A stretch of 36,794 nucleotides of DNA, taken from positions 1 through 36,794 of the forward strand of contig JABDIW010000041.1 in the NCBI GenBank assembly GCA_013003515.1, read 5' to 3'. The stretch comes from Acidimicrobiia bacterium (lineage in GTDB: Bacteria > Actinomycetota > Acidimicrobiia > Spongiisociales > UBA5794). Made by a program: the position numbers and the translations under genes. Position 1 is the first letter of the stretch, and each line of letters begins with the position of its first letter. Of the stretch, positions 1-36,794 are shown piece by piece. The notes beneath the pieces are model-generated. The model was not told the DNA's origin and ran no database searches. It worked only from the letters and a program-made list of their open reading frames with translations.

Positions 1-56
1 CCTACCGGTCGTGTTCTTGAGGCGGATTCCTGAGGAGCTTGAGAGTCTGAGGCCGT

Positions 57-2033
57 TCACGTCAGCTCCCTGTAGCCCGCGTCGGTGACCTCGTACTTGC
101 CCATCGTCGGATGTCCGACCCTCGCCACGAGCCCGGCATCGGACAGCAAGGCCATCGAGCCGTTGATCATTCCCTGGTCGATGAGCACACCGACGTCTTC
201 GAGGACGTTCTTGATCTCACGCGTCGAGCTGACGGCCTCCTCGCCTGCGCTCTGACGCTCAGCCAACAGACGCAAGATGATCTGGTCGACTCGCTCAGCG
301 GACCCACCAGAGGCCACAGGCGTCTCCTCCTCATCGTCGAGCACGAGCGCCGAGACGAGGACCGCCCCGTCGCCGAAGCTCCTGAGCCGCATCCGCACGG
401 CGTCTCCAGTGAGCGCCGAGTTCTTCTGCTTGGTGGCCTTGAGCGTGATGGTGCCTTCGTCTTCGGAGAGCCCCAGCTCGGTGTCGACTGAGGCACGCAA
501 CGCCGTGGAACCTCGCGCCCCCCGCTCGACCTCTTTACCCGAGTGATGCACCACAAGCACGCACGCCCCGGTCACGCGGCGCAGGTCGTCGAGCCGGTCG
601 ACGAAGCGCTGCATGTCCGACGCGTTGTTCTCGTCCATGAGCGTGTACCGGGCCAAGGTGTCGATGACGATCAAGTCCGGCGACCGCTCGCCCACCTCCT
701 TGAGGAGCGCACGGAACGTGCCGTCGTCCATGAGGTTCTCGGAGCCGTTGAGCCAGAACATGCCCTCGATATCGTCCAGCTCCAGCCCGCGATGATCGAG
801 CCACGCCATCTGACGCTGCGGTATCCCCGCGGCGCCTTCGCCGATGCAGTACAGCACCTTGCCCCGGCTGGTGGAGTGTGAGAAGAAGTCACGGCCCGAC
901 GCGATCGACAGCGCCCAGTCGATGGCCAGCCAGCTCTTGCCCGAGCCCGACGCACCGTAGAGCACGGCGAGCGAGTCCTTCTCGATGATGTCGTCGATGA
1001 TCCAGTCGGGCGGGTCGAGTTCGAGGATCTCGCGGGCCGACAGGATCGAGAAGCGCGAGCCTTTCTCACGCTTCTCGTCGTACAGCTTCGGCCCGCCCCA
1101 TTCGATGAGGTCGACCGGCGCCGACGTCGAGGGAGCCCCCGGCAACTCGCGCATCGCTTCGAGGGCGCGGGCCTCGTCGCCGCCATGGCCCATGAGCGCG
1201 TAGGCGTCGAACTTGGAGATCCCGGTCTCGGTGGGGAGCGGCGTGTTGGGCGAGTACACGTACAGCCGGTTCTTGCCGTCGCTTGAGACGCTGGCTGAGT
1301 GTGGCGCGGTGGCGTCGGGGTGACGCCACAGGCTGCCAGGGTTCTCGCCGTCGCCTTTGACGAGGGTCCAGCCGTCGAGGATCTCCGACCACAGGTGCCG
1401 GTGCTCGAACCACTCGAAGATCGACTCGCCCTGGTAGTCGGTGCGCTCACGGGGCTCGGCCCGCTCGGGCCGCTCGACGAGAAGCTTGGTGAGCCATTCG
1501 GGGCAGTCGGCGATGGGGAGCGTCTCGTCTTCCCAGTAGTACGCCTTGCCGGTCTCGGGGTGCCGCGACGGGGGCAGGATCGTGTAGCGCAGGTCCCGGT
1601 GTAACAGGTCGATGCCACTCTTGTCGCCGAGCCCGTGGTCGACGGCCCAGCGGTCGAGCCCGGTGGTGGAGAGGTCTTCGGCGGGGCGCCTGAGCCAGAC
1701 GTGGCGCCCCCCGTCGTTGCGCCCCGAGTAGTGGGTGCGGGTGTCGATGTCGTTGCCGCCGAGGGCGTCCCAGATCCGGTCGGCGCCGTAGCGCACGTCG
1801 AGGTCCAGGATGATGACGTCTTCGGGCACCCTGCATCCAATGAGGAGGTCGGGGTGCTCGATCCACATGGCGGTGAGCTTGGCGACGTCGGTGGTGGCGG
1901 ACCGGAAGCCGTGCGGTGCCAGCTCGGAGTGCGGCGACTTGTTGGGGTTGAGTGGGATGATCTCGTAGCCCCGCCTCGCATAGGAGGTGACGGCGTTGAG
2001 GATCTCGGGGTCGATCACTCGATGTCTTCCCAT
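57..2033 (-). CDS. Replication protein: PrimPol-type primase-polymerase N-domain fused to a RepA/DnaB-like P-loop ATPase
   Basis: RGYEIIPLNPNKSP..HGFRSATTD..VIILDLDVR resembles the prim-pol N-domain. Walker A GASGSGKS, Walker B DLIVIDTL, VLVVHHSGKE. ATG at 2033 chosen because the longer ORF upstream is Arg/Pro-rich and looks off-frame. Confidence 0.85.
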   Translation of the reverse strand: MGRHRVIDPEILNAVTSYARRGYEIIPLNPNKSPHSELAPHGFRSATTDVAKLTAMWIEHPDLLIGCRVPEDVIILDLDVRYGADRIWDALGGNDIDTRTHYSGRNDGGRHVWLRRPAEDLSTTGLDRWAVDHGLGDKSGIDLLHRDLRYTILPPSRHPETGKAYYWEDETLPIADCPEWLTKLLVERPERAEPRERTDYQGESIFEWFEHRHLWSEILDGWTLVKGDGENPGSLWRHPDATAPHSASVSSDGKNRLYVYSPNTPLPTETGISKFDAYALMGHGGDEARALEAMRELPGAPSTSAPVDLIEWGGPKLYDEKREKGSRFSILSAREILELDPPDWIIDDIIEKDSLAVLYGASGSGKSWLAIDWALSIASGRDFFSHSTSRGKVLYCIGEGAAGIPQRQMAWLDHRGLELDDIEGMFWLNGSENLMDDGTFRALLKEVGERSPDLIVIDTLARYTLMDENNASDMQRFVDRLDDLRRVTGACVLVVHHSGKEVERGARGSTALRASVDTELGLSEDEGTITLKATKQKNSALTGDAVRMRLRSFGDGAVLVSALVLDDEEETPVASGGSAERVDQIILRLLAERQSAGEEAVSSTREIKNVLEDVGVLIDQGMINGSMALLSDAGLVARVGHPTMGKYEVTDAGYRELT

Positions 2034-2524
2034 GCCCGGCGCCTCGCTTCTTGATAGGCGGGCAGGGAGTCGGCGAACGGCGTGTCCACGCGGTACCCCG
2101 GCACGGCGAGGTCGGTGGCCCATTCGACGGTGACGTGACCTTCGACCGGGACGGTGACACCGTCGACCTCCAACTCGGTCGAACGAAGGCCGGGCACGTA
2201 GGTGCGATTCGTGTCGCCGAAGGTCGTCTTCTCGACTTGATCGCAGCTCTCCAGCATCGAGAACGAGTGCACGTGGTCGCTGATCTCGATGCCGTTGACC
2301 CACAGCCGGGCCTCGGTGAGCCCGTTGACCGCCTTCTCGACGAGGTCGACAGACGACCACGTGACATCGCTGGCGTCGATGACTTCGCCGGGCAGGTCGT
2401 CGAGGAGATCGGGCGCCATGGCTGCGGCGACGGGCGCTGCGGCCATGAGCCCCAAGAACCGCCGCCGCCCCATGTCCTTCATGTCGGCTTGGCGCTGCTT
2501 CTCAGCTTTGCGTCGTCTCAGCAT
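2015..2524 (-). CDS. Small exported protein with a twin-arginine (Tat) type signal peptide
   Basis: MGRRRFLGLMAAAPVAAAMA-PD gives an RRxFLG motif, a hydrophobic core and an AxA site. ATG at 2524 has a GGAAG-like RBS; ATGs at 2482 and 2473 are alternatives. Overlaps both neighbours. Confidence 0.55.
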   Translation of the reverse strand: MLRRRKAEKQRQADMKDMGRRRFLGLMAAAPVAAAMAPDLLDDLPGEVIDASDVTWSSVDLVEKAVNGLTEARLWVNGIEISDHVHSFSMLESCDQVEKTTFGDTNRTYVPGLRSTELEVDGVTVPVEGHVTVEWATDLAVPGYRVDTPFADSLPAYQEARRRAWEDIE

Positions 2525-2780
2525 TGGCTCTCTTCCTGTCCTCTGCCCGCTTCTTCGCGTACGGCAACGCCTTAGAGCGCACGCCTGCATAGATGGCGTC
2601 ACCCCGCTCAGGGGGCGGCTTGTCCTTCGAGACAACACACACCCCGATTGCGGCAGCCGCCCGACATGCCCGCTCGGCCTCTTTGGTCGAGCACCGGGCG
2701 ATGTCGGCCACGAACCCTGCCGTGAACGGTGTGGGCCTCGGGTTGACGCAGACCTGGGCGATGACGTCCTCAGGACTCAT
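2502..2780 (-). CDS. Hypothetical 92-aa protein
   Basis: ATG at 2780 lies 11 nt inside the upstream gene end. Product MSPEDVIAQVCVNPRP..., basic C-terminus. The longer ORF extension to 2933 looks off-frame. Confidence 0.5.
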   Translation of the reverse strand: MSPEDVIAQVCVNPRPTPFTAGFVADIARCSTKEAERACRAAAAIGVCVVSKDKPPPERGDAIYAGVRSKALPYAKKRAEDRKRANAETTQS

Positions 2781-3174
2781 CGGTGGTGAGGTCGATGTCG
2801 ACGCCGTCATAGTCCGACGGCCCGGTGAGGCGAGTCCCGAGCATCTCGGCGAACGCCTCTTGGCGGCGAAGCTCGCGCTGCTCGTCGGGGAGCGGCGGGG
2901 CAAGCTCAGCGGCACGCAGCGACGCGGCCACACCGTCGATGATGTCGGACATATCTTCGAGCGAACCGCAGAGATCCTTGACGCTGTCGGAGCGCACGAG
3001 CTGGTGGATGGCGGTCGTGTCTTCGCCGTTGTGTAGCGTGATGGTCACGGCCCCGACGTCGCCCTCGATCTCATCGCGCACGACCTGGAGGTCGGCGGAG
3101 ATGTAGGCGGTAGCGAACAGCTTGGGACTCAGCCAGTGACGCTCAGTGTACGGGCGCTCGGTCTCGTTGCTCAT
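2770..3174 (-). CDS. Hypothetical strongly acidic 134-aa protein
   Basis: ATGA overlap with the methyltransferase stop at 3171-3174. By eye about 28 Asp/Glu versus 11 Lys/Arg. No recognisable catalytic motif. Confidence 0.6.
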   Translation of the reverse strand: MSNETERPYTERHWLSPKLFATAYISADLQVVRDEIEGDVGAVTITLHNGEDTTAIHQLVRSDSVKDLCGSLEDMSDIIDGVAASLRAAELAPPLPDEQRELRRQEAFAEMLGTRLTGPSDYDGVDIDLTTDES

Positions 3175-3821
3175 TCTGGTTTCTCCAATGTGATGAGCCT
3201 CTCGGGGAGGCGCTGGCGGTTGGGTGAGAAGGTGAAGCCCCGGTTGGGGGCCGTGATCTCGTCGTCGGCGAGGACAACGAGGCCGAGGTCGACGAGAGCT
3301 TCGGTGTGCCATTCGCAGACGAGCTGCTCGACGCCTGCCTTGTAGAAGTTCTTGCAGTTGAGGATGAAGAGGCCACCGCGGCGCAGGACGCGCTCAGCTT
3401 CGGACCACGCCTTACGGTGCAGCTCCTTGTAGTCGTCGCCGAAGTGCATGCCCCCGGCGTTGCCTGCCTTGAGGTCTTGGCCGAGCGAGATGCGGTAGCT
3501 GAGCCTGGTCGAGGTGTCCATCTTCTTGGGCACGTAGGCGTCGGCGAGCCGGTTGCCGTAGGCGGGCGAGGTGACGATGGCGTCGAAGCTCCTGGCCCTC
3601 CACTTGAGGTCGGTGGCGTCCCCGGTTTCGGTGAGCGGATGCCAGCGAGCCCACTTGGGTTCGATCTCGACGCCGACGGTGTTGTGGCCCCAGCGGCGCA
3701 GCTCGTGGATGCCCCCGGTCCCGGCGAACGGGTCGAGTATCCGGCGCTGCTTGCGCGGGTCGAGGCGCTGGTGGATCTGGTCGATGATGTGTTCGGAGAA
3801 CTGGGCGGGGTGGCTGACCAT
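3171..3821 (-). CDS. DNA methyltransferase (amino-methyltransferase type)
   Basis: AdoMet motif I DPFAGTGG followed by the motif IV-like DAIVTSPAYGN. ATG at 3821 shares one base with the upstream TGA (TGATG). Confidence 0.8.
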   Translation of the reverse strand: MVSHPAQFSEHIIDQIHQRLDPRKQRRILDPFAGTGGIHELRRWGHNTVGVEIEPKWARWHPLTETGDATDLKWRARSFDAIVTSPAYGNRLADAYVPKKMDTSTRLSYRISLGQDLKAGNAGGMHFGDDYKELHRKAWSEAERVLRRGGLFILNCKNFYKAGVEQLVCEWHTEALVDLGLVVLADDEITAPNRGFTFSPNRQRLPERLITLEKPE

Positions 3822-4030
3822 CACTGGCTCCAGTCGCACGAGAGTCCGAGGACGGCCATGCCGTCTCCTTCGTAGCTCAGAGCCACACATTCGATGGCAC
3901 GGCCGTCGGTAAGGAGCACGAGCTGAGGGGTGAATTCGTCCCCGAAGTCGGAGATGTCACGCTCCCCCGCACATGCCGCGGTGACGAGGCAGAGCACGGC
4001 CAGGATGAGCCAGCGGTCGACGCGTTTCAT
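3821..4030 (-). CDS. Putative small lipoprotein (69 aa)
   Basis: MKRVDRWLILAVLCLVTAAC-AGERD: basic n-region, hydrophobic core and a lipobox-like VTAAC. ATGA overlap with the upstream gene at 4027-4030. Confidence 0.6.
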   Translation of the reverse strand: MKRVDRWLILAVLCLVTAACAGERDISDFGDEFTPQLVLLTDGRAIECVALSYEGDGMAVLGLSCDWSQ

Positions 4031-4296
4031 CTTGCTCCTTCGCCGAACTTGAAGCCGTCCGGCATGGTGATTGTGGGCGGGTTGTTCTCCAGCCATTCGA
4101 TGGCTGAGATCAGGTCACGCTTGAAGGCTGAGCCGAGCGAGGCGACGGCCCGGCCGATGCCGACGTCGTACATCTGCCCGGCGTACTTGAGGGCGTTGTC
4201 GTAGTGGCGCTCGGAGTAGACCGGCTTGCCGTCGCGCTCGCAGAGGTAACGCACGAGGGCATGGATGGGTGGAACCTCGACGGCTCGCGAGGTCAC
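4027..4296 (-). CDS. Hypothetical 89-aa protein
   Basis: GTG at 4296 forms a GTGA overlap with the upstream stop (4293-4295). The C-terminal part reads as normal protein; the longer ORF to 4704 is Arg/Pro-rich and looks off-frame. Confidence 0.5.
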   Translation of the reverse strand: MTSRAVEVPPIHALVRYLCERDGKPVYSERHYDNALKYAGQMYDVGIGRAVASLGSAFKRDLISAIEWLENNPPTITMPDGFKFGEGAR

Positions 4297-4925
4297 AAGG
4301 GCCTGCCCGTGGCGATCCGGTAGGGGCCAGTGCGGCTCATCCCTTCGATCAGTCCCGCCCGCTCCAGCCGCATGACCATCGAGTAGGTCATGGCCCACGT
4401 GAGTGGCTTGCCGTCGAACGTGGAGCCTTCGAGGGCGTGCCAGATGTTCTTGCGGTGGAGCCCATCGGGGTAGGGGACGTCGGCGAGGAGGCCGAGGACC
4501 GCCTTGGCGAGGCCGGGCGGGTGCAGGACAATGGCGGGGAGGTGCTCGACCGGCTCGGGCTCCTGGGGGGGTGGCGGGTTGTCCTGTCCCCACCGAACGA
4601 GGTAGGCGTCCTGGTCGAACTCGGGGTCGATGCCGGGGGCGTCGGGGTAGTTGCAGCGCAACGCCATGATGCAGTTGGCGATGATGTGGCCGTAGTGAGA
4701 GCACCCTGATTCGGTGTCGTAGAACTCGCCGTCGGCGATCTTCTGGGCGTGACGGTCGAGGGCATCGAGGTACTCCTCGTCGTTCTTGCCGCCCTTGAGC
4801 CAGTTGTCGACCTCGTACTTGACGGCGCCCTGCTCGAACACGCGGATGACGTGGACGAGGGCATTACCGGCCTTGCGCAGCATGTGCCACTTGGGCTTGC
4901 CCTCGTCGTACCGCAATGCGCTCAC
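4293..4925 (-). CDS. dATP/dGTP diphosphohydrolase-like (MazG-like phage domain) protein with a C-terminal winged-helix-like domain
   Basis: RYDEGKPKWHML..AL..VIRVFEQGAVKYEVDNW..LDALDRH..DTESGCSHYGH resembles the phage dGTP/dATP pyrophosphohydrolase N-domain. C-terminus LTWAMTYSMVMRLERAGLIEG..GPYRIA is wHTH-like. GTG 4925 makes a GTGA overlap with the upstream stop. Confidence 0.65.
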   Translation of the reverse strand: MSALRYDEGKPKWHMLRKAGNALVHVIRVFEQGAVKYEVDNWLKGGKNDEEYLDALDRHAQKIADGEFYDTESGCSHYGHIIANCIMALRCNYPDAPGIDPEFDQDAYLVRWGQDNPPPPQEPEPVEHLPAIVLHPPGLAKAVLGLLADVPYPDGLHRKNIWHALEGSTFDGKPLTWAMTYSMVMRLERAGLIEGMSRTGPYRIATGRPL

Positions 4926-5188
4926 TGCACTCGCCTCACAGCGATACGGGGGGTGTTGGTCTTGGGGTCCTTGCAGGCACGGGCCTCGTAGGTGGCCCCG
5001 GCAAAGGCGGTGCACTTGCCGTGACGGATGCGGTTGACGATCTGGCCCGAGCGGTTCGACAGGACCGCGTAGGGTTCGCCTTCCTCACAGAACGGCATGA
5101 GCGAGGAGACCCACTTGCCGGGCTTGTCGTCGGCCCGCTTGCGCAGCGAGCGGTACATGGTGGTGTAGCGGTTGGGGGTGGTGCGCAT
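4922..5188 (-). CDS. Hypothetical 88-aa protein
   Basis: ATG at 5188 lies 2 nt after the dCMP deaminase stop. Basic, contains 3 Cys. No recognised motif. Confidence 0.55.
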   Translation of the reverse strand: MRTTPNRYTTMYRSLRKRADDKPGKWVSSLMPFCEEGEPYAVLSNRSGQIVNRIRHGKCTAFAGATYEARACKDPKTNTPRIAVRRVQ

Positions 5189-5189
5189 G

Positions 5190-5705
5190 TCAGAGGTTCA
5201 CTTTCCGTTCGTCGAAGAGGATTGGCCCGAGCTGGCCGGGGGTGATGACTTCTCGGGAGACGCCTGCGTCTTCGAGCATGGCGTCGGCGATGGCGATGGA
5301 TTCCTGCCAGCGCTGCGAGGCGACCGTCTCGTAGTAGGCGTGGGTCACGATCTTCTCGATGCCGACGCCGATGATCGCTCGGGCGCAGTCGGCGCACGCA
5401 GCCCACAGGCAGACCAGGGTCGAGCCTTGGAGCCAGTTGCCGTTGTGGGCTCGCACTGCGTCGAAGATCGCTGAGCGTTCGGCGTGCTCGATGCGGTCGT
5501 ACTTGCCGGGGCGTTCGAGGTCGGGCTTCACTCGCCAGAATGTGTTGCAGCCGACACCGAGGACGTAGCCGGGCCAGATGTGGTCGAGCTTGTCGGGTGT
5601 GGGCTGTGCGATCACGGCCCCGTTCTGGGTGGAGGGGTCGGGGCTGTAGAGCGCCTGCTTGTAGGCGCGGCGCATGAGTTCGGCGTAGGCGGGCGTGAGT
5701 GTCAT
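5190..5705 (-). CDS. Deoxycytidylate (dCMP) / cytidine deaminase family protein
   Basis: Zinc-binding signatures HAERSAI (H-A-E) and ACADCARAI (C-x-x-C) at the spacing typical of dCMP deaminases. Confidence 0.85.
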   Translation of the reverse strand: MTLTPAYAELMRRAYKQALYSPDPSTQNGAVIAQPTPDKLDHIWPGYVLGVGCNTFWRVKPDLERPGKYDRIEHAERSAIFDAVRAHNGNWLQGSTLVCLWAACADCARAIIGVGIEKIVTHAYYETVASQRWQESIAIADAMLEDAGVSREVITPGQLGPILFDERKVNL

Positions 5706-5728
5706 GGGGGCTTTCTGGTCGAAGGGAC

Positions 5729-5769
5729 GGGCGCCCCGAGCCGGGAGGGGTGACTAGCTCGGGGCGCCC
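5729..5769 (-). terminator. Perfect 13-bp GC-rich stem-loop (intrinsic terminator or attenuator candidate)
   Basis: gggcgccccgagc (5729-5741), a 15-nt loop, then gctcggggcgccc (5757-5769). It starts 20 nt downstream of the 5789 stop. No clear U-tract. Confidence 0.5.
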
Positions 5770-5788
5770 ACGCGTGGCAGCACGCGAC

Positions 5789-6223
5789 CTAGAAGGCGTC
5801 CTCCTCGGACTCCATGGCCATGCCGGTCGCCGGGGGCGTGTACTTGGCCTTGAAGATCTTCTCGGCGTTGCCTTTGCCGGTGTCGTTGTCGGAGCTGTGC
5901 TGGATCTTGAGGGTGCCGCCTTCGAGGATCTGGCTGACGCCAGCGTCCTTGAGTGCCGCGGCGACCGCCTGGTACTTGCGGTCGGGGCGAGGGTTCTTGT
6001 CGACGTCCTTCTTCTCGGTCATCCACAGCGTGTAGAGGTCGCCGGTGGGGTCCTCGATCACGACGTAGACGACGCTCTGGCGGACGCCTTCGTTGAAGCG
6101 GTCCTCCATCTCGATCGGCTCGTCGCAGACCTGGTCGACGCGGCCTTCGAGGGTGGTTTCTCCTGCGACGGAGTTGGCCCAAGCGAATGCTTCGGGCAGG
6201 TCGCCGGTTGCTTTCATTTCCAT
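5789..6223 (-). CDS. Hypothetical protein, possible ssDNA-binding protein
   Basis: 144 aa ending in the acidic tail ESEEDAF, like the DDDIPF-type SSB tails. Lies next to the nuclease gene. The fold call is only positional and compositional. Confidence 0.55.
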   Translation of the reverse strand: MEMKATGDLPEAFAWANSVAGETTLEGRVDQVCDEPIEMEDRFNEGVRQSVVYVVIEDPTGDLYTLWMTEKKDVDKNPRPDRKYQAVAAALKDAGVSQILEGGTLKIQHSSDNDTGKGNAEKIFKAKYTPPATGMAMESEEDAF

Positions 6224-6236
6224 GATGGTGTGCCTT

Positions 6237-6437
6237 TCAGCAGTTGGTGATGTGTTCGTTGCGCTTCATGCGCCAGAGGTCGAGGACCATGTAGTGCTCG
6301 GTGACTTCGATGCAGGTGTCGTCGTCGAGGTGCACGAGCGACTTACGCTCCGAGCCAGTGAAGACGGCCATACCCGCAATCACGATGAGGAGACCGACCA
6401 TGCAGATGTTGAGGAGGAAGAGGAACTCGTCCCTCAT
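6237..6437 (-). CDS. Small membrane protein (66 aa)
   Basis: One hydrophobic helix, FLFLLNICMVGLLIVIAGMAVF. ATGA overlap with the nuclease stop at 6434-6437. Confidence 0.6.
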   Translation of the reverse strand: MRDEFLFLLNICMVGLLIVIAGMAVFTGSERKSLVHLDDDTCIEVTEHYMVLDLWRMKRNEHITNC

Positions 6438-7888
6438 GCTTGTGCCCTTACGTTGTGTCGAGTGATGAGACGGTCGAGGATGTCGAGGTCTCGGTCTGTC
6501 AGCTCGCCGGACTTGAGATGCGGGACGTCTTGCTCTTTGGCTGCGGCCTCGATCTCTGCGGCTGCCTCAGGCTCCAGCGCCTCGAACAGCTCGATGGACG
6601 CTTCGAGCCGGTCCCGGTGCGGAGCATGGAGACCCATGCCCAGCTCCAGGGTCGCGACCAGAGATGACCAGTCGGCCACGGTGTCGTGCGTCTGCTCGTC
6701 GAGCTTGGTGAGCGGCGGCAGCTTGTTCTCGACCATGAGCTTGTTGACGGCCTGCTTGGTCAGCTCTGTCCGATCGACAAGACGCGTCAGCCGCTTACGC
6801 AGCGAGCCGACTTGGGCTGCGAGTTCAGAGCCAAGGGGTTGGGGCCGCTCGGGCGCATCATGGATGATTCCCTCCCCCTTGGCTCCTCTTTCCGAAGAGG
6901 GCTCAAGCGTCATCGCCGACTCGCCCTCCTCAGGTTCTTGGATGGGCGAGCCCCCGGCAGCCGGATCAAGCTGCTCGGGGGCTCCAGCCCGCTCACCGTC
7001 GACCGACGTGGACATCCCTGTGTTCTCAGACAGGGCGTCGATGCTGACGGGAGTCATGATCGCTCGGCGTACCGCTACGCCTCGCGACTCACGAACTTGT
7101 GCGGCCAACTCGCAGAGGTCGGCGCAGACGGTGAGGTCGACTTCGATCAGCTCGACGGTGCCGTCGCCGTCGGCGGGCGCCCACACGATCAGTGCAAGCT
7201 CCTTGTCGAAGAAGTCCTCGGGGATGGGCTCGGGCTCCTGGTCGAGCCCGCGCCAGACGCGGGTGGCGGTGGCGTAGAGGTAGAGCTGGCAGCCGTAGGT
7301 GATCGGCATGTCGAACTCGGTGGGACGCCAGGCGCCGGTCTTGAAGTCGGCGATCACCGGCTTGGGACGTCCGCCGTAGTAGGTGGCGAAGTCGAACTGG
7401 CCTGCGGCGTCGTGCGAGTCGTTGATCACGAACGGCTCGATCCAGTCGTCGTCGAGCGGACGCAGGTTGGCCTCGGTCAGGAGACGAATCACGGCGTCAC
7501 GGGTGGCGACGTACTGCTCGGCCACGTCGACCACTTCGCCTGAGCGCAGGAAGCGCTCCCACACGTCGTGCATCATGGTGCCGAGCTTGGCGCGGTCGCC
7601 GTCGCCCCCGGTGCGGGCGGCTTCCTCGACGAGGGCATCGAGCGCCAGGCGATCGGCCTTGGGGTCGAGCGGGATGGCCTGCTCGGCGAGCGCTGGACGG
7701 AGCCCGGCACCTCGCAGCATCTTGCGCCGGTAGGCCCGCTCGATCTGGTAGGAGTCGGTCAGGGTCTTGCCGTACGAGGAGGGCCGCGACAGTGTTCGGG
7801 TGGAGTTGGGCTTGGTGGGATGAGGGACGACCGGGCGCCCCTGATCGTTGCGGGGCGGGAAGACGTCCTCGGCGCCTTCCATCTTCAT
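6434..7888 (-). CDS. PD-(D/E)XK RecB/Cas4-family exonuclease with a long C-terminal extension
   Basis: GTMMHDVWE, VIADFKTG (D-x-K) and GCQLYLY (QhxxY) match RecB-family nuclease motifs. About 200 aa of linker plus a helical domain follow. Confidence 0.75.
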   Translation of the reverse strand: MKMEGAEDVFPPRNDQGRPVVPHPTKPNSTRTLSRPSSYGKTLTDSYQIERAYRRKMLRGAGLRPALAEQAIPLDPKADRLALDALVEEAARTGGDGDRAKLGTMMHDVWERFLRSGEVVDVAEQYVATRDAVIRLLTEANLRPLDDDWIEPFVINDSHDAAGQFDFATYYGGRPKPVIADFKTGAWRPTEFDMPITYGCQLYLYATATRVWRGLDQEPEPIPEDFFDKELALIVWAPADGDGTVELIEVDLTVCADLCELAAQVRESRGVAVRRAIMTPVSIDALSENTGMSTSVDGERAGAPEQLDPAAGGSPIQEPEEGESAMTLEPSSERGAKGEGIIHDAPERPQPLGSELAAQVGSLRKRLTRLVDRTELTKQAVNKLMVENKLPPLTKLDEQTHDTVADWSSLVATLELGMGLHAPHRDRLEASIELFEALEPEAAAEIEAAAKEQDVPHLKSGELTDRDLDILDRLITRHNVRAQA

Positions 7889-8229
7889 GACGCCGAATCC
7901 TCAGACTCGGGTGAGGGGAAGGAACGGGCGACGTCTTCGACGAGCGTCTGTTGCTCAGGACTGAGGGCGGAGCCGTCGATCTCGACGACGCTGCCATTCA
8001 GCATCGTCATGATGAGTGCAGACGCCTCAGCGCCCGCCCTGATCAGATGATCGCGCCACTCGTCGTCGCCAGCCTCCAGCGCAGCGTGGGCCTCCTCGGC
8101 GACGGCGCACATGAGGGCAAGGCCGACCGGGTACAGGTGGCCGTCACCGGCTGCCAGGACGAGCGAGGCAGCCATTCCGACGTCGAGGTCGTAGACGTTG
8201 CGCACTTCGGGGTCTTGTTCTTCGGGCAT
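7885..8229 (-). CDS. Hypothetical acidic 114-aa protein (first gene of the early block)
   Basis: ATG at 8229 with AGGAG upstream. ATGA overlap with the next gene at 7885-7888. Confidence 0.6.
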   Translation of the reverse strand: MPEEQDPEVRNVYDLDVGMAASLVLAAGDGHLYPVGLALMCAVAEEAHAALEAGDDEWRDHLIRAGAEASALIMTMLNGSVVEIDGSALSPEQQTLVEDVARSFPSPESEDSAS

Positions 8230-8273
8230 GGCGGTGGTGACTCCTGGTCGTTTCGGGGGTTGGCGAAGGAGAC

Positions 8274-8311
8274 CCCCCGGCGGCAGGGATGCGAAACTTG
8301 CCGCCAGGGGG
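8274..8311 (-). terminator. GC-rich stem-loop downstream of the LPXTG gene
   Basis: cccccggcggca / tgccgcc(a)ggggg form a 12-bp stem with one bulged A and a 13-nt loop. It starts 30 nt after the 8341 stop. Confidence 0.45.
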
Positions 8312-8340
8312 TCGGGGTGGGGCGAGGGGGGGGGAAGCCT

Positions 8341-8979
8341 CTAGCCCACCGTCTGTCGGACCGAGGCTTTGAGTCCTGCGGCTCCGACGAGCATGAGTGC
8401 CAGTCCAACGATGGACAGCGTACGGGGATCGGTGCCCGTGTTCGGCAACCGGGTGAGCGGTGGCGGGTCTTCGTCGACCTCGCAGTTGGGGAACGTCAGA
8501 CCGCCCTCGGGGTTGCAGTCGGCGCCGTCGGGGTCCTCGACTCCACACACGCCTGCGGCGTCCCGGTCGAAGCGGCCATCACACTCGTCATCGGGCGTGG
8601 GCTCCGGCTCAGGGGTTGGGGTAGAGGTCGGGGTCGGCGTCTCGGGTGTCGGCGTCGGGGCCGGTGTCGGCGACGATTCGGGCGAAGGCGTACTCTCGGT
8701 CGTAGGTGTGGCGGTAGGTGCTGGCGATGCCGTAGCAGTCGGCACCGGGGTCTCGGTGGGTGAGGGCGATGGCTCGGGTGTGGGCGTAGCGGTCGCACCA
8801 GGCGTGGACGTCGGGGTCGGGGTGGCGGGGAAGCATTCGGGGAGCCTTTCGGGCGTGAAGAGTTCCGGCTTGTTCTCCTCTTCCCATTCGCAGCGGTCAG
8901 CGATTGCGGGGTCCGCTTGGGTCGCCATCACGAGGATGACGAGGCCCAGCCCGACGAAGAGAGTGAGGAGTGTTCGCAT
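8341..8979 (-). CDS. LPXTG-motif cell-wall-anchored surface protein with a Pro/Thr-rich spacer
   Basis: Signal peptide MRTLLTLFVGLGLVILVMATQA, a roughly 90-aa PT-rich low-complexity region, a Cys-containing module, then LPNTG plus hydrophobic helix plus KASVRQ tail (sortase sorting signal). Confidence 0.85.
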   Translation of the reverse strand: MRTLLTLFVGLGLVILVMATQADPAIADRCEWEEENKPELFTPERLPECFPATPTPTSTPGATATPTPEPSPSPTETPVPTATASPAPTATPTTESTPSPESSPTPAPTPTPETPTPTSTPTPEPEPTPDDECDGRFDRDAAGVCGVEDPDGADCNPEGGLTFPNCEVDEDPPPLTRLPNTGTDPRTLSIVGLALMLVGAAGLKASVRQTVG

Positions 8980-9092
8980 TGTTGCCCTTTCGATTACGGT
9001 GCCTTATTGGCGACACCGTGGTTACGTCTTCGGTCAAACGACCTAGGACCTTTAGCACATTCTCGCAGAAATTCGGGCCGGGCCTAAACGAC

Positions 9093-9124
9093 GAACGGCG
9101 AGGGCCGATGAGCCCCCGCCGTTC
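9093..9124 (-). terminator. Stem-loop downstream of the XRE-type HTH gene
   Basis: gaacggcgagggc / gcccccgccgttc form a 13-bp stem with one mismatch and a 6-nt loop. Followed on the minus strand by cgtcgTTTagg. Confidence 0.45.
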
Positions 9125-9154
9125 ACCCACTCCAGGCAGGTCAGTCGGCCCCAC

Positions 9155-9391
9155 CTAGACCCTTCTGTGCACGAGTTCGGCGATCGTGTTGCGGACCGCT
9201 TCGGGGCTCGGCATCGTTGCCTTCGTCCCGTCCCAGTCTAGGGCAGCCTCGATGTCCAACTCGACTGGCACCTCGGTGTCGTCGATCTCGATGCGGCGGT
9301 AAACGGTCCAGGGGATGCCGAGTCGGCTGGCGACCAGCCCCCTCGTCATCCCCTGGCGGATACGTCTTGCTTGTAGTTGGTGGCCTCTCAT
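9155..9391 (-). CDS. XRE/Cro-type helix-turn-helix DNA-binding protein (78 aa)
   Basis: LQARRIRQGMTRGLVASRLGIPWTVYRRIE resembles an HTH_3 motif. Lies directly downstream of the integrase. Confidence 0.7.
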   Translation of the reverse strand: MRGHQLQARRIRQGMTRGLVASRLGIPWTVYRRIEIDDTEVPVELDIEAALDWDGTKATMPSPEAVRNTIAELVHRRV

Positions 9392-9418
9392 GAGTAGGCC
9401 ATCGGCACTACGCGTCGG

Positions 9419-10798
9419 TTACTTGAACGTGATCTCGCAACGCTCGATGATGTCCTGCCCCCGACCGGACCGCTTCGCTGGATGGACGACGATGGACTCG
9501 ATCATCGACGCCACCGTGGCCTTGCGGGTGTCCATGTCGAGCTGCTCGAAGAACTCGATCGGGTCGTCGGCCTGGGCGAGCCTGGCGACCAGCGAAGCGG
9601 ACTCCGCCTCCATGGCTTCGGCCAGCGCAGCGTCCATCTCTGAGCGCAGCGGAGCCGCCTTGTCGTCGGTCATCGAGTTGACCTTCGCCCATTCCTCTCG
9701 GGTGATGTCGCCCGCCATGAACATCTCCAGCCCGGCAGCCCGGCGAGCCTCGATGGCGTCGAGGTCGGCCTGGATGTCTTCGAGCGCTCGGGCCTTGAGG
9801 CCGACGGTCGGATCGAAGTCTTCAAGATGATCAACCATGGCCTCAAGGGCGAGCCGCTCGACTGGTGCTGCCGAGATTGAGATGCGGCCACATCCACGGA
9901 TCTGAGCATTCACCGTGCAGCGGTAAGTGGGACGCGATCCGTATCTTTCCCTCTTGACGACATACTGCATCCCTCTGCCGCAGCCCCCGCACTTGATCGT
10001 GCCGCCGAGAAGTCGCGGCTGACGCTTCGCTCGACCCTCAGTCGTCTCCTCGGCGCGGGCACAACAGGCAGCCCACTTCTCTTCGGAGATGATCGGCTCC
10101 CACACGGCCTTGGTCATCGTGTCGCCGTGCGACCGGAGACCGGCGACACGGGGCTGGATGAGGAGTCGGCGCAGGCAGGACGGAAACCAGTTGTCATTGC
10201 CTTGAGCGGTCGACGTGCCGGTCGACTCGATCCACCGGGCGATCGACGAGAGGTTCTCGCCACCGAGGTAGCGGTCGGCTGCCTCGGCGAGAATCGCGGC
10301 CTCGTCTTCACGATGAGTGATCTGGTCGTCCTCGAAGCCGAAGGGTCGAGCGCCCCCGTTCGGACGCCCCTCTTCGGCGAGCTGCTTGTGTGCTCGCTTG
10401 ATTCGGCGTGCCATGTTCTTCGACTCCTGAGCCGCGACCGCTGCGTGGATGCGGATCGAGAACTCGTCGGTGGCGATGCCAGAGGTGCACGCGATCTCGG
10501 CGCCCTTCTGATTGAGGATGTCGAGGAGCTGCTCGATCTCCAGCGGCCGACGCGAGAGCCGGTCGACGTGGTAGGCGACGATGCGCTTGATCTTCCCGGC
10601 ACGCACGTCGTCGAGCATCCGCTCCCACTCGGGTCGGTGCTTGCCAGCCGACGCCGAGATGTCGTTGTCGATATAAGTGCCGCTGATCTTCCAGCGGCGA
10701 GAGGCGCAGAGCGCTTCGCAGTCGGCCCGCTGGCGGTCGACGCCTGCGCCTTCGTCGGTGACGTCTTTGGAGATGCGGCAATAGATGGCGGTGGTCAT
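9419..10798 (-). CDS. int: Large serine recombinase (serine integrase)
   Basis: N-terminus AIYCRISKD..GAGVDRQ carries the catalytic Ser motif. Then VAYHVDRLSR, a recombinase domain, the zinc ribbon KCGGCGRG..YRCTV..RGCG and a C-terminal coiled coil. ATG 10798 makes an ATGA overlap with the upstream gene. Confidence 0.9.
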   Translation of the reverse strand: MTTAIYCRISKDVTDEGAGVDRQRADCEALCASRRWKISGTYIDNDISASAGKHRPEWERMLDDVRAGKIKRIVAYHVDRLSRRPLEIEQLLDILNQKGAEIACTSGIATDEFSIRIHAAVAAQESKNMARRIKRAHKQLAEEGRPNGGARPFGFEDDQITHREDEAAILAEAADRYLGGENLSSIARWIESTGTSTAQGNDNWFPSCLRRLLIQPRVAGLRSHGDTMTKAVWEPIISEEKWAACCARAEETTEGRAKRQPRLLGGTIKCGGCGRGMQYVVKRERYGSRPTYRCTVNAQIRGCGRISISAAPVERLALEAMVDHLEDFDPTVGLKARALEDIQADLDAIEARRAAGLEMFMAGDITREEWAKVNSMTDDKAAPLRSEMDAALAEAMEAESASLVARLAQADDPIEFFEQLDMDTRKATVASMIESIVVHPAKRSGRGQDIIERCEITFK

Positions 10799-11073
10799 CG
10801 TGCCCCCTCCCATGGCCGGGCGGCGTAGAGGCTGGTGACCTCGGCCTCGGTGAGCTGGAGCAACCGCAGGGCGATCTCGAATCCGAGATGGTCGTCTTCG
10901 TCGGCGGCATTGGTGGCGCACCACGCGATGTGATGGGCCTCGGTGTTGCCGTCGTCGAGCACGATGTGGAGATTGCCTCCAGCGACGTTGTCCTCGTAGA
11001 GGGCGCCGATCAGTGAGGCGGTACTCGTGCGGCTACGGCGGTGGTGTTCGTGGAACCCCTGGAAGGTGGTCAT
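10795..11073 (-). CDS. Hypothetical 92-aa protein, paralog of 12868..13128
   Basis: Shares GG.L..V...GNTEAHHIAWCA..AADE.D.L.F..A.RLL.L with the plus-strand paralog. Translationally coupled (ATGA) to the integrase. RBS CGAAAGGG upstream. Confidence 0.65.
   Translation of the reverse strand: MTTFQGFHEHHRRSRTSTASLIGALYEDNVAGGNLHIVLDDGNTEAHHIAWCATNAADEDDHLGFEIALRLLQLTEAEVTSLYAARPWEGAR
10915..10950. repeat. 36-bp inverted DNA repeat, arm 1 (partner 12991..13026)
   Basis: The reverse complement matches 12991-13026 at 33/36 positions. All three mismatches are synonymous third positions in the GNTEAHHIAWCA codons. Confidence 0.7.
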
Positions 11074-11088
11074 GTCCTACCCTTTCGT

Positions 11089-11101
11089 TGGTGGGACACC
11101 A
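11089..11101. promoter_or_regulatory. 13-bp palindrome TGGTG-GGA-CACCA upstream of the 92-aa/integrase operon
   Basis: Perfect 5-bp arms, 16 nt upstream of the ATG at 11073, inside an AT-richer 70-bp gap. Overlaps the 13-mer shared with 14000-14012. Confidence 0.3.
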
Positions 11102-11143
11102 GTATGACATAAGAACTTTCCGAGCACTCGCTAAAGCCACTGC

Positions 11144-11365
11144 TCAAATTGTTCTTAGGCTCTGACCTGCGATTATGCGCCAGTCAGCGACCTCGACGCG
11201 GCTGGAGTCGAGCCAGTCGTCGATATCGGCCTGATCGAACCGCAGGTACTTCCCAACCTTGAGGTACGGGATCGCCCTGCGTGCAACCAGGGCGCGAACG
11301 TGCCGTTCTGTCGTGTGCAGATACGCGGCGACGGATGCCAGATCCATTAGCGATCGTCGGGCCAT
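11144..11365 (-). CDS. Excisionase-family / MerR-like HTH DNA-binding protein (73 aa)
   Basis: LASVAAYLHTTERHVRALVARRAIPYLKVGKYLRFDQADIDDWL matches the excisionase-family HTH pattern. Confidence 0.75.
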   Translation of the reverse strand: MARRSLMDLASVAAYLHTTERHVRALVARRAIPYLKVGKYLRFDQADIDDWLDSSRVEVADWRIIAGQSLRTI

Positions 11366-11396
11366 GGGGTCACGCCTTTCATTCGTGTTTCGTCAT

Positions 11397-11415
11397 CATA
11401 AGCACTGTGCTTATG
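11397..11415. promoter_or_regulatory. Perfect 19-bp palindrome, candidate operator in the divergent switch region
   Basis: CATAAGCAC-T-GTGCTTATG with 9-bp arms and no mismatch. Centred in the 118-bp gap between the divergent genes at 11365 and 11484. On the minus strand it overlaps a TATGAT -10-like hexamer. Confidence 0.5.
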
Positions 11416-11422
11416 AGGGTGC

Positions 11423-11451
11423 TTGCATCCGCTTTAGCGCATGCGTACCCT
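11423..11451 (+). promoter_or_regulatory. Candidate rightward promoter
   Basis: TTGCAT (11423-11428), a 17-nt spacer, then TACCCT (11446-11451, TAnnnT type). Lies 32 nt upstream of the ATG at 11484. Confidence 0.3.
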
Positions 11452-11483
11452 CGGGGCTCATGAACCCAACGGAAGGATCAACC

Positions 11484-11975
11484 ATGCAAGAGCCCATGAT
11501 CGAAGACGTGCTCCCGAGCGCGATCGAGCTGACCGAGGAGGAGCAACTCGCACTCGCGTACGCGGTGCACAGCGACGAGATGACCGCACGCGAGATCGGC
11601 GACCACGCCGGACTGGCGAGCCGACATGTCACCTACAAGCTGATCTATTCACTCGTCGAGCGCGGGCTGCTCGCTGAGAACGGGAAGGAGCGGGCGCACA
11701 AGCGCTGGGTCATCTCCGACCTCGGGCGAGTCATCGCGGAGGGCTGGCCGAAGCCACCGAACCAAGGCACGTTCATCGTCCAGCCGAGCCGGGCCAGAAG
11801 GAAGAAGCCGAAGAAGGCTGAGGTCGCCAACATCACCGTCGAGGAAGCCAACGCCACTCCCGAACCGAAGCCCGACGTTCCACTCATGAACCTCGCGGTC
11901 CACGCCGACGGCTCCGTGCGCATGCGGATCGAGGAAGCGGCCAACCTCCTGCACCTGCTCGGAGGTGCACGATGA
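11484..11975 (+). CDS. Winged-helix (MarR-like) DNA-binding protein, candidate repressor (163 aa)
   Basis: GGAAGGA RBS 6 nt before ATG 11484. LALAYAVHSDEMTAREIGDHAGLASRHVTYKLIYSLVERGLL..RWVISDLG is wHTH-like. Basic linker RARRKKPKK. Confidence 0.7.
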   Translation: MQEPMIEDVLPSAIELTEEEQLALAYAVHSDEMTAREIGDHAGLASRHVTYKLIYSLVERGLLAENGKERAHKRWVISDLGRVIAEGWPKPPNQGTFIVQPSRARRKKPKKAEVANITVEEANATPEPKPDVPLMNLAVHADGSVRMRIEEAANLLHLLGGAR

Positions 11976-12325
11976 AGACCTGGGCAGAACAACTCCCGCG
12001 CTCATTCAAGGAGTGCCGCTCCTACGGTCACGCGTGGACCACCGGGCTCGCTACGCGGTATCGAGTCGATCACCTCACCATCGGCTCGGTCGTCACCTGC
12101 GAGCGGTGCAACACTTCTCGGCTCACCGTGTTCGACAAGAACACCTTCGATGTCGTCGATCGCAAGTACGACTACCCCGACGACTACTCGAAGCCAACGG
12201 TCGAGGACCCCGCGTTCGGGAGACGCGACTTCACACAGTTGGTCGTCATGTCCGGCACCCGCGAGCGTTCACTTCCGAAGCATTGGGAGGAGAGGCTCTC
12301 TGGCTTCTGGAGGAATGGCTCATGA
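11972..12325 (+). CDS. Hypothetical 117-aa protein with a Cys/His cluster
   Basis: ATGA overlaps at both ends. ECRSYGHAW...CERCNT suggests a small zinc-binding module. Confidence 0.6.
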   Translation: MKTWAEQLPRSFKECRSYGHAWTTGLATRYRVDHLTIGSVVTCERCNTSRLTVFDKNTFDVVDRKYDYPDDYSKPTVEDPAFGRRDFTQLVVMSGTRERSLPKHWEERLSGFWRNGS

Positions 12326-12504
12326 CTCGACACACCCCGAAGCCGCGACCGTCCACGTGGCCGATGGTCGAAGAGGTGGCCCGGCTGCGCGACACGGGGC
12401 TCACCATCCAGGAGATCGCGGACGAGATGAACCTAGGCACCTCGACGGTGCACACGAAGCTGCGTCAGGCTCGCGACGCCGGGCTCGTGAAGGAGGTGCC
12501 GTGA
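12322..12504 (+). CDS. Small HTH DNA-binding protein (60 aa)
   Basis: VARLRDTGLTIQEIADEMNLGTSTVHTKLRQARDAGL resembles a LuxR / sigma-70 region 4 type HTH. ATGA overlap at 12322-12325. Confidence 0.65.
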   Translation: MTRHTPKPRPSTWPMVEEVARLRDTGLTIQEIADEMNLGTSTVHTKLRQARDAGLVKEVP

Positions 12505-12641
12505 AGGTCACCCAATGCCAAGTCGAGGGGTGCTCTAACGAGTGGCTCACCACGCGGGTGATCGAGCTGCATGACCTCATCTTCGTGCTTCTGGTCTGCC
12601 CGACCCATGCCAGGATCATCGCCGAGAAGGAGATGTCGTGA
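12501..12641 (+). CDS. Hypothetical 46-aa Cys-rich protein
   Basis: GTG 12501 is preceded by GAAGGAGG and forms a GTGA overlap. CQVEGC...CPTH gives four possible zinc ligands. Confidence 0.45.
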   Translation: MKVTQCQVEGCSNEWLTTRVIELHDLIFVLLVCPTHARIIAEKEMS

Positions 12642-12871
12642 TGGGCGGCTGGATCTTCGGGGCGATCATGTTCGTGGTGGCTGTGCGCGCTGCCTACAGC
12701 TCTCACTGGCGCATCCAGCGCGAGAGCGCGAAGGTGGCGGAGATGACGACGGCGTTCCTCGACAGCGAGTACCGGTGCAACATCCTGCGCCAGAGGAACA
12801 TAGCGATAGGGGCATACGGCGAGGAGGCCAAGAGGCGGCGCCCCGACATCGACTGGGAGACGGACGCATGA
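12638..12871 (+). CDS. Small membrane protein (77 aa)
   Basis: N-terminal helix GGWIFGAIMFVVAVRAAY followed by a charged tail. Start is GTG 12638 or ATG 12641, overlapping the upstream TGA. Confidence 0.6.
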   Translation: MMGGWIFGAIMFVVAVRAAYSSHWRIQRESAKVAEMTTAFLDSEYRCNILRQRNIAIGAYGEEAKRRRPDIDWETDA

Positions 12872-13128
12872 GCGCGAACGGCCTCATGTCGATCGCCTAT
12901 CAGCTCTACCAGCGCCGGTCGATGGCCGAGCTGTGCGAGTGGCTTCGGCTCAACGATCCCGACGGCGGACACCTGCGCAGCGTCTTCCAGGGCAACACCG
13001 AAGCCCACCACATCGCGTGGTGTGCCGCTCAGGCTGCCGACGAGGGCGACGGGCTCGCCTTCATCGTGGCCATGCGACTCCTGGCGCTCCGCGACGAAGG
13101 GAGAATCCTCACCATCACCAACTACTGA
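12868..13128 (+). CDS. Hypothetical 86-aa protein, paralog of 10795..11073
   Basis: ATG 12868 in an ATGA overlap. Shares the GNTEAHHIAWCA..AADEGDGL.F..A.RLL.L block with the integrase-linked 92-aa protein. Confidence 0.65.
   Translation: MSANGLMSIAYQLYQRRSMAELCEWLRLNDPDGGHLRSVFQGNTEAHHIAWCAAQAADEGDGLAFIVAMRLLALRDEGRILTITNY
12991..13026. repeat. 36-bp inverted DNA repeat, arm 2 (partner 10915..10950)
   Basis: ggcaacaccgaagcccaccacatcgcgtggtgtgcc matches the reverse complement of 10915-10950 at 33/36 positions. Confidence 0.7.
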
Positions 13129-13177
13129 CGCTACGATCTCCGAATCGTCCTGGATCAATGAAGTGGTCTGGACGCGA

Positions 13178-13214
13178 AGAAGCCCCCGCCCACTGTCCCA
13201 GGGCGGGGGCTTCT
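13178..13214. terminator. Bidirectional intrinsic terminator between convergent genes
   Basis: agaagcccccgccc / gggcgggggcttct form a perfect 14-bp stem with a 9-nt loop. Lies between the plus-strand stop at 13128 and the minus-strand stop at 13233. Confidence 0.7.
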
Positions 13215-13232
13215 CGCGTTCCTTGCAAGGAG

Positions 13233-13649
13233 CTACTGGTTGTGTGCAGCCAGATCGGCAAGAGTCCAATACGACATGTCCCAGCTCGATGGGCACCACA
13301 GGTAGTGGTTGCCCGACGAGCCGGTGGTCGCCTGGTTGTGGTACGGCGACTGCACCGAGGTCACATGCCACTCACCCCAGAAGTAGAGCTGGCAAACGAC
13401 TTCGGCCCAGTACAGGCAGTCGATGTGGTGCCCGTTCTTGAGGAGCGTGCCAACGTACCGGATGCCGTTGTGGTACTCGTAGGTGACGAGCGCCAGGCAG
13501 TTGGATTGCTTGGCGTGGGCGTCGGCGACGTCAGCACCGAGCACGTCCTCCACGACCGGCGCCGAGAGCGGTGCCCCCGAGCCTCCTGTGAAGGTCAATG
13601 TGGTCGCCAGCATGACGCCAGCGAGCACTGCGTATAGTGGCTTTCTCAT
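13233..13649 (-). CDS. Secreted small Cys- and aromatic-rich protein (138 aa)
   Basis: Signal peptide MRKPLYAVLAGVMLATTLTFTGG...AHA. The mature part has 4 Cys and many W/Y/H. ATGA overlap with the upstream ORF. Confidence 0.7.
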   Translation of the reverse strand: MRKPLYAVLAGVMLATTLTFTGGSGAPLSAPVVEDVLGADVADAHAKQSNCLALVTYEYHNGIRYVGTLLKNGHHIDCLYWAEVVCQLYFWGEWHVTSVQSPYHNQATTGSSGNHYLWCPSSWDMSYWTLADLAAHNQ

Positions 13650-13855
13650 TCTTCATTCCCTTGGGTTGCTTGTTGGTGAGCTGGCTCGGCGAGTCGCCGC
13701 ACGGCGTCGCGCAGGTCGCCGACGGTGAGCCTGGACGACCCCCCGCCGAACGAGAGTTGGAGCAAGATCGTGGCGTCGGTGAGTTCCTCAGGCGCGTCGA
13801 GTTCGCCGCTGTCGGCCGCGGCTTCGAGGGTGGCGAGGAAGTTGGCGATGCTCAT
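13646..13855 (-). CDS. Hypothetical acidic 69-aa protein
   Basis: ATG 13855 is preceded by GAGGA. Alternative starts are ATG 13906 and GTG 13975 in the same frame. The stop overlaps the next ATG. Confidence 0.5.
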   Translation of the reverse strand: MSIANFLATLEAAADSGELDAPEELTDATILLQLSFGGGSSRLTVGDLRDAVRRLAEPAHQQATQGNEE

Positions 13856-13992
13856 CGCGTCCTCAGGATCGAGCCGTTGCCGGGCGTCGAGCGGCGTTGC
13901 CACCATCGACGGCGCCTGCCGGGGCGCACCCCGTAGAGGAGCTGGCTCACCGCTCGTTCTTGTTGGCGTTCCCACTCGGACTTCCTGCGCAT
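13852..13992 (-). CDS. Possible 46-aa ORF (low confidence)
   Basis: ATG 13992 is preceded by the same CGAAAGGGG RBS context seen at other operon-initial genes. Its TGA overlaps ATG 13855 (ATGA). The C-terminal half is Arg-rich and could be off-frame noise. Confidence 0.3.
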   Translation of the reverse strand: MRRKSEWERQQERAVSQLLYGVRPGRRRRWWQRRSTPGNGSILRTR

Positions 13993-14030
13993 CGTGCGCC
14001 CCTTTCGTTGGTCGGGGCGAGGATAGCCGA

Positions 14031-15230
14031 TCAGGGCTCGTGGATCACGGGGGCCGACACGCGTCGGTCCCCGCATCCGCGCCCCACCATGAGCGAGAGC
14101 ATCCCGCTATGGGACTGGATGCCGTTGGCCGACGCGAACCAGATCGAGCCGCCGTCCATCGCGGGCGCCTGGTACCAGCTCCTCGTCAGCCCGAACTCGG
14201 CGGCTGCGAAGTGGTGGCGGTGCCCGGTCAAGAGAAGCTCGACGTCCTGGGCTGGACGCTGGCCCTTGATCTGTCCGGTGAGCCACTTGTCGACCGCGAC
14301 CGAGGCGTCCTTGCCACCCATGCCGACATGGCCATGGGTGGTGGCGACTCTCACACCTTCGACATCGAAGCGAGTGACGGTCGGGTCGGCTTCATGAGGA
14401 CCGACGAGTTTGACGTCGTGATACCGCTCGGGGTTGGCGCCAAGGACGTCTCCGACTCTGTCGAGGAGCTGGAGGTCCCGGTTGTCGGTGATGGAGGTTC
14501 GGTGCTTTCCGTCGTCACGTTTCTCTCCATGGTTCGACACGCACGAGGTGAGCGTGATCGGCCAGCCCAAGAAGCGGTCGACCGCGGACAGGAGGAGCCG
14601 CGTGGCGACACGCATCTGCTCCCGCTCGTCGAGGTCGATCTCATAGAGCTGGTGTGGGTACCAGCCGTTGCAGCCCTCGGCGAGGTCACCGAGTCCGGCG
14701 AGCACGATCGAGTCGGGCTTCTCGGCCTTGGCTCGTTCGAGCGCCTGGTCCAGACAGACGGCGATACGATCGACGGTGGCTTCGGTGCCGCCGCCTTCGC
14801 CTTTGCCGATCTGCCAGTCTGCGAGGGCCACGACCAGCGCTCGACCTTCGCCGGTCGCGGCCCTCGGTGACGCCGACTTGAGACGGGAGGCCCTCTTGCA
14901 GAGGGCCTCCATGTCCTTGTCGGTGACCATGTGTGAACGCAGACGGATGCGAGCCTTGAAGTAGTAGGCCCGCTCGATGGTCCCGCCGCCGACGTTCATG
15001 TCCCACGAGCGCACCTCGACCGAGTCTTCGGCCACGGTGTATCGCTCGGGGTCGAGCCCGAGGTTCGTGAGGATGTAGCCCCAGTCGTCGGGCTCGACGT
15101 CATCGTCCTTGCGAATGCAGAGGTGCCCACCGTTGGGGCCGACCTCGTACCCCTGTTCCCAACCGGCAGGGTCCTTGTGTGCCCAGCCGCCCGGCTTGGG
15201 GGCCGCGTTCATGTCGTCGAGGAGGCCCAT
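14031..15230 (-). CDS. Calcineurin-like metallophosphoesterase (Mre11/SbcD-like fold) with a roughly 130-aa N-terminal extension
   Basis: Motifs LGDLAEG (GDxxD/E-like), VSNHGE (GNHE-like), TTHGH and LTGHRHH. Motif I reads ADWQ and lacks the usual His. Confidence 0.75.
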   Translation of the reverse strand: MGLLDDMNAAPKPGGWAHKDPAGWEQGYEVGPNGGHLCIRKDDDVEPDDWGYILTNLGLDPERYTVAEDSVEVRSWDMNVGGGTIERAYYFKARIRLRSHMVTDKDMEALCKRASRLKSASPRAATGEGRALVVALADWQIGKGEGGGTEATVDRIAVCLDQALERAKAEKPDSIVLAGLGDLAEGCNGWYPHQLYEIDLDEREQMRVATRLLLSAVDRFLGWPITLTSCVSNHGEKRDDGKHRTSITDNRDLQLLDRVGDVLGANPERYHDVKLVGPHEADPTVTRFDVEGVRVATTHGHVGMGGKDASVAVDKWLTGQIKGQRPAQDVELLLTGHRHHFAAAEFGLTRSWYQAPAMDGGSIWFASANGIQSHSGMLSLMVGRGCGDRRVSAPVIHEP

Positions 15231-15515
15231 TCAGTCGCTACTCCCGCGCAGGGTGACGTCGGGGCCACACAGACAGCGCCCGGCGAGATGTTCGGTGACG
15301 TTGCTCTGGCCGATCTCGAACCCGAGCTTGCGCAGGAGGCTCGTGAGCGTTGGGGCTCCCATGCCTTGGGCTCTGGCCTCGGCGAGGCGCTCACGATCGC
15401 CGTCATCGACGACCGCGCCGTCAGGGAGGGCCGTGATGCCTTCAAGGATGAGAGCGGTCCTGCACAGGACTTCGGTGTCGGCCTGGAAGATGGGGTAGCT
15501 GTCGAGGAGACCCAT
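15231..15515 (-). CDS. Hypothetical 94-aa protein, possibly HTH-containing
   Basis: Starts 1 nt after the endolysin stop. GAPTLTSLLRKLGFEIGQSNVTEHLAG is HTH-like. Shares the MGLLD start and 20/22 nt of junction DNA with the next gene. Confidence 0.6.
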   Translation of the reverse strand: MGLLDSYPIFQADTEVLCRTALILEGITALPDGAVVDDGDRERLAEARAQGMGAPTLTSLLRKLGFEIGQSNVTEHLAGRCLCGPDVTLRGSSD

Positions 15516-16661
15516 TCAGCCGAGCACATCCTTGCGGATGGTCGCCAGCGGTTCGAGCGCGGACTCGTTCAACGTGTGCGACAGCTCGACCGCCTTCGAG
15601 TTGGCGTCGGCGATCGTGTGTAGAGCCTCGGCGAAGCCGGTGACCTGGGAGCGCAACGTCTCGATGAGCCGGGCCTGGTCGCCGATGAGCTGTTGAGCGA
15701 GATCGAACTGGGCAGCCAGCTCCTCGTTCGTGAGGCCCTCGGCCGGCGCGGCGTGCTCGACCAGCGGCATCGCCAAGTCGAGGAAGTGGGTCCACGCGAA
15801 CGTGCCGACGATGCCGTCGTTGTTCTTGCGTCGAGGGAACGAGGTCTCCTCGAACCGCTTCCATGCCTGGGTCAGCTCGGTCGACTTGGTGCCGTCGATC
15901 TTGCCGCCCCACAGGGGACGCCCGTCGGAGTCGGGCAGGCGGCGGAACCCGCGCTGCATGAGTTCGCACACGGGATGCTTGTCGCCTGGCTCAAGCCGGT
16001 TGTAGACCTTGCCCAGCTCGGCCAGCTCGGGCAGCTCCTCGACCTCGTCGGCCTTGGTCAAGGCGTCGATCGTCTTCGCGATGCGCTTGACGTTGAGGCG
16101 ACCTGGGTCCCAATGGTCCTGGCCGGGGCTCGTCTGGTGGGTGGCCCAACCGGTGAAGTTGTACCACTCCTTCGGAGTCTTGCGACCGACGTAGGTGTCG
16201 GTGGCCAGCACGAAGCCATCACCGTTGCCGAGCGGCGTATCCCACGAGTTCGGGATGCCGGTCAGATCCATGATGGGAGCGAAGACCTCGGTGGCGAGCC
16301 AGTCGAGCTGCTCGTTGGTCAGCTTGTGCATGTCGCGGGCGTAGCCGATCAACGTCACCTGGACGCAGAAGCGGCCAGCGTGGTTGGTCTCGAACGAGGG
16401 GTTCTTGCGGCGGTAGCTCGACGTCATCGACGAGTAGCCCTTGAGGCTGTACGCGGTGCGATCCAGGCGGATCATCTGGTACAGCTCGCGGGTCACGGGG
16501 TCGGCGATGATGTGGTACGGCCACTCCATCGAGAAGAGGGCCTTGGCCGAGCCAGCCTTGGTTTCGGTGGTGTGGACCACGCCGCGCACGGGCAGGTCGC
16601 CTCGACGAGGCTCACCACCTTTGCGCTCGTGGCCGACCCACTTTGCGTTGGGGTGCTGCAT
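15516..16661 (-). CDS. Endolysin: N-acetylmuramoyl-L-alanine amidase (amidase_2/PGRP-like) with a PG_binding_1-like domain and a C-terminal coiled coil
   Basis: VVHTTE, NHAG..VQVTLIGY and HWDPG match an amidase_2 pattern. GDKHPVCELMQRGF...DGIVGTFAW resembles a peptidoglycan-binding repeat. Lies directly after the holin. Confidence 0.85.
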   Translation of the reverse strand: MQHPNAKWVGHERKGGEPRRGDLPVRGVVHTTETKAGSAKALFSMEWPYHIIADPVTRELYQMIRLDRTAYSLKGYSSMTSSYRRKNPSFETNHAGRFCVQVTLIGYARDMHKLTNEQLDWLATEVFAPIMDLTGIPNSWDTPLGNGDGFVLATDTYVGRKTPKEWYNFTGWATHQTSPGQDHWDPGRLNVKRIAKTIDALTKADEVEELPELAELGKVYNRLEPGDKHPVCELMQRGFRRLPDSDGRPLWGGKIDGTKSTELTQAWKRFEETSFPRRKNNDGIVGTFAWTHFLDLAMPLVEHAAPAEGLTNEELAAQFDLAQQLIGDQARLIETLRSQVTGFAEALHTIADANSKAVELSHTLNESALEPLATIRKDVLG

Positions 16662-16662
16662 T

Positions 16663-16896
16663 TCAGACGAGTCCTCTCTGGGAGACGGGGACAGGGCTGA
16701 CGCGACGGATCACCGCTAGCACGCCCAGAAGGGTCGTGATCGCTTGGCCGATCCAGTCCGCCAGCTCGGGGGTGGCGAGGACCACGTCCTGGGTGAGGAC
16801 GAATTGGAGCACTGCGACGGTAGCGGCGATCCAGGTCACCGCGGAGCCGAGCACTACTTGGGCGCGCTCTATGAATTGGTCGAGGAGCATTGCCAT
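16663..16896 (-). CDS. Holin (two transmembrane helices)
   Basis: Helices VVLGSAVTWIAATVAVLQFVL and WIGQAITTLLGVLAVI with a basic C-tail. Immediately upstream of the endolysin. A second ATG at 16890 has better spacing from GAAAGGA. Confidence 0.7.
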   Translation of the reverse strand: MAMLLDQFIERAQVVLGSAVTWIAATVAVLQFVLTQDVVLATPELADWIGQAITTLLGVLAVIRRVSPVPVSQRGLV

Positions 16897-16908
16897 TCCT
16901 TTCAGGGG

Positions 16909-19044
16909 TTACGAGGTGAGTGAGGCGTCGAAGCGGCGCTCGTTGAGCGTCACGTCGAAGCGACGGAGGCCGAGCACCACGCGCACGACGGTGGGGTCGC
17001 GGGGGACGCCACCGCTGAACGTCATGGCCCCGAACGCTGTGGTGGGCGCGATACCGAGCAACGTGAGGTCGCGGTTGCCGACGGTGAACGCCATGACGCC
17101 GAACGCGGTGGTGGATGCGATGCCGGTGGCGTCGAAGTTCTCGTTCGAGCCGAAGGCCATCGTGCCGAACGCTGTCGTGGGCGCGATGCCCAAGGCGTCG
17201 AAGTCGACGTTGCCCGTCGTGAACGACATCGTGCCGAAGGCCGTCGTCGGGGCGATGCCGTTGGCCGAGAAGGTGCCGGGCTGGCTGAACGCCATCGTGC
17301 CGAACGCTGTGGTGGGCGCGATGCCCAGAGCGTCGAAGTCGACGTTGCCTTCGGTGAGAGCCATCGTGCCGAACGCTGTGGTCGGGGCGATGCCGACGGC
17401 CGTGAACTCTTCGGCGAGGTTGCCGCCCTCGAAGTTGTCGAAGACTCGGACACCCTGCCAGCCGCCACCAGCGGAGCCGGTGTAGTGGCTGAGGCCCGCG
17501 TCGCCGCCGACAGCGACCGTGCCAGGCACGGTGCCGGTGAACTCGACGACGTCATTGATCTTGCAGGTGACGTTGCCTGCGGCGTCGATCTCGATGCGCT
17601 GGATGTCGCCGGTCGCGATCGCCGAGCCGCCACCTTCGACGGCCGTGAAGCTCCCGTTGATTACGTAGCCCCACTCCGAGTCGGTGCCATCGCCTTGGAA
17701 GAAGACGCCGTTGCCGCCCGTCTGGCACCAGACGGCTGGACCGGCAAGGATGCCCGAGAGTGCCCTGCGCTCGACCTCGGCGTACTGGGCGTCCCCGTAG
17801 TTGCCGTCGTGGCCGTAGAGGAGCTTGGTGCCTGAGCCTGCGAGGTTGACGTCGACACCGATCGAGGTGCCGTCGTCATAGACACGCATCTGACCGTTGT
17901 CGGTGGCCGAGTGATCGGTCCAGTTGCTCGTGGTGCCCAGCTCGGCGAGATGGGTATGGGCCTGGAAGTCGTCGGTGTAGGGCGGGTCGCCGACATCGTT
18001 CTGGAGGTCGACGACGCCGAACGCTGTGGTGGGTGCGATGCCGGTGGCGTCGAAGTTGACATTGCCAGCGGTGAACGACATGGCACCGAACGCCGTCGTG
18101 GGCGCGATGCCGGTGGCGTCGAAGTCGACGTTCGAGCTGAACGACATGGCGCCGAAGGCGGTGGTGGGCGCGATGCCCAGGGCGTCGAAGTCGACGTTGC
18201 CTGTCGTGAACGACATGGCACCGAAGGCGGTGGTCGGCGCGATGCCGAGCGCGTTGAACTCCGTGGCCCCACTGAACGACATGACGCCGAACGCCGTGGT
18301 GGGCGCGATGCCGGTGGCGTCGAAGTCGACGTTGCCTTCGGTGAGGGCCATCGTGCCGAACGCTGTGGTCGGGGCGATGCCGGTGGCGTCGAAGTCGACG
18401 TTGCCTTCGGTGAGGGCCATCGTGCCGAACGCGACCGTGGATGCGATGCCGAGCGCGTTGAAGTCTTCGTTCGCCGCGGTGGCGTCGGTGCATTCCCAGT
18501 CGTCGGCCTGGACGCCGTTGCCTGCCGTCGTGCCGTTGGTGCAGATGCCCGGCTTGCCCGAGGCGTGGGTAGCGTCCGTCGTCGACTGCCACGAACCCGC
18601 GTTCTGGCGCACACGGATCGTTGTGCCTGTTGCTTCGAGGCGTACGCTGTCGCCAGCCGCGGTGGTTGGAAGGCTGCTCGTGAGCTGAGTGATGGTGCCG
18701 GTGTCGATGCGATAGGACCGCATGACCCCGCCGCCCAGAAGGCCGAGATAGCCGTCGCCAGCGGAGTCGCCGCGCACGGTGACGAACATGCCGACGTCGT
18801 TGTTGTCCTTGACGAACTCGGCGTACTGGTCGTCAGGGAACGACGCTTCGGCCCGGAGCCACAACGCTGAGGTGTGGCCGCCGTCGTAGCCGTACTGGAT
18901 CAGCTCGATGCGTTGGTCGCCAGCGACGTCCACGACCTCGACGTCGGCGAGTGTGGACGTCGACTCCTCGTAGTCTTTCGACCAGTCGGCGTGGTTCTCC
19001 AGGTTGCCGAGAGAGTAGGACTCGAAGTCTGTGGTGATCGGCAT
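16909..19044 (-). CDS. Repeat-rich tail fibre / receptor-binding candidate (711 aa)
   Basis: Last structural gene before the lysis cassette. Two roughly 190-aa beta-rich domains are each followed by an array of 22-23-aa DFDAxGIAPTTAFGxMxF repeats (7 and 6 copies). Confidence 0.8.
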   Translation of the reverse strand: MPITTDFESYSLGNLENHADWSKDYEESTSTLADVEVVDVAGDQRIELIQYGYDGGHTSALWLRAEASFPDDQYAEFVKDNNDVGMFVTVRGDSAGDGYLGLLGGGVMRSYRIDTGTITQLTSSLPTTAAGDSVRLEATGTTIRVRQNAGSWQSTTDATHASGKPGICTNGTTAGNGVQADDWECTDATAANEDFNALGIASTVAFGTMALTEGNVDFDATGIAPTTAFGTMALTEGNVDFDATGIAPTTAFGVMSFSGATEFNALGIAPTTAFGAMSFTTGNVDFDALGIAPTTAFGAMSFSSNVDFDATGIAPTTAFGAMSFTAGNVNFDATGIAPTTAFGVVDLQNDVGDPPYTDDFQAHTHLAELGTTSNWTDHSATDNGQMRVYDDGTSIGVDVNLAGSGTKLLYGHDGNYGDAQYAEVERRALSGILAGPAVWCQTGGNGVFFQGDGTDSEWGYVINGSFTAVEGGGSAIATGDIQRIEIDAAGNVTCKINDVVEFTGTVPGTVAVGGDAGLSHYTGSAGGGWQGVRVFDNFEGGNLAEEFTAVGIAPTTAFGTMALTEGNVDFDALGIAPTTAFGTMAFSQPGTFSANGIAPTTAFGTMSFTTGNVDFDALGIAPTTAFGTMAFGSNENFDATGIASTTAFGVMAFTVGNRDLTLLGIAPTTAFGAMTFSGGVPRDPTVVRVVLGLRRFDVTLNERRFDASLTS
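17014..17409 (-). repeat. In-frame tandem repeat array 2 (6 copies, 66-69 nt period)
   Basis: Encodes aa 546-677. The 65-nt stretch 17331-17395 matches 18318-18382 with one mismatch. Confidence 0.85.
18007..18465 (-). repeat. In-frame tandem repeat array 1 (7 copies, 66-69 nt period)
   Basis: Encodes aa 194-346. A perfect 59-nt duplicate lies at 18305-18363 and 18374-18432 (69-nt period). Confidence 0.85.
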
Positions 19045-19045
19045 C

Positions 19046-19468
19046 TCAGACCGCCTTTAGGGCCTCGGACTTGAGCGCTGCGACCAAGCCCTCGGCGTCC
19101 AGGGGCGTCTCGTTCCCGCCTTCGCGGTGCTGCCCAGACAGGAAGTCGGCGATGAGGCGGTCGATGAGTAGCTCGTAGGTCTCTTCGGCTGCGGCAAGAG
19201 AAGTGGCCGCTATCGGCGAGATGGTGTCCTGGAGTGTCTCGGGGAAGGCGAAGATGTCGTCCTGGTTGACCAGGCGGCGATGGTCGTCCTTGGAGATGCC
19301 TTCGCAGTAGAGGAGGCACATGGCGTCCCAGCCGGGGATGTCCATGGCTCGCCACGCGCAGGTCACGAGCGGCACGGCGTCGATGTCGTTGACATACTTG
19401 GGGGCGCGGTACTTGTGGCGCACCGAACGGCCACGCTCCATGGGCACGAGGTACCAGCGGTTCATCAT
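19046..19468 (-). CDS. Hypothetical 140-aa protein in the tail module
   Basis: ATGA overlap with the upstream gene. Ends 2 nt before the fibre gene ATG. No motif recognised. Confidence 0.65.
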   Translation of the reverse strand: MMNRWYLVPMERGRSVRHKYRAPKYVNDIDAVPLVTCAWRAMDIPGWDAMCLLYCEGISKDDHRRLVNQDDIFAFPETLQDTISPIAATSLAAAEETYELLIDRLIADFLSGQHREGGNETPLDAEGLVAALKSEALKAV

Positions 19469-19884
19469 TCCTCATCTCCGTCGAAGATCGTCCACGCCGT
19501 GAACTGCCAAGGCTCGATGCCGAGGAAGTCCGCTATGCGCTCGATGACGGCATCGACGTCATCGACGACGTGCCGATAGTCGACCGTCAGGGTGGGTTTG
19601 CCGCATGAGGCCAGGAACTCCTGGGTGGAGGTCGTTGCCTCCTGCCACAGGTCGAGGGCCTCTTCTTCGGTGCGCCCCATCGCCCAGCCTCGGCGCTGGA
19701 TGGACCGCACGGCACCACGGCGGTGCGCATAGATGTAGCTGTCCGCGTCGACCGGGCGCCGCGTCGGGAACGACTGCATGGTCACTCCCTGGGGACCGAG
19801 CGAGGACTCGGCGAGGATGGTATGTAGGAGCCCCTTGCCCGAAGCGACCGCTCCTACAATGGCCACCCTGCGCCGATCCTGCAC
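19465..19884 (-). CDS. Small P-loop / sulfotransferase-like protein (139 aa), tentative
   Basis: RVAIVGAVASGKGLL is P-loop or 5-prime-PSB-like. The C-terminus LTVDYRHVVDDVDAVIERIADFLGIEP resembles the conserved sulfotransferase tail (YE.L..DP...i.ri..FLG). GTG start at 19884. Confidence 0.45.
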   Translation of the reverse strand: MQDRRRVAIVGAVASGKGLLHTILAESSLGPQGVTMQSFPTRRPVDADSYIYAHRRGAVRSIQRRGWAMGRTEEEALDLWQEATTSTQEFLASCGKPTLTVDYRHVVDDVDAVIERIADFLGIEPWQFTAWTIFDGDEE

Positions 19885-19888
19885 GGGC

Positions 19889-20278
19889 TCAGAGAGCGAA
19901 GATGCGGTTCGCGCCAGCGGACCAGACGGCCGTGATGTCGCCCCCGTTGGGGGTCACGGTGTCGTCGTCGATGAAGGCAATGAGTGGCGATGTCGCCGCC
20001 ACCCCCGTGTCCTTGTAGATGACGACCGCTTCCACCGTGGCGCCCGAGACTGCCGTCCACACGAGGTTGTCTGCGTCGAAGACGCCATCGGTGATGGACT
20101 TGTTGGCGAGGGTCCCATCGGTGCCCACGACTCCGCTCAGCTCGCTGTAGAACTGGTGGGTCGCGGTGTAGGTGTAGGTGCCCGTGTCCACCAACGCGAC
20201 CTTGATCGTGTCGGTGTCGAGAGCGATGTCTCCGGCGAGGAATGCTTCCTTGCCCTTGGGATATAGCACAGAGGCCAT
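19889..20278 (-). CDS. Conserved phage protein of unknown function (129 aa), probably virion-associated
   Basis: Strong RBS ACAAGGAGCTA and its own 70-nt leader carrying the 30-nt conserved element. Beta-rich sequence MASVLYPKGKEAFLAGDIALDTDTIKVALVD... Confidence 0.7.
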   Translation of the reverse strand: MASVLYPKGKEAFLAGDIALDTDTIKVALVDTGTYTYTATHQFYSELSGVVGTDGTLANKSITDGVFDADNLVWTAVSGATVEAVVIYKDTGVAATSPLIAFIDDDTVTPNGGDITAVWSAGANRIFAL

Positions 20279-20311
20279 GGGGTATAGCTCCTTGTTTGTT
20301 GGCCGCCCCAG

Positions 20312-20341
20312 GGCGAGGCGGGATCAGGGAGCTGGCAAGAG
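20312..20341 (-). promoter_or_regulatory. Conserved 30-nt leader element, copy 2
   Basis: Minus strand reads CTCTTGCCAGCTCCCTGATCCCGCCTCGCC and matches 27734-27763 at 26/30 positions. Followed by the shared ACAAGGAGCTA RBS box (20285-20295). Confidence 0.5.
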
Positions 20342-20348
20342 CTGGCGA

Positions 20349-20666
20349 TTACTCGACGGTGAAGCCGCCGACTTCTTGGACGGGTGTCTCGCCCGTGATG
20401 CTGAACCGACACCAGAGCTTCCAGTCGCCCTCGGCGACGTCGAGGCCGCTTCCGACCGCGGGCATCGTCGGCGTCAGGGCGCTCATCCGCTTGAGCGCAG
20501 TGTTGAACGTGCCGGTCCACTCGCCAGCCACCCATCCCGACGTCGGGGCCACGTTTACGTCGAGAGCGGTCACGGCGAAGTCGGGTGCGCCCGAGCCGCT
20601 GGGATCTGAGGGGCTGGTGACTGTCGTCGGGAGCTTCTCCGACGAGGTGCGCTTGAGCGTTGCCAT
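20349..20666 (-). CDS. Hypothetical 105-aa tail-module protein
   Basis: ATG 20666 lies 11 nt after the upstream stop. Coding-like composition. Confidence 0.65.
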   Translation of the reverse strand: MATLKRTSSEKLPTTVTSPSDPSGSGAPDFAVTALDVNVAPTSGWVAGEWTGTFNTALKRMSALTPTMPAVGSGLDVAEGDWKLWCRFSITGETPVQEVGGFTVE

Positions 20667-20677
20667 GGGCCGAGTCC

Positions 20678-22438
20678 TTATGGTGTGGCGGTGATCGAGT
20701 CACCGACGTAGACGAACGTGGAGGTCGAGAAGTTGAGGACGAGGTCTTGGTCGGTTGACGTCTTCGACTTGACCTGGAGGTCGATCTCGTCGCCCTCCTC
20801 GACCACGAACAGGTCGACAATGGAACCGTGCCAGGCGACCGCGTTGTTCGACGGCGCTGACTCCAACATCTGCCCGCGCTTCTGACCGTTGAGGACGTGA
20901 CGGAGGCCACGGAGGCCGTCGTCGCCGAGTGTCGTCTCGTCCTCGTCGTCGGCTGCGGTGGGGTCAATCGTCGCGTTGCTGATCGCCAGCACGAGGCCGG
21001 GGTAGGGAGCCTTGAAGCCGCCGTTGTTGTTGACGACCTTGATCGGTGAGTCGTCCTGGGTCACGCCATGGGGGGCGAACAGCGTGCGCACGTGGCTGAC
21101 GGTCTTCCACTTGCCGTCTTCGGTGTGCTGGCCATCCTTGCGGCTCATGTAGCGCTTGACGATGAGCGGCGCCCACAGGTAGTCCATGACGTCAGAGAGC
21201 ACGTTCATGTAGCCGTGGGGCAGGTAGGCGGTGCTCATGTCTGCGTAGCTCGGCAGCTCGGCCGCTGGAGGAAGACCGGTCTTCTCCTTGACGAACTTCT
21301 GGCCCTCGGCACTGGTGTCGTCAGGGTCACCGGCGACCATGGTCACGGCGAGGTAGGAGTTGTGCTGGCCTTCGAGGACCGGGGATGTGGCGACCGCGTA
21401 GGCTTGCACGCGAACGATGTCGCCGATCTCCAGCTTCACGATGTCGTGGTTCTCGACGAAGGTCTCGCCGTTGATCGCGTAGGGTCCGGTGCCAGTGCTC
21501 GAACCGCTCGGCTGGGAGCCGTTGACGGTGAAGCGGGAGTTGACACGGTTGCCTGAGGTGTTGATCCCCGAGAATGCCAGGCAGGACGCGAGCCAGTAGT
21601 ACCCGGCTTGCTGGATGATGATCTGGGCTGCCCCGACGCCGACCATTGCGTCGTCGGTCTCATAGACGTTGTCCGCCATGTTGGCGTAAGTCCAGGTGCT
21701 CGACGTGAGCGACTGGTTGGCGTTCTGACGGATACGGGCCGCTGGGCGGTTGTCCAACCTGTTCTGGTTGTTCGCCATGTTGTTCCACCAGTCGATCGGT
21801 GAGTCGTTCACCGTGATGCGAGCTGGGGCGTAGTTGAGGGTGCTGTTCCCGTTACTTCCAATGTGGAGACCCCACCAGTGTGCGGGCTCGTTGTTGGACA
21901 TCGTCGAGAGTGGCGTGGTCGTGTCGCTGTGATGGACTTGCACCTGAAAGGCGTAGTCGGCGTCGGTGAAGTTCATGACCGTCGCGGCGTGGAACCTGTG
22001 CGCCTTGTCGGTGGCCTGGGCGAGCTGGTTGTTGAGCTGGAGATTCGTGGTGCCGTCGGTGCGGCGCAGTCGGATCTCGCGCTCACCGTCGCCTGTGCCC
22101 GGCCGCAGTCCTCCCGTGAAGCCACACGCCCAGATGCCCGGCTCACCTTTGCCGAGATTGATCCAGTCCGACAAGATGTCGGTTGCGGACTCGAAGAGTT
22201 CGTTAGAACTCCCTTCGAGCCAGACGGTATGCCACTCCTCGCTTCCTGAGACAGGGATGTTGTAGTTGACGCTTTGGAACGACCCCGATGCCAACGACGA
22301 AGCGCCCGTAGTGTTCTCTCGGATCAGGAACGTCGAGCGTCCACGCCGGAACCAGTCGATGTTGTCTTCGAGGTCCTGGAGCTGGGCTGCCGAGATGGCC
22401 CCCGTAGCGCCCTTGGTGGCGACCGCAGTGAAGCTCAT
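20678..22438 (-). CDS. Minor tail / tail-tip protein (586 aa) with apparent threefold internal repetition
   Basis: ATGA overlap with the distal tail gene. Three segments of roughly 170 aa each end in a GD.I.VQV-like strand (AFQVQVHH, GDIVRVQAY, GDEIDLQVK). Confidence 0.7.
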   Translation of the reverse strand: MSFTAVATKGATGAISAAQLQDLEDNIDWFRRGRSTFLIRENTTGASSLASGSFQSVNYNIPVSGSEEWHTVWLEGSSNELFESATDILSDWINLGKGEPGIWACGFTGGLRPGTGDGEREIRLRRTDGTTNLQLNNQLAQATDKAHRFHAATVMNFTDADYAFQVQVHHSDTTTPLSTMSNNEPAHWWGLHIGSNGNSTLNYAPARITVNDSPIDWWNNMANNQNRLDNRPAARIRQNANQSLTSSTWTYANMADNVYETDDAMVGVGAAQIIIQQAGYYWLASCLAFSGINTSGNRVNSRFTVNGSQPSGSSTGTGPYAINGETFVENHDIVKLEIGDIVRVQAYAVATSPVLEGQHNSYLAVTMVAGDPDDTSAEGQKFVKEKTGLPPAAELPSYADMSTAYLPHGYMNVLSDVMDYLWAPLIVKRYMSRKDGQHTEDGKWKTVSHVRTLFAPHGVTQDDSPIKVVNNNGGFKAPYPGLVLAISNATIDPTAADDEDETTLGDDGLRGLRHVLNGQKRGQMLESAPSNNAVAWHGSIVDLFVVEEGDEIDLQVKSKTSTDQDLVLNFSTSTFVYVGDSITATP

Positions 22439-23640
22439 TCCGCTGGCCTCCCTGAGGTCTGATTGGCGACCCCGACCTCATGCCAGTTGTCTGAGCGGGT
22501 CTGGCGGTTGGTGTCGTAGGGGGACAGTCCCAGCTTCATGGTCCAATCCTGCTCGGTCATCTCGTGCGTGACGGTCTCGATGCGGTGATCGACGTCGTAG
22601 TTGGAGGCGTGGCCCACGAAAGGCAGGTTCACCCCGAGCGAGGTGAGCGGCTCGAAGTGCGAGAGCATGAGCTGATCGGAGATGAGGTCCGGCGCCGAGA
22701 TGGGTTTAATCGTGACCTCCTTGAGTGCCTGCACCGTCGAGATCGCTCCGTCGCCCGCGGCCCACGCCTGGGCCTCGACGTCGCCGTCATACATCGCCTG
22801 CGTGCCGTTGATCGACCGAACGATCCTGATCTCGTTCGCTGTGGTCGTGCCGCGGGTGAGCACCTTGCCGGTCACGCCCGAGCTGCTTCCCTCGGTCACG
22901 TCTTGGGAATCGAGGAAGTTCGAGGGGACCACGTCCGCCGCCGAGACATGGTCTTCGGTGAGGTCGAAGTTGACCGTCGAGTAGTCGGTGTCGGTGTAGA
23001 TGGTGTGGCGGTCCAGGAAGACCAGCTCGCCGCGGTTGTTGCAGAAGAACGCACCGTGCTCGGTGCGCTGCATCTCCTGGCAGATGCTCAGGGCGTTGCC
23101 GTTGAGGGTCGTGGCCGGACACATCACGGTTCCGCTGTCGATGCGGTCACGCAGGGCACTGGGCGTGCCGACGTGATCGAGTACGGCCGCTACACGTGTG
23201 CCGGTGAGTTCGGCCGGGCGCTCCAGCTCCTCGACGTTGAAGCGACCGAGCGAGGTCGACAGGAGGTCTTGCCCGGTCATCACGGCGCCCGAGTGGGTGT
23301 TGAAGTGGCCGATCGCGATGTTCGTGCAGTAGACGCGCCCGAGGCGGTGCGGCGTGGCGAAGAGGTCATCGGAGAAGGTCAGGCGCATGGCCATGCCCTT
23401 GCGGAGGTTGTTGTAGTGCGGGCTCGACGAGTTATCCCGGTCCCACTGCCCCGAGTTATTGCGGAGCTTGAACTGGATCTCCCGCGGGCGGAAGTTGCCG
23501 CCGTCGCCGCCCTGGCGTCCAGTCACCATGCGTGCGCCGTGGATGTCGGAGGTGATGTCGACCCACGTGCTCGCGGTCAGGGGCGCGTTGTAGCTGATCT
23601 CGGCTCGGAGCCATGTGTCGAGGTTCGGCCCAAGAGGCAT
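22435..23640 (-). CDS. Distal tail protein (siphovirus tail component family)
   Basis: Immediately follows the tape measure gene (TAATG overlap). The N-terminus ...WVDITSDIHGARMVTGRQ... is typical of Dit-like proteins. The call is mainly positional. Confidence 0.7.
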   Translation of the reverse strand: MPLGPNLDTWLRAEISYNAPLTASTWVDITSDIHGARMVTGRQGGDGGNFRPREIQFKLRNNSGQWDRDNSSSPHYNNLRKGMAMRLTFSDDLFATPHRLGRVYCTNIAIGHFNTHSGAVMTGQDLLSTSLGRFNVEELERPAELTGTRVAAVLDHVGTPSALRDRIDSGTVMCPATTLNGNALSICQEMQRTEHGAFFCNNRGELVFLDRHTIYTDTDYSTVNFDLTEDHVSAADVVPSNFLDSQDVTEGSSSGVTGKVLTRGTTTANEIRIVRSINGTQAMYDGDVEAQAWAAGDGAISTVQALKEVTIKPISAPDLISDQLMLSHFEPLTSLGVNLPFVGHASNYDVDHRIETVTHEMTEQDWTMKLGLSPYDTNRQTRSDNWHEVGVANQTSGRPAE

Positions 23641-25952
23641 TACGCGCTCGCTCCTCGGATGATGAGCGGTGCCCCGCCCTCACTGTTGAGGGCGTTGACG
23701 ACGCCGCGACCGACTTCGATGCCGTCAAGTTCGATGGTGATCGGCTGGTTGGTACCGGTGGTCCGCCCTGGCCCGGTTGGGACGAAGAGGGCAGACTGGG
23801 TGCCGCCAGCGTTCGGGATACGAGCCGAGACGACTTGACTCCCGCCCGAGGCCCCGCCGTCCGAGCTGCCGCCCGTCGAACCGTTGCTCGTACCACCCTG
23901 GCTGCGTGGGGTGGTCGGAATCGTCGGCGTGATGAACAGCGTTCCGAGATTGGCCTGGGTCTCAGCGATCCAGACAAGCATCGCACGTGTAGCGGCGTCG
24001 AAGCCCTCGACCTCCAGGCTCACTTCGATGATGTCGGGGACCTGTTCCATCTTGGTGATCAACATGCCGAGGTCTTCTTCGGACACGCCAGCGTCCCTGG
24101 CGAGGTCGATGATGGGCTGCTTGGCGAACGCCCACGCGGCCGCTATCTGATCGGGCGTGAGGTTCTGCTCCAAGGCCATCGTCGCGACCGTGTCGGCAGC
24201 CGCCGACGCGGCAGCCTCGAACGCTTGGGCAGCCGCGTACCCTTCGTCAGTGAACTTCGAGAACGAGCCGCCCGAGCCGCCGTCTTTCTCTGGCGCCAGA
24301 GCCTCTTGGAGGTCACGTAGTGCTGCCTGGAGGGCGTACTCTTCGTCGTCGAAGAACAGGAGGTCGATCATCTCTCGGGTGGCGCGCTTGGCGTCGTCCA
24401 TGACGTCCGCCATCTTCTTGCCCTCGACCTTGAGCATCGTCACCTTGGAGGTGAATTTCTCGAGTTTCTCGGCGCCCTCGTCGCCCGCGTCGCCGACATC
24501 TTCGACCGCAGCCGCTACGTCGTTGAGGCCGAGCGCCTCGGCGTTCTCCGCTATAGCGGCACCACGTTCGAGCACCTCGAAGAGTTCGCGCAATGCAGCC
24601 TGGGCTTCGAGCCGCGGCGTGTCGCCGCTGTCGCCAAATAGGCGACCGAGGAGACTCGTGTCCGGCAATTGCACGTCGTCGAAGTTGAGGAGCTTGAGGA
24701 AGGTCTCTACTTCCCCTCCTGCGCCCGAGAAGGCGGTCTCTATCATCTCTGCGCTGATACTCGCCTCGGCGAGTTGCTCGGCGAGGTTGATATCGGAGAG
24801 AACGAACTGTCGCAGAAAGTTGCCCTGGCCGAGGAACGCGTCGCCGACTGCCTTGATCTCTTCCGCTACATCACGTGCGAGCGCTGCGGTCCGTTCTTGT
24901 TGCGTGTTGTAGTTGTCCCAGAAGATCAGCGCGCCTGCGAGTGCCGCCCCGATGCCAGCGATCGCCAGCTTGGTGCTTACGGCAGTCGTACGGAATCGGG
25001 CGAGACCGTCCTTCACTTTGCGGACGTTGCCAGCGAAGACGGCAGCTCCACCGGCTGCGAAGTTGAAGGCCGTGACGAGTATGCCAAGGCGAACAATGTT
25101 CTTCTGGACCTCAGGGTCGAGGCTCGTGAACGCGTTGAGGAGGCCGAGCACGCCACCGGCAAGTTCCTTGATCACCGGCAGGGCTTCTTGGCCGAGGAGC
25201 GCCACCGAGTCCTCGAACTCGGCTCGGACCTGGGCCTGGGTGCGGGCCAGCTCGTTGGCTGGATCAAGGTAGGCGCCAATGGTGTCTGCGGTCTGCTCGG
25301 TCAGTAGGTCGACGGCGGCGACCGCTTCGGCGTGACGGAGGAGAGCTGGCGTAGAGTCGTCGAGCCCGAGCGTTGCCACCCGCGCTGAGATCATCGCCTG
25401 AGTGATCGTGACGCCGAAGCGCTCGATCGTGTCGAACTCCTTACGGAAGATGCCCGAGATCGCGTTGACGGCCTCGCCTTGGGTCCGACCGAACGCTGCG
25501 GCGCGATCGTTACCGATCGTGAGCACCTTGTTCGTGAGTTCGGCTGCCTCTTCGAGATCGAAGCCGAGGTTCTTGATCTGCGAGCCGATTGTGCCAGCGG
25601 CCTGCCGGTACGCCTGCTCGGAGAGCCCGAGCTTCTCGGCGCTCACCTTGGCGAACTCGTCGATCTTGCTTGCGGCGTCCCCGAAGACGGTGCCCGTCAA
25701 GAACTGACTCTTGGCCAGATCCTCACCGGCACGCGCAGCCTTCGAGAGCCCGGTCAGCATGAGCGTGCCCGCAGCGAGCATCCGTGCGCCGGTCTTGCGC
25801 CACGCGGCCGATGTGGCGTCGGCTGCCTTGGTGGACTTTTTACCTGAGCGGTCCGCGGCGTCACCGAAGCGATCCAGCTCACGCGCGGCGAGCTGGCCGT
25901 CCTTCACGCGCAGCGCGAAGGTGACCGTGTTGGTGAAGCTCATGCCACGCAT
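23640..25952 (-). CDS. Tape measure protein (770 aa)
   Basis: Long, Ala/Gly/Leu-rich and helical, with hydrophobic segments. Lies directly after the frameshifted chaperone pair. Confidence 0.85.
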   Translation of the reverse strand: MRGMSFTNTVTFALRVKDGQLAARELDRFGDAADRSGKKSTKAADATSAAWRKTGARMLAAGTLMLTGLSKAARAGEDLAKSQFLTGTVFGDAASKIDEFAKVSAEKLGLSEQAYRQAAGTIGSQIKNLGFDLEEAAELTNKVLTIGNDRAAAFGRTQGEAVNAISGIFRKEFDTIERFGVTITQAMISARVATLGLDDSTPALLRHAEAVAAVDLLTEQTADTIGAYLDPANELARTQAQVRAEFEDSVALLGQEALPVIKELAGGVLGLLNAFTSLDPEVQKNIVRLGILVTAFNFAAGGAAVFAGNVRKVKDGLARFRTTAVSTKLAIAGIGAALAGALIFWDNYNTQQERTAALARDVAEEIKAVGDAFLGQGNFLRQFVLSDINLAEQLAEASISAEMIETAFSGAGGEVETFLKLLNFDDVQLPDTSLLGRLFGDSGDTPRLEAQAALRELFEVLERGAAIAENAEALGLNDVAAAVEDVGDAGDEGAEKLEKFTSKVTMLKVEGKKMADVMDDAKRATREMIDLLFFDDEEYALQAALRDLQEALAPEKDGGSGGSFSKFTDEGYAAAQAFEAAASAAADTVATMALEQNLTPDQIAAAWAFAKQPIIDLARDAGVSEEDLGMLITKMEQVPDIIEVSLEVEGFDAATRAMLVWIAETQANLGTLFITPTIPTTPRSQGGTSNGSTGGSSDGGASGGSQVVSARIPNAGGTQSALFVPTGPGRTTGTNQPITIELDGIEVGRGVVNALNSEGGAPLIIRGASA

Positions 25953-25955
25953 AGG

Positions 25956-26662
25956 TCAGGACTTCCGTTCTTCTGCTTCTTCTCGGGCTTTACGGTTCGC
26001 TTCTTTGCCGCGCCAGCACAGCTCGCGGAGGTCGCCCATCATCTGCTCGTAGACGACTGACGGAGGCCAGTGATGCTGGATGGCGAACCAGCTCACGACG
26101 TCGTCTAGCTCCCAGACGACGAAGTGCTTGCTTCCGACTCGCTTGACGGGGTTTCCGCCGTCTCCGTGGTCGAATCGGGACTTGGGGCGCCGAAGTTCGC
26201 GCTCGGATACATAGTCCCGGAAGGCTCTTTTGGGTCGGGTGCGATGGCCTCCATCGACAGCCCGTTCATGAGGGCGCTTTGGGGGATGCGATCGAGCATT
26301 GCTTCGGCGTCGGCAGCGTCGCGGCCCATCGAGATGATCATGTGCGCTCGGACGAACTCATAGAGGAGGCGCCCGTCGTTGAGGAGGCCCTCGTAGCCGA
26401 GGCCCATCATCGTCACGCCGGTCCGCTCGGTGACCATGCGGACTTCTCCGGCCGTGACCGTGTCTTCGTTGAATGAGACGCCGAGGAGAGGCTCGGTGAA
26501 GGTCCAGCGCGAACCGACGCCGTCACCAAGGGCAACGGCGGCGGCGGAGACCTGGATGTCCCAGAGTTCTTCGGGTGTGTACGTGCCGCGTTCGAGGGCG
26601 GCGATGATCTGACTCGCAGGCATGTTGAGCGCCTGCGGGATGGTGGTGGCTGAGTGGATCAA
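25956..26662 (-). CDS. Tail assembly chaperone, -1 frameshifted long form (about 235 aa)
   Basis: The -1 frame is open from 26522 down to TGA 25956-25958. After the CCCAAAA slip it encodes ...KHFVVWELDDVVSWFAIQHHWPPSVVYEQMMGDLRELCWRGKEANRKAREEAEERKS. It ends 3 nt before the tape measure ATG. Confidence 0.6.
26105..26662 (-). CDS. Tail assembly chaperone, short form (185 aa)
   Basis: Position immediately upstream of the tape measure gene. TTG start at 26662 with GGAGG 9 nt upstream, overlapping the upstream TGA. Ser/Thr/Glu-rich tail. Confidence 0.7.
   Translation of the reverse strand: MIHSATTIPQALNMPASQIIAALERGTYTPEELWDIQVSAAAVALGDGVGSRWTFTEPLLGVSFNEDTVTAGEVRMVTERTGVTMMGLGYEGLLNDGRLLYEFVRAHMIISMGRDAADAEAMLDRIPQSALMNGLSMEAIAPDPKEPSGTMYPSANFGAPSPDSTTETAETPSSESEASTSSSGS
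26228..26234 (-). promoter_or_regulatory. -1 programmed ribosomal frameshift slippery heptamer C CCA AAA
   Basis: Plus strand ttttggg reads CCCAAAA on the minus strand. In the zero frame it reads GAC CCA AAA GAG, the X XXY YYZ pattern. Confidence 0.6.
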
Positions 26663-27273
26663 GAGACAAGACCTCCAATGGTCTCGATGAACATGAGCCT
26701 GTTCCAGGCTGTGAATGCTTCGGCCGTGCCCTTGTCGAAACCGGGCGTGACGAAGTTCTTGCCCCGTGAGCCGGGGTGGTGGACGTAGAGCACGGGGTGA
26801 GGGAGGCCCGCGTACATGAGGGCCTTCTTGCCACCGGCTCGCCGCCGGAAGCGGTTCGGGACTGCTTTGCCGCCCGCTCCTGCGATCGCTCCTGCGCTCA
26901 CCGCGTCGGGTGGGTTGCGCGCTGCGATGAGGTGGGGCCGGGAGCCTTGGTCCAAGGTGACGGTCGCGCCGACGGCGGACTTGCCGCCCTTGGGCGTGAT
27001 GATCGTGTAGGGCTCGGACCGCATGCGGGTGGTGCGGGCGATGTAGCCGCGGTACGGCTTGCCCGCGAAGCTCGTTGCACCCTTCTTGCGTGCCTCGTCG
27101 GAGATGTTGTTGGCCACGATCCAGCCCGCACGATCGAGTGCTCGTGCCGACGGCGACGACAGCTCGGTCGACATGCCGTCGATGGCCTTGGCGAGGTCTT
27201 CGAGTGCGACCTCGGCGGACCGGGGTGGGCCTCCCGTCTTGAGGGGGCTGCCCACCCCGGTCGTCACGCCCAT
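26659..27273 (-). CDS. HK97 gp10-like tail-completion / neck protein (204 aa); positionally could instead be the major tail protein
   Basis: LDRAGWIVANNISDEARKK...HHPGSRGKNFVTPGFDKG resembles the gp10 family pattern. Its place directly upstream of the chaperones is the classical major-tail slot, so the assignment is ambiguous. Confidence 0.5.
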   Translation of the reverse strand: MGVTTGVGSPLKTGGPPRSAEVALEDLAKAIDGMSTELSSPSARALDRAGWIVANNISDEARKKGATSFAGKPYRGYIARTTRMRSEPYTIITPKGGKSAVGATVTLDQGSRPHLIAARNPPDAVSAGAIAGAGGKAVPNRFRRRAGGKKALMYAGLPHPVLYVHHPGSRGKNFVTPGFDKGTAEAFTAWNRLMFIETIGGLVS

Positions 27274-27277
27274 GAGA

Positions 27278-27682
27278 TCAGGCGTAAACCGTGGTGATGT
27301 CGAAGGCTCGCCACTGCACGTTCTGGGTGTTCAAGTCACCCTGAGACGCGTCGAGGTGGGTGAGCTGCGAGACCAGGACGTTGCCAGCCCACTCGGGGTT
27401 GGATGTGCTCGCCGCCCCGTTGAAGGGCCGCAGGACGAACGCCTGCGACGTCTTGTAGAACGGGGCGATGGTCTGGTACAGCGCCGACGCGTCGTAGTCC
27501 TGGGCGAACGTGACACGCATCGAGGCGGTGGAGAGGCCGACGACGAAGCTGCGCTGCGTCTGGCCCCACACGGTCGACTCGACTTCGTCGGACTCTTCGT
27601 CGAAGGTGACCGACTGGACGTAAGCCGAGAGATCGGCGGCGCCCACGGACAGAAAGCCGCCCGTTACGACATGGATTGCCAT
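27278..27682 (-). CDS. Putative major tail (tube) protein (134 aa)
   Basis: Own 93-nt leader with a strong AAGGAG RBS and the conserved 30-nt element. Beta-rich sequence ...LSVGAADLSAYVQSVTFDEESDEVESTVWG... resembles small tail-tube proteins. Confidence 0.5.
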   Translation of the reverse strand: MAIHVVTGGFLSVGAADLSAYVQSVTFDEESDEVESTVWGQTQRSFVVGLSTASMRVTFAQDYDASALYQTIAPFYKTSQAFVLRPFNGAASTSNPEWAGNVLVSQLTHLDASQGDLNTQNVQWRAFDITTVYA

Positions 27683-27733
27683 GGTTGTAGCTCCTTGTGG
27701 ATCGCCGAGGGGGTCCCGGCTTCGGACCGTCTC

Positions 27734-27763
27734 GGCGAGACGGCTTCATGGAGCTGGCAAGAG
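27734..27763 (-). promoter_or_regulatory. Conserved 30-nt leader element, copy 1
   Basis: Minus strand reads CTCTTGCCAGCTCCATGAAGCCGTCTCGCC and matches 20312-20341 at 26/30 positions. Shared RBS box ACAAGGAGCTA at 27688-27698. Confidence 0.5.
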
Positions 27764-27775
27764 AGATTCGCGAGG

Positions 27776-27979
27776 TCAGTCGACCTCGGTGAGGTGTCCG
27801 ATCTCGACGAGGAGGTCGGCGTTGGGAAGTTCGGCGTCGGTCGCTTCGAAGAGGTCGCCGGGCTGGTAGCCAGCGATGGCGAGGGGGCCGGTGACCTCGA
27901 ACGTGCGGGTGTCTGGGGCCACGGGCTCGGGGGTCTCTTCTTCGGTGGTCTCTTCTTCGGTGGTCTCTTCTTCGATCAC
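27776..27979 (-). CDS. Hypothetical acidic 67-aa head-tail module protein
   Basis: GTG start in a GTGA overlap. The N-terminus is the (EEETT)n repeat. Confidence 0.55.
   Translation of the reverse strand: MIEEETTEEETTEEETPEPVAPDTRTFEVTGPLAIAGYQPGDLFEATDAELPNADLLVEIGHLTEVD
27932..27974 (-). repeat. 15-bp tandem repeat, about 3 copies, in frame
   Basis: ggtctcttcttcggt repeated at 27932, 27947 and 27962 (last copy truncated). Encodes EEETTEEETTEEET. Confidence 0.8.
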
Positions 27980-28398
27980 GTGATGCTCCTGAGTAGGGCG
28001 CCCGCCACCATGTCGATGGCGAGGTAGCGCGTGTTGTCTTGCTGGTTGAGAACGACAGTCATGCCGCCGCCTGTCACCTGGAGTTCCTCGAATGGTCCCG
28101 ACGTCTCCGTCTTGAGTTCTTCGAGCACCGTCTTGAGACCGGTGTCGGGGTCGAGGATGCGGTAGCCGAGCGCCCAGCTCTCCTCGGCGATGCGGTACTT
28201 GGCTGCGAAGCGCAGCGAGAAGGTGACGTCGAGGAAGTCGCCCCAGAGGGGGTTGTTGTCGTCGATGCGGAAGTCCTGGATGAAGAAGTGGCTGTCCAGG
28301 TTGTCGTCGGGCGGGTGCGGGGTGGACGCGTAAACATCGGGATGCTCCAACGCTTTGTCGGCGAGGAGGATGGCGGCGGCTTCGATGCGTTCGGTCAC
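27976..28398 (-). CDS. Head-tail joining protein (140 aa), assigned by position
   Basis: GTGA overlaps at both ends. Lies between the adaptor-like gene and the tail genes. Confidence 0.55.
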   Translation of the reverse strand: MTERIEAAAILLADKALEHPDVYASTPHPPDDNLDSHFFIQDFRIDDNNPLWGDFLDVTFSLRFAAKYRIAEESWALGYRILDPDTGLKTVLEELKTETSGPFEELQVTGGGMTVVLNQQDNTRYLAIDMVAGALLRSIT

Positions 28399-29000
28399 AG
28401 GACGATCCTCACGAAGGGCTCGATGAGCGTCGCGGCGTCACGGTCGAGGCCGGACTGCACACGGACGACCGAGCCGAAGCCATCGACGCCGAGAGTGCCC
28501 GATGGGGCGTCCCCGCGGTCGACGAGCTTGGATGCCTGGAGCAAGGTGGCCTCGGCGATGTCGTCGGGGATCTCGGGCCATCCCCAGCGGGCCGTGACCC
28601 TCACGGAGGGCCAAGCTGCGCACGAAAGGAACTTGCCGGGGTTGATCATGACGACCGACTCGGTGGACCAGGTCCGCGAGTTGAAGCGCCCGTTGAGGGG
28701 CTCGAAGATGAAGTCGGTGTCGACGGTCAGGGCCGTCCATGAGCCGGTGCGAGCGGTCTTGTACTCGACGACCGTGTTGACGTCGGCCACGCAGTCGTCG
28801 ATGTCGAGGCGGTGGGCTTGCTCGGGCCGGAAGACCCGCGAGTTGCCGCCATGGGCTGCCGGGGCGACGGCGAAGTCGCGTCCGGTGTGTTCGGCGATCT
28901 GCGCCGTTGCCGCCTCAAGTGCGCGGGCGAGGGCGTCGTCGTTCGTTGACTTCGTCGCCCCTAGGCGCGCCTTGAGGTCGGCAATCGACGCATAGGTCAT
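28395..29000 (-). CDS. Head-tail connector / adaptor (gp6-like N-domain), 201 aa
   Basis: MTYASIADLKARLG...NDDALARALEAATAQIAEHTGRDF matches the gp6-like head-tail connector signature. Confidence 0.7.
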   Translation of the reverse strand: MTYASIADLKARLGATKSTNDDALARALEAATAQIAEHTGRDFAVAPAAHGGNSRVFRPEQAHRLDIDDCVADVNTVVEYKTARTGSWTALTVDTDFIFEPLNGRFNSRTWSTESVVMINPGKFLSCAAWPSVRVTARWGWPEIPDDIAEATLLQASKLVDRGDAPSGTLGVDGFGSVVRVQSGLDRDAATLIEPFVRIVL

Positions 29001-29003
29001 GGC

Positions 29004-29207
29004 CTACTCGTCATCCTCGGGTGCGGGCTCGGCCTTGGCTGCCTTGGTCGCTGCGCCCTTGCGCGGCGACTTGACGGGCTGCTTGTCGCCGTCAGGCGTC
29101 GAGACTTCGTCGAACCGGTCGGGAAGATCGAAGTCGGTGTCGTAGAGCGACCCTTCCTGGACGAGCGTGCGTCCAGTCATGAAGCTCTTTCGGGCACGGT
29201 ATGGCAT
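29004..29207 (-). CDS. Hypothetical 67-aa protein downstream of the capsid gene
   Basis: ATG 29207 with ACAGGAG RBS. Lys/Ala/Pro-rich acidic tail. Confidence 0.55.
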   Translation of the reverse strand: MPYRARKSFMTGRTLVQEGSLYDTDFDLPDRFDEVSTPDGDKQPVKSPRKGAATKAAKAEPAPEDDE

Positions 29208-29252
29208 GGGTATTGCTCCTGTCGTAGGGGGGGCTGTTGGTGGCTGGATGAA

Positions 29253-29289
29253 CGACGGGGACCCCGAGCCACCTGCGGGGTCCCCGTCG
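29253..29289 (-). terminator. Perfect 14-bp stem-loop after the major capsid gene (terminator or attenuator)
   Basis: cgacggggaccccg / cggggtccccgtcg with a 9-nt loop. Starts 46 nt downstream of the capsid stop. Confidence 0.6.
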
Positions 29290-29334
29290 ATGCTCTGCTC
29301 TTGCCAGCAGAACGATGAGCCTCAGCTCCTCAGA

Positions 29335-30789
29335 TCAGGCGACCTGGAGGAGACGGAAGGGCTCGGTGATGTGGCAGTCGGAGCCGACACGGGAGTACAT
29401 GACGACGCCGCGCTTGCCGGTCGGCCGCTGGTTGGCACCCATGACGTTCTGGATGCGCTCCACGGTCACGCCCATGCGCTGGACAATCTTGAAGTGGGAG
29501 AAGTCCCCCAAGATCGCGACGTTGTTGCCGGTCGCAACTGCGTTGTCGAGCGACTCCGACGCACCGATGGGCCGACCCATGAGGGTACGGACGCCGTCGG
29601 CGGTGATGTCGACCGAGAAGTTGGCGTCGTTCGTGCCGAACTGGCGGATGGCGGCAGTGATGCCGTCAGCCATGAGCCAGCTCGACCGGTCGCGCCAACG
29701 CACCGGCAGCTCCACGTACCGCAGGTCGTAGACGTCGTCGGCGTCGAGGACACCCACGGCGTCGGTTGCGACCTCGGAAGCCACCACAGCATCGAGAGCG
29801 GTCAGGACGCCGGTCGGCTGAGCCGTGCCGGTGCCCGTCACGAAGATGGTGTTGAGCTGTTGGTCGCGGCCATCGGCCAGGAGGTTGACGAAGGTCGCGT
29901 CGAGTCCGGCGATGTCCTGGAGAGCTTCGATCGAAGCTTCGAGGTACGCCTGGCTCATGTGGACCGGGATCGCCTTGCCGACGAACGTCGGGCTGTCATC
30001 GCTGGGATGCTCGACACCCTCAGCCACCCACGTCAGAGAGACGCCAGCGGAGCTGACGCCGTTCCAGACGTTGCCCTCGACGAGGGTCACGTTGTCGCCC
30101 ATGCGGCGGATGTCGGACTGGCTGCCCGAGTTGTTGAGCACGACAGTGGGATCGAGGTGCGTCGGAACGACGACCTCGCCGCCCGAACCGTGGCCCGAGC
30201 CGATCTGCACAGCGCGGATCTCGGCTTCGGTCAGCGGCTCCAGGCTGCCACCGGCGAGCTTCTGGAAGCCACCGATGTAGTCGTCGTTGCCGTAGGTCAC
30301 GACGTGGCGGGCAACGAACTCGACGCCGTTGGCGTCCTCGCTCGAAACACCGATGCCGTGACCACGCAGCTTGGCCTCTGCCTCTGCGGCATGCTCGGGG
30401 GCGAAGCACTTGTCTTCGAGAACCTGGAGAGCGGCCGAGCGGACACGCTGGTTGTACTCGGCTTCGCCGTAGGCCCAGCGGTTGTGCAGGACTTCGAGCG
30501 GGTGCTCCTGGGTCGGGCTGTCGGCCTTGGGGGTCACGACGGCGGGGAACGCGGCGCGGGTCTTGGGCTCGTCGGCGGAGGCAGCGACCTGGGGGGCGCT
30601 GGCTTCCAGCTCGGCGGCGCGGACGTTGAGCGCGATGCGCTCATCGGCCTGGGTGACCCATGCTTCGAGCTGATCGAAGTCGGCTGCGAGCTTCTCGGCC
30701 TCTTCGCCCGAGCGGGTTGCGACGTCCTCTGCGAGGGCCTTCATGGCCTCGACGCATTCGGACCGGAACTTGAGGAGTTCTTCCATCAC
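29335..30789 (-). CDS. Major capsid protein, HK97 fold family, with an N-terminal delta/scaffold-like coiled coil
   Basis: Follows the prohead protease. Coiled-coil N-terminal region of about 100 aa, then a typical HK97-type body (…VVPTHLDPTVV…, …FGTNDANFSVD…). Start GTG 30789 or ATG 30786 overlaps the protease stop. Confidence 0.9.
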   Translation of the reverse strand: MMEELLKFRSECVEAMKALAEDVATRSGEEAEKLAADFDQLEAWVTQADERIALNVRAAELEASAPQVAASADEPKTRAAFPAVVTPKADSPTQEHPLEVLHNRWAYGEAEYNQRVRSAALQVLEDKCFAPEHAAEAEAKLRGHGIGVSSEDANGVEFVARHVVTYGNDDYIGGFQKLAGGSLEPLTEAEIRAVQIGSGHGSGGEVVVPTHLDPTVVLNNSGSQSDIRRMGDNVTLVEGNVWNGVSSAGVSLTWVAEGVEHPSDDSPTFVGKAIPVHMSQAYLEASIEALQDIAGLDATFVNLLADGRDQQLNTIFVTGTGTAQPTGVLTALDAVVASEVATDAVGVLDADDVYDLRYVELPVRWRDRSSWLMADGITAAIRQFGTNDANFSVDITADGVRTLMGRPIGASESLDNAVATGNNVAILGDFSHFKIVQRMGVTVERIQNVMGANQRPTGKRGVVMYSRVGSDCHITEPFRLLQVA

Positions 30790-31442
30790 TGATACTTCCT
30801 TGGATTGAGTGCGGCAATGCGGGCACGCGCCTGCATTGGGGTGAGGCCCGAGACGGGGTCGGGGGTCTCTTCCGCGAGTTCCTGCGAGTGCGGGTCGAAC
30901 GCAGTGATGGAAGTGGGAAGATGCTGCGAGCGGACGCCCGCGATTTCAGCTCCGGCGTAGGCCGGGGCGTGCACGATGCTCACCTCTTGGAGGTTCACTT
31001 CGCTACGGCGGACATGGGTGCGGTCCGCAGACCACTCGTCCTTGCCCTTGACCGGCAAGAAGCCGATCGAGAAATGACCGAGGATGCCGTCCCTGGTGAG
31101 GGTCAAGGCTTCCTCGCCGTCGGGAGTCTCCGAGACGTAGACCTCGCCGACGAGGCCGACGCTTTGCTGCTCCATGTTGCGCACCTGCCCGATGGGTAGG
31201 CGGCCGAAGCGGTGACCGTGCTCGGCGTAAGCGCGGATCGGGCGACCGGAGTTGATCGACCGGGTGAAGGCGCCTGTGCCGAACTCCTCCTGGTACCGCT
31301 CGATCGAGCGCGTCTTCGGGTTGAAGTCGGCGACGTCCGCTGGGGTGTCGAACGGGGCGAAGAGTCCGTAGACGGTACGGCCGTCTTTACGGACTTCGAG
31401 GTCGGCGTTCTCGAACGAACGCCAAAGCAATTCAGCACTCAC
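30786..31442 (-). CDS. HK97-family prohead maturation protease
   Basis: AEHGH and GHFSIGF...LQEVSIVHAPAYAGA match the S78 prohead protease pattern. GTG 31442 is preceded by AAAGGAAAC. An in-frame TTG at 31514 would overlap the upstream gene. Confidence 0.85.
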   Translation of the reverse strand: MSAELLWRSFENADLEVRKDGRTVYGLFAPFDTPADVADFNPKTRSIERYQEEFGTGAFTRSINSGRPIRAYAEHGHRFGRLPIGQVRNMEQQSVGLVGEVYVSETPDGEEALTLTRDGILGHFSIGFLPVKGKDEWSADRTHVRRSEVNLQEVSIVHAPAYAGAEIAGVRSQHLPTSITAFDPHSQELAEETPDPVSGLTPMQARARIAALNPRKYQ

Positions 31443-31491
31443 GGTGGAGTTTCCTTTGGTTCGCTGAGCGCCGGATTTCGACGCGTGGCAT

Positions 31492-32085
31492 TCAGTCGAG
31501 AGGGGGTGCGACAAGCTCGAACGTGCGGACCGAGTCCCACTGGTGGGTGGCGAATCGGTCCTGGTCGACCGGGACAGCGATGCCGACGATGCGCCAGCGA
31601 CCGAGCGACTCGCCGGGCTCAGGGTTCGATGCGTCGATGAAAGCGGTGAGGGTGTCAGGGAGTGACCAGACCACCTCGTAGGGGTCTTCTTCGGGCTCCC
31701 AGGTGATCGGGACGTCGATAACTGGGAAGCGCACCGAGTCCTCGACCGACTCCCAGGCGACCGTGACTTGGTAGGGGACGCCCTCGTCGTGGTCGAGCGT
31801 CACTCGCCCTGCGACCGGGATTGCGAGTGTTTCGTCGGCGATCAAGATGTCGGGATCGGGGACTGTCGAGCCGACCTCGCAGTCGCCGACCTCTGGGTCG
31901 ATCTCCTCTGGATGACACGCCGTGATCGTCACAGCCGCCTTCGGCGGTTTCGCCCCGAGCACTCCGAGGGCTATGACGATCGCGAACACTGCGGCGAGGG
32001 CAAGGATGCCGAGAGCGAAGCCGCTCAGGTACGGGTAGTGCTCAATGAAGGAGTCGCGGGTCTCCTTGCGCGTTATGTCTGTCAC
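31492..32085 (-). CDS. Membrane-anchored protein (197 aa; N-terminal TM helix plus beta-rich acidic ectodomain)
   Basis: TM helix LSGFALGILALAAVFAIVIALGVLG. GTG start in a GTGA overlap with the upstream gene. Confidence 0.65.
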   Translation of the reverse strand: MTDITRKETRDSFIEHYPYLSGFALGILALAAVFAIVIALGVLGAKPPKAAVTITACHPEEIDPEVGDCEVGSTVPDPDILIADETLAIPVAGRVTLDHDEGVPYQVTVAWESVEDSVRFPVIDVPITWEPEEDPYEVVWSLPDTLTAFIDASNPEPGESLGRWRIVGIAVPVDQDRFATHQWDSVRTFELVAPPLD

Positions 32086-32504
32086 TGTCGCGCCCTCGCT
32101 GGTGGCACCTCGTCGAAGCGCTCGTTGACGAGGCGTGTGATGAGGTCTTGTTGCTGCTTGACGACGTCGACCACCACATCGGCTAGCTGTTGCGTCTTCT
32201 CCGCCACGGCATGTGTTTCGTTGACCAGCTTCTCGAAGCGCTTCTCGCGTGAGGCTGCTTGCTCCTCACGCTGGGCCGTGTTCACGGCGACGATCTTCCC
32301 GGTGGCGAAGTAGCGGACGACGATCGCTAGACCGGTGATGGAGAGGCCAAGGAGTCCGAACTCCGCCCAACTGCCGCTCGTGAGATCGTTCGAGCCGACC
32401 TGCGAGAGGACGGCTTGTGCGATGACGGCGATTGGGGTAGCGATCGCGGCCACGATCACGAACAATGGGGGCACGGCTGCGGGCACCTCGTCACGCCTCC
32501 TCAT
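32082..32504 (-). CDS. Membrane protein (about 134-140 aa; two TM helices plus a coiled-coil tail)
   Basis: Helices LFVIVAAIATPIAVIAQAVL and FGLLGLSITGLAIVVRYF. Start is ATG 32504, or GTG 32486 which has AGGAGG 9 nt upstream. Confidence 0.6.
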   Translation of the reverse strand: MRRRDEVPAAVPPLFVIVAAIATPIAVIAQAVLSQVGSNDLTSGSWAEFGLLGLSITGLAIVVRYFATGKIVAVNTAQREEQAASREKRFEKLVNETHAVAEKTQQLADVVVDVVKQQQDLITRLVNERFDEVPPARARQ

Positions 32505-33852
32505 CCTCGGCCGCACGTTCGATCTCGACGGGCTCAGGTGGCTTGGCTGTTGGGTCCTGGAGCTGCACCGAGAGGAGGCCGGTGTGTTCGAGGACGGTCG
32601 GGTTTCCGGTCTGGACGAACTGTGCTGCGCTCTCGGGCGTGTAGCCGTCGCGCACGAGCTGGGTGATGGTGGAGGCGTCGTTGGCGCGCACTTGGCTCTG
32701 CTCTGTGACATCTTCCTGGAGGAACATGACGCGGGTCGGATCGAAGGTGAGGCTCTCGGCCCGGTTGGGCTTGTCGAGGATCGGCTCGACGGCTGCCATC
32801 ATCGACTCGGCGTAGGGGACGAACCATGTGTCGCCCCAGGCTCGGCGGGTCATCGCGTAGTTGCCTGCGTTGAGCGAGCTGCCTGCCAGCGCCTCTCGGG
32901 TGCCCATGATGACCGCAGGGACCTGCGATCGGGCGACCACACGGTTCTCTACCCCGCCTGTGAGGTCTCGAACCTGGAGTTCGGAGATATTCGAGCCGAC
33001 GACCGTCGCGTCGCTCGCGCCACCGAGGAACAGGGTGCGTCCGGCGTTGCCTGAGCCCGTGTTGCGTTCGAGGTACATCTCCTTGAACTTCTCGGCCTTC
33101 GCTGGCGTCGTGTTCGGGTCGAACTTGACGATCATCGACGGCGTGGCGTCGTTGCGGAGGTAGTTGGAGACGAACTGCCCGAGCTGGGCGTCGGTCTTGA
33201 GGTCTTGGAGCACGGAGGTGATCCAGGACCGGCCACGCCACCAGGCGTCGGGGTCGGGGTCGCTGTTGAACTGTCCGACCTCTTCGGGCATGAAGAAGGC
33301 GACAACTTCGCCGCGGGTGTTGCGGTACTGCCAGCCGACGAGTTCGGCGTCGGGCAGCCAGGCGTAGTCGAGGTCGCTGGCCTTGGAGCTGGGTGCTTCG
33401 AGGATGGCGTCGAGGCGGCGAGGATCGAGGAGGCGGGCGCCGTCGTTGTTGAAGCCGCGACGGTCGCGGTAGACGTAGCCGCCACCGTGGATCGAGTCGT
33501 GGTTCTCGACCATCTTGAACAACCGCGAGCGGTCTTGGCGCTGCGGGTTCTGGATGGGCTCCAGGCTCGTGTCGGTGAAGAGGTCGCCACGGAAGCTGCG
33601 CCACGCCGGATGGATCTGTGAGACGAGGCCAGAGCGCTTCGAGAGCGCGGTTCCGATCAGTGAGGAGAGCGTCTGCGTCTCGGCGTTGTCGTCGATCGTG
33701 ACCGGGATTGCTCCGTTGCGGTTCACGAGCTGCGACTGGCCGTTGAGCGCGTAGACGTTGCCGCCGTACTGGAAGACCTGATTCTGGTACTCCAGGAGCC
33801 CCTCAGCCTTGCCGAGCCCAAAGCTCGACCGGACCTTAGAAAGCAGGTTCAT
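32491..33852 (-). CDS. Portal protein (HK97-type Phage_portal family)
   Basis: Size and position after TerL. Pattern ...FLGGASDATVVGSNISELQ...MTRRAWGDTWFVPYAES... is typical of portals. ATG at 33852. Confidence 0.9.
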   Translation of the reverse strand: MNLLSKVRSSFGLGKAEGLLEYQNQVFQYGGNVYALNGQSQLVNRNGAIPVTIDDNAETQTLSSLIGTALSKRSGLVSQIHPAWRSFRGDLFTDTSLEPIQNPQRQDRSRLFKMVENHDSIHGGGYVYRDRRGFNNDGARLLDPRRLDAILEAPSSKASDLDYAWLPDAELVGWQYRNTRGEVVAFFMPEEVGQFNSDPDPDAWWRGRSWITSVLQDLKTDAQLGQFVSNYLRNDATPSMIVKFDPNTTPAKAEKFKEMYLERNTGSGNAGRTLFLGGASDATVVGSNISELQVRDLTGGVENRVVARSQVPAVIMGTREALAGSSLNAGNYAMTRRAWGDTWFVPYAESMMAAVEPILDKPNRAESLTFDPTRVMFLQEDVTEQSQVRANDASTITQLVRDGYTPESAAQFVQTGNPTVLEHTGLLSVQLQDPTAKPPEPVEIERAAEDEEA

Positions 33853-34003
33853 CGTCGTCCTCGTCCCAATCAATCAGGAGGGCAGCCGCGGCGATCGCCA
33901 CCGAGAGGAAGCCCAGAAGGACTCCGCCTGGATGGATGGAGATCGCAATGACTGCGAGTGTGATGGCGAAGATCGCCAGGAGGGTCGAGGAGATTGCGTT
34001 CAT
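33836..34003 (-). CDS. Unlisted 55-aa two-helix membrane ORF between terminase and portal
   Basis: My translation: MNAISSTLLAIFAITLAVIAISIHPGGVLLGFLSVAIAAAALLIDWDEDDDEPAF, ending at TAA 33836-33838. Fills the 166-nt gap. Overlaps the portal start by 17 nt. Confidence 0.45.
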   Translation of the reverse strand: MNAISSTLLAIFAITLAVIAISIHPGGVLLGFLSVAIAAAALLIDWDEDDDEPAF

Positions 34004-34018
34004 GTGTGGTGGCTCCGA

Positions 34019-35530
34019 TCAGAGGACGAACGGCTCAGGCTCCATGCCGCGGGCTGCGTAGTACGCCATCGCGGCTGCCATGAGCGGGGTCACGTCGGCC
34101 AGGGAGGATTCGCGGGAGAAGACGAAGCCGTTGTCGCCTGTCTTCTTCTTCACGACACCGTGTGCCGCGTCGTCGAGTGCGTCGTCCTTGCGGATGGTTA
34201 CGGTGCCGTTCTCGATGGCGTCGAAGAACTGACCGCAGGCGGCGATCACTTCGTAGCTCGACAACGGTCGGGCACCGGGGAGTTTGTCGAGGCCCTCGAT
34301 CTGGCTTGCGGGGCCGTGATGGTCGAAGACGAAGGGGACCTCTTCGAGCTTCTCGATGAGGTCGCCGAGGCGCTCAGTGACCCAACCGGTGCCTTGTCGG
34401 TTCTCCAGTAGCTCGACGATGCCGTCGGTGTCGCAGACGGCGATCGAGGTCATGGCTCGGGTGGGGTCGGTGTCGACGGCGAGGAAGCACTGGTCGTCGT
34501 ATGCGGCCTTCACGTCGGTCGCTTCGTCCCAGAGGGTGGGGTCGATGACTTGGGTTGAGGTGAGCTGTGGGCGGTTGCCGAAGGCTCGCTCGAACTCGCC
34601 TTCCTCTTCTTCGAGGGCGATCTTGGCGTGACGGATACTTGAGACGTTCTGGGTGTGTCCGAACGCTGGCATCCACGTGCCCCAGAGATGCTCGTCGTTG
34701 AGCACGTCGGCGTCGGGAGGGGCGGACCACTCGAAGTAGCAGAAGTCCTCGGTGTAGCCCTCCTGGACGGCCTTGCGGCCGGTGCGGACCTTACGGTTGT
34801 AGACCGTCGAGGCTCCGGTGCCTGCGGTCGAGCACACGAGCACTTGTGCGGCGATCTTGGTGATCATCGCGGGCAGGAGGGCTTGCTCGCGACGGTTGTC
34901 GGTGTCGGAGAAGATTTCGTCCATGACGGCGAAGTCGAGGACCATGCCGTGCCCCGCGCTCTCTGACGCTGTCAGGAGGTCGATGCGTGAGCCGTTGACG
35001 AACGTGATGGCCTCGTGGCCGTTGGATCGGTGCACCTTCTTGACGAGTGGCCAGATGGCCGACTTCTCAAGCTGGGGGACCAGCTCGTTGAGGAACTTCT
35101 TGCGGATGTCGGTGCCGGACTGGCCGGTCCAGACGCACTGTTGCGAGATGCCGAGCTTCTTCGGGGATTCGCCCTCGGGCCAGTCCTCGCGGGTGATGCC
35201 CCAGAAGAGGCAACGGTCGAGGAGTATCGAGAAGACGAGGCTCGTCTTGCCGGACTGGCGACAGACGGTGATGAAGGCTTCGCGGAAGGCGGGGATCTTG
35301 TTGCCGACGGCGTCTACGACGTCGACCAGCTCGCAGATGACGCGAAGGCAGATGAGCTGCCACCACATGAGGCCGTTGGACCACCCTGCGAGGCGGGCAA
35401 CGCGCTCGACGCGCCAGGCGAAGTTGTCGCGGCCCTCAGTCGGCGCCGTTGCGTACCTTGGAGGGCACGTTTCCAGCGAGGCTGGCAAGGGCGTCGGCGA
35501 TGGGGTCGGACTCTGGGTTGTCGATGGCAA
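34019..35530 (-). CDS. terL: Terminase large subunit
   Basis: Walker A-like VCRQSGKTSLVF, then VMDEIF, with a nuclease half downstream. No ATG upstream of the conserved N-region, so TTG at 35530 or 35488 is the likely start. Overlaps the TerS candidate. Confidence 0.9.
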   Translation of the reverse strand: MPSTTQSPTPSPTPLPASLETCPPRYATAPTEGRDNFAWRVERVARLAGWSNGLMWWQLICLRVICELVDVVDAVGNKIPAFREAFITVCRQSGKTSLVFSILLDRCLFWGITREDWPEGESPKKLGISQQCVWTGQSGTDIRKKFLNELVPQLEKSAIWPLVKKVHRSNGHEAITFVNGSRIDLLTASESAGHGMVLDFAVMDEIFSDTDNRREQALLPAMITKIAAQVLVCSTAGTGASTVYNRKVRTGRKAVQEGYTEDFCYFEWSAPPDADVLNDEHLWGTWMPAFGHTQNVSSIRHAKIALEEEEGEFERAFGNRPQLTSTQVIDPTLWDEATDVKAAYDDQCFLAVDTDPTRAMTSIAVCDTDGIVELLENRQGTGWVTERLGDLIEKLEEVPFVFDHHGPASQIEGLDKLPGARPLSSYEVIAACGQFFDAIENGTVTIRKDDALDDAAHGVVKKKTGDNGFVFSRESSLADVTPLMAAAMAYYAARGMEPEPFVL

Positions 35531-35738
35531 GACGGATCACCTCGACTGCGTCTTGGAGACGCTTCCAGAGGGCGGCATTGGTGAAGTCCGCGTCGACGGC
35601 GTGGGCGAGCCCGATGGCGAGTGCTTGGTCGGCGGAGTTGACGGGGGACGTGACCGGCATGGAGTCGATCCACGTGACGATCTGGTCCGACATCGGGGTC
35701 GAGCCAGCTCCGTGTGCCGTGATCTTCTCTCCGTACAT
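35436..35738 (-). CDS. Terminase small subunit candidate (100 aa), assigned by position
   Basis: Lies between the HNH and TerL genes. ATG 35738 is 2 nt after the HNH stop. Helical acidic protein. Confidence 0.5.
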   Translation of the reverse strand: MYGEKITAHGAGSTPMSDQIVTWIDSMPVTSPVNSADQALAIGLAHAVDADFTNAALWKRLQDAVEVIRLAIDNPESDPIADALASLAGNVPSKVRNGAD

Positions 35739-35740
35739 GG

Positions 35741-35995
35741 TCAGAGGTCCCTCGAAGGTCGGCGCCGATGCGAGGCTCGGAAGACTCGGGCGCTATTGCA
35801 GTGCTTGCACGCTGCTCGGAGGTTGTTCTCGTCGAACCACTCGCCGTCGGCTTCGATCGGAATGATGTGGTCGACGTCGGTGGCTCTTTCGGTGCATCCG
35901 TCGAGCCCGATTTGACATATATAACCGTCGCGTTCGAGGATCACGAGCCGGACTTTGCGCCACGTCGCCGAGTTGTAACAGCGGTGCGCATCCAT
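35741..35995 (-). CDS. HNH endonuclease (84 aa)
   Basis: CQIGLDGC...DVDHIIPIEADGEWFDENNLRAACKHCN is an H-N-H motif with a Cys4 zinc site. The classic position next to the terminase in cos-type phages. Confidence 0.85.
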   Translation of the reverse strand: MDAHRCYNSATWRKVRLVILERDGYICQIGLDGCTERATDVDHIIPIEADGEWFDENNLRAACKHCNSARVFRASHRRRPSRDL

Positions 35996-36000
35996 CGTGG

Positions 36001-36279
36001 CTATACCTCTATGCCGAGCACCTTCACCTTCGCATCGGTGATCGTGGTGAGTCCTGCGTTCAGGACCCTTACTGTGCATGTGGTGGCGGTCTGGGCGACC
36101 ACTCCGACGACCGTCAAGGTGTCTGGGCCACCGAATATCGAAGGGAACGCGGCGTATGCGGCGTCCGAGAAGGGCCGGACCCATGTCAGGACGACATCTT
36201 GGGCTCCGACCGGGATCGAGGGCGTCGTTTCGACGCCTTGCGGGCCAGATTGGCCCGCTGTGCGAGTTCTGACGATCAT
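36001..36279 (-). CDS. Hypothetical 92-aa beta-rich protein
   Basis: ATGA overlap with the upstream gene. Ends 5 nt before the HNH ATG. Confidence 0.55.
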   Translation of the reverse strand: MIVRTRTAGQSGPQGVETTPSIPVGAQDVVLTWVRPFSDAAYAAFPSIFGGPDTLTVVGVVAQTATTCTVRVLNAGLTTITDAKVKVLGIEV

Positions 36280-36566
36280 GTGACGGCCAAGTGGTAGCTC
36301 GGGGCGCCGGGGGACCGTAGTTTCACGACCAGGGCCCCGGTTGCGGCCGCTGTGAGCTGGACTGAGCCACTCGCGTCGATGCCGGTGCCGACATACTCGA
36401 CGTCATCGGCCTCGACGGTGGGGTCGGGCGGATTCTCGCCAAATGTCCACCAGATGGTCGACCCTCCACTACGGTTCACGACGTGGATCTGAGGGTTGGA
36501 CGGCGGATCGGTGAATGTGTGAGTTGTCACGATTCCTGCGACCAGTTGGCCACTACGTGTAGGCAC
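36276..36566 (-). CDS. Hypothetical 96-aa protein (first gene after the genome-end non-coding region)
   Basis: GTG 36566 is preceded by CGAAAGGG. Coding-like composition. Confidence 0.55.
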   Translation of the reverse strand: MPTRSGQLVAGIVTTHTFTDPPSNPQIHVVNRSGGSTIWWTFGENPPDPTVEADDVEYVGTGIDASGSVQLTAAATGALVVKLRSPGAPSYHLAVT

Positions 36567-36645
36567 GCTGTCACGCCCTTTCGGTGCTTCGCCCGTGGAT
36601 CTGGTCGAGACCGGTCTGGCATGGTGGTGCCCACCTTAGCGATGC

Positions 36646-36674
36646 AAGTTAACATGGTGACACATACGTTGCAA
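36646..36674 (-). promoter_or_regulatory. Candidate leftward promoter
   Basis: Minus strand reads TTGCAA (36669-36674), a 17-nt spacer, then TAACTT (36646-36651). AT-richer context about 80 nt upstream of the 36566 start. Confidence 0.25.
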
Positions 36675-36717
36675 CCATATGACGAAAGAAATTCTCCGAC
36701 CCCATGGTCCTTATGGC

Positions 36718-36768
36718 CTATACCCACGCAGCGTGGTGGGCGGTTCCCACGCATCGTGGCGGGTATAG
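36718..36768. promoter_or_regulatory. Nested palindromes near the genome end (cos-proximal or operator-like)
   Basis: Outer inverted repeat CTATACCC (36718-36725) / GGGTATAG (36761-36768). It encloses two similar palindromes, CCACGCAGCGTGG (36724-36736) and CCACGCATCGTGG (36747-36759). Confidence 0.35.
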
Positions 36769-36794
36769 CACTCTGCGTAGCTGCCCTCGGAGAG

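Follow-up and report, generated by a model that had tools for sequence, protein, structure and literature searches.

A putative tail protein with two lectin-type sandwich domains and two short beta-repeat arrays in a phage contig binned with Acidimicrobiia

The window analysed here is a stretch of 36,794 nucleotides of a contig binned with an Acidimicrobiia genome. The phage is a temperate siphovirus and encodes a serine integrase. Terminase, portal, protease, capsid, adaptor, major tail, tape-measure and tail genes lie, in this order and on the same strand, upstream of ORF711, a complete open reading frame with an ATG start that encodes 711 aa followed by a stop codon (Table 1). ORF711 is the final gene of the tail module. 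Downstream of it are an ORF for a 77-aa holin-like protein, for which no family match was found in the searches run, and then an endolysin gene. The position of ORF711 as the last gene in a TerL-portal-protease-MCP-adaptor-MTP-TMP-tail series, before the holin-like ORF and the endolysin, suggests that its product is a tail protein. Because its start codon lies one base past the stop of the preceding tail-module ORF, the two ORFs are likely translationally coupled. Plus-strand ORFs that overlap the gene (e.g., 16643-17485 and 18026-18688) mirror the repeats described below and were taken as spurious ORFs of DNA with 65% G+C.

Table 1. Positions of ORF711, its parts, its longest shared DNA tracts and the genes downstream of it
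Feature	Position	Strand	Description
ORF711	16909..19044	-	putative receptor-binding / minor tail protein; PHROG 13352 at 4e-22
D1, aa 1-193	18466..19044	-	predicted concanavalin-A-like beta-sandwich, distant CBM66 relative (AF2, profile, Foldseek)
Array 1, aa 194-352	17989..18465	-	7 units of 23, 23, 22, 23, 22, 23 and 23 aa
D2 and short linkers, domain aa ~357-545	17410..17988	-	divergent member of D1's predicted sandwich family
Array 2, aa 546-681	17002..17409	-	6 units of 23, 22, 23, 22, 23 and 23 aa; colinear with array 1 units 2-7
C-terminal tail, aa 682-711 (PRDPTVVRVVLGLRRFDVTLNERRFDASLTS)	16912..17001	-	short, basic, beta-strand character
Perfect 59-nt direct duplicate	18305-18363 / 18374-18432	.	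offset 69 nt = one unit
65-nt tract, one mismatch	17331-17395 vs 18318-18382	.	offset 987 nt = 329 codons, in frame
77-aa holin-like ORF	16663..16896	-	two hydrophobic segments; end of tail module
Endolysin	15516-16661		after holin-like ORF; phrog_17214, 1e-5

ORF711 contains two domains, D1 and D2, each of which is followed by a repeat array. D1 and D2 share 20% identity, and their direct comparison by BLASTP was not significant (E = 0.11), so that a profile was needed to establish homology. A profile built without D2 matched aa 357-543 across the full profile length with an i-E of 9.7e-11, and the landmarks of the two domains align column for column in an alignment of 28 family sequences. 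These landmarks are, in D1 and D2 respectively, a TDF or DDF start, DDQYAEF or DAQYAEV, GDSVRLEATG or GDIQRIEIDAAG, and DDWE or DNFE. The first-pass annotation, which had been made from the sequence and had noticed shared landmarks and a relationship between the two domains, is thus borne out on this point. D1 keeps the near-invariant family residues W21, R91, Y99, G116, G140, D157, G163 and G166. D2 is alone among the 28 aligned members in lacking the conserved R, Y and D, in whose places it has W439, V447 and P507, and A419 replaces D72 of D1. The loss of these four family-conserved residues suggests that D2 has probably either changed in specificity or become structural in function.

The profile of the D-family alignment matched BsCBM66 in the PDB (4B1L/4AZZ/4B1M; E = 7e-9, 39 bits, ~145 residues), and the R, Y, D and G..G columns of the two line up. 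The D1 sequence alone gave no BsCBM66 match in a PDB sequence search. A Pfam search with D1 and D2 at E ≤ 10 returned noise only, and none of the 28 family members matched a Pfam model, including CBM66/DUF1080 and Laminin_G_3, at E ≤ 0.01. The AF2 model of D1 (pLDDT 89.3, pTM 0.87) is all-beta with 15 strands. A Foldseek search of the PDB using this model revealed similarity first to Douge chain 8zdo_a and the central fibre gp20 (TMq 0.64-0.66), and next to CBM66 (probability 1.0, TMt 0.60-0.64), the lectin domain of galactocerebrosidase and calreticulin. Legume-lectin-like domains were also among the matches, and the best viral folds were those of actinophage minor tail proteins, with a TM of about 0.75. 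Judged from the profile match and the predicted fold, the D domains are concanavalin-A-like sandwiches distantly related to CBM66. From its length of 311 residues, we take chain 8zdo_a to be BppU, with the CBM at residues 116-311. The BppU-CBM of mycobacteriophage Douge and the N- and C-terminal domains of its central fibre, which belong to the baseplate at the tail tip, bind M. smegmatis cells in experiments, and they bind fragments of LAM/AM and alpha-glucan (PMC13033339). By analogy, the D domains most likely bind glycans of the host cell envelope.

The repeat motif GIA[PS]T[TV]AFG occurs 13 times in ORF711, once in each of the seven units of array 1 and the six units of array 2, and the earlier count of seven plus six units agrees with this. 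The alternation of 23- and 22-aa units produces the 135-nt super-period detected by TRF (scores 435 and 510). The DNA copies had been described as nearly identical, which is overstated, as the pairwise identity of the 13 units ranges from 57 to 89% in DNA and from 45 to 86% in protein. The perfect 59-nt duplicate and the 65-nt tract with one mismatch that had been reported were both found exactly in place; they are the longest tracts shared within ORF711, the next longest being 35-36 nt. The high GC3 of ORF711 (0.886) inflates the DNA identity between copies. Codons at matching residues are identical in 72% of cases, compared with 57% predicted by codon usage, and units 2 and 8 have 16 of 17 codons identical at shared residues, compared with nine expected. 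If two units agree at ~65% of their aa positions and use the same codon at 72% of the positions where they agree, a run of 19 identical codons would, by our calculation, arise by chance with a probability of ~6e-7 per unit pair; therefore, the 59-nt and 65-nt tracts are not due to chance. On sequence grounds, unit 1 of array 1 arose recently as an additional copy of unit 2. Thus, the suggestion of recent recombination or gene conversion stands for a few tracts, which carry signs of exchange, but does not extend to most unit pairs, which have the 57-89% DNA identity given above.

PHROG 13352, annotated as minor tail protein, matched ORF711 in four stretches (E = 4e-22, 79 bits), and the match covers only positions 15-93 of the 702 in the profile, which correspond to the repeat part. 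A search with full-length ORF711 returned 774 representative proteins at E < 1e-3. Among the best 150 of these, most matched via the repeat, which has a period of 20, 22 or 23 aa and is present in 4-38 copies, and the 1308 motif instances in these 150 proteins give the consensus G-I-x-S-x-E-A-F-G. ORF711 follows the family pattern of tandem 20-24-aa units with the core G-[ILV]-x-[ST]-x-x-x-[FL]-G, and its own motif GIAPTTAFG diverges from the family in having P at position 4 (S in 83% of the family) and T at position 6 (E in 68%). A tblastn search found the canonical array in 58 phage records, 54 of which are mycobacteriophages; among the matches listed, nearly all are annotated as minor tail proteins and a few as hypothetical proteins. 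In seven other proteins, too, a D domain is immediately followed by an array. The repeat gene closes the series of annotated minor tail genes in Thumb, Beckerton and Kumao, and two small ORFs lie between it and the lysis genes in Thumb and Beckerton.

Searches of Pfam, NCBIfam and PDB sequences revealed no family for the repeat, whether the query was ORF711, a part of it, a canonical homologue or an array profile. DUF7349 (PF24040) scored 19 bits on ORF711, below its gathering cut-off of 27, and covered 16 residues; the canonical repeat proteins did not match DUF7349 either. Matches of DUF1942, TPR_30 and Spermine_synt_N to the array were weak and below threshold, and were taken as noise. A full-text literature search for the repeat motif strings or DUF7349 gave nothing relevant. 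The earlier remark that the repeat is not a recognised named family therefore holds for Pfam, NCBIfam and the PDB, but not with respect to PHROG 13352, and the repeat is widespread, being found in 54 mycobacteriophage genomes.

Relatives of the whole gene were sought in several collections. A megablast search of the ORF711 gene against phage DNA gave no match, and tblastn against phages gave one weak match, Thumb gp31, for the whole protein and none for D1 alone. A word-indexed homologue search with whole ORF711 returned only ORF711 itself, as repeat words swamp the candidate list, and three unnamed proteins were found when the array alignment was used. IMG/VR contained no close relative of the ORF711 gene, and the D1-subfamily alignment found two loci there in which D domains are present and the repeats are absent. 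Seventeen metagenome loci matched a degenerate DNA pattern encoding D[DN][WF]ECTD; three of them encode true D domains and none encodes the ORF711 repeat.

The near-identical tracts could make the gene a contingency locus, in which single units or the D2 domain together with its array are frequently gained or lost, so that length or valency, and with it host range, would vary within populations. The perfect 59-nt repeat is offset by one unit, the 65-nt repeat is offset by an in-frame 987 nt, identical codons exceed the codon-usage prediction, and the repeat family as a whole spans 4-38 copies, all of which agree with such a locus. However, the long tracts number only two or three, other unit pairs are 57-85% identical, and the longest perfect tract between the arrays is just 36 nt, which is near the minimum for efficient homologous recombination. 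Furthermore, the cultured carriers of the repeat family show fixed copy number: Marvin, MosMoris, RedRaider77 and Blackbeetle all have five units, and the repeat genes of Thumb and Beckerton are identical in length, in a comparison that covers two mycobacteriophage clusters whose proteins share the repeat family and otherwise differ from ORF711. The collections searched held no variants of the ORF711 gene. Copy-number instability, which had been proposed from the tracts, thus found no support among the cultured relatives compared or in the collections searched, and we consider a contingency locus unlikely.

ORF711 had also been described as a tandem duplication of a whole module composed of one domain and one array. 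The arrays agree with this description, as they are 68% identical in aa sequence (best foreign array, 53%), are each other's best database match and share the unit-length pattern 23-22-23-22-23-23. However, the domains do not: D1 is 44-50% identical to domains of other proteins, and D2 lies at the same distance from every member of the family. Because D1 and D2 are so divergent and D2 is no nearer to D1 than to unrelated members, the module was not recently duplicated as a unit, and the two parts of the module differ in history. For the arrays, the comparison points to later copying or gene conversion. We infer an order of events in which sandwich domains and repeat arrays would have been shuffled independently across phages, array 2 would have been copied from or homogenised with array 1 long after the divergence of D1 and D2, and one further unit would then have been duplicated very recently.

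The AF2 model of aa 186-360, computed as a monomer from the repeat alignment, is a solenoid-like rod with two strands per unit (pLDDT 86, pTM 0.80), and four of the five models scored above 81. AF2 tends to give confident solenoids for beta-rich repetitive sequences. A Foldseek search of the PDB using the array model found only beta-solenoids as neighbours, all of them weak matches (best E = 0.13, TM ≤ 0.41). The two strands per unit and these neighbours support the first-pass view of a beta-solenoid-like repeat, and the array model, the AF2 model of D1 and the homology of D2 together uphold the proposed architecture of a beta-sandwich plus a repeat array, present twice. Each 22/23-aa unit would form a strand-turn-strand that makes one coil of a two-sheet beta-solenoid. 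With the usual beta-solenoid rise of 0.48 nm per coil, the predicted rods would measure ~3.4 nm for seven coils and ~2.9 nm for six.

Trimeric assembly is usual for phage fibres and receptor-binding proteins, and the arrays could instead be segments of an intertwined homotrimeric fibre shaft, akin to a triple beta-helix or beta-spiral, along which the sandwich domains would sit as knobs. No monomeric fold in the PDB matches the arrays significantly, and the mycobacteriophage arrays sit between an N-terminal peptide and a globular domain, which is the usual place of a shaft. However, the monomer model is self-consistent, and the two strands of each unit carry alternating hydrophobic residues that are enough for a core of their own. 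The repeats of known triple beta-spirals and beta-helices are also shorter, at about 8-15 residues. A trimeric shaft is therefore possible but doubtful in our view.

We propose, with a probability of about 0.7, that ORF711 is a virion tail protein, either receptor-binding or an accessory minor tail protein, with two lectin-type sandwiches that are each followed by a short beta-repeat rod and with arrays that were copied or homogenised after D1 and D2 had diverged. The D domains would attach to glycans of the host cell envelope, with the rods serving to space and orient the domains. The N-terminus opens directly with D1, and no anchor domain was recognisable. The C-terminal tail is a possible docking peptide. 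Many homologues have short heterogeneous tails after C-terminal arrays.

Location in the virion would not apply if ORF711 served the neighbouring lysis cassette as an accessory that binds the cell wall, or were a surface adhesin expressed during lysogeny. The holin-like ORF and the endolysin come immediately after the gene, the phage is temperate, and cell-wall-binding proteins also carry lectin-type domains and beta repeats. However, neither a signal peptide nor a catalytic domain was detected in ORF711, and the likely translational coupling ties the gene to the tail module. Those homologues with a functional annotation are labelled minor tail proteins and lie within tail modules, and D-type folds occur in baseplate proteins. 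A non-virion role is thus very unlikely.

A modular, repeat-rich and lectin-bearing tail protein is the norm in phages, and ORF711 would not surprise a phage specialist. The host range of a phage is set by its receptor-binding proteins, about which, to our knowledge, nothing is known for uncultured actinobacterial lineages such as Acidimicrobiia. ORF711 reveals two reusable building blocks that curated libraries have missed, namely a CBM66-related sandwich without a Pfam model and a 20-23-residue beta repeat that lacks a Pfam or NCBIfam model and a solved structure, yet occurs in dozens of cultured mycobacteriophages. With both modules named and their structures solved, minor tail proteins in actinophages, including therapeutic mycobacteriophages, would be better annotated, and once defined, the modules could serve as units for host-range engineering. 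A more speculative and rather improbable extension is that the G-I-x-S-x-E-A-F-G unit represents a structurally new type of beta-solenoid shaft that is widespread among the tail proteins of actinobacterial and environmental phages, and which together with the CBM66-like sandwich would make a portable lectin-on-a-stalk cassette that can be stacked, as twice here, or removed by in-frame recombination between arrays. If true, stacking and removal of the cassette would be a simple way to change receptor-binding valency or reach.

Among known systems, the closest in the repeat are the PHROG 13352 proteins Marvin gp88, MosMoris gp90, Thumb gp31, Kumao gp32, Wildcat gp45 and McProf gp72, whose GI(P/A)SAEAFG repeats belong to the same family as those of ORF711. 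These mycobacteriophage proteins have a period of 20-24 aa and the core G-I-x-S-x-E-A-F-G. They have a single short array of 4-5 units at the N-terminus, after a conserved M..GWWAE.F peptide, and then a C-terminal globular region that is unrelated, whereas ORF711 has two arrays of 6-7 units, each behind a lectin-type domain. The CBM66 of Bacillus subtilis levanase SacC (4AZZ, 4B1L, 4B1M) is a beta-sandwich of the concanavalin-A-like superfamily, as predicted for the D domains, but shares only about 14-15% identity with them, and fructan binding is not implied for the D domains. The C-terminal CBM of Douge BppU and the central fibre gp20 (8ZDO, 8ZDP) are the nearest structural neighbours of D1 in the PDB; however, they are 14-16% identical to it, belong to different overall proteins and have no arrays of the ORF711 type. 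Two-sheet beta-solenoids, such as the curli CsgA/FapC, ice-binding proteins and SufD-/pectate-lyase-type beta-helices, have coils of ~19-23 residues like the units of the array, although they match it only at E ≥ 0.13 and TM ≤ 0.41 and have no sequence relation to it.

The 711-aa protein (record HKN01_01515) is best seen as a modular tail (receptor-binding) protein of a phage, and it combines a CBM66-like family of lectin domains with a widespread beta repeat, which has neither a curated model nor a solved structure. The observations of the first-pass annotation were confirmed overall, and their interpretation was supported in part. The complete contig of 36,794 bp was deposited as part of an Acidimicrobiia MAG; its large annotated genes are all on the minus strand, in a series of siphovirus type (see table). 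The 711-aa ORF begins one base past the stop codon of the ORF before it and, as had been claimed, is the final gene ahead of the lysis cassette. A large serine integrase matched phrog_95 (3.9e-96), showing that the phage is temperate; the contig may represent either a fragment of a prophage or the genome of a free phage.

Annotated features of the phage contig, in window positions
Feature	Position	Strand
Large terminase	34019-35530	-
Portal	32491-33873	-
Protease	30786-31514	-
Major capsid protein	29335-30789	-
Head-tail adaptor	28395-29000	-
Major tail protein	27278-27682	-
Tape measure	23640-25952	-
Several tail ORFs	between tape measure and 711-aa ORF in series	-
586-aa ORF, tail module	20678-22438	-
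139-aa ORF, tail module	19465-19884	-
711-aa ORF	16909-19044	-
C-terminal basic tail (aa 682-711)	16912-17001	-
77-aa holin-like ORF, endolysin, exonuclease	next in series after 711-aa ORF	-
Large serine integrase	9419-10924	-

Two further ORFs of the tail module gave domain matches. The 139-aa ORF aligned with the C-terminal part of Sulfotransfer_3 (Pfam PF13469; E=1.7e-6, 28.9 bits, cut-off 27). Such a sulfotransferase-like fragment is unusual amid tail genes; it might be a modifier of a tail protein or host glycan, or a remnant. The 586-aa ORF gave a sub-threshold match (E=7e-4, 19.9 bits against 38) to BclA_C, a C1q/TNF-like trimeric head, and may represent a second receptor-binding protein of the phage.

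A BLASTP comparison of aa 1-192 with aa 346-546 gave 27% identity over 150 residues, which is not significant (E=0.11). In an exhaustive search of 1.84 billion representative proteins with HMMER, the 711-aa protein had 774 matches at the cut-off E<1e-3 (P-numbers below), among which P0004-P0009 span the first domain, D1 (aa 1-193), at 44-50% identity. A profile of D1 homologues from which the second domain, D2, was left out aligned along its whole length to aa 357-543 (i-E 9.7e-11). Therefore, D1 and D2 are members of a single domain family; the shared landmarks noted earlier aligned column for column in the family alignment. D1 and D2 are only 20% identical, and D2 is as far from D1 as from the domains of unrelated proteins (17-26%, with one outlier at 13%). 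Three near-invariant residues, R91, Y99 and D157, are missing in D2 alone among the 28 aligned sequences (W439, V447 and P507, respectively), and the position of D72 is occupied by A419.

Neither D1 nor D2 matched a Pfam model, and the same was true of all 28 family members. A search of PDB sequences using the family profile revealed the CBM66 of Bacillus subtilis levanase (4B1L, 4AZZ, 4B1M; E=7e-9), with the conserved R, Y, D and G..G columns in register. The AF2 model of D1, with the family alignment as input, was all-beta and confident (pLDDT 89.3, pTM 0.87). Its best PDB neighbours were Douge chain 8zdo_a (311 residues) and the central fibre gp20 (TMq 0.64-0.66), and further neighbours were CBM66, the galactocerebrosidase lectin domain, calreticulin and legume-type lectins; among predicted viral structures, actinophage minor tail proteins were best (TM ~0.75). 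We take chain 8zdo_a to be BppU from its 311-residue length; the carbohydrate-binding module of Douge BppU comprises residues 116-311. Because this module and the N- and C-terminal domains of the central fibre bind M. smegmatis cells, as well as LAM/arabinomannan and alpha-glucan fragments (PMC13033339), we read D1 as a probable glycan-binding receptor-recognition domain. By the same homology and fold, D2 is a divergent copy and may have changed in function.

The motif GIA[PS]T[TV]AFG occurs 13 times in the protein. Array 1 comprises seven units at aa 194-352 (23, 23, 22, 23, 22, 23 and 23 aa) and array 2 six units at aa 546-681 (23, 22, 23, 22, 23 and 23 aa), and this 23/22-aa pattern accounts for the 135-nt super-period found by TRF. 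The perfect 59-nt duplicate and the 65-nt tract with one mismatch were exactly as described and are the longest tracts shared within the gene. The wider claim of nearly identical DNA copies did not hold: the units are pairwise 57-89% identical in DNA and 45-86% in protein. The gene has a GC3 of 0.886, and identical codons were used for the same residue in 72% of cases overall, against 57% expected from the phage's own codon usage; units 2 and 8 use identical codons at 16 of 17 such residues (9 expected). The excess codon identity is real, yet confined mostly to a few unit pairs. Behind array 2 lies a short basic tail rich in V and R, VVRVVLGLRRFDV. Similar tails follow the C-terminal array in some homologues (e.g., VVSVREKRF in P0083), and the majority of tails are heterogeneous; a docking role would be a guess.

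The AF2 model of aa 186-360, with the array alignment as input (pLDDT 86, pTM 0.80), has two strands per unit, (N)VDFDAxGI and AFGxMxF. At best, a Foldseek search of the PDB using this model reached E=0.13, which is not significant; nearly all of the weak neighbours were beta-solenoids (SufD, tapirin, pectate lyase, ice-binding proteins, CsgA/FapC and filamentous haemagglutinin). From the monomer model, we read each unit as one putative solenoid coil. AF2 tends toward confident solenoids for repetitive sequences, and the array could instead be a trimeric intertwined shaft, which we consider rather unlikely. As solenoids at 0.48 nm per coil, arrays 1 and 2 would form rods of ~3.4 and ~2.9 nm, respectively.

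Among the best 150 proteins, a D domain is directly followed by an array of the same repeat family in P0003, P0017, P0066, P0070, P0075, P0090 and P0115, and the combination is therefore a recurrent module. Elsewhere, the short repeats behind D domains are of five or more unrelated kinds (P0008, P0009, P0084, P0144 and P0150), and in P0004 the domain-plus-repeat scheme appears twice, with another repeat. Such variety points to a general plan, "lectin domain plus repetitive rod", with interchangeable rods. The repeats in these six proteins include EFDGTIAVAVTASGAG, YGGTVTAxG, GATTATFGVTFPxGVL, FxDFSQSA, SSAIAPTV and ATRGRLSFxExEVP. P0071, a metagenomic protein of 2261 aa, is an extreme multivalent form, with 11 tandem CBM66-like D domains and a Big_2 domain, and lacks GIxSxEAFG repeats. 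In an IMG/VR contig (L003, UViG_3300019360_000024, 7449-9904), adjacent overlapping ORFs of 331 and 507 aa carry one D-family domain each, downstream of an ORF that resembles a major capsid protein by eye; here D domains are doubled as separate genes in one phage structural module.

Among the best 150, only the 711-aa protein showed the domain-repeat-domain-repeat order with this repeat. Its arrays are colinear in unit length and are mutual closest relatives, at 68% identity, with P0002 as the best foreign array at 53%. The closest relatives of D1 belong to other proteins; D2 lacks close relatives. The proposed tandem duplication of a whole domain-plus-array module does not fit, because divergence is very unequal (20% identity for D1/D2 against 68% for the arrays). 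Judging from these sequence comparisons, the simplest history would be a shuffling of domains, then the copying or conversion of one array onto the other, and then the duplication of a single unit, which would have produced the 59-nt perfect repeat, with unit 1 as an extra copy of unit 2.

As for copy-number variation, the 59-nt and 65-nt tracts provide the suggested substrates, but no sign of change itself was found. A 69-nt offset would result in gain or loss of one unit; at the in-frame 987-nt offset, deletion would take 329 residues and leave D1 and one array. INPHARED, IMG/VR, the protein collections and one metagenome scan contained no close relatives of the gene. Cultured relatives, in which the repeat family is part of otherwise different proteins, have a fixed copy number: each of four cluster S phages has five units, and the repeat genes of Thumb and Beckerton are identical in length.

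The protein matches PHROG 13352, "minor tail protein" (4e-22). For the repeat, searches with the protein, canonical homologues and a 39-sequence array profile revealed neither a Pfam or NCBIfam model nor a match among PDB sequences; DUF7349 was rejected, as its match was below threshold and covered 16 residues. Among the best 150 of the 774 matches, the majority align through the repeat, with a period of 20, 22 or 23 aa, 4 to 38 copies and the 23-aa consensus G-I-A-S-A-E-A-F-G-T-A-T-V-T-P-G-A-V-T-I-S-P-T, of which the units described here are a divergent variant (P at position 4, T at position 6). The gene is unsurprising in kind; its use lies in annotation and in offering a target for structure determination.

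A tblastn search using a canonical array revealed 58 phage records, 54 of them mycobacteriophages, including Marvin, MosMoris, Wildcat, Thumb, Kumao and McProf; nearly all matches listed are annotated as "minor tail protein" and a few as "hypothetical protein". In Thumb, Beckerton and Kumao, the repeat gene is again the final annotated minor tail gene, and in the first two the lysis genes start two small ORFs past it. In Thumb, Marvin, MosMoris, RedRaider77, Blackbeetle, Kumao and Beckerton, a conserved M..(G/F)WWAE.F peptide opens all the repeat-bearing minor tail proteins immediately ahead of the first repeat. The next gene in each of the seven phages is a conserved ORF of ~135 aa (405-408 nt), whose product, together with the repeat protein, may act as a unit of attachment or assembly. 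Unlike in the 711-aa protein, the array in the mycobacteriophage proteins is short (4-5 units), N-terminal and followed by an unrelated globular region.
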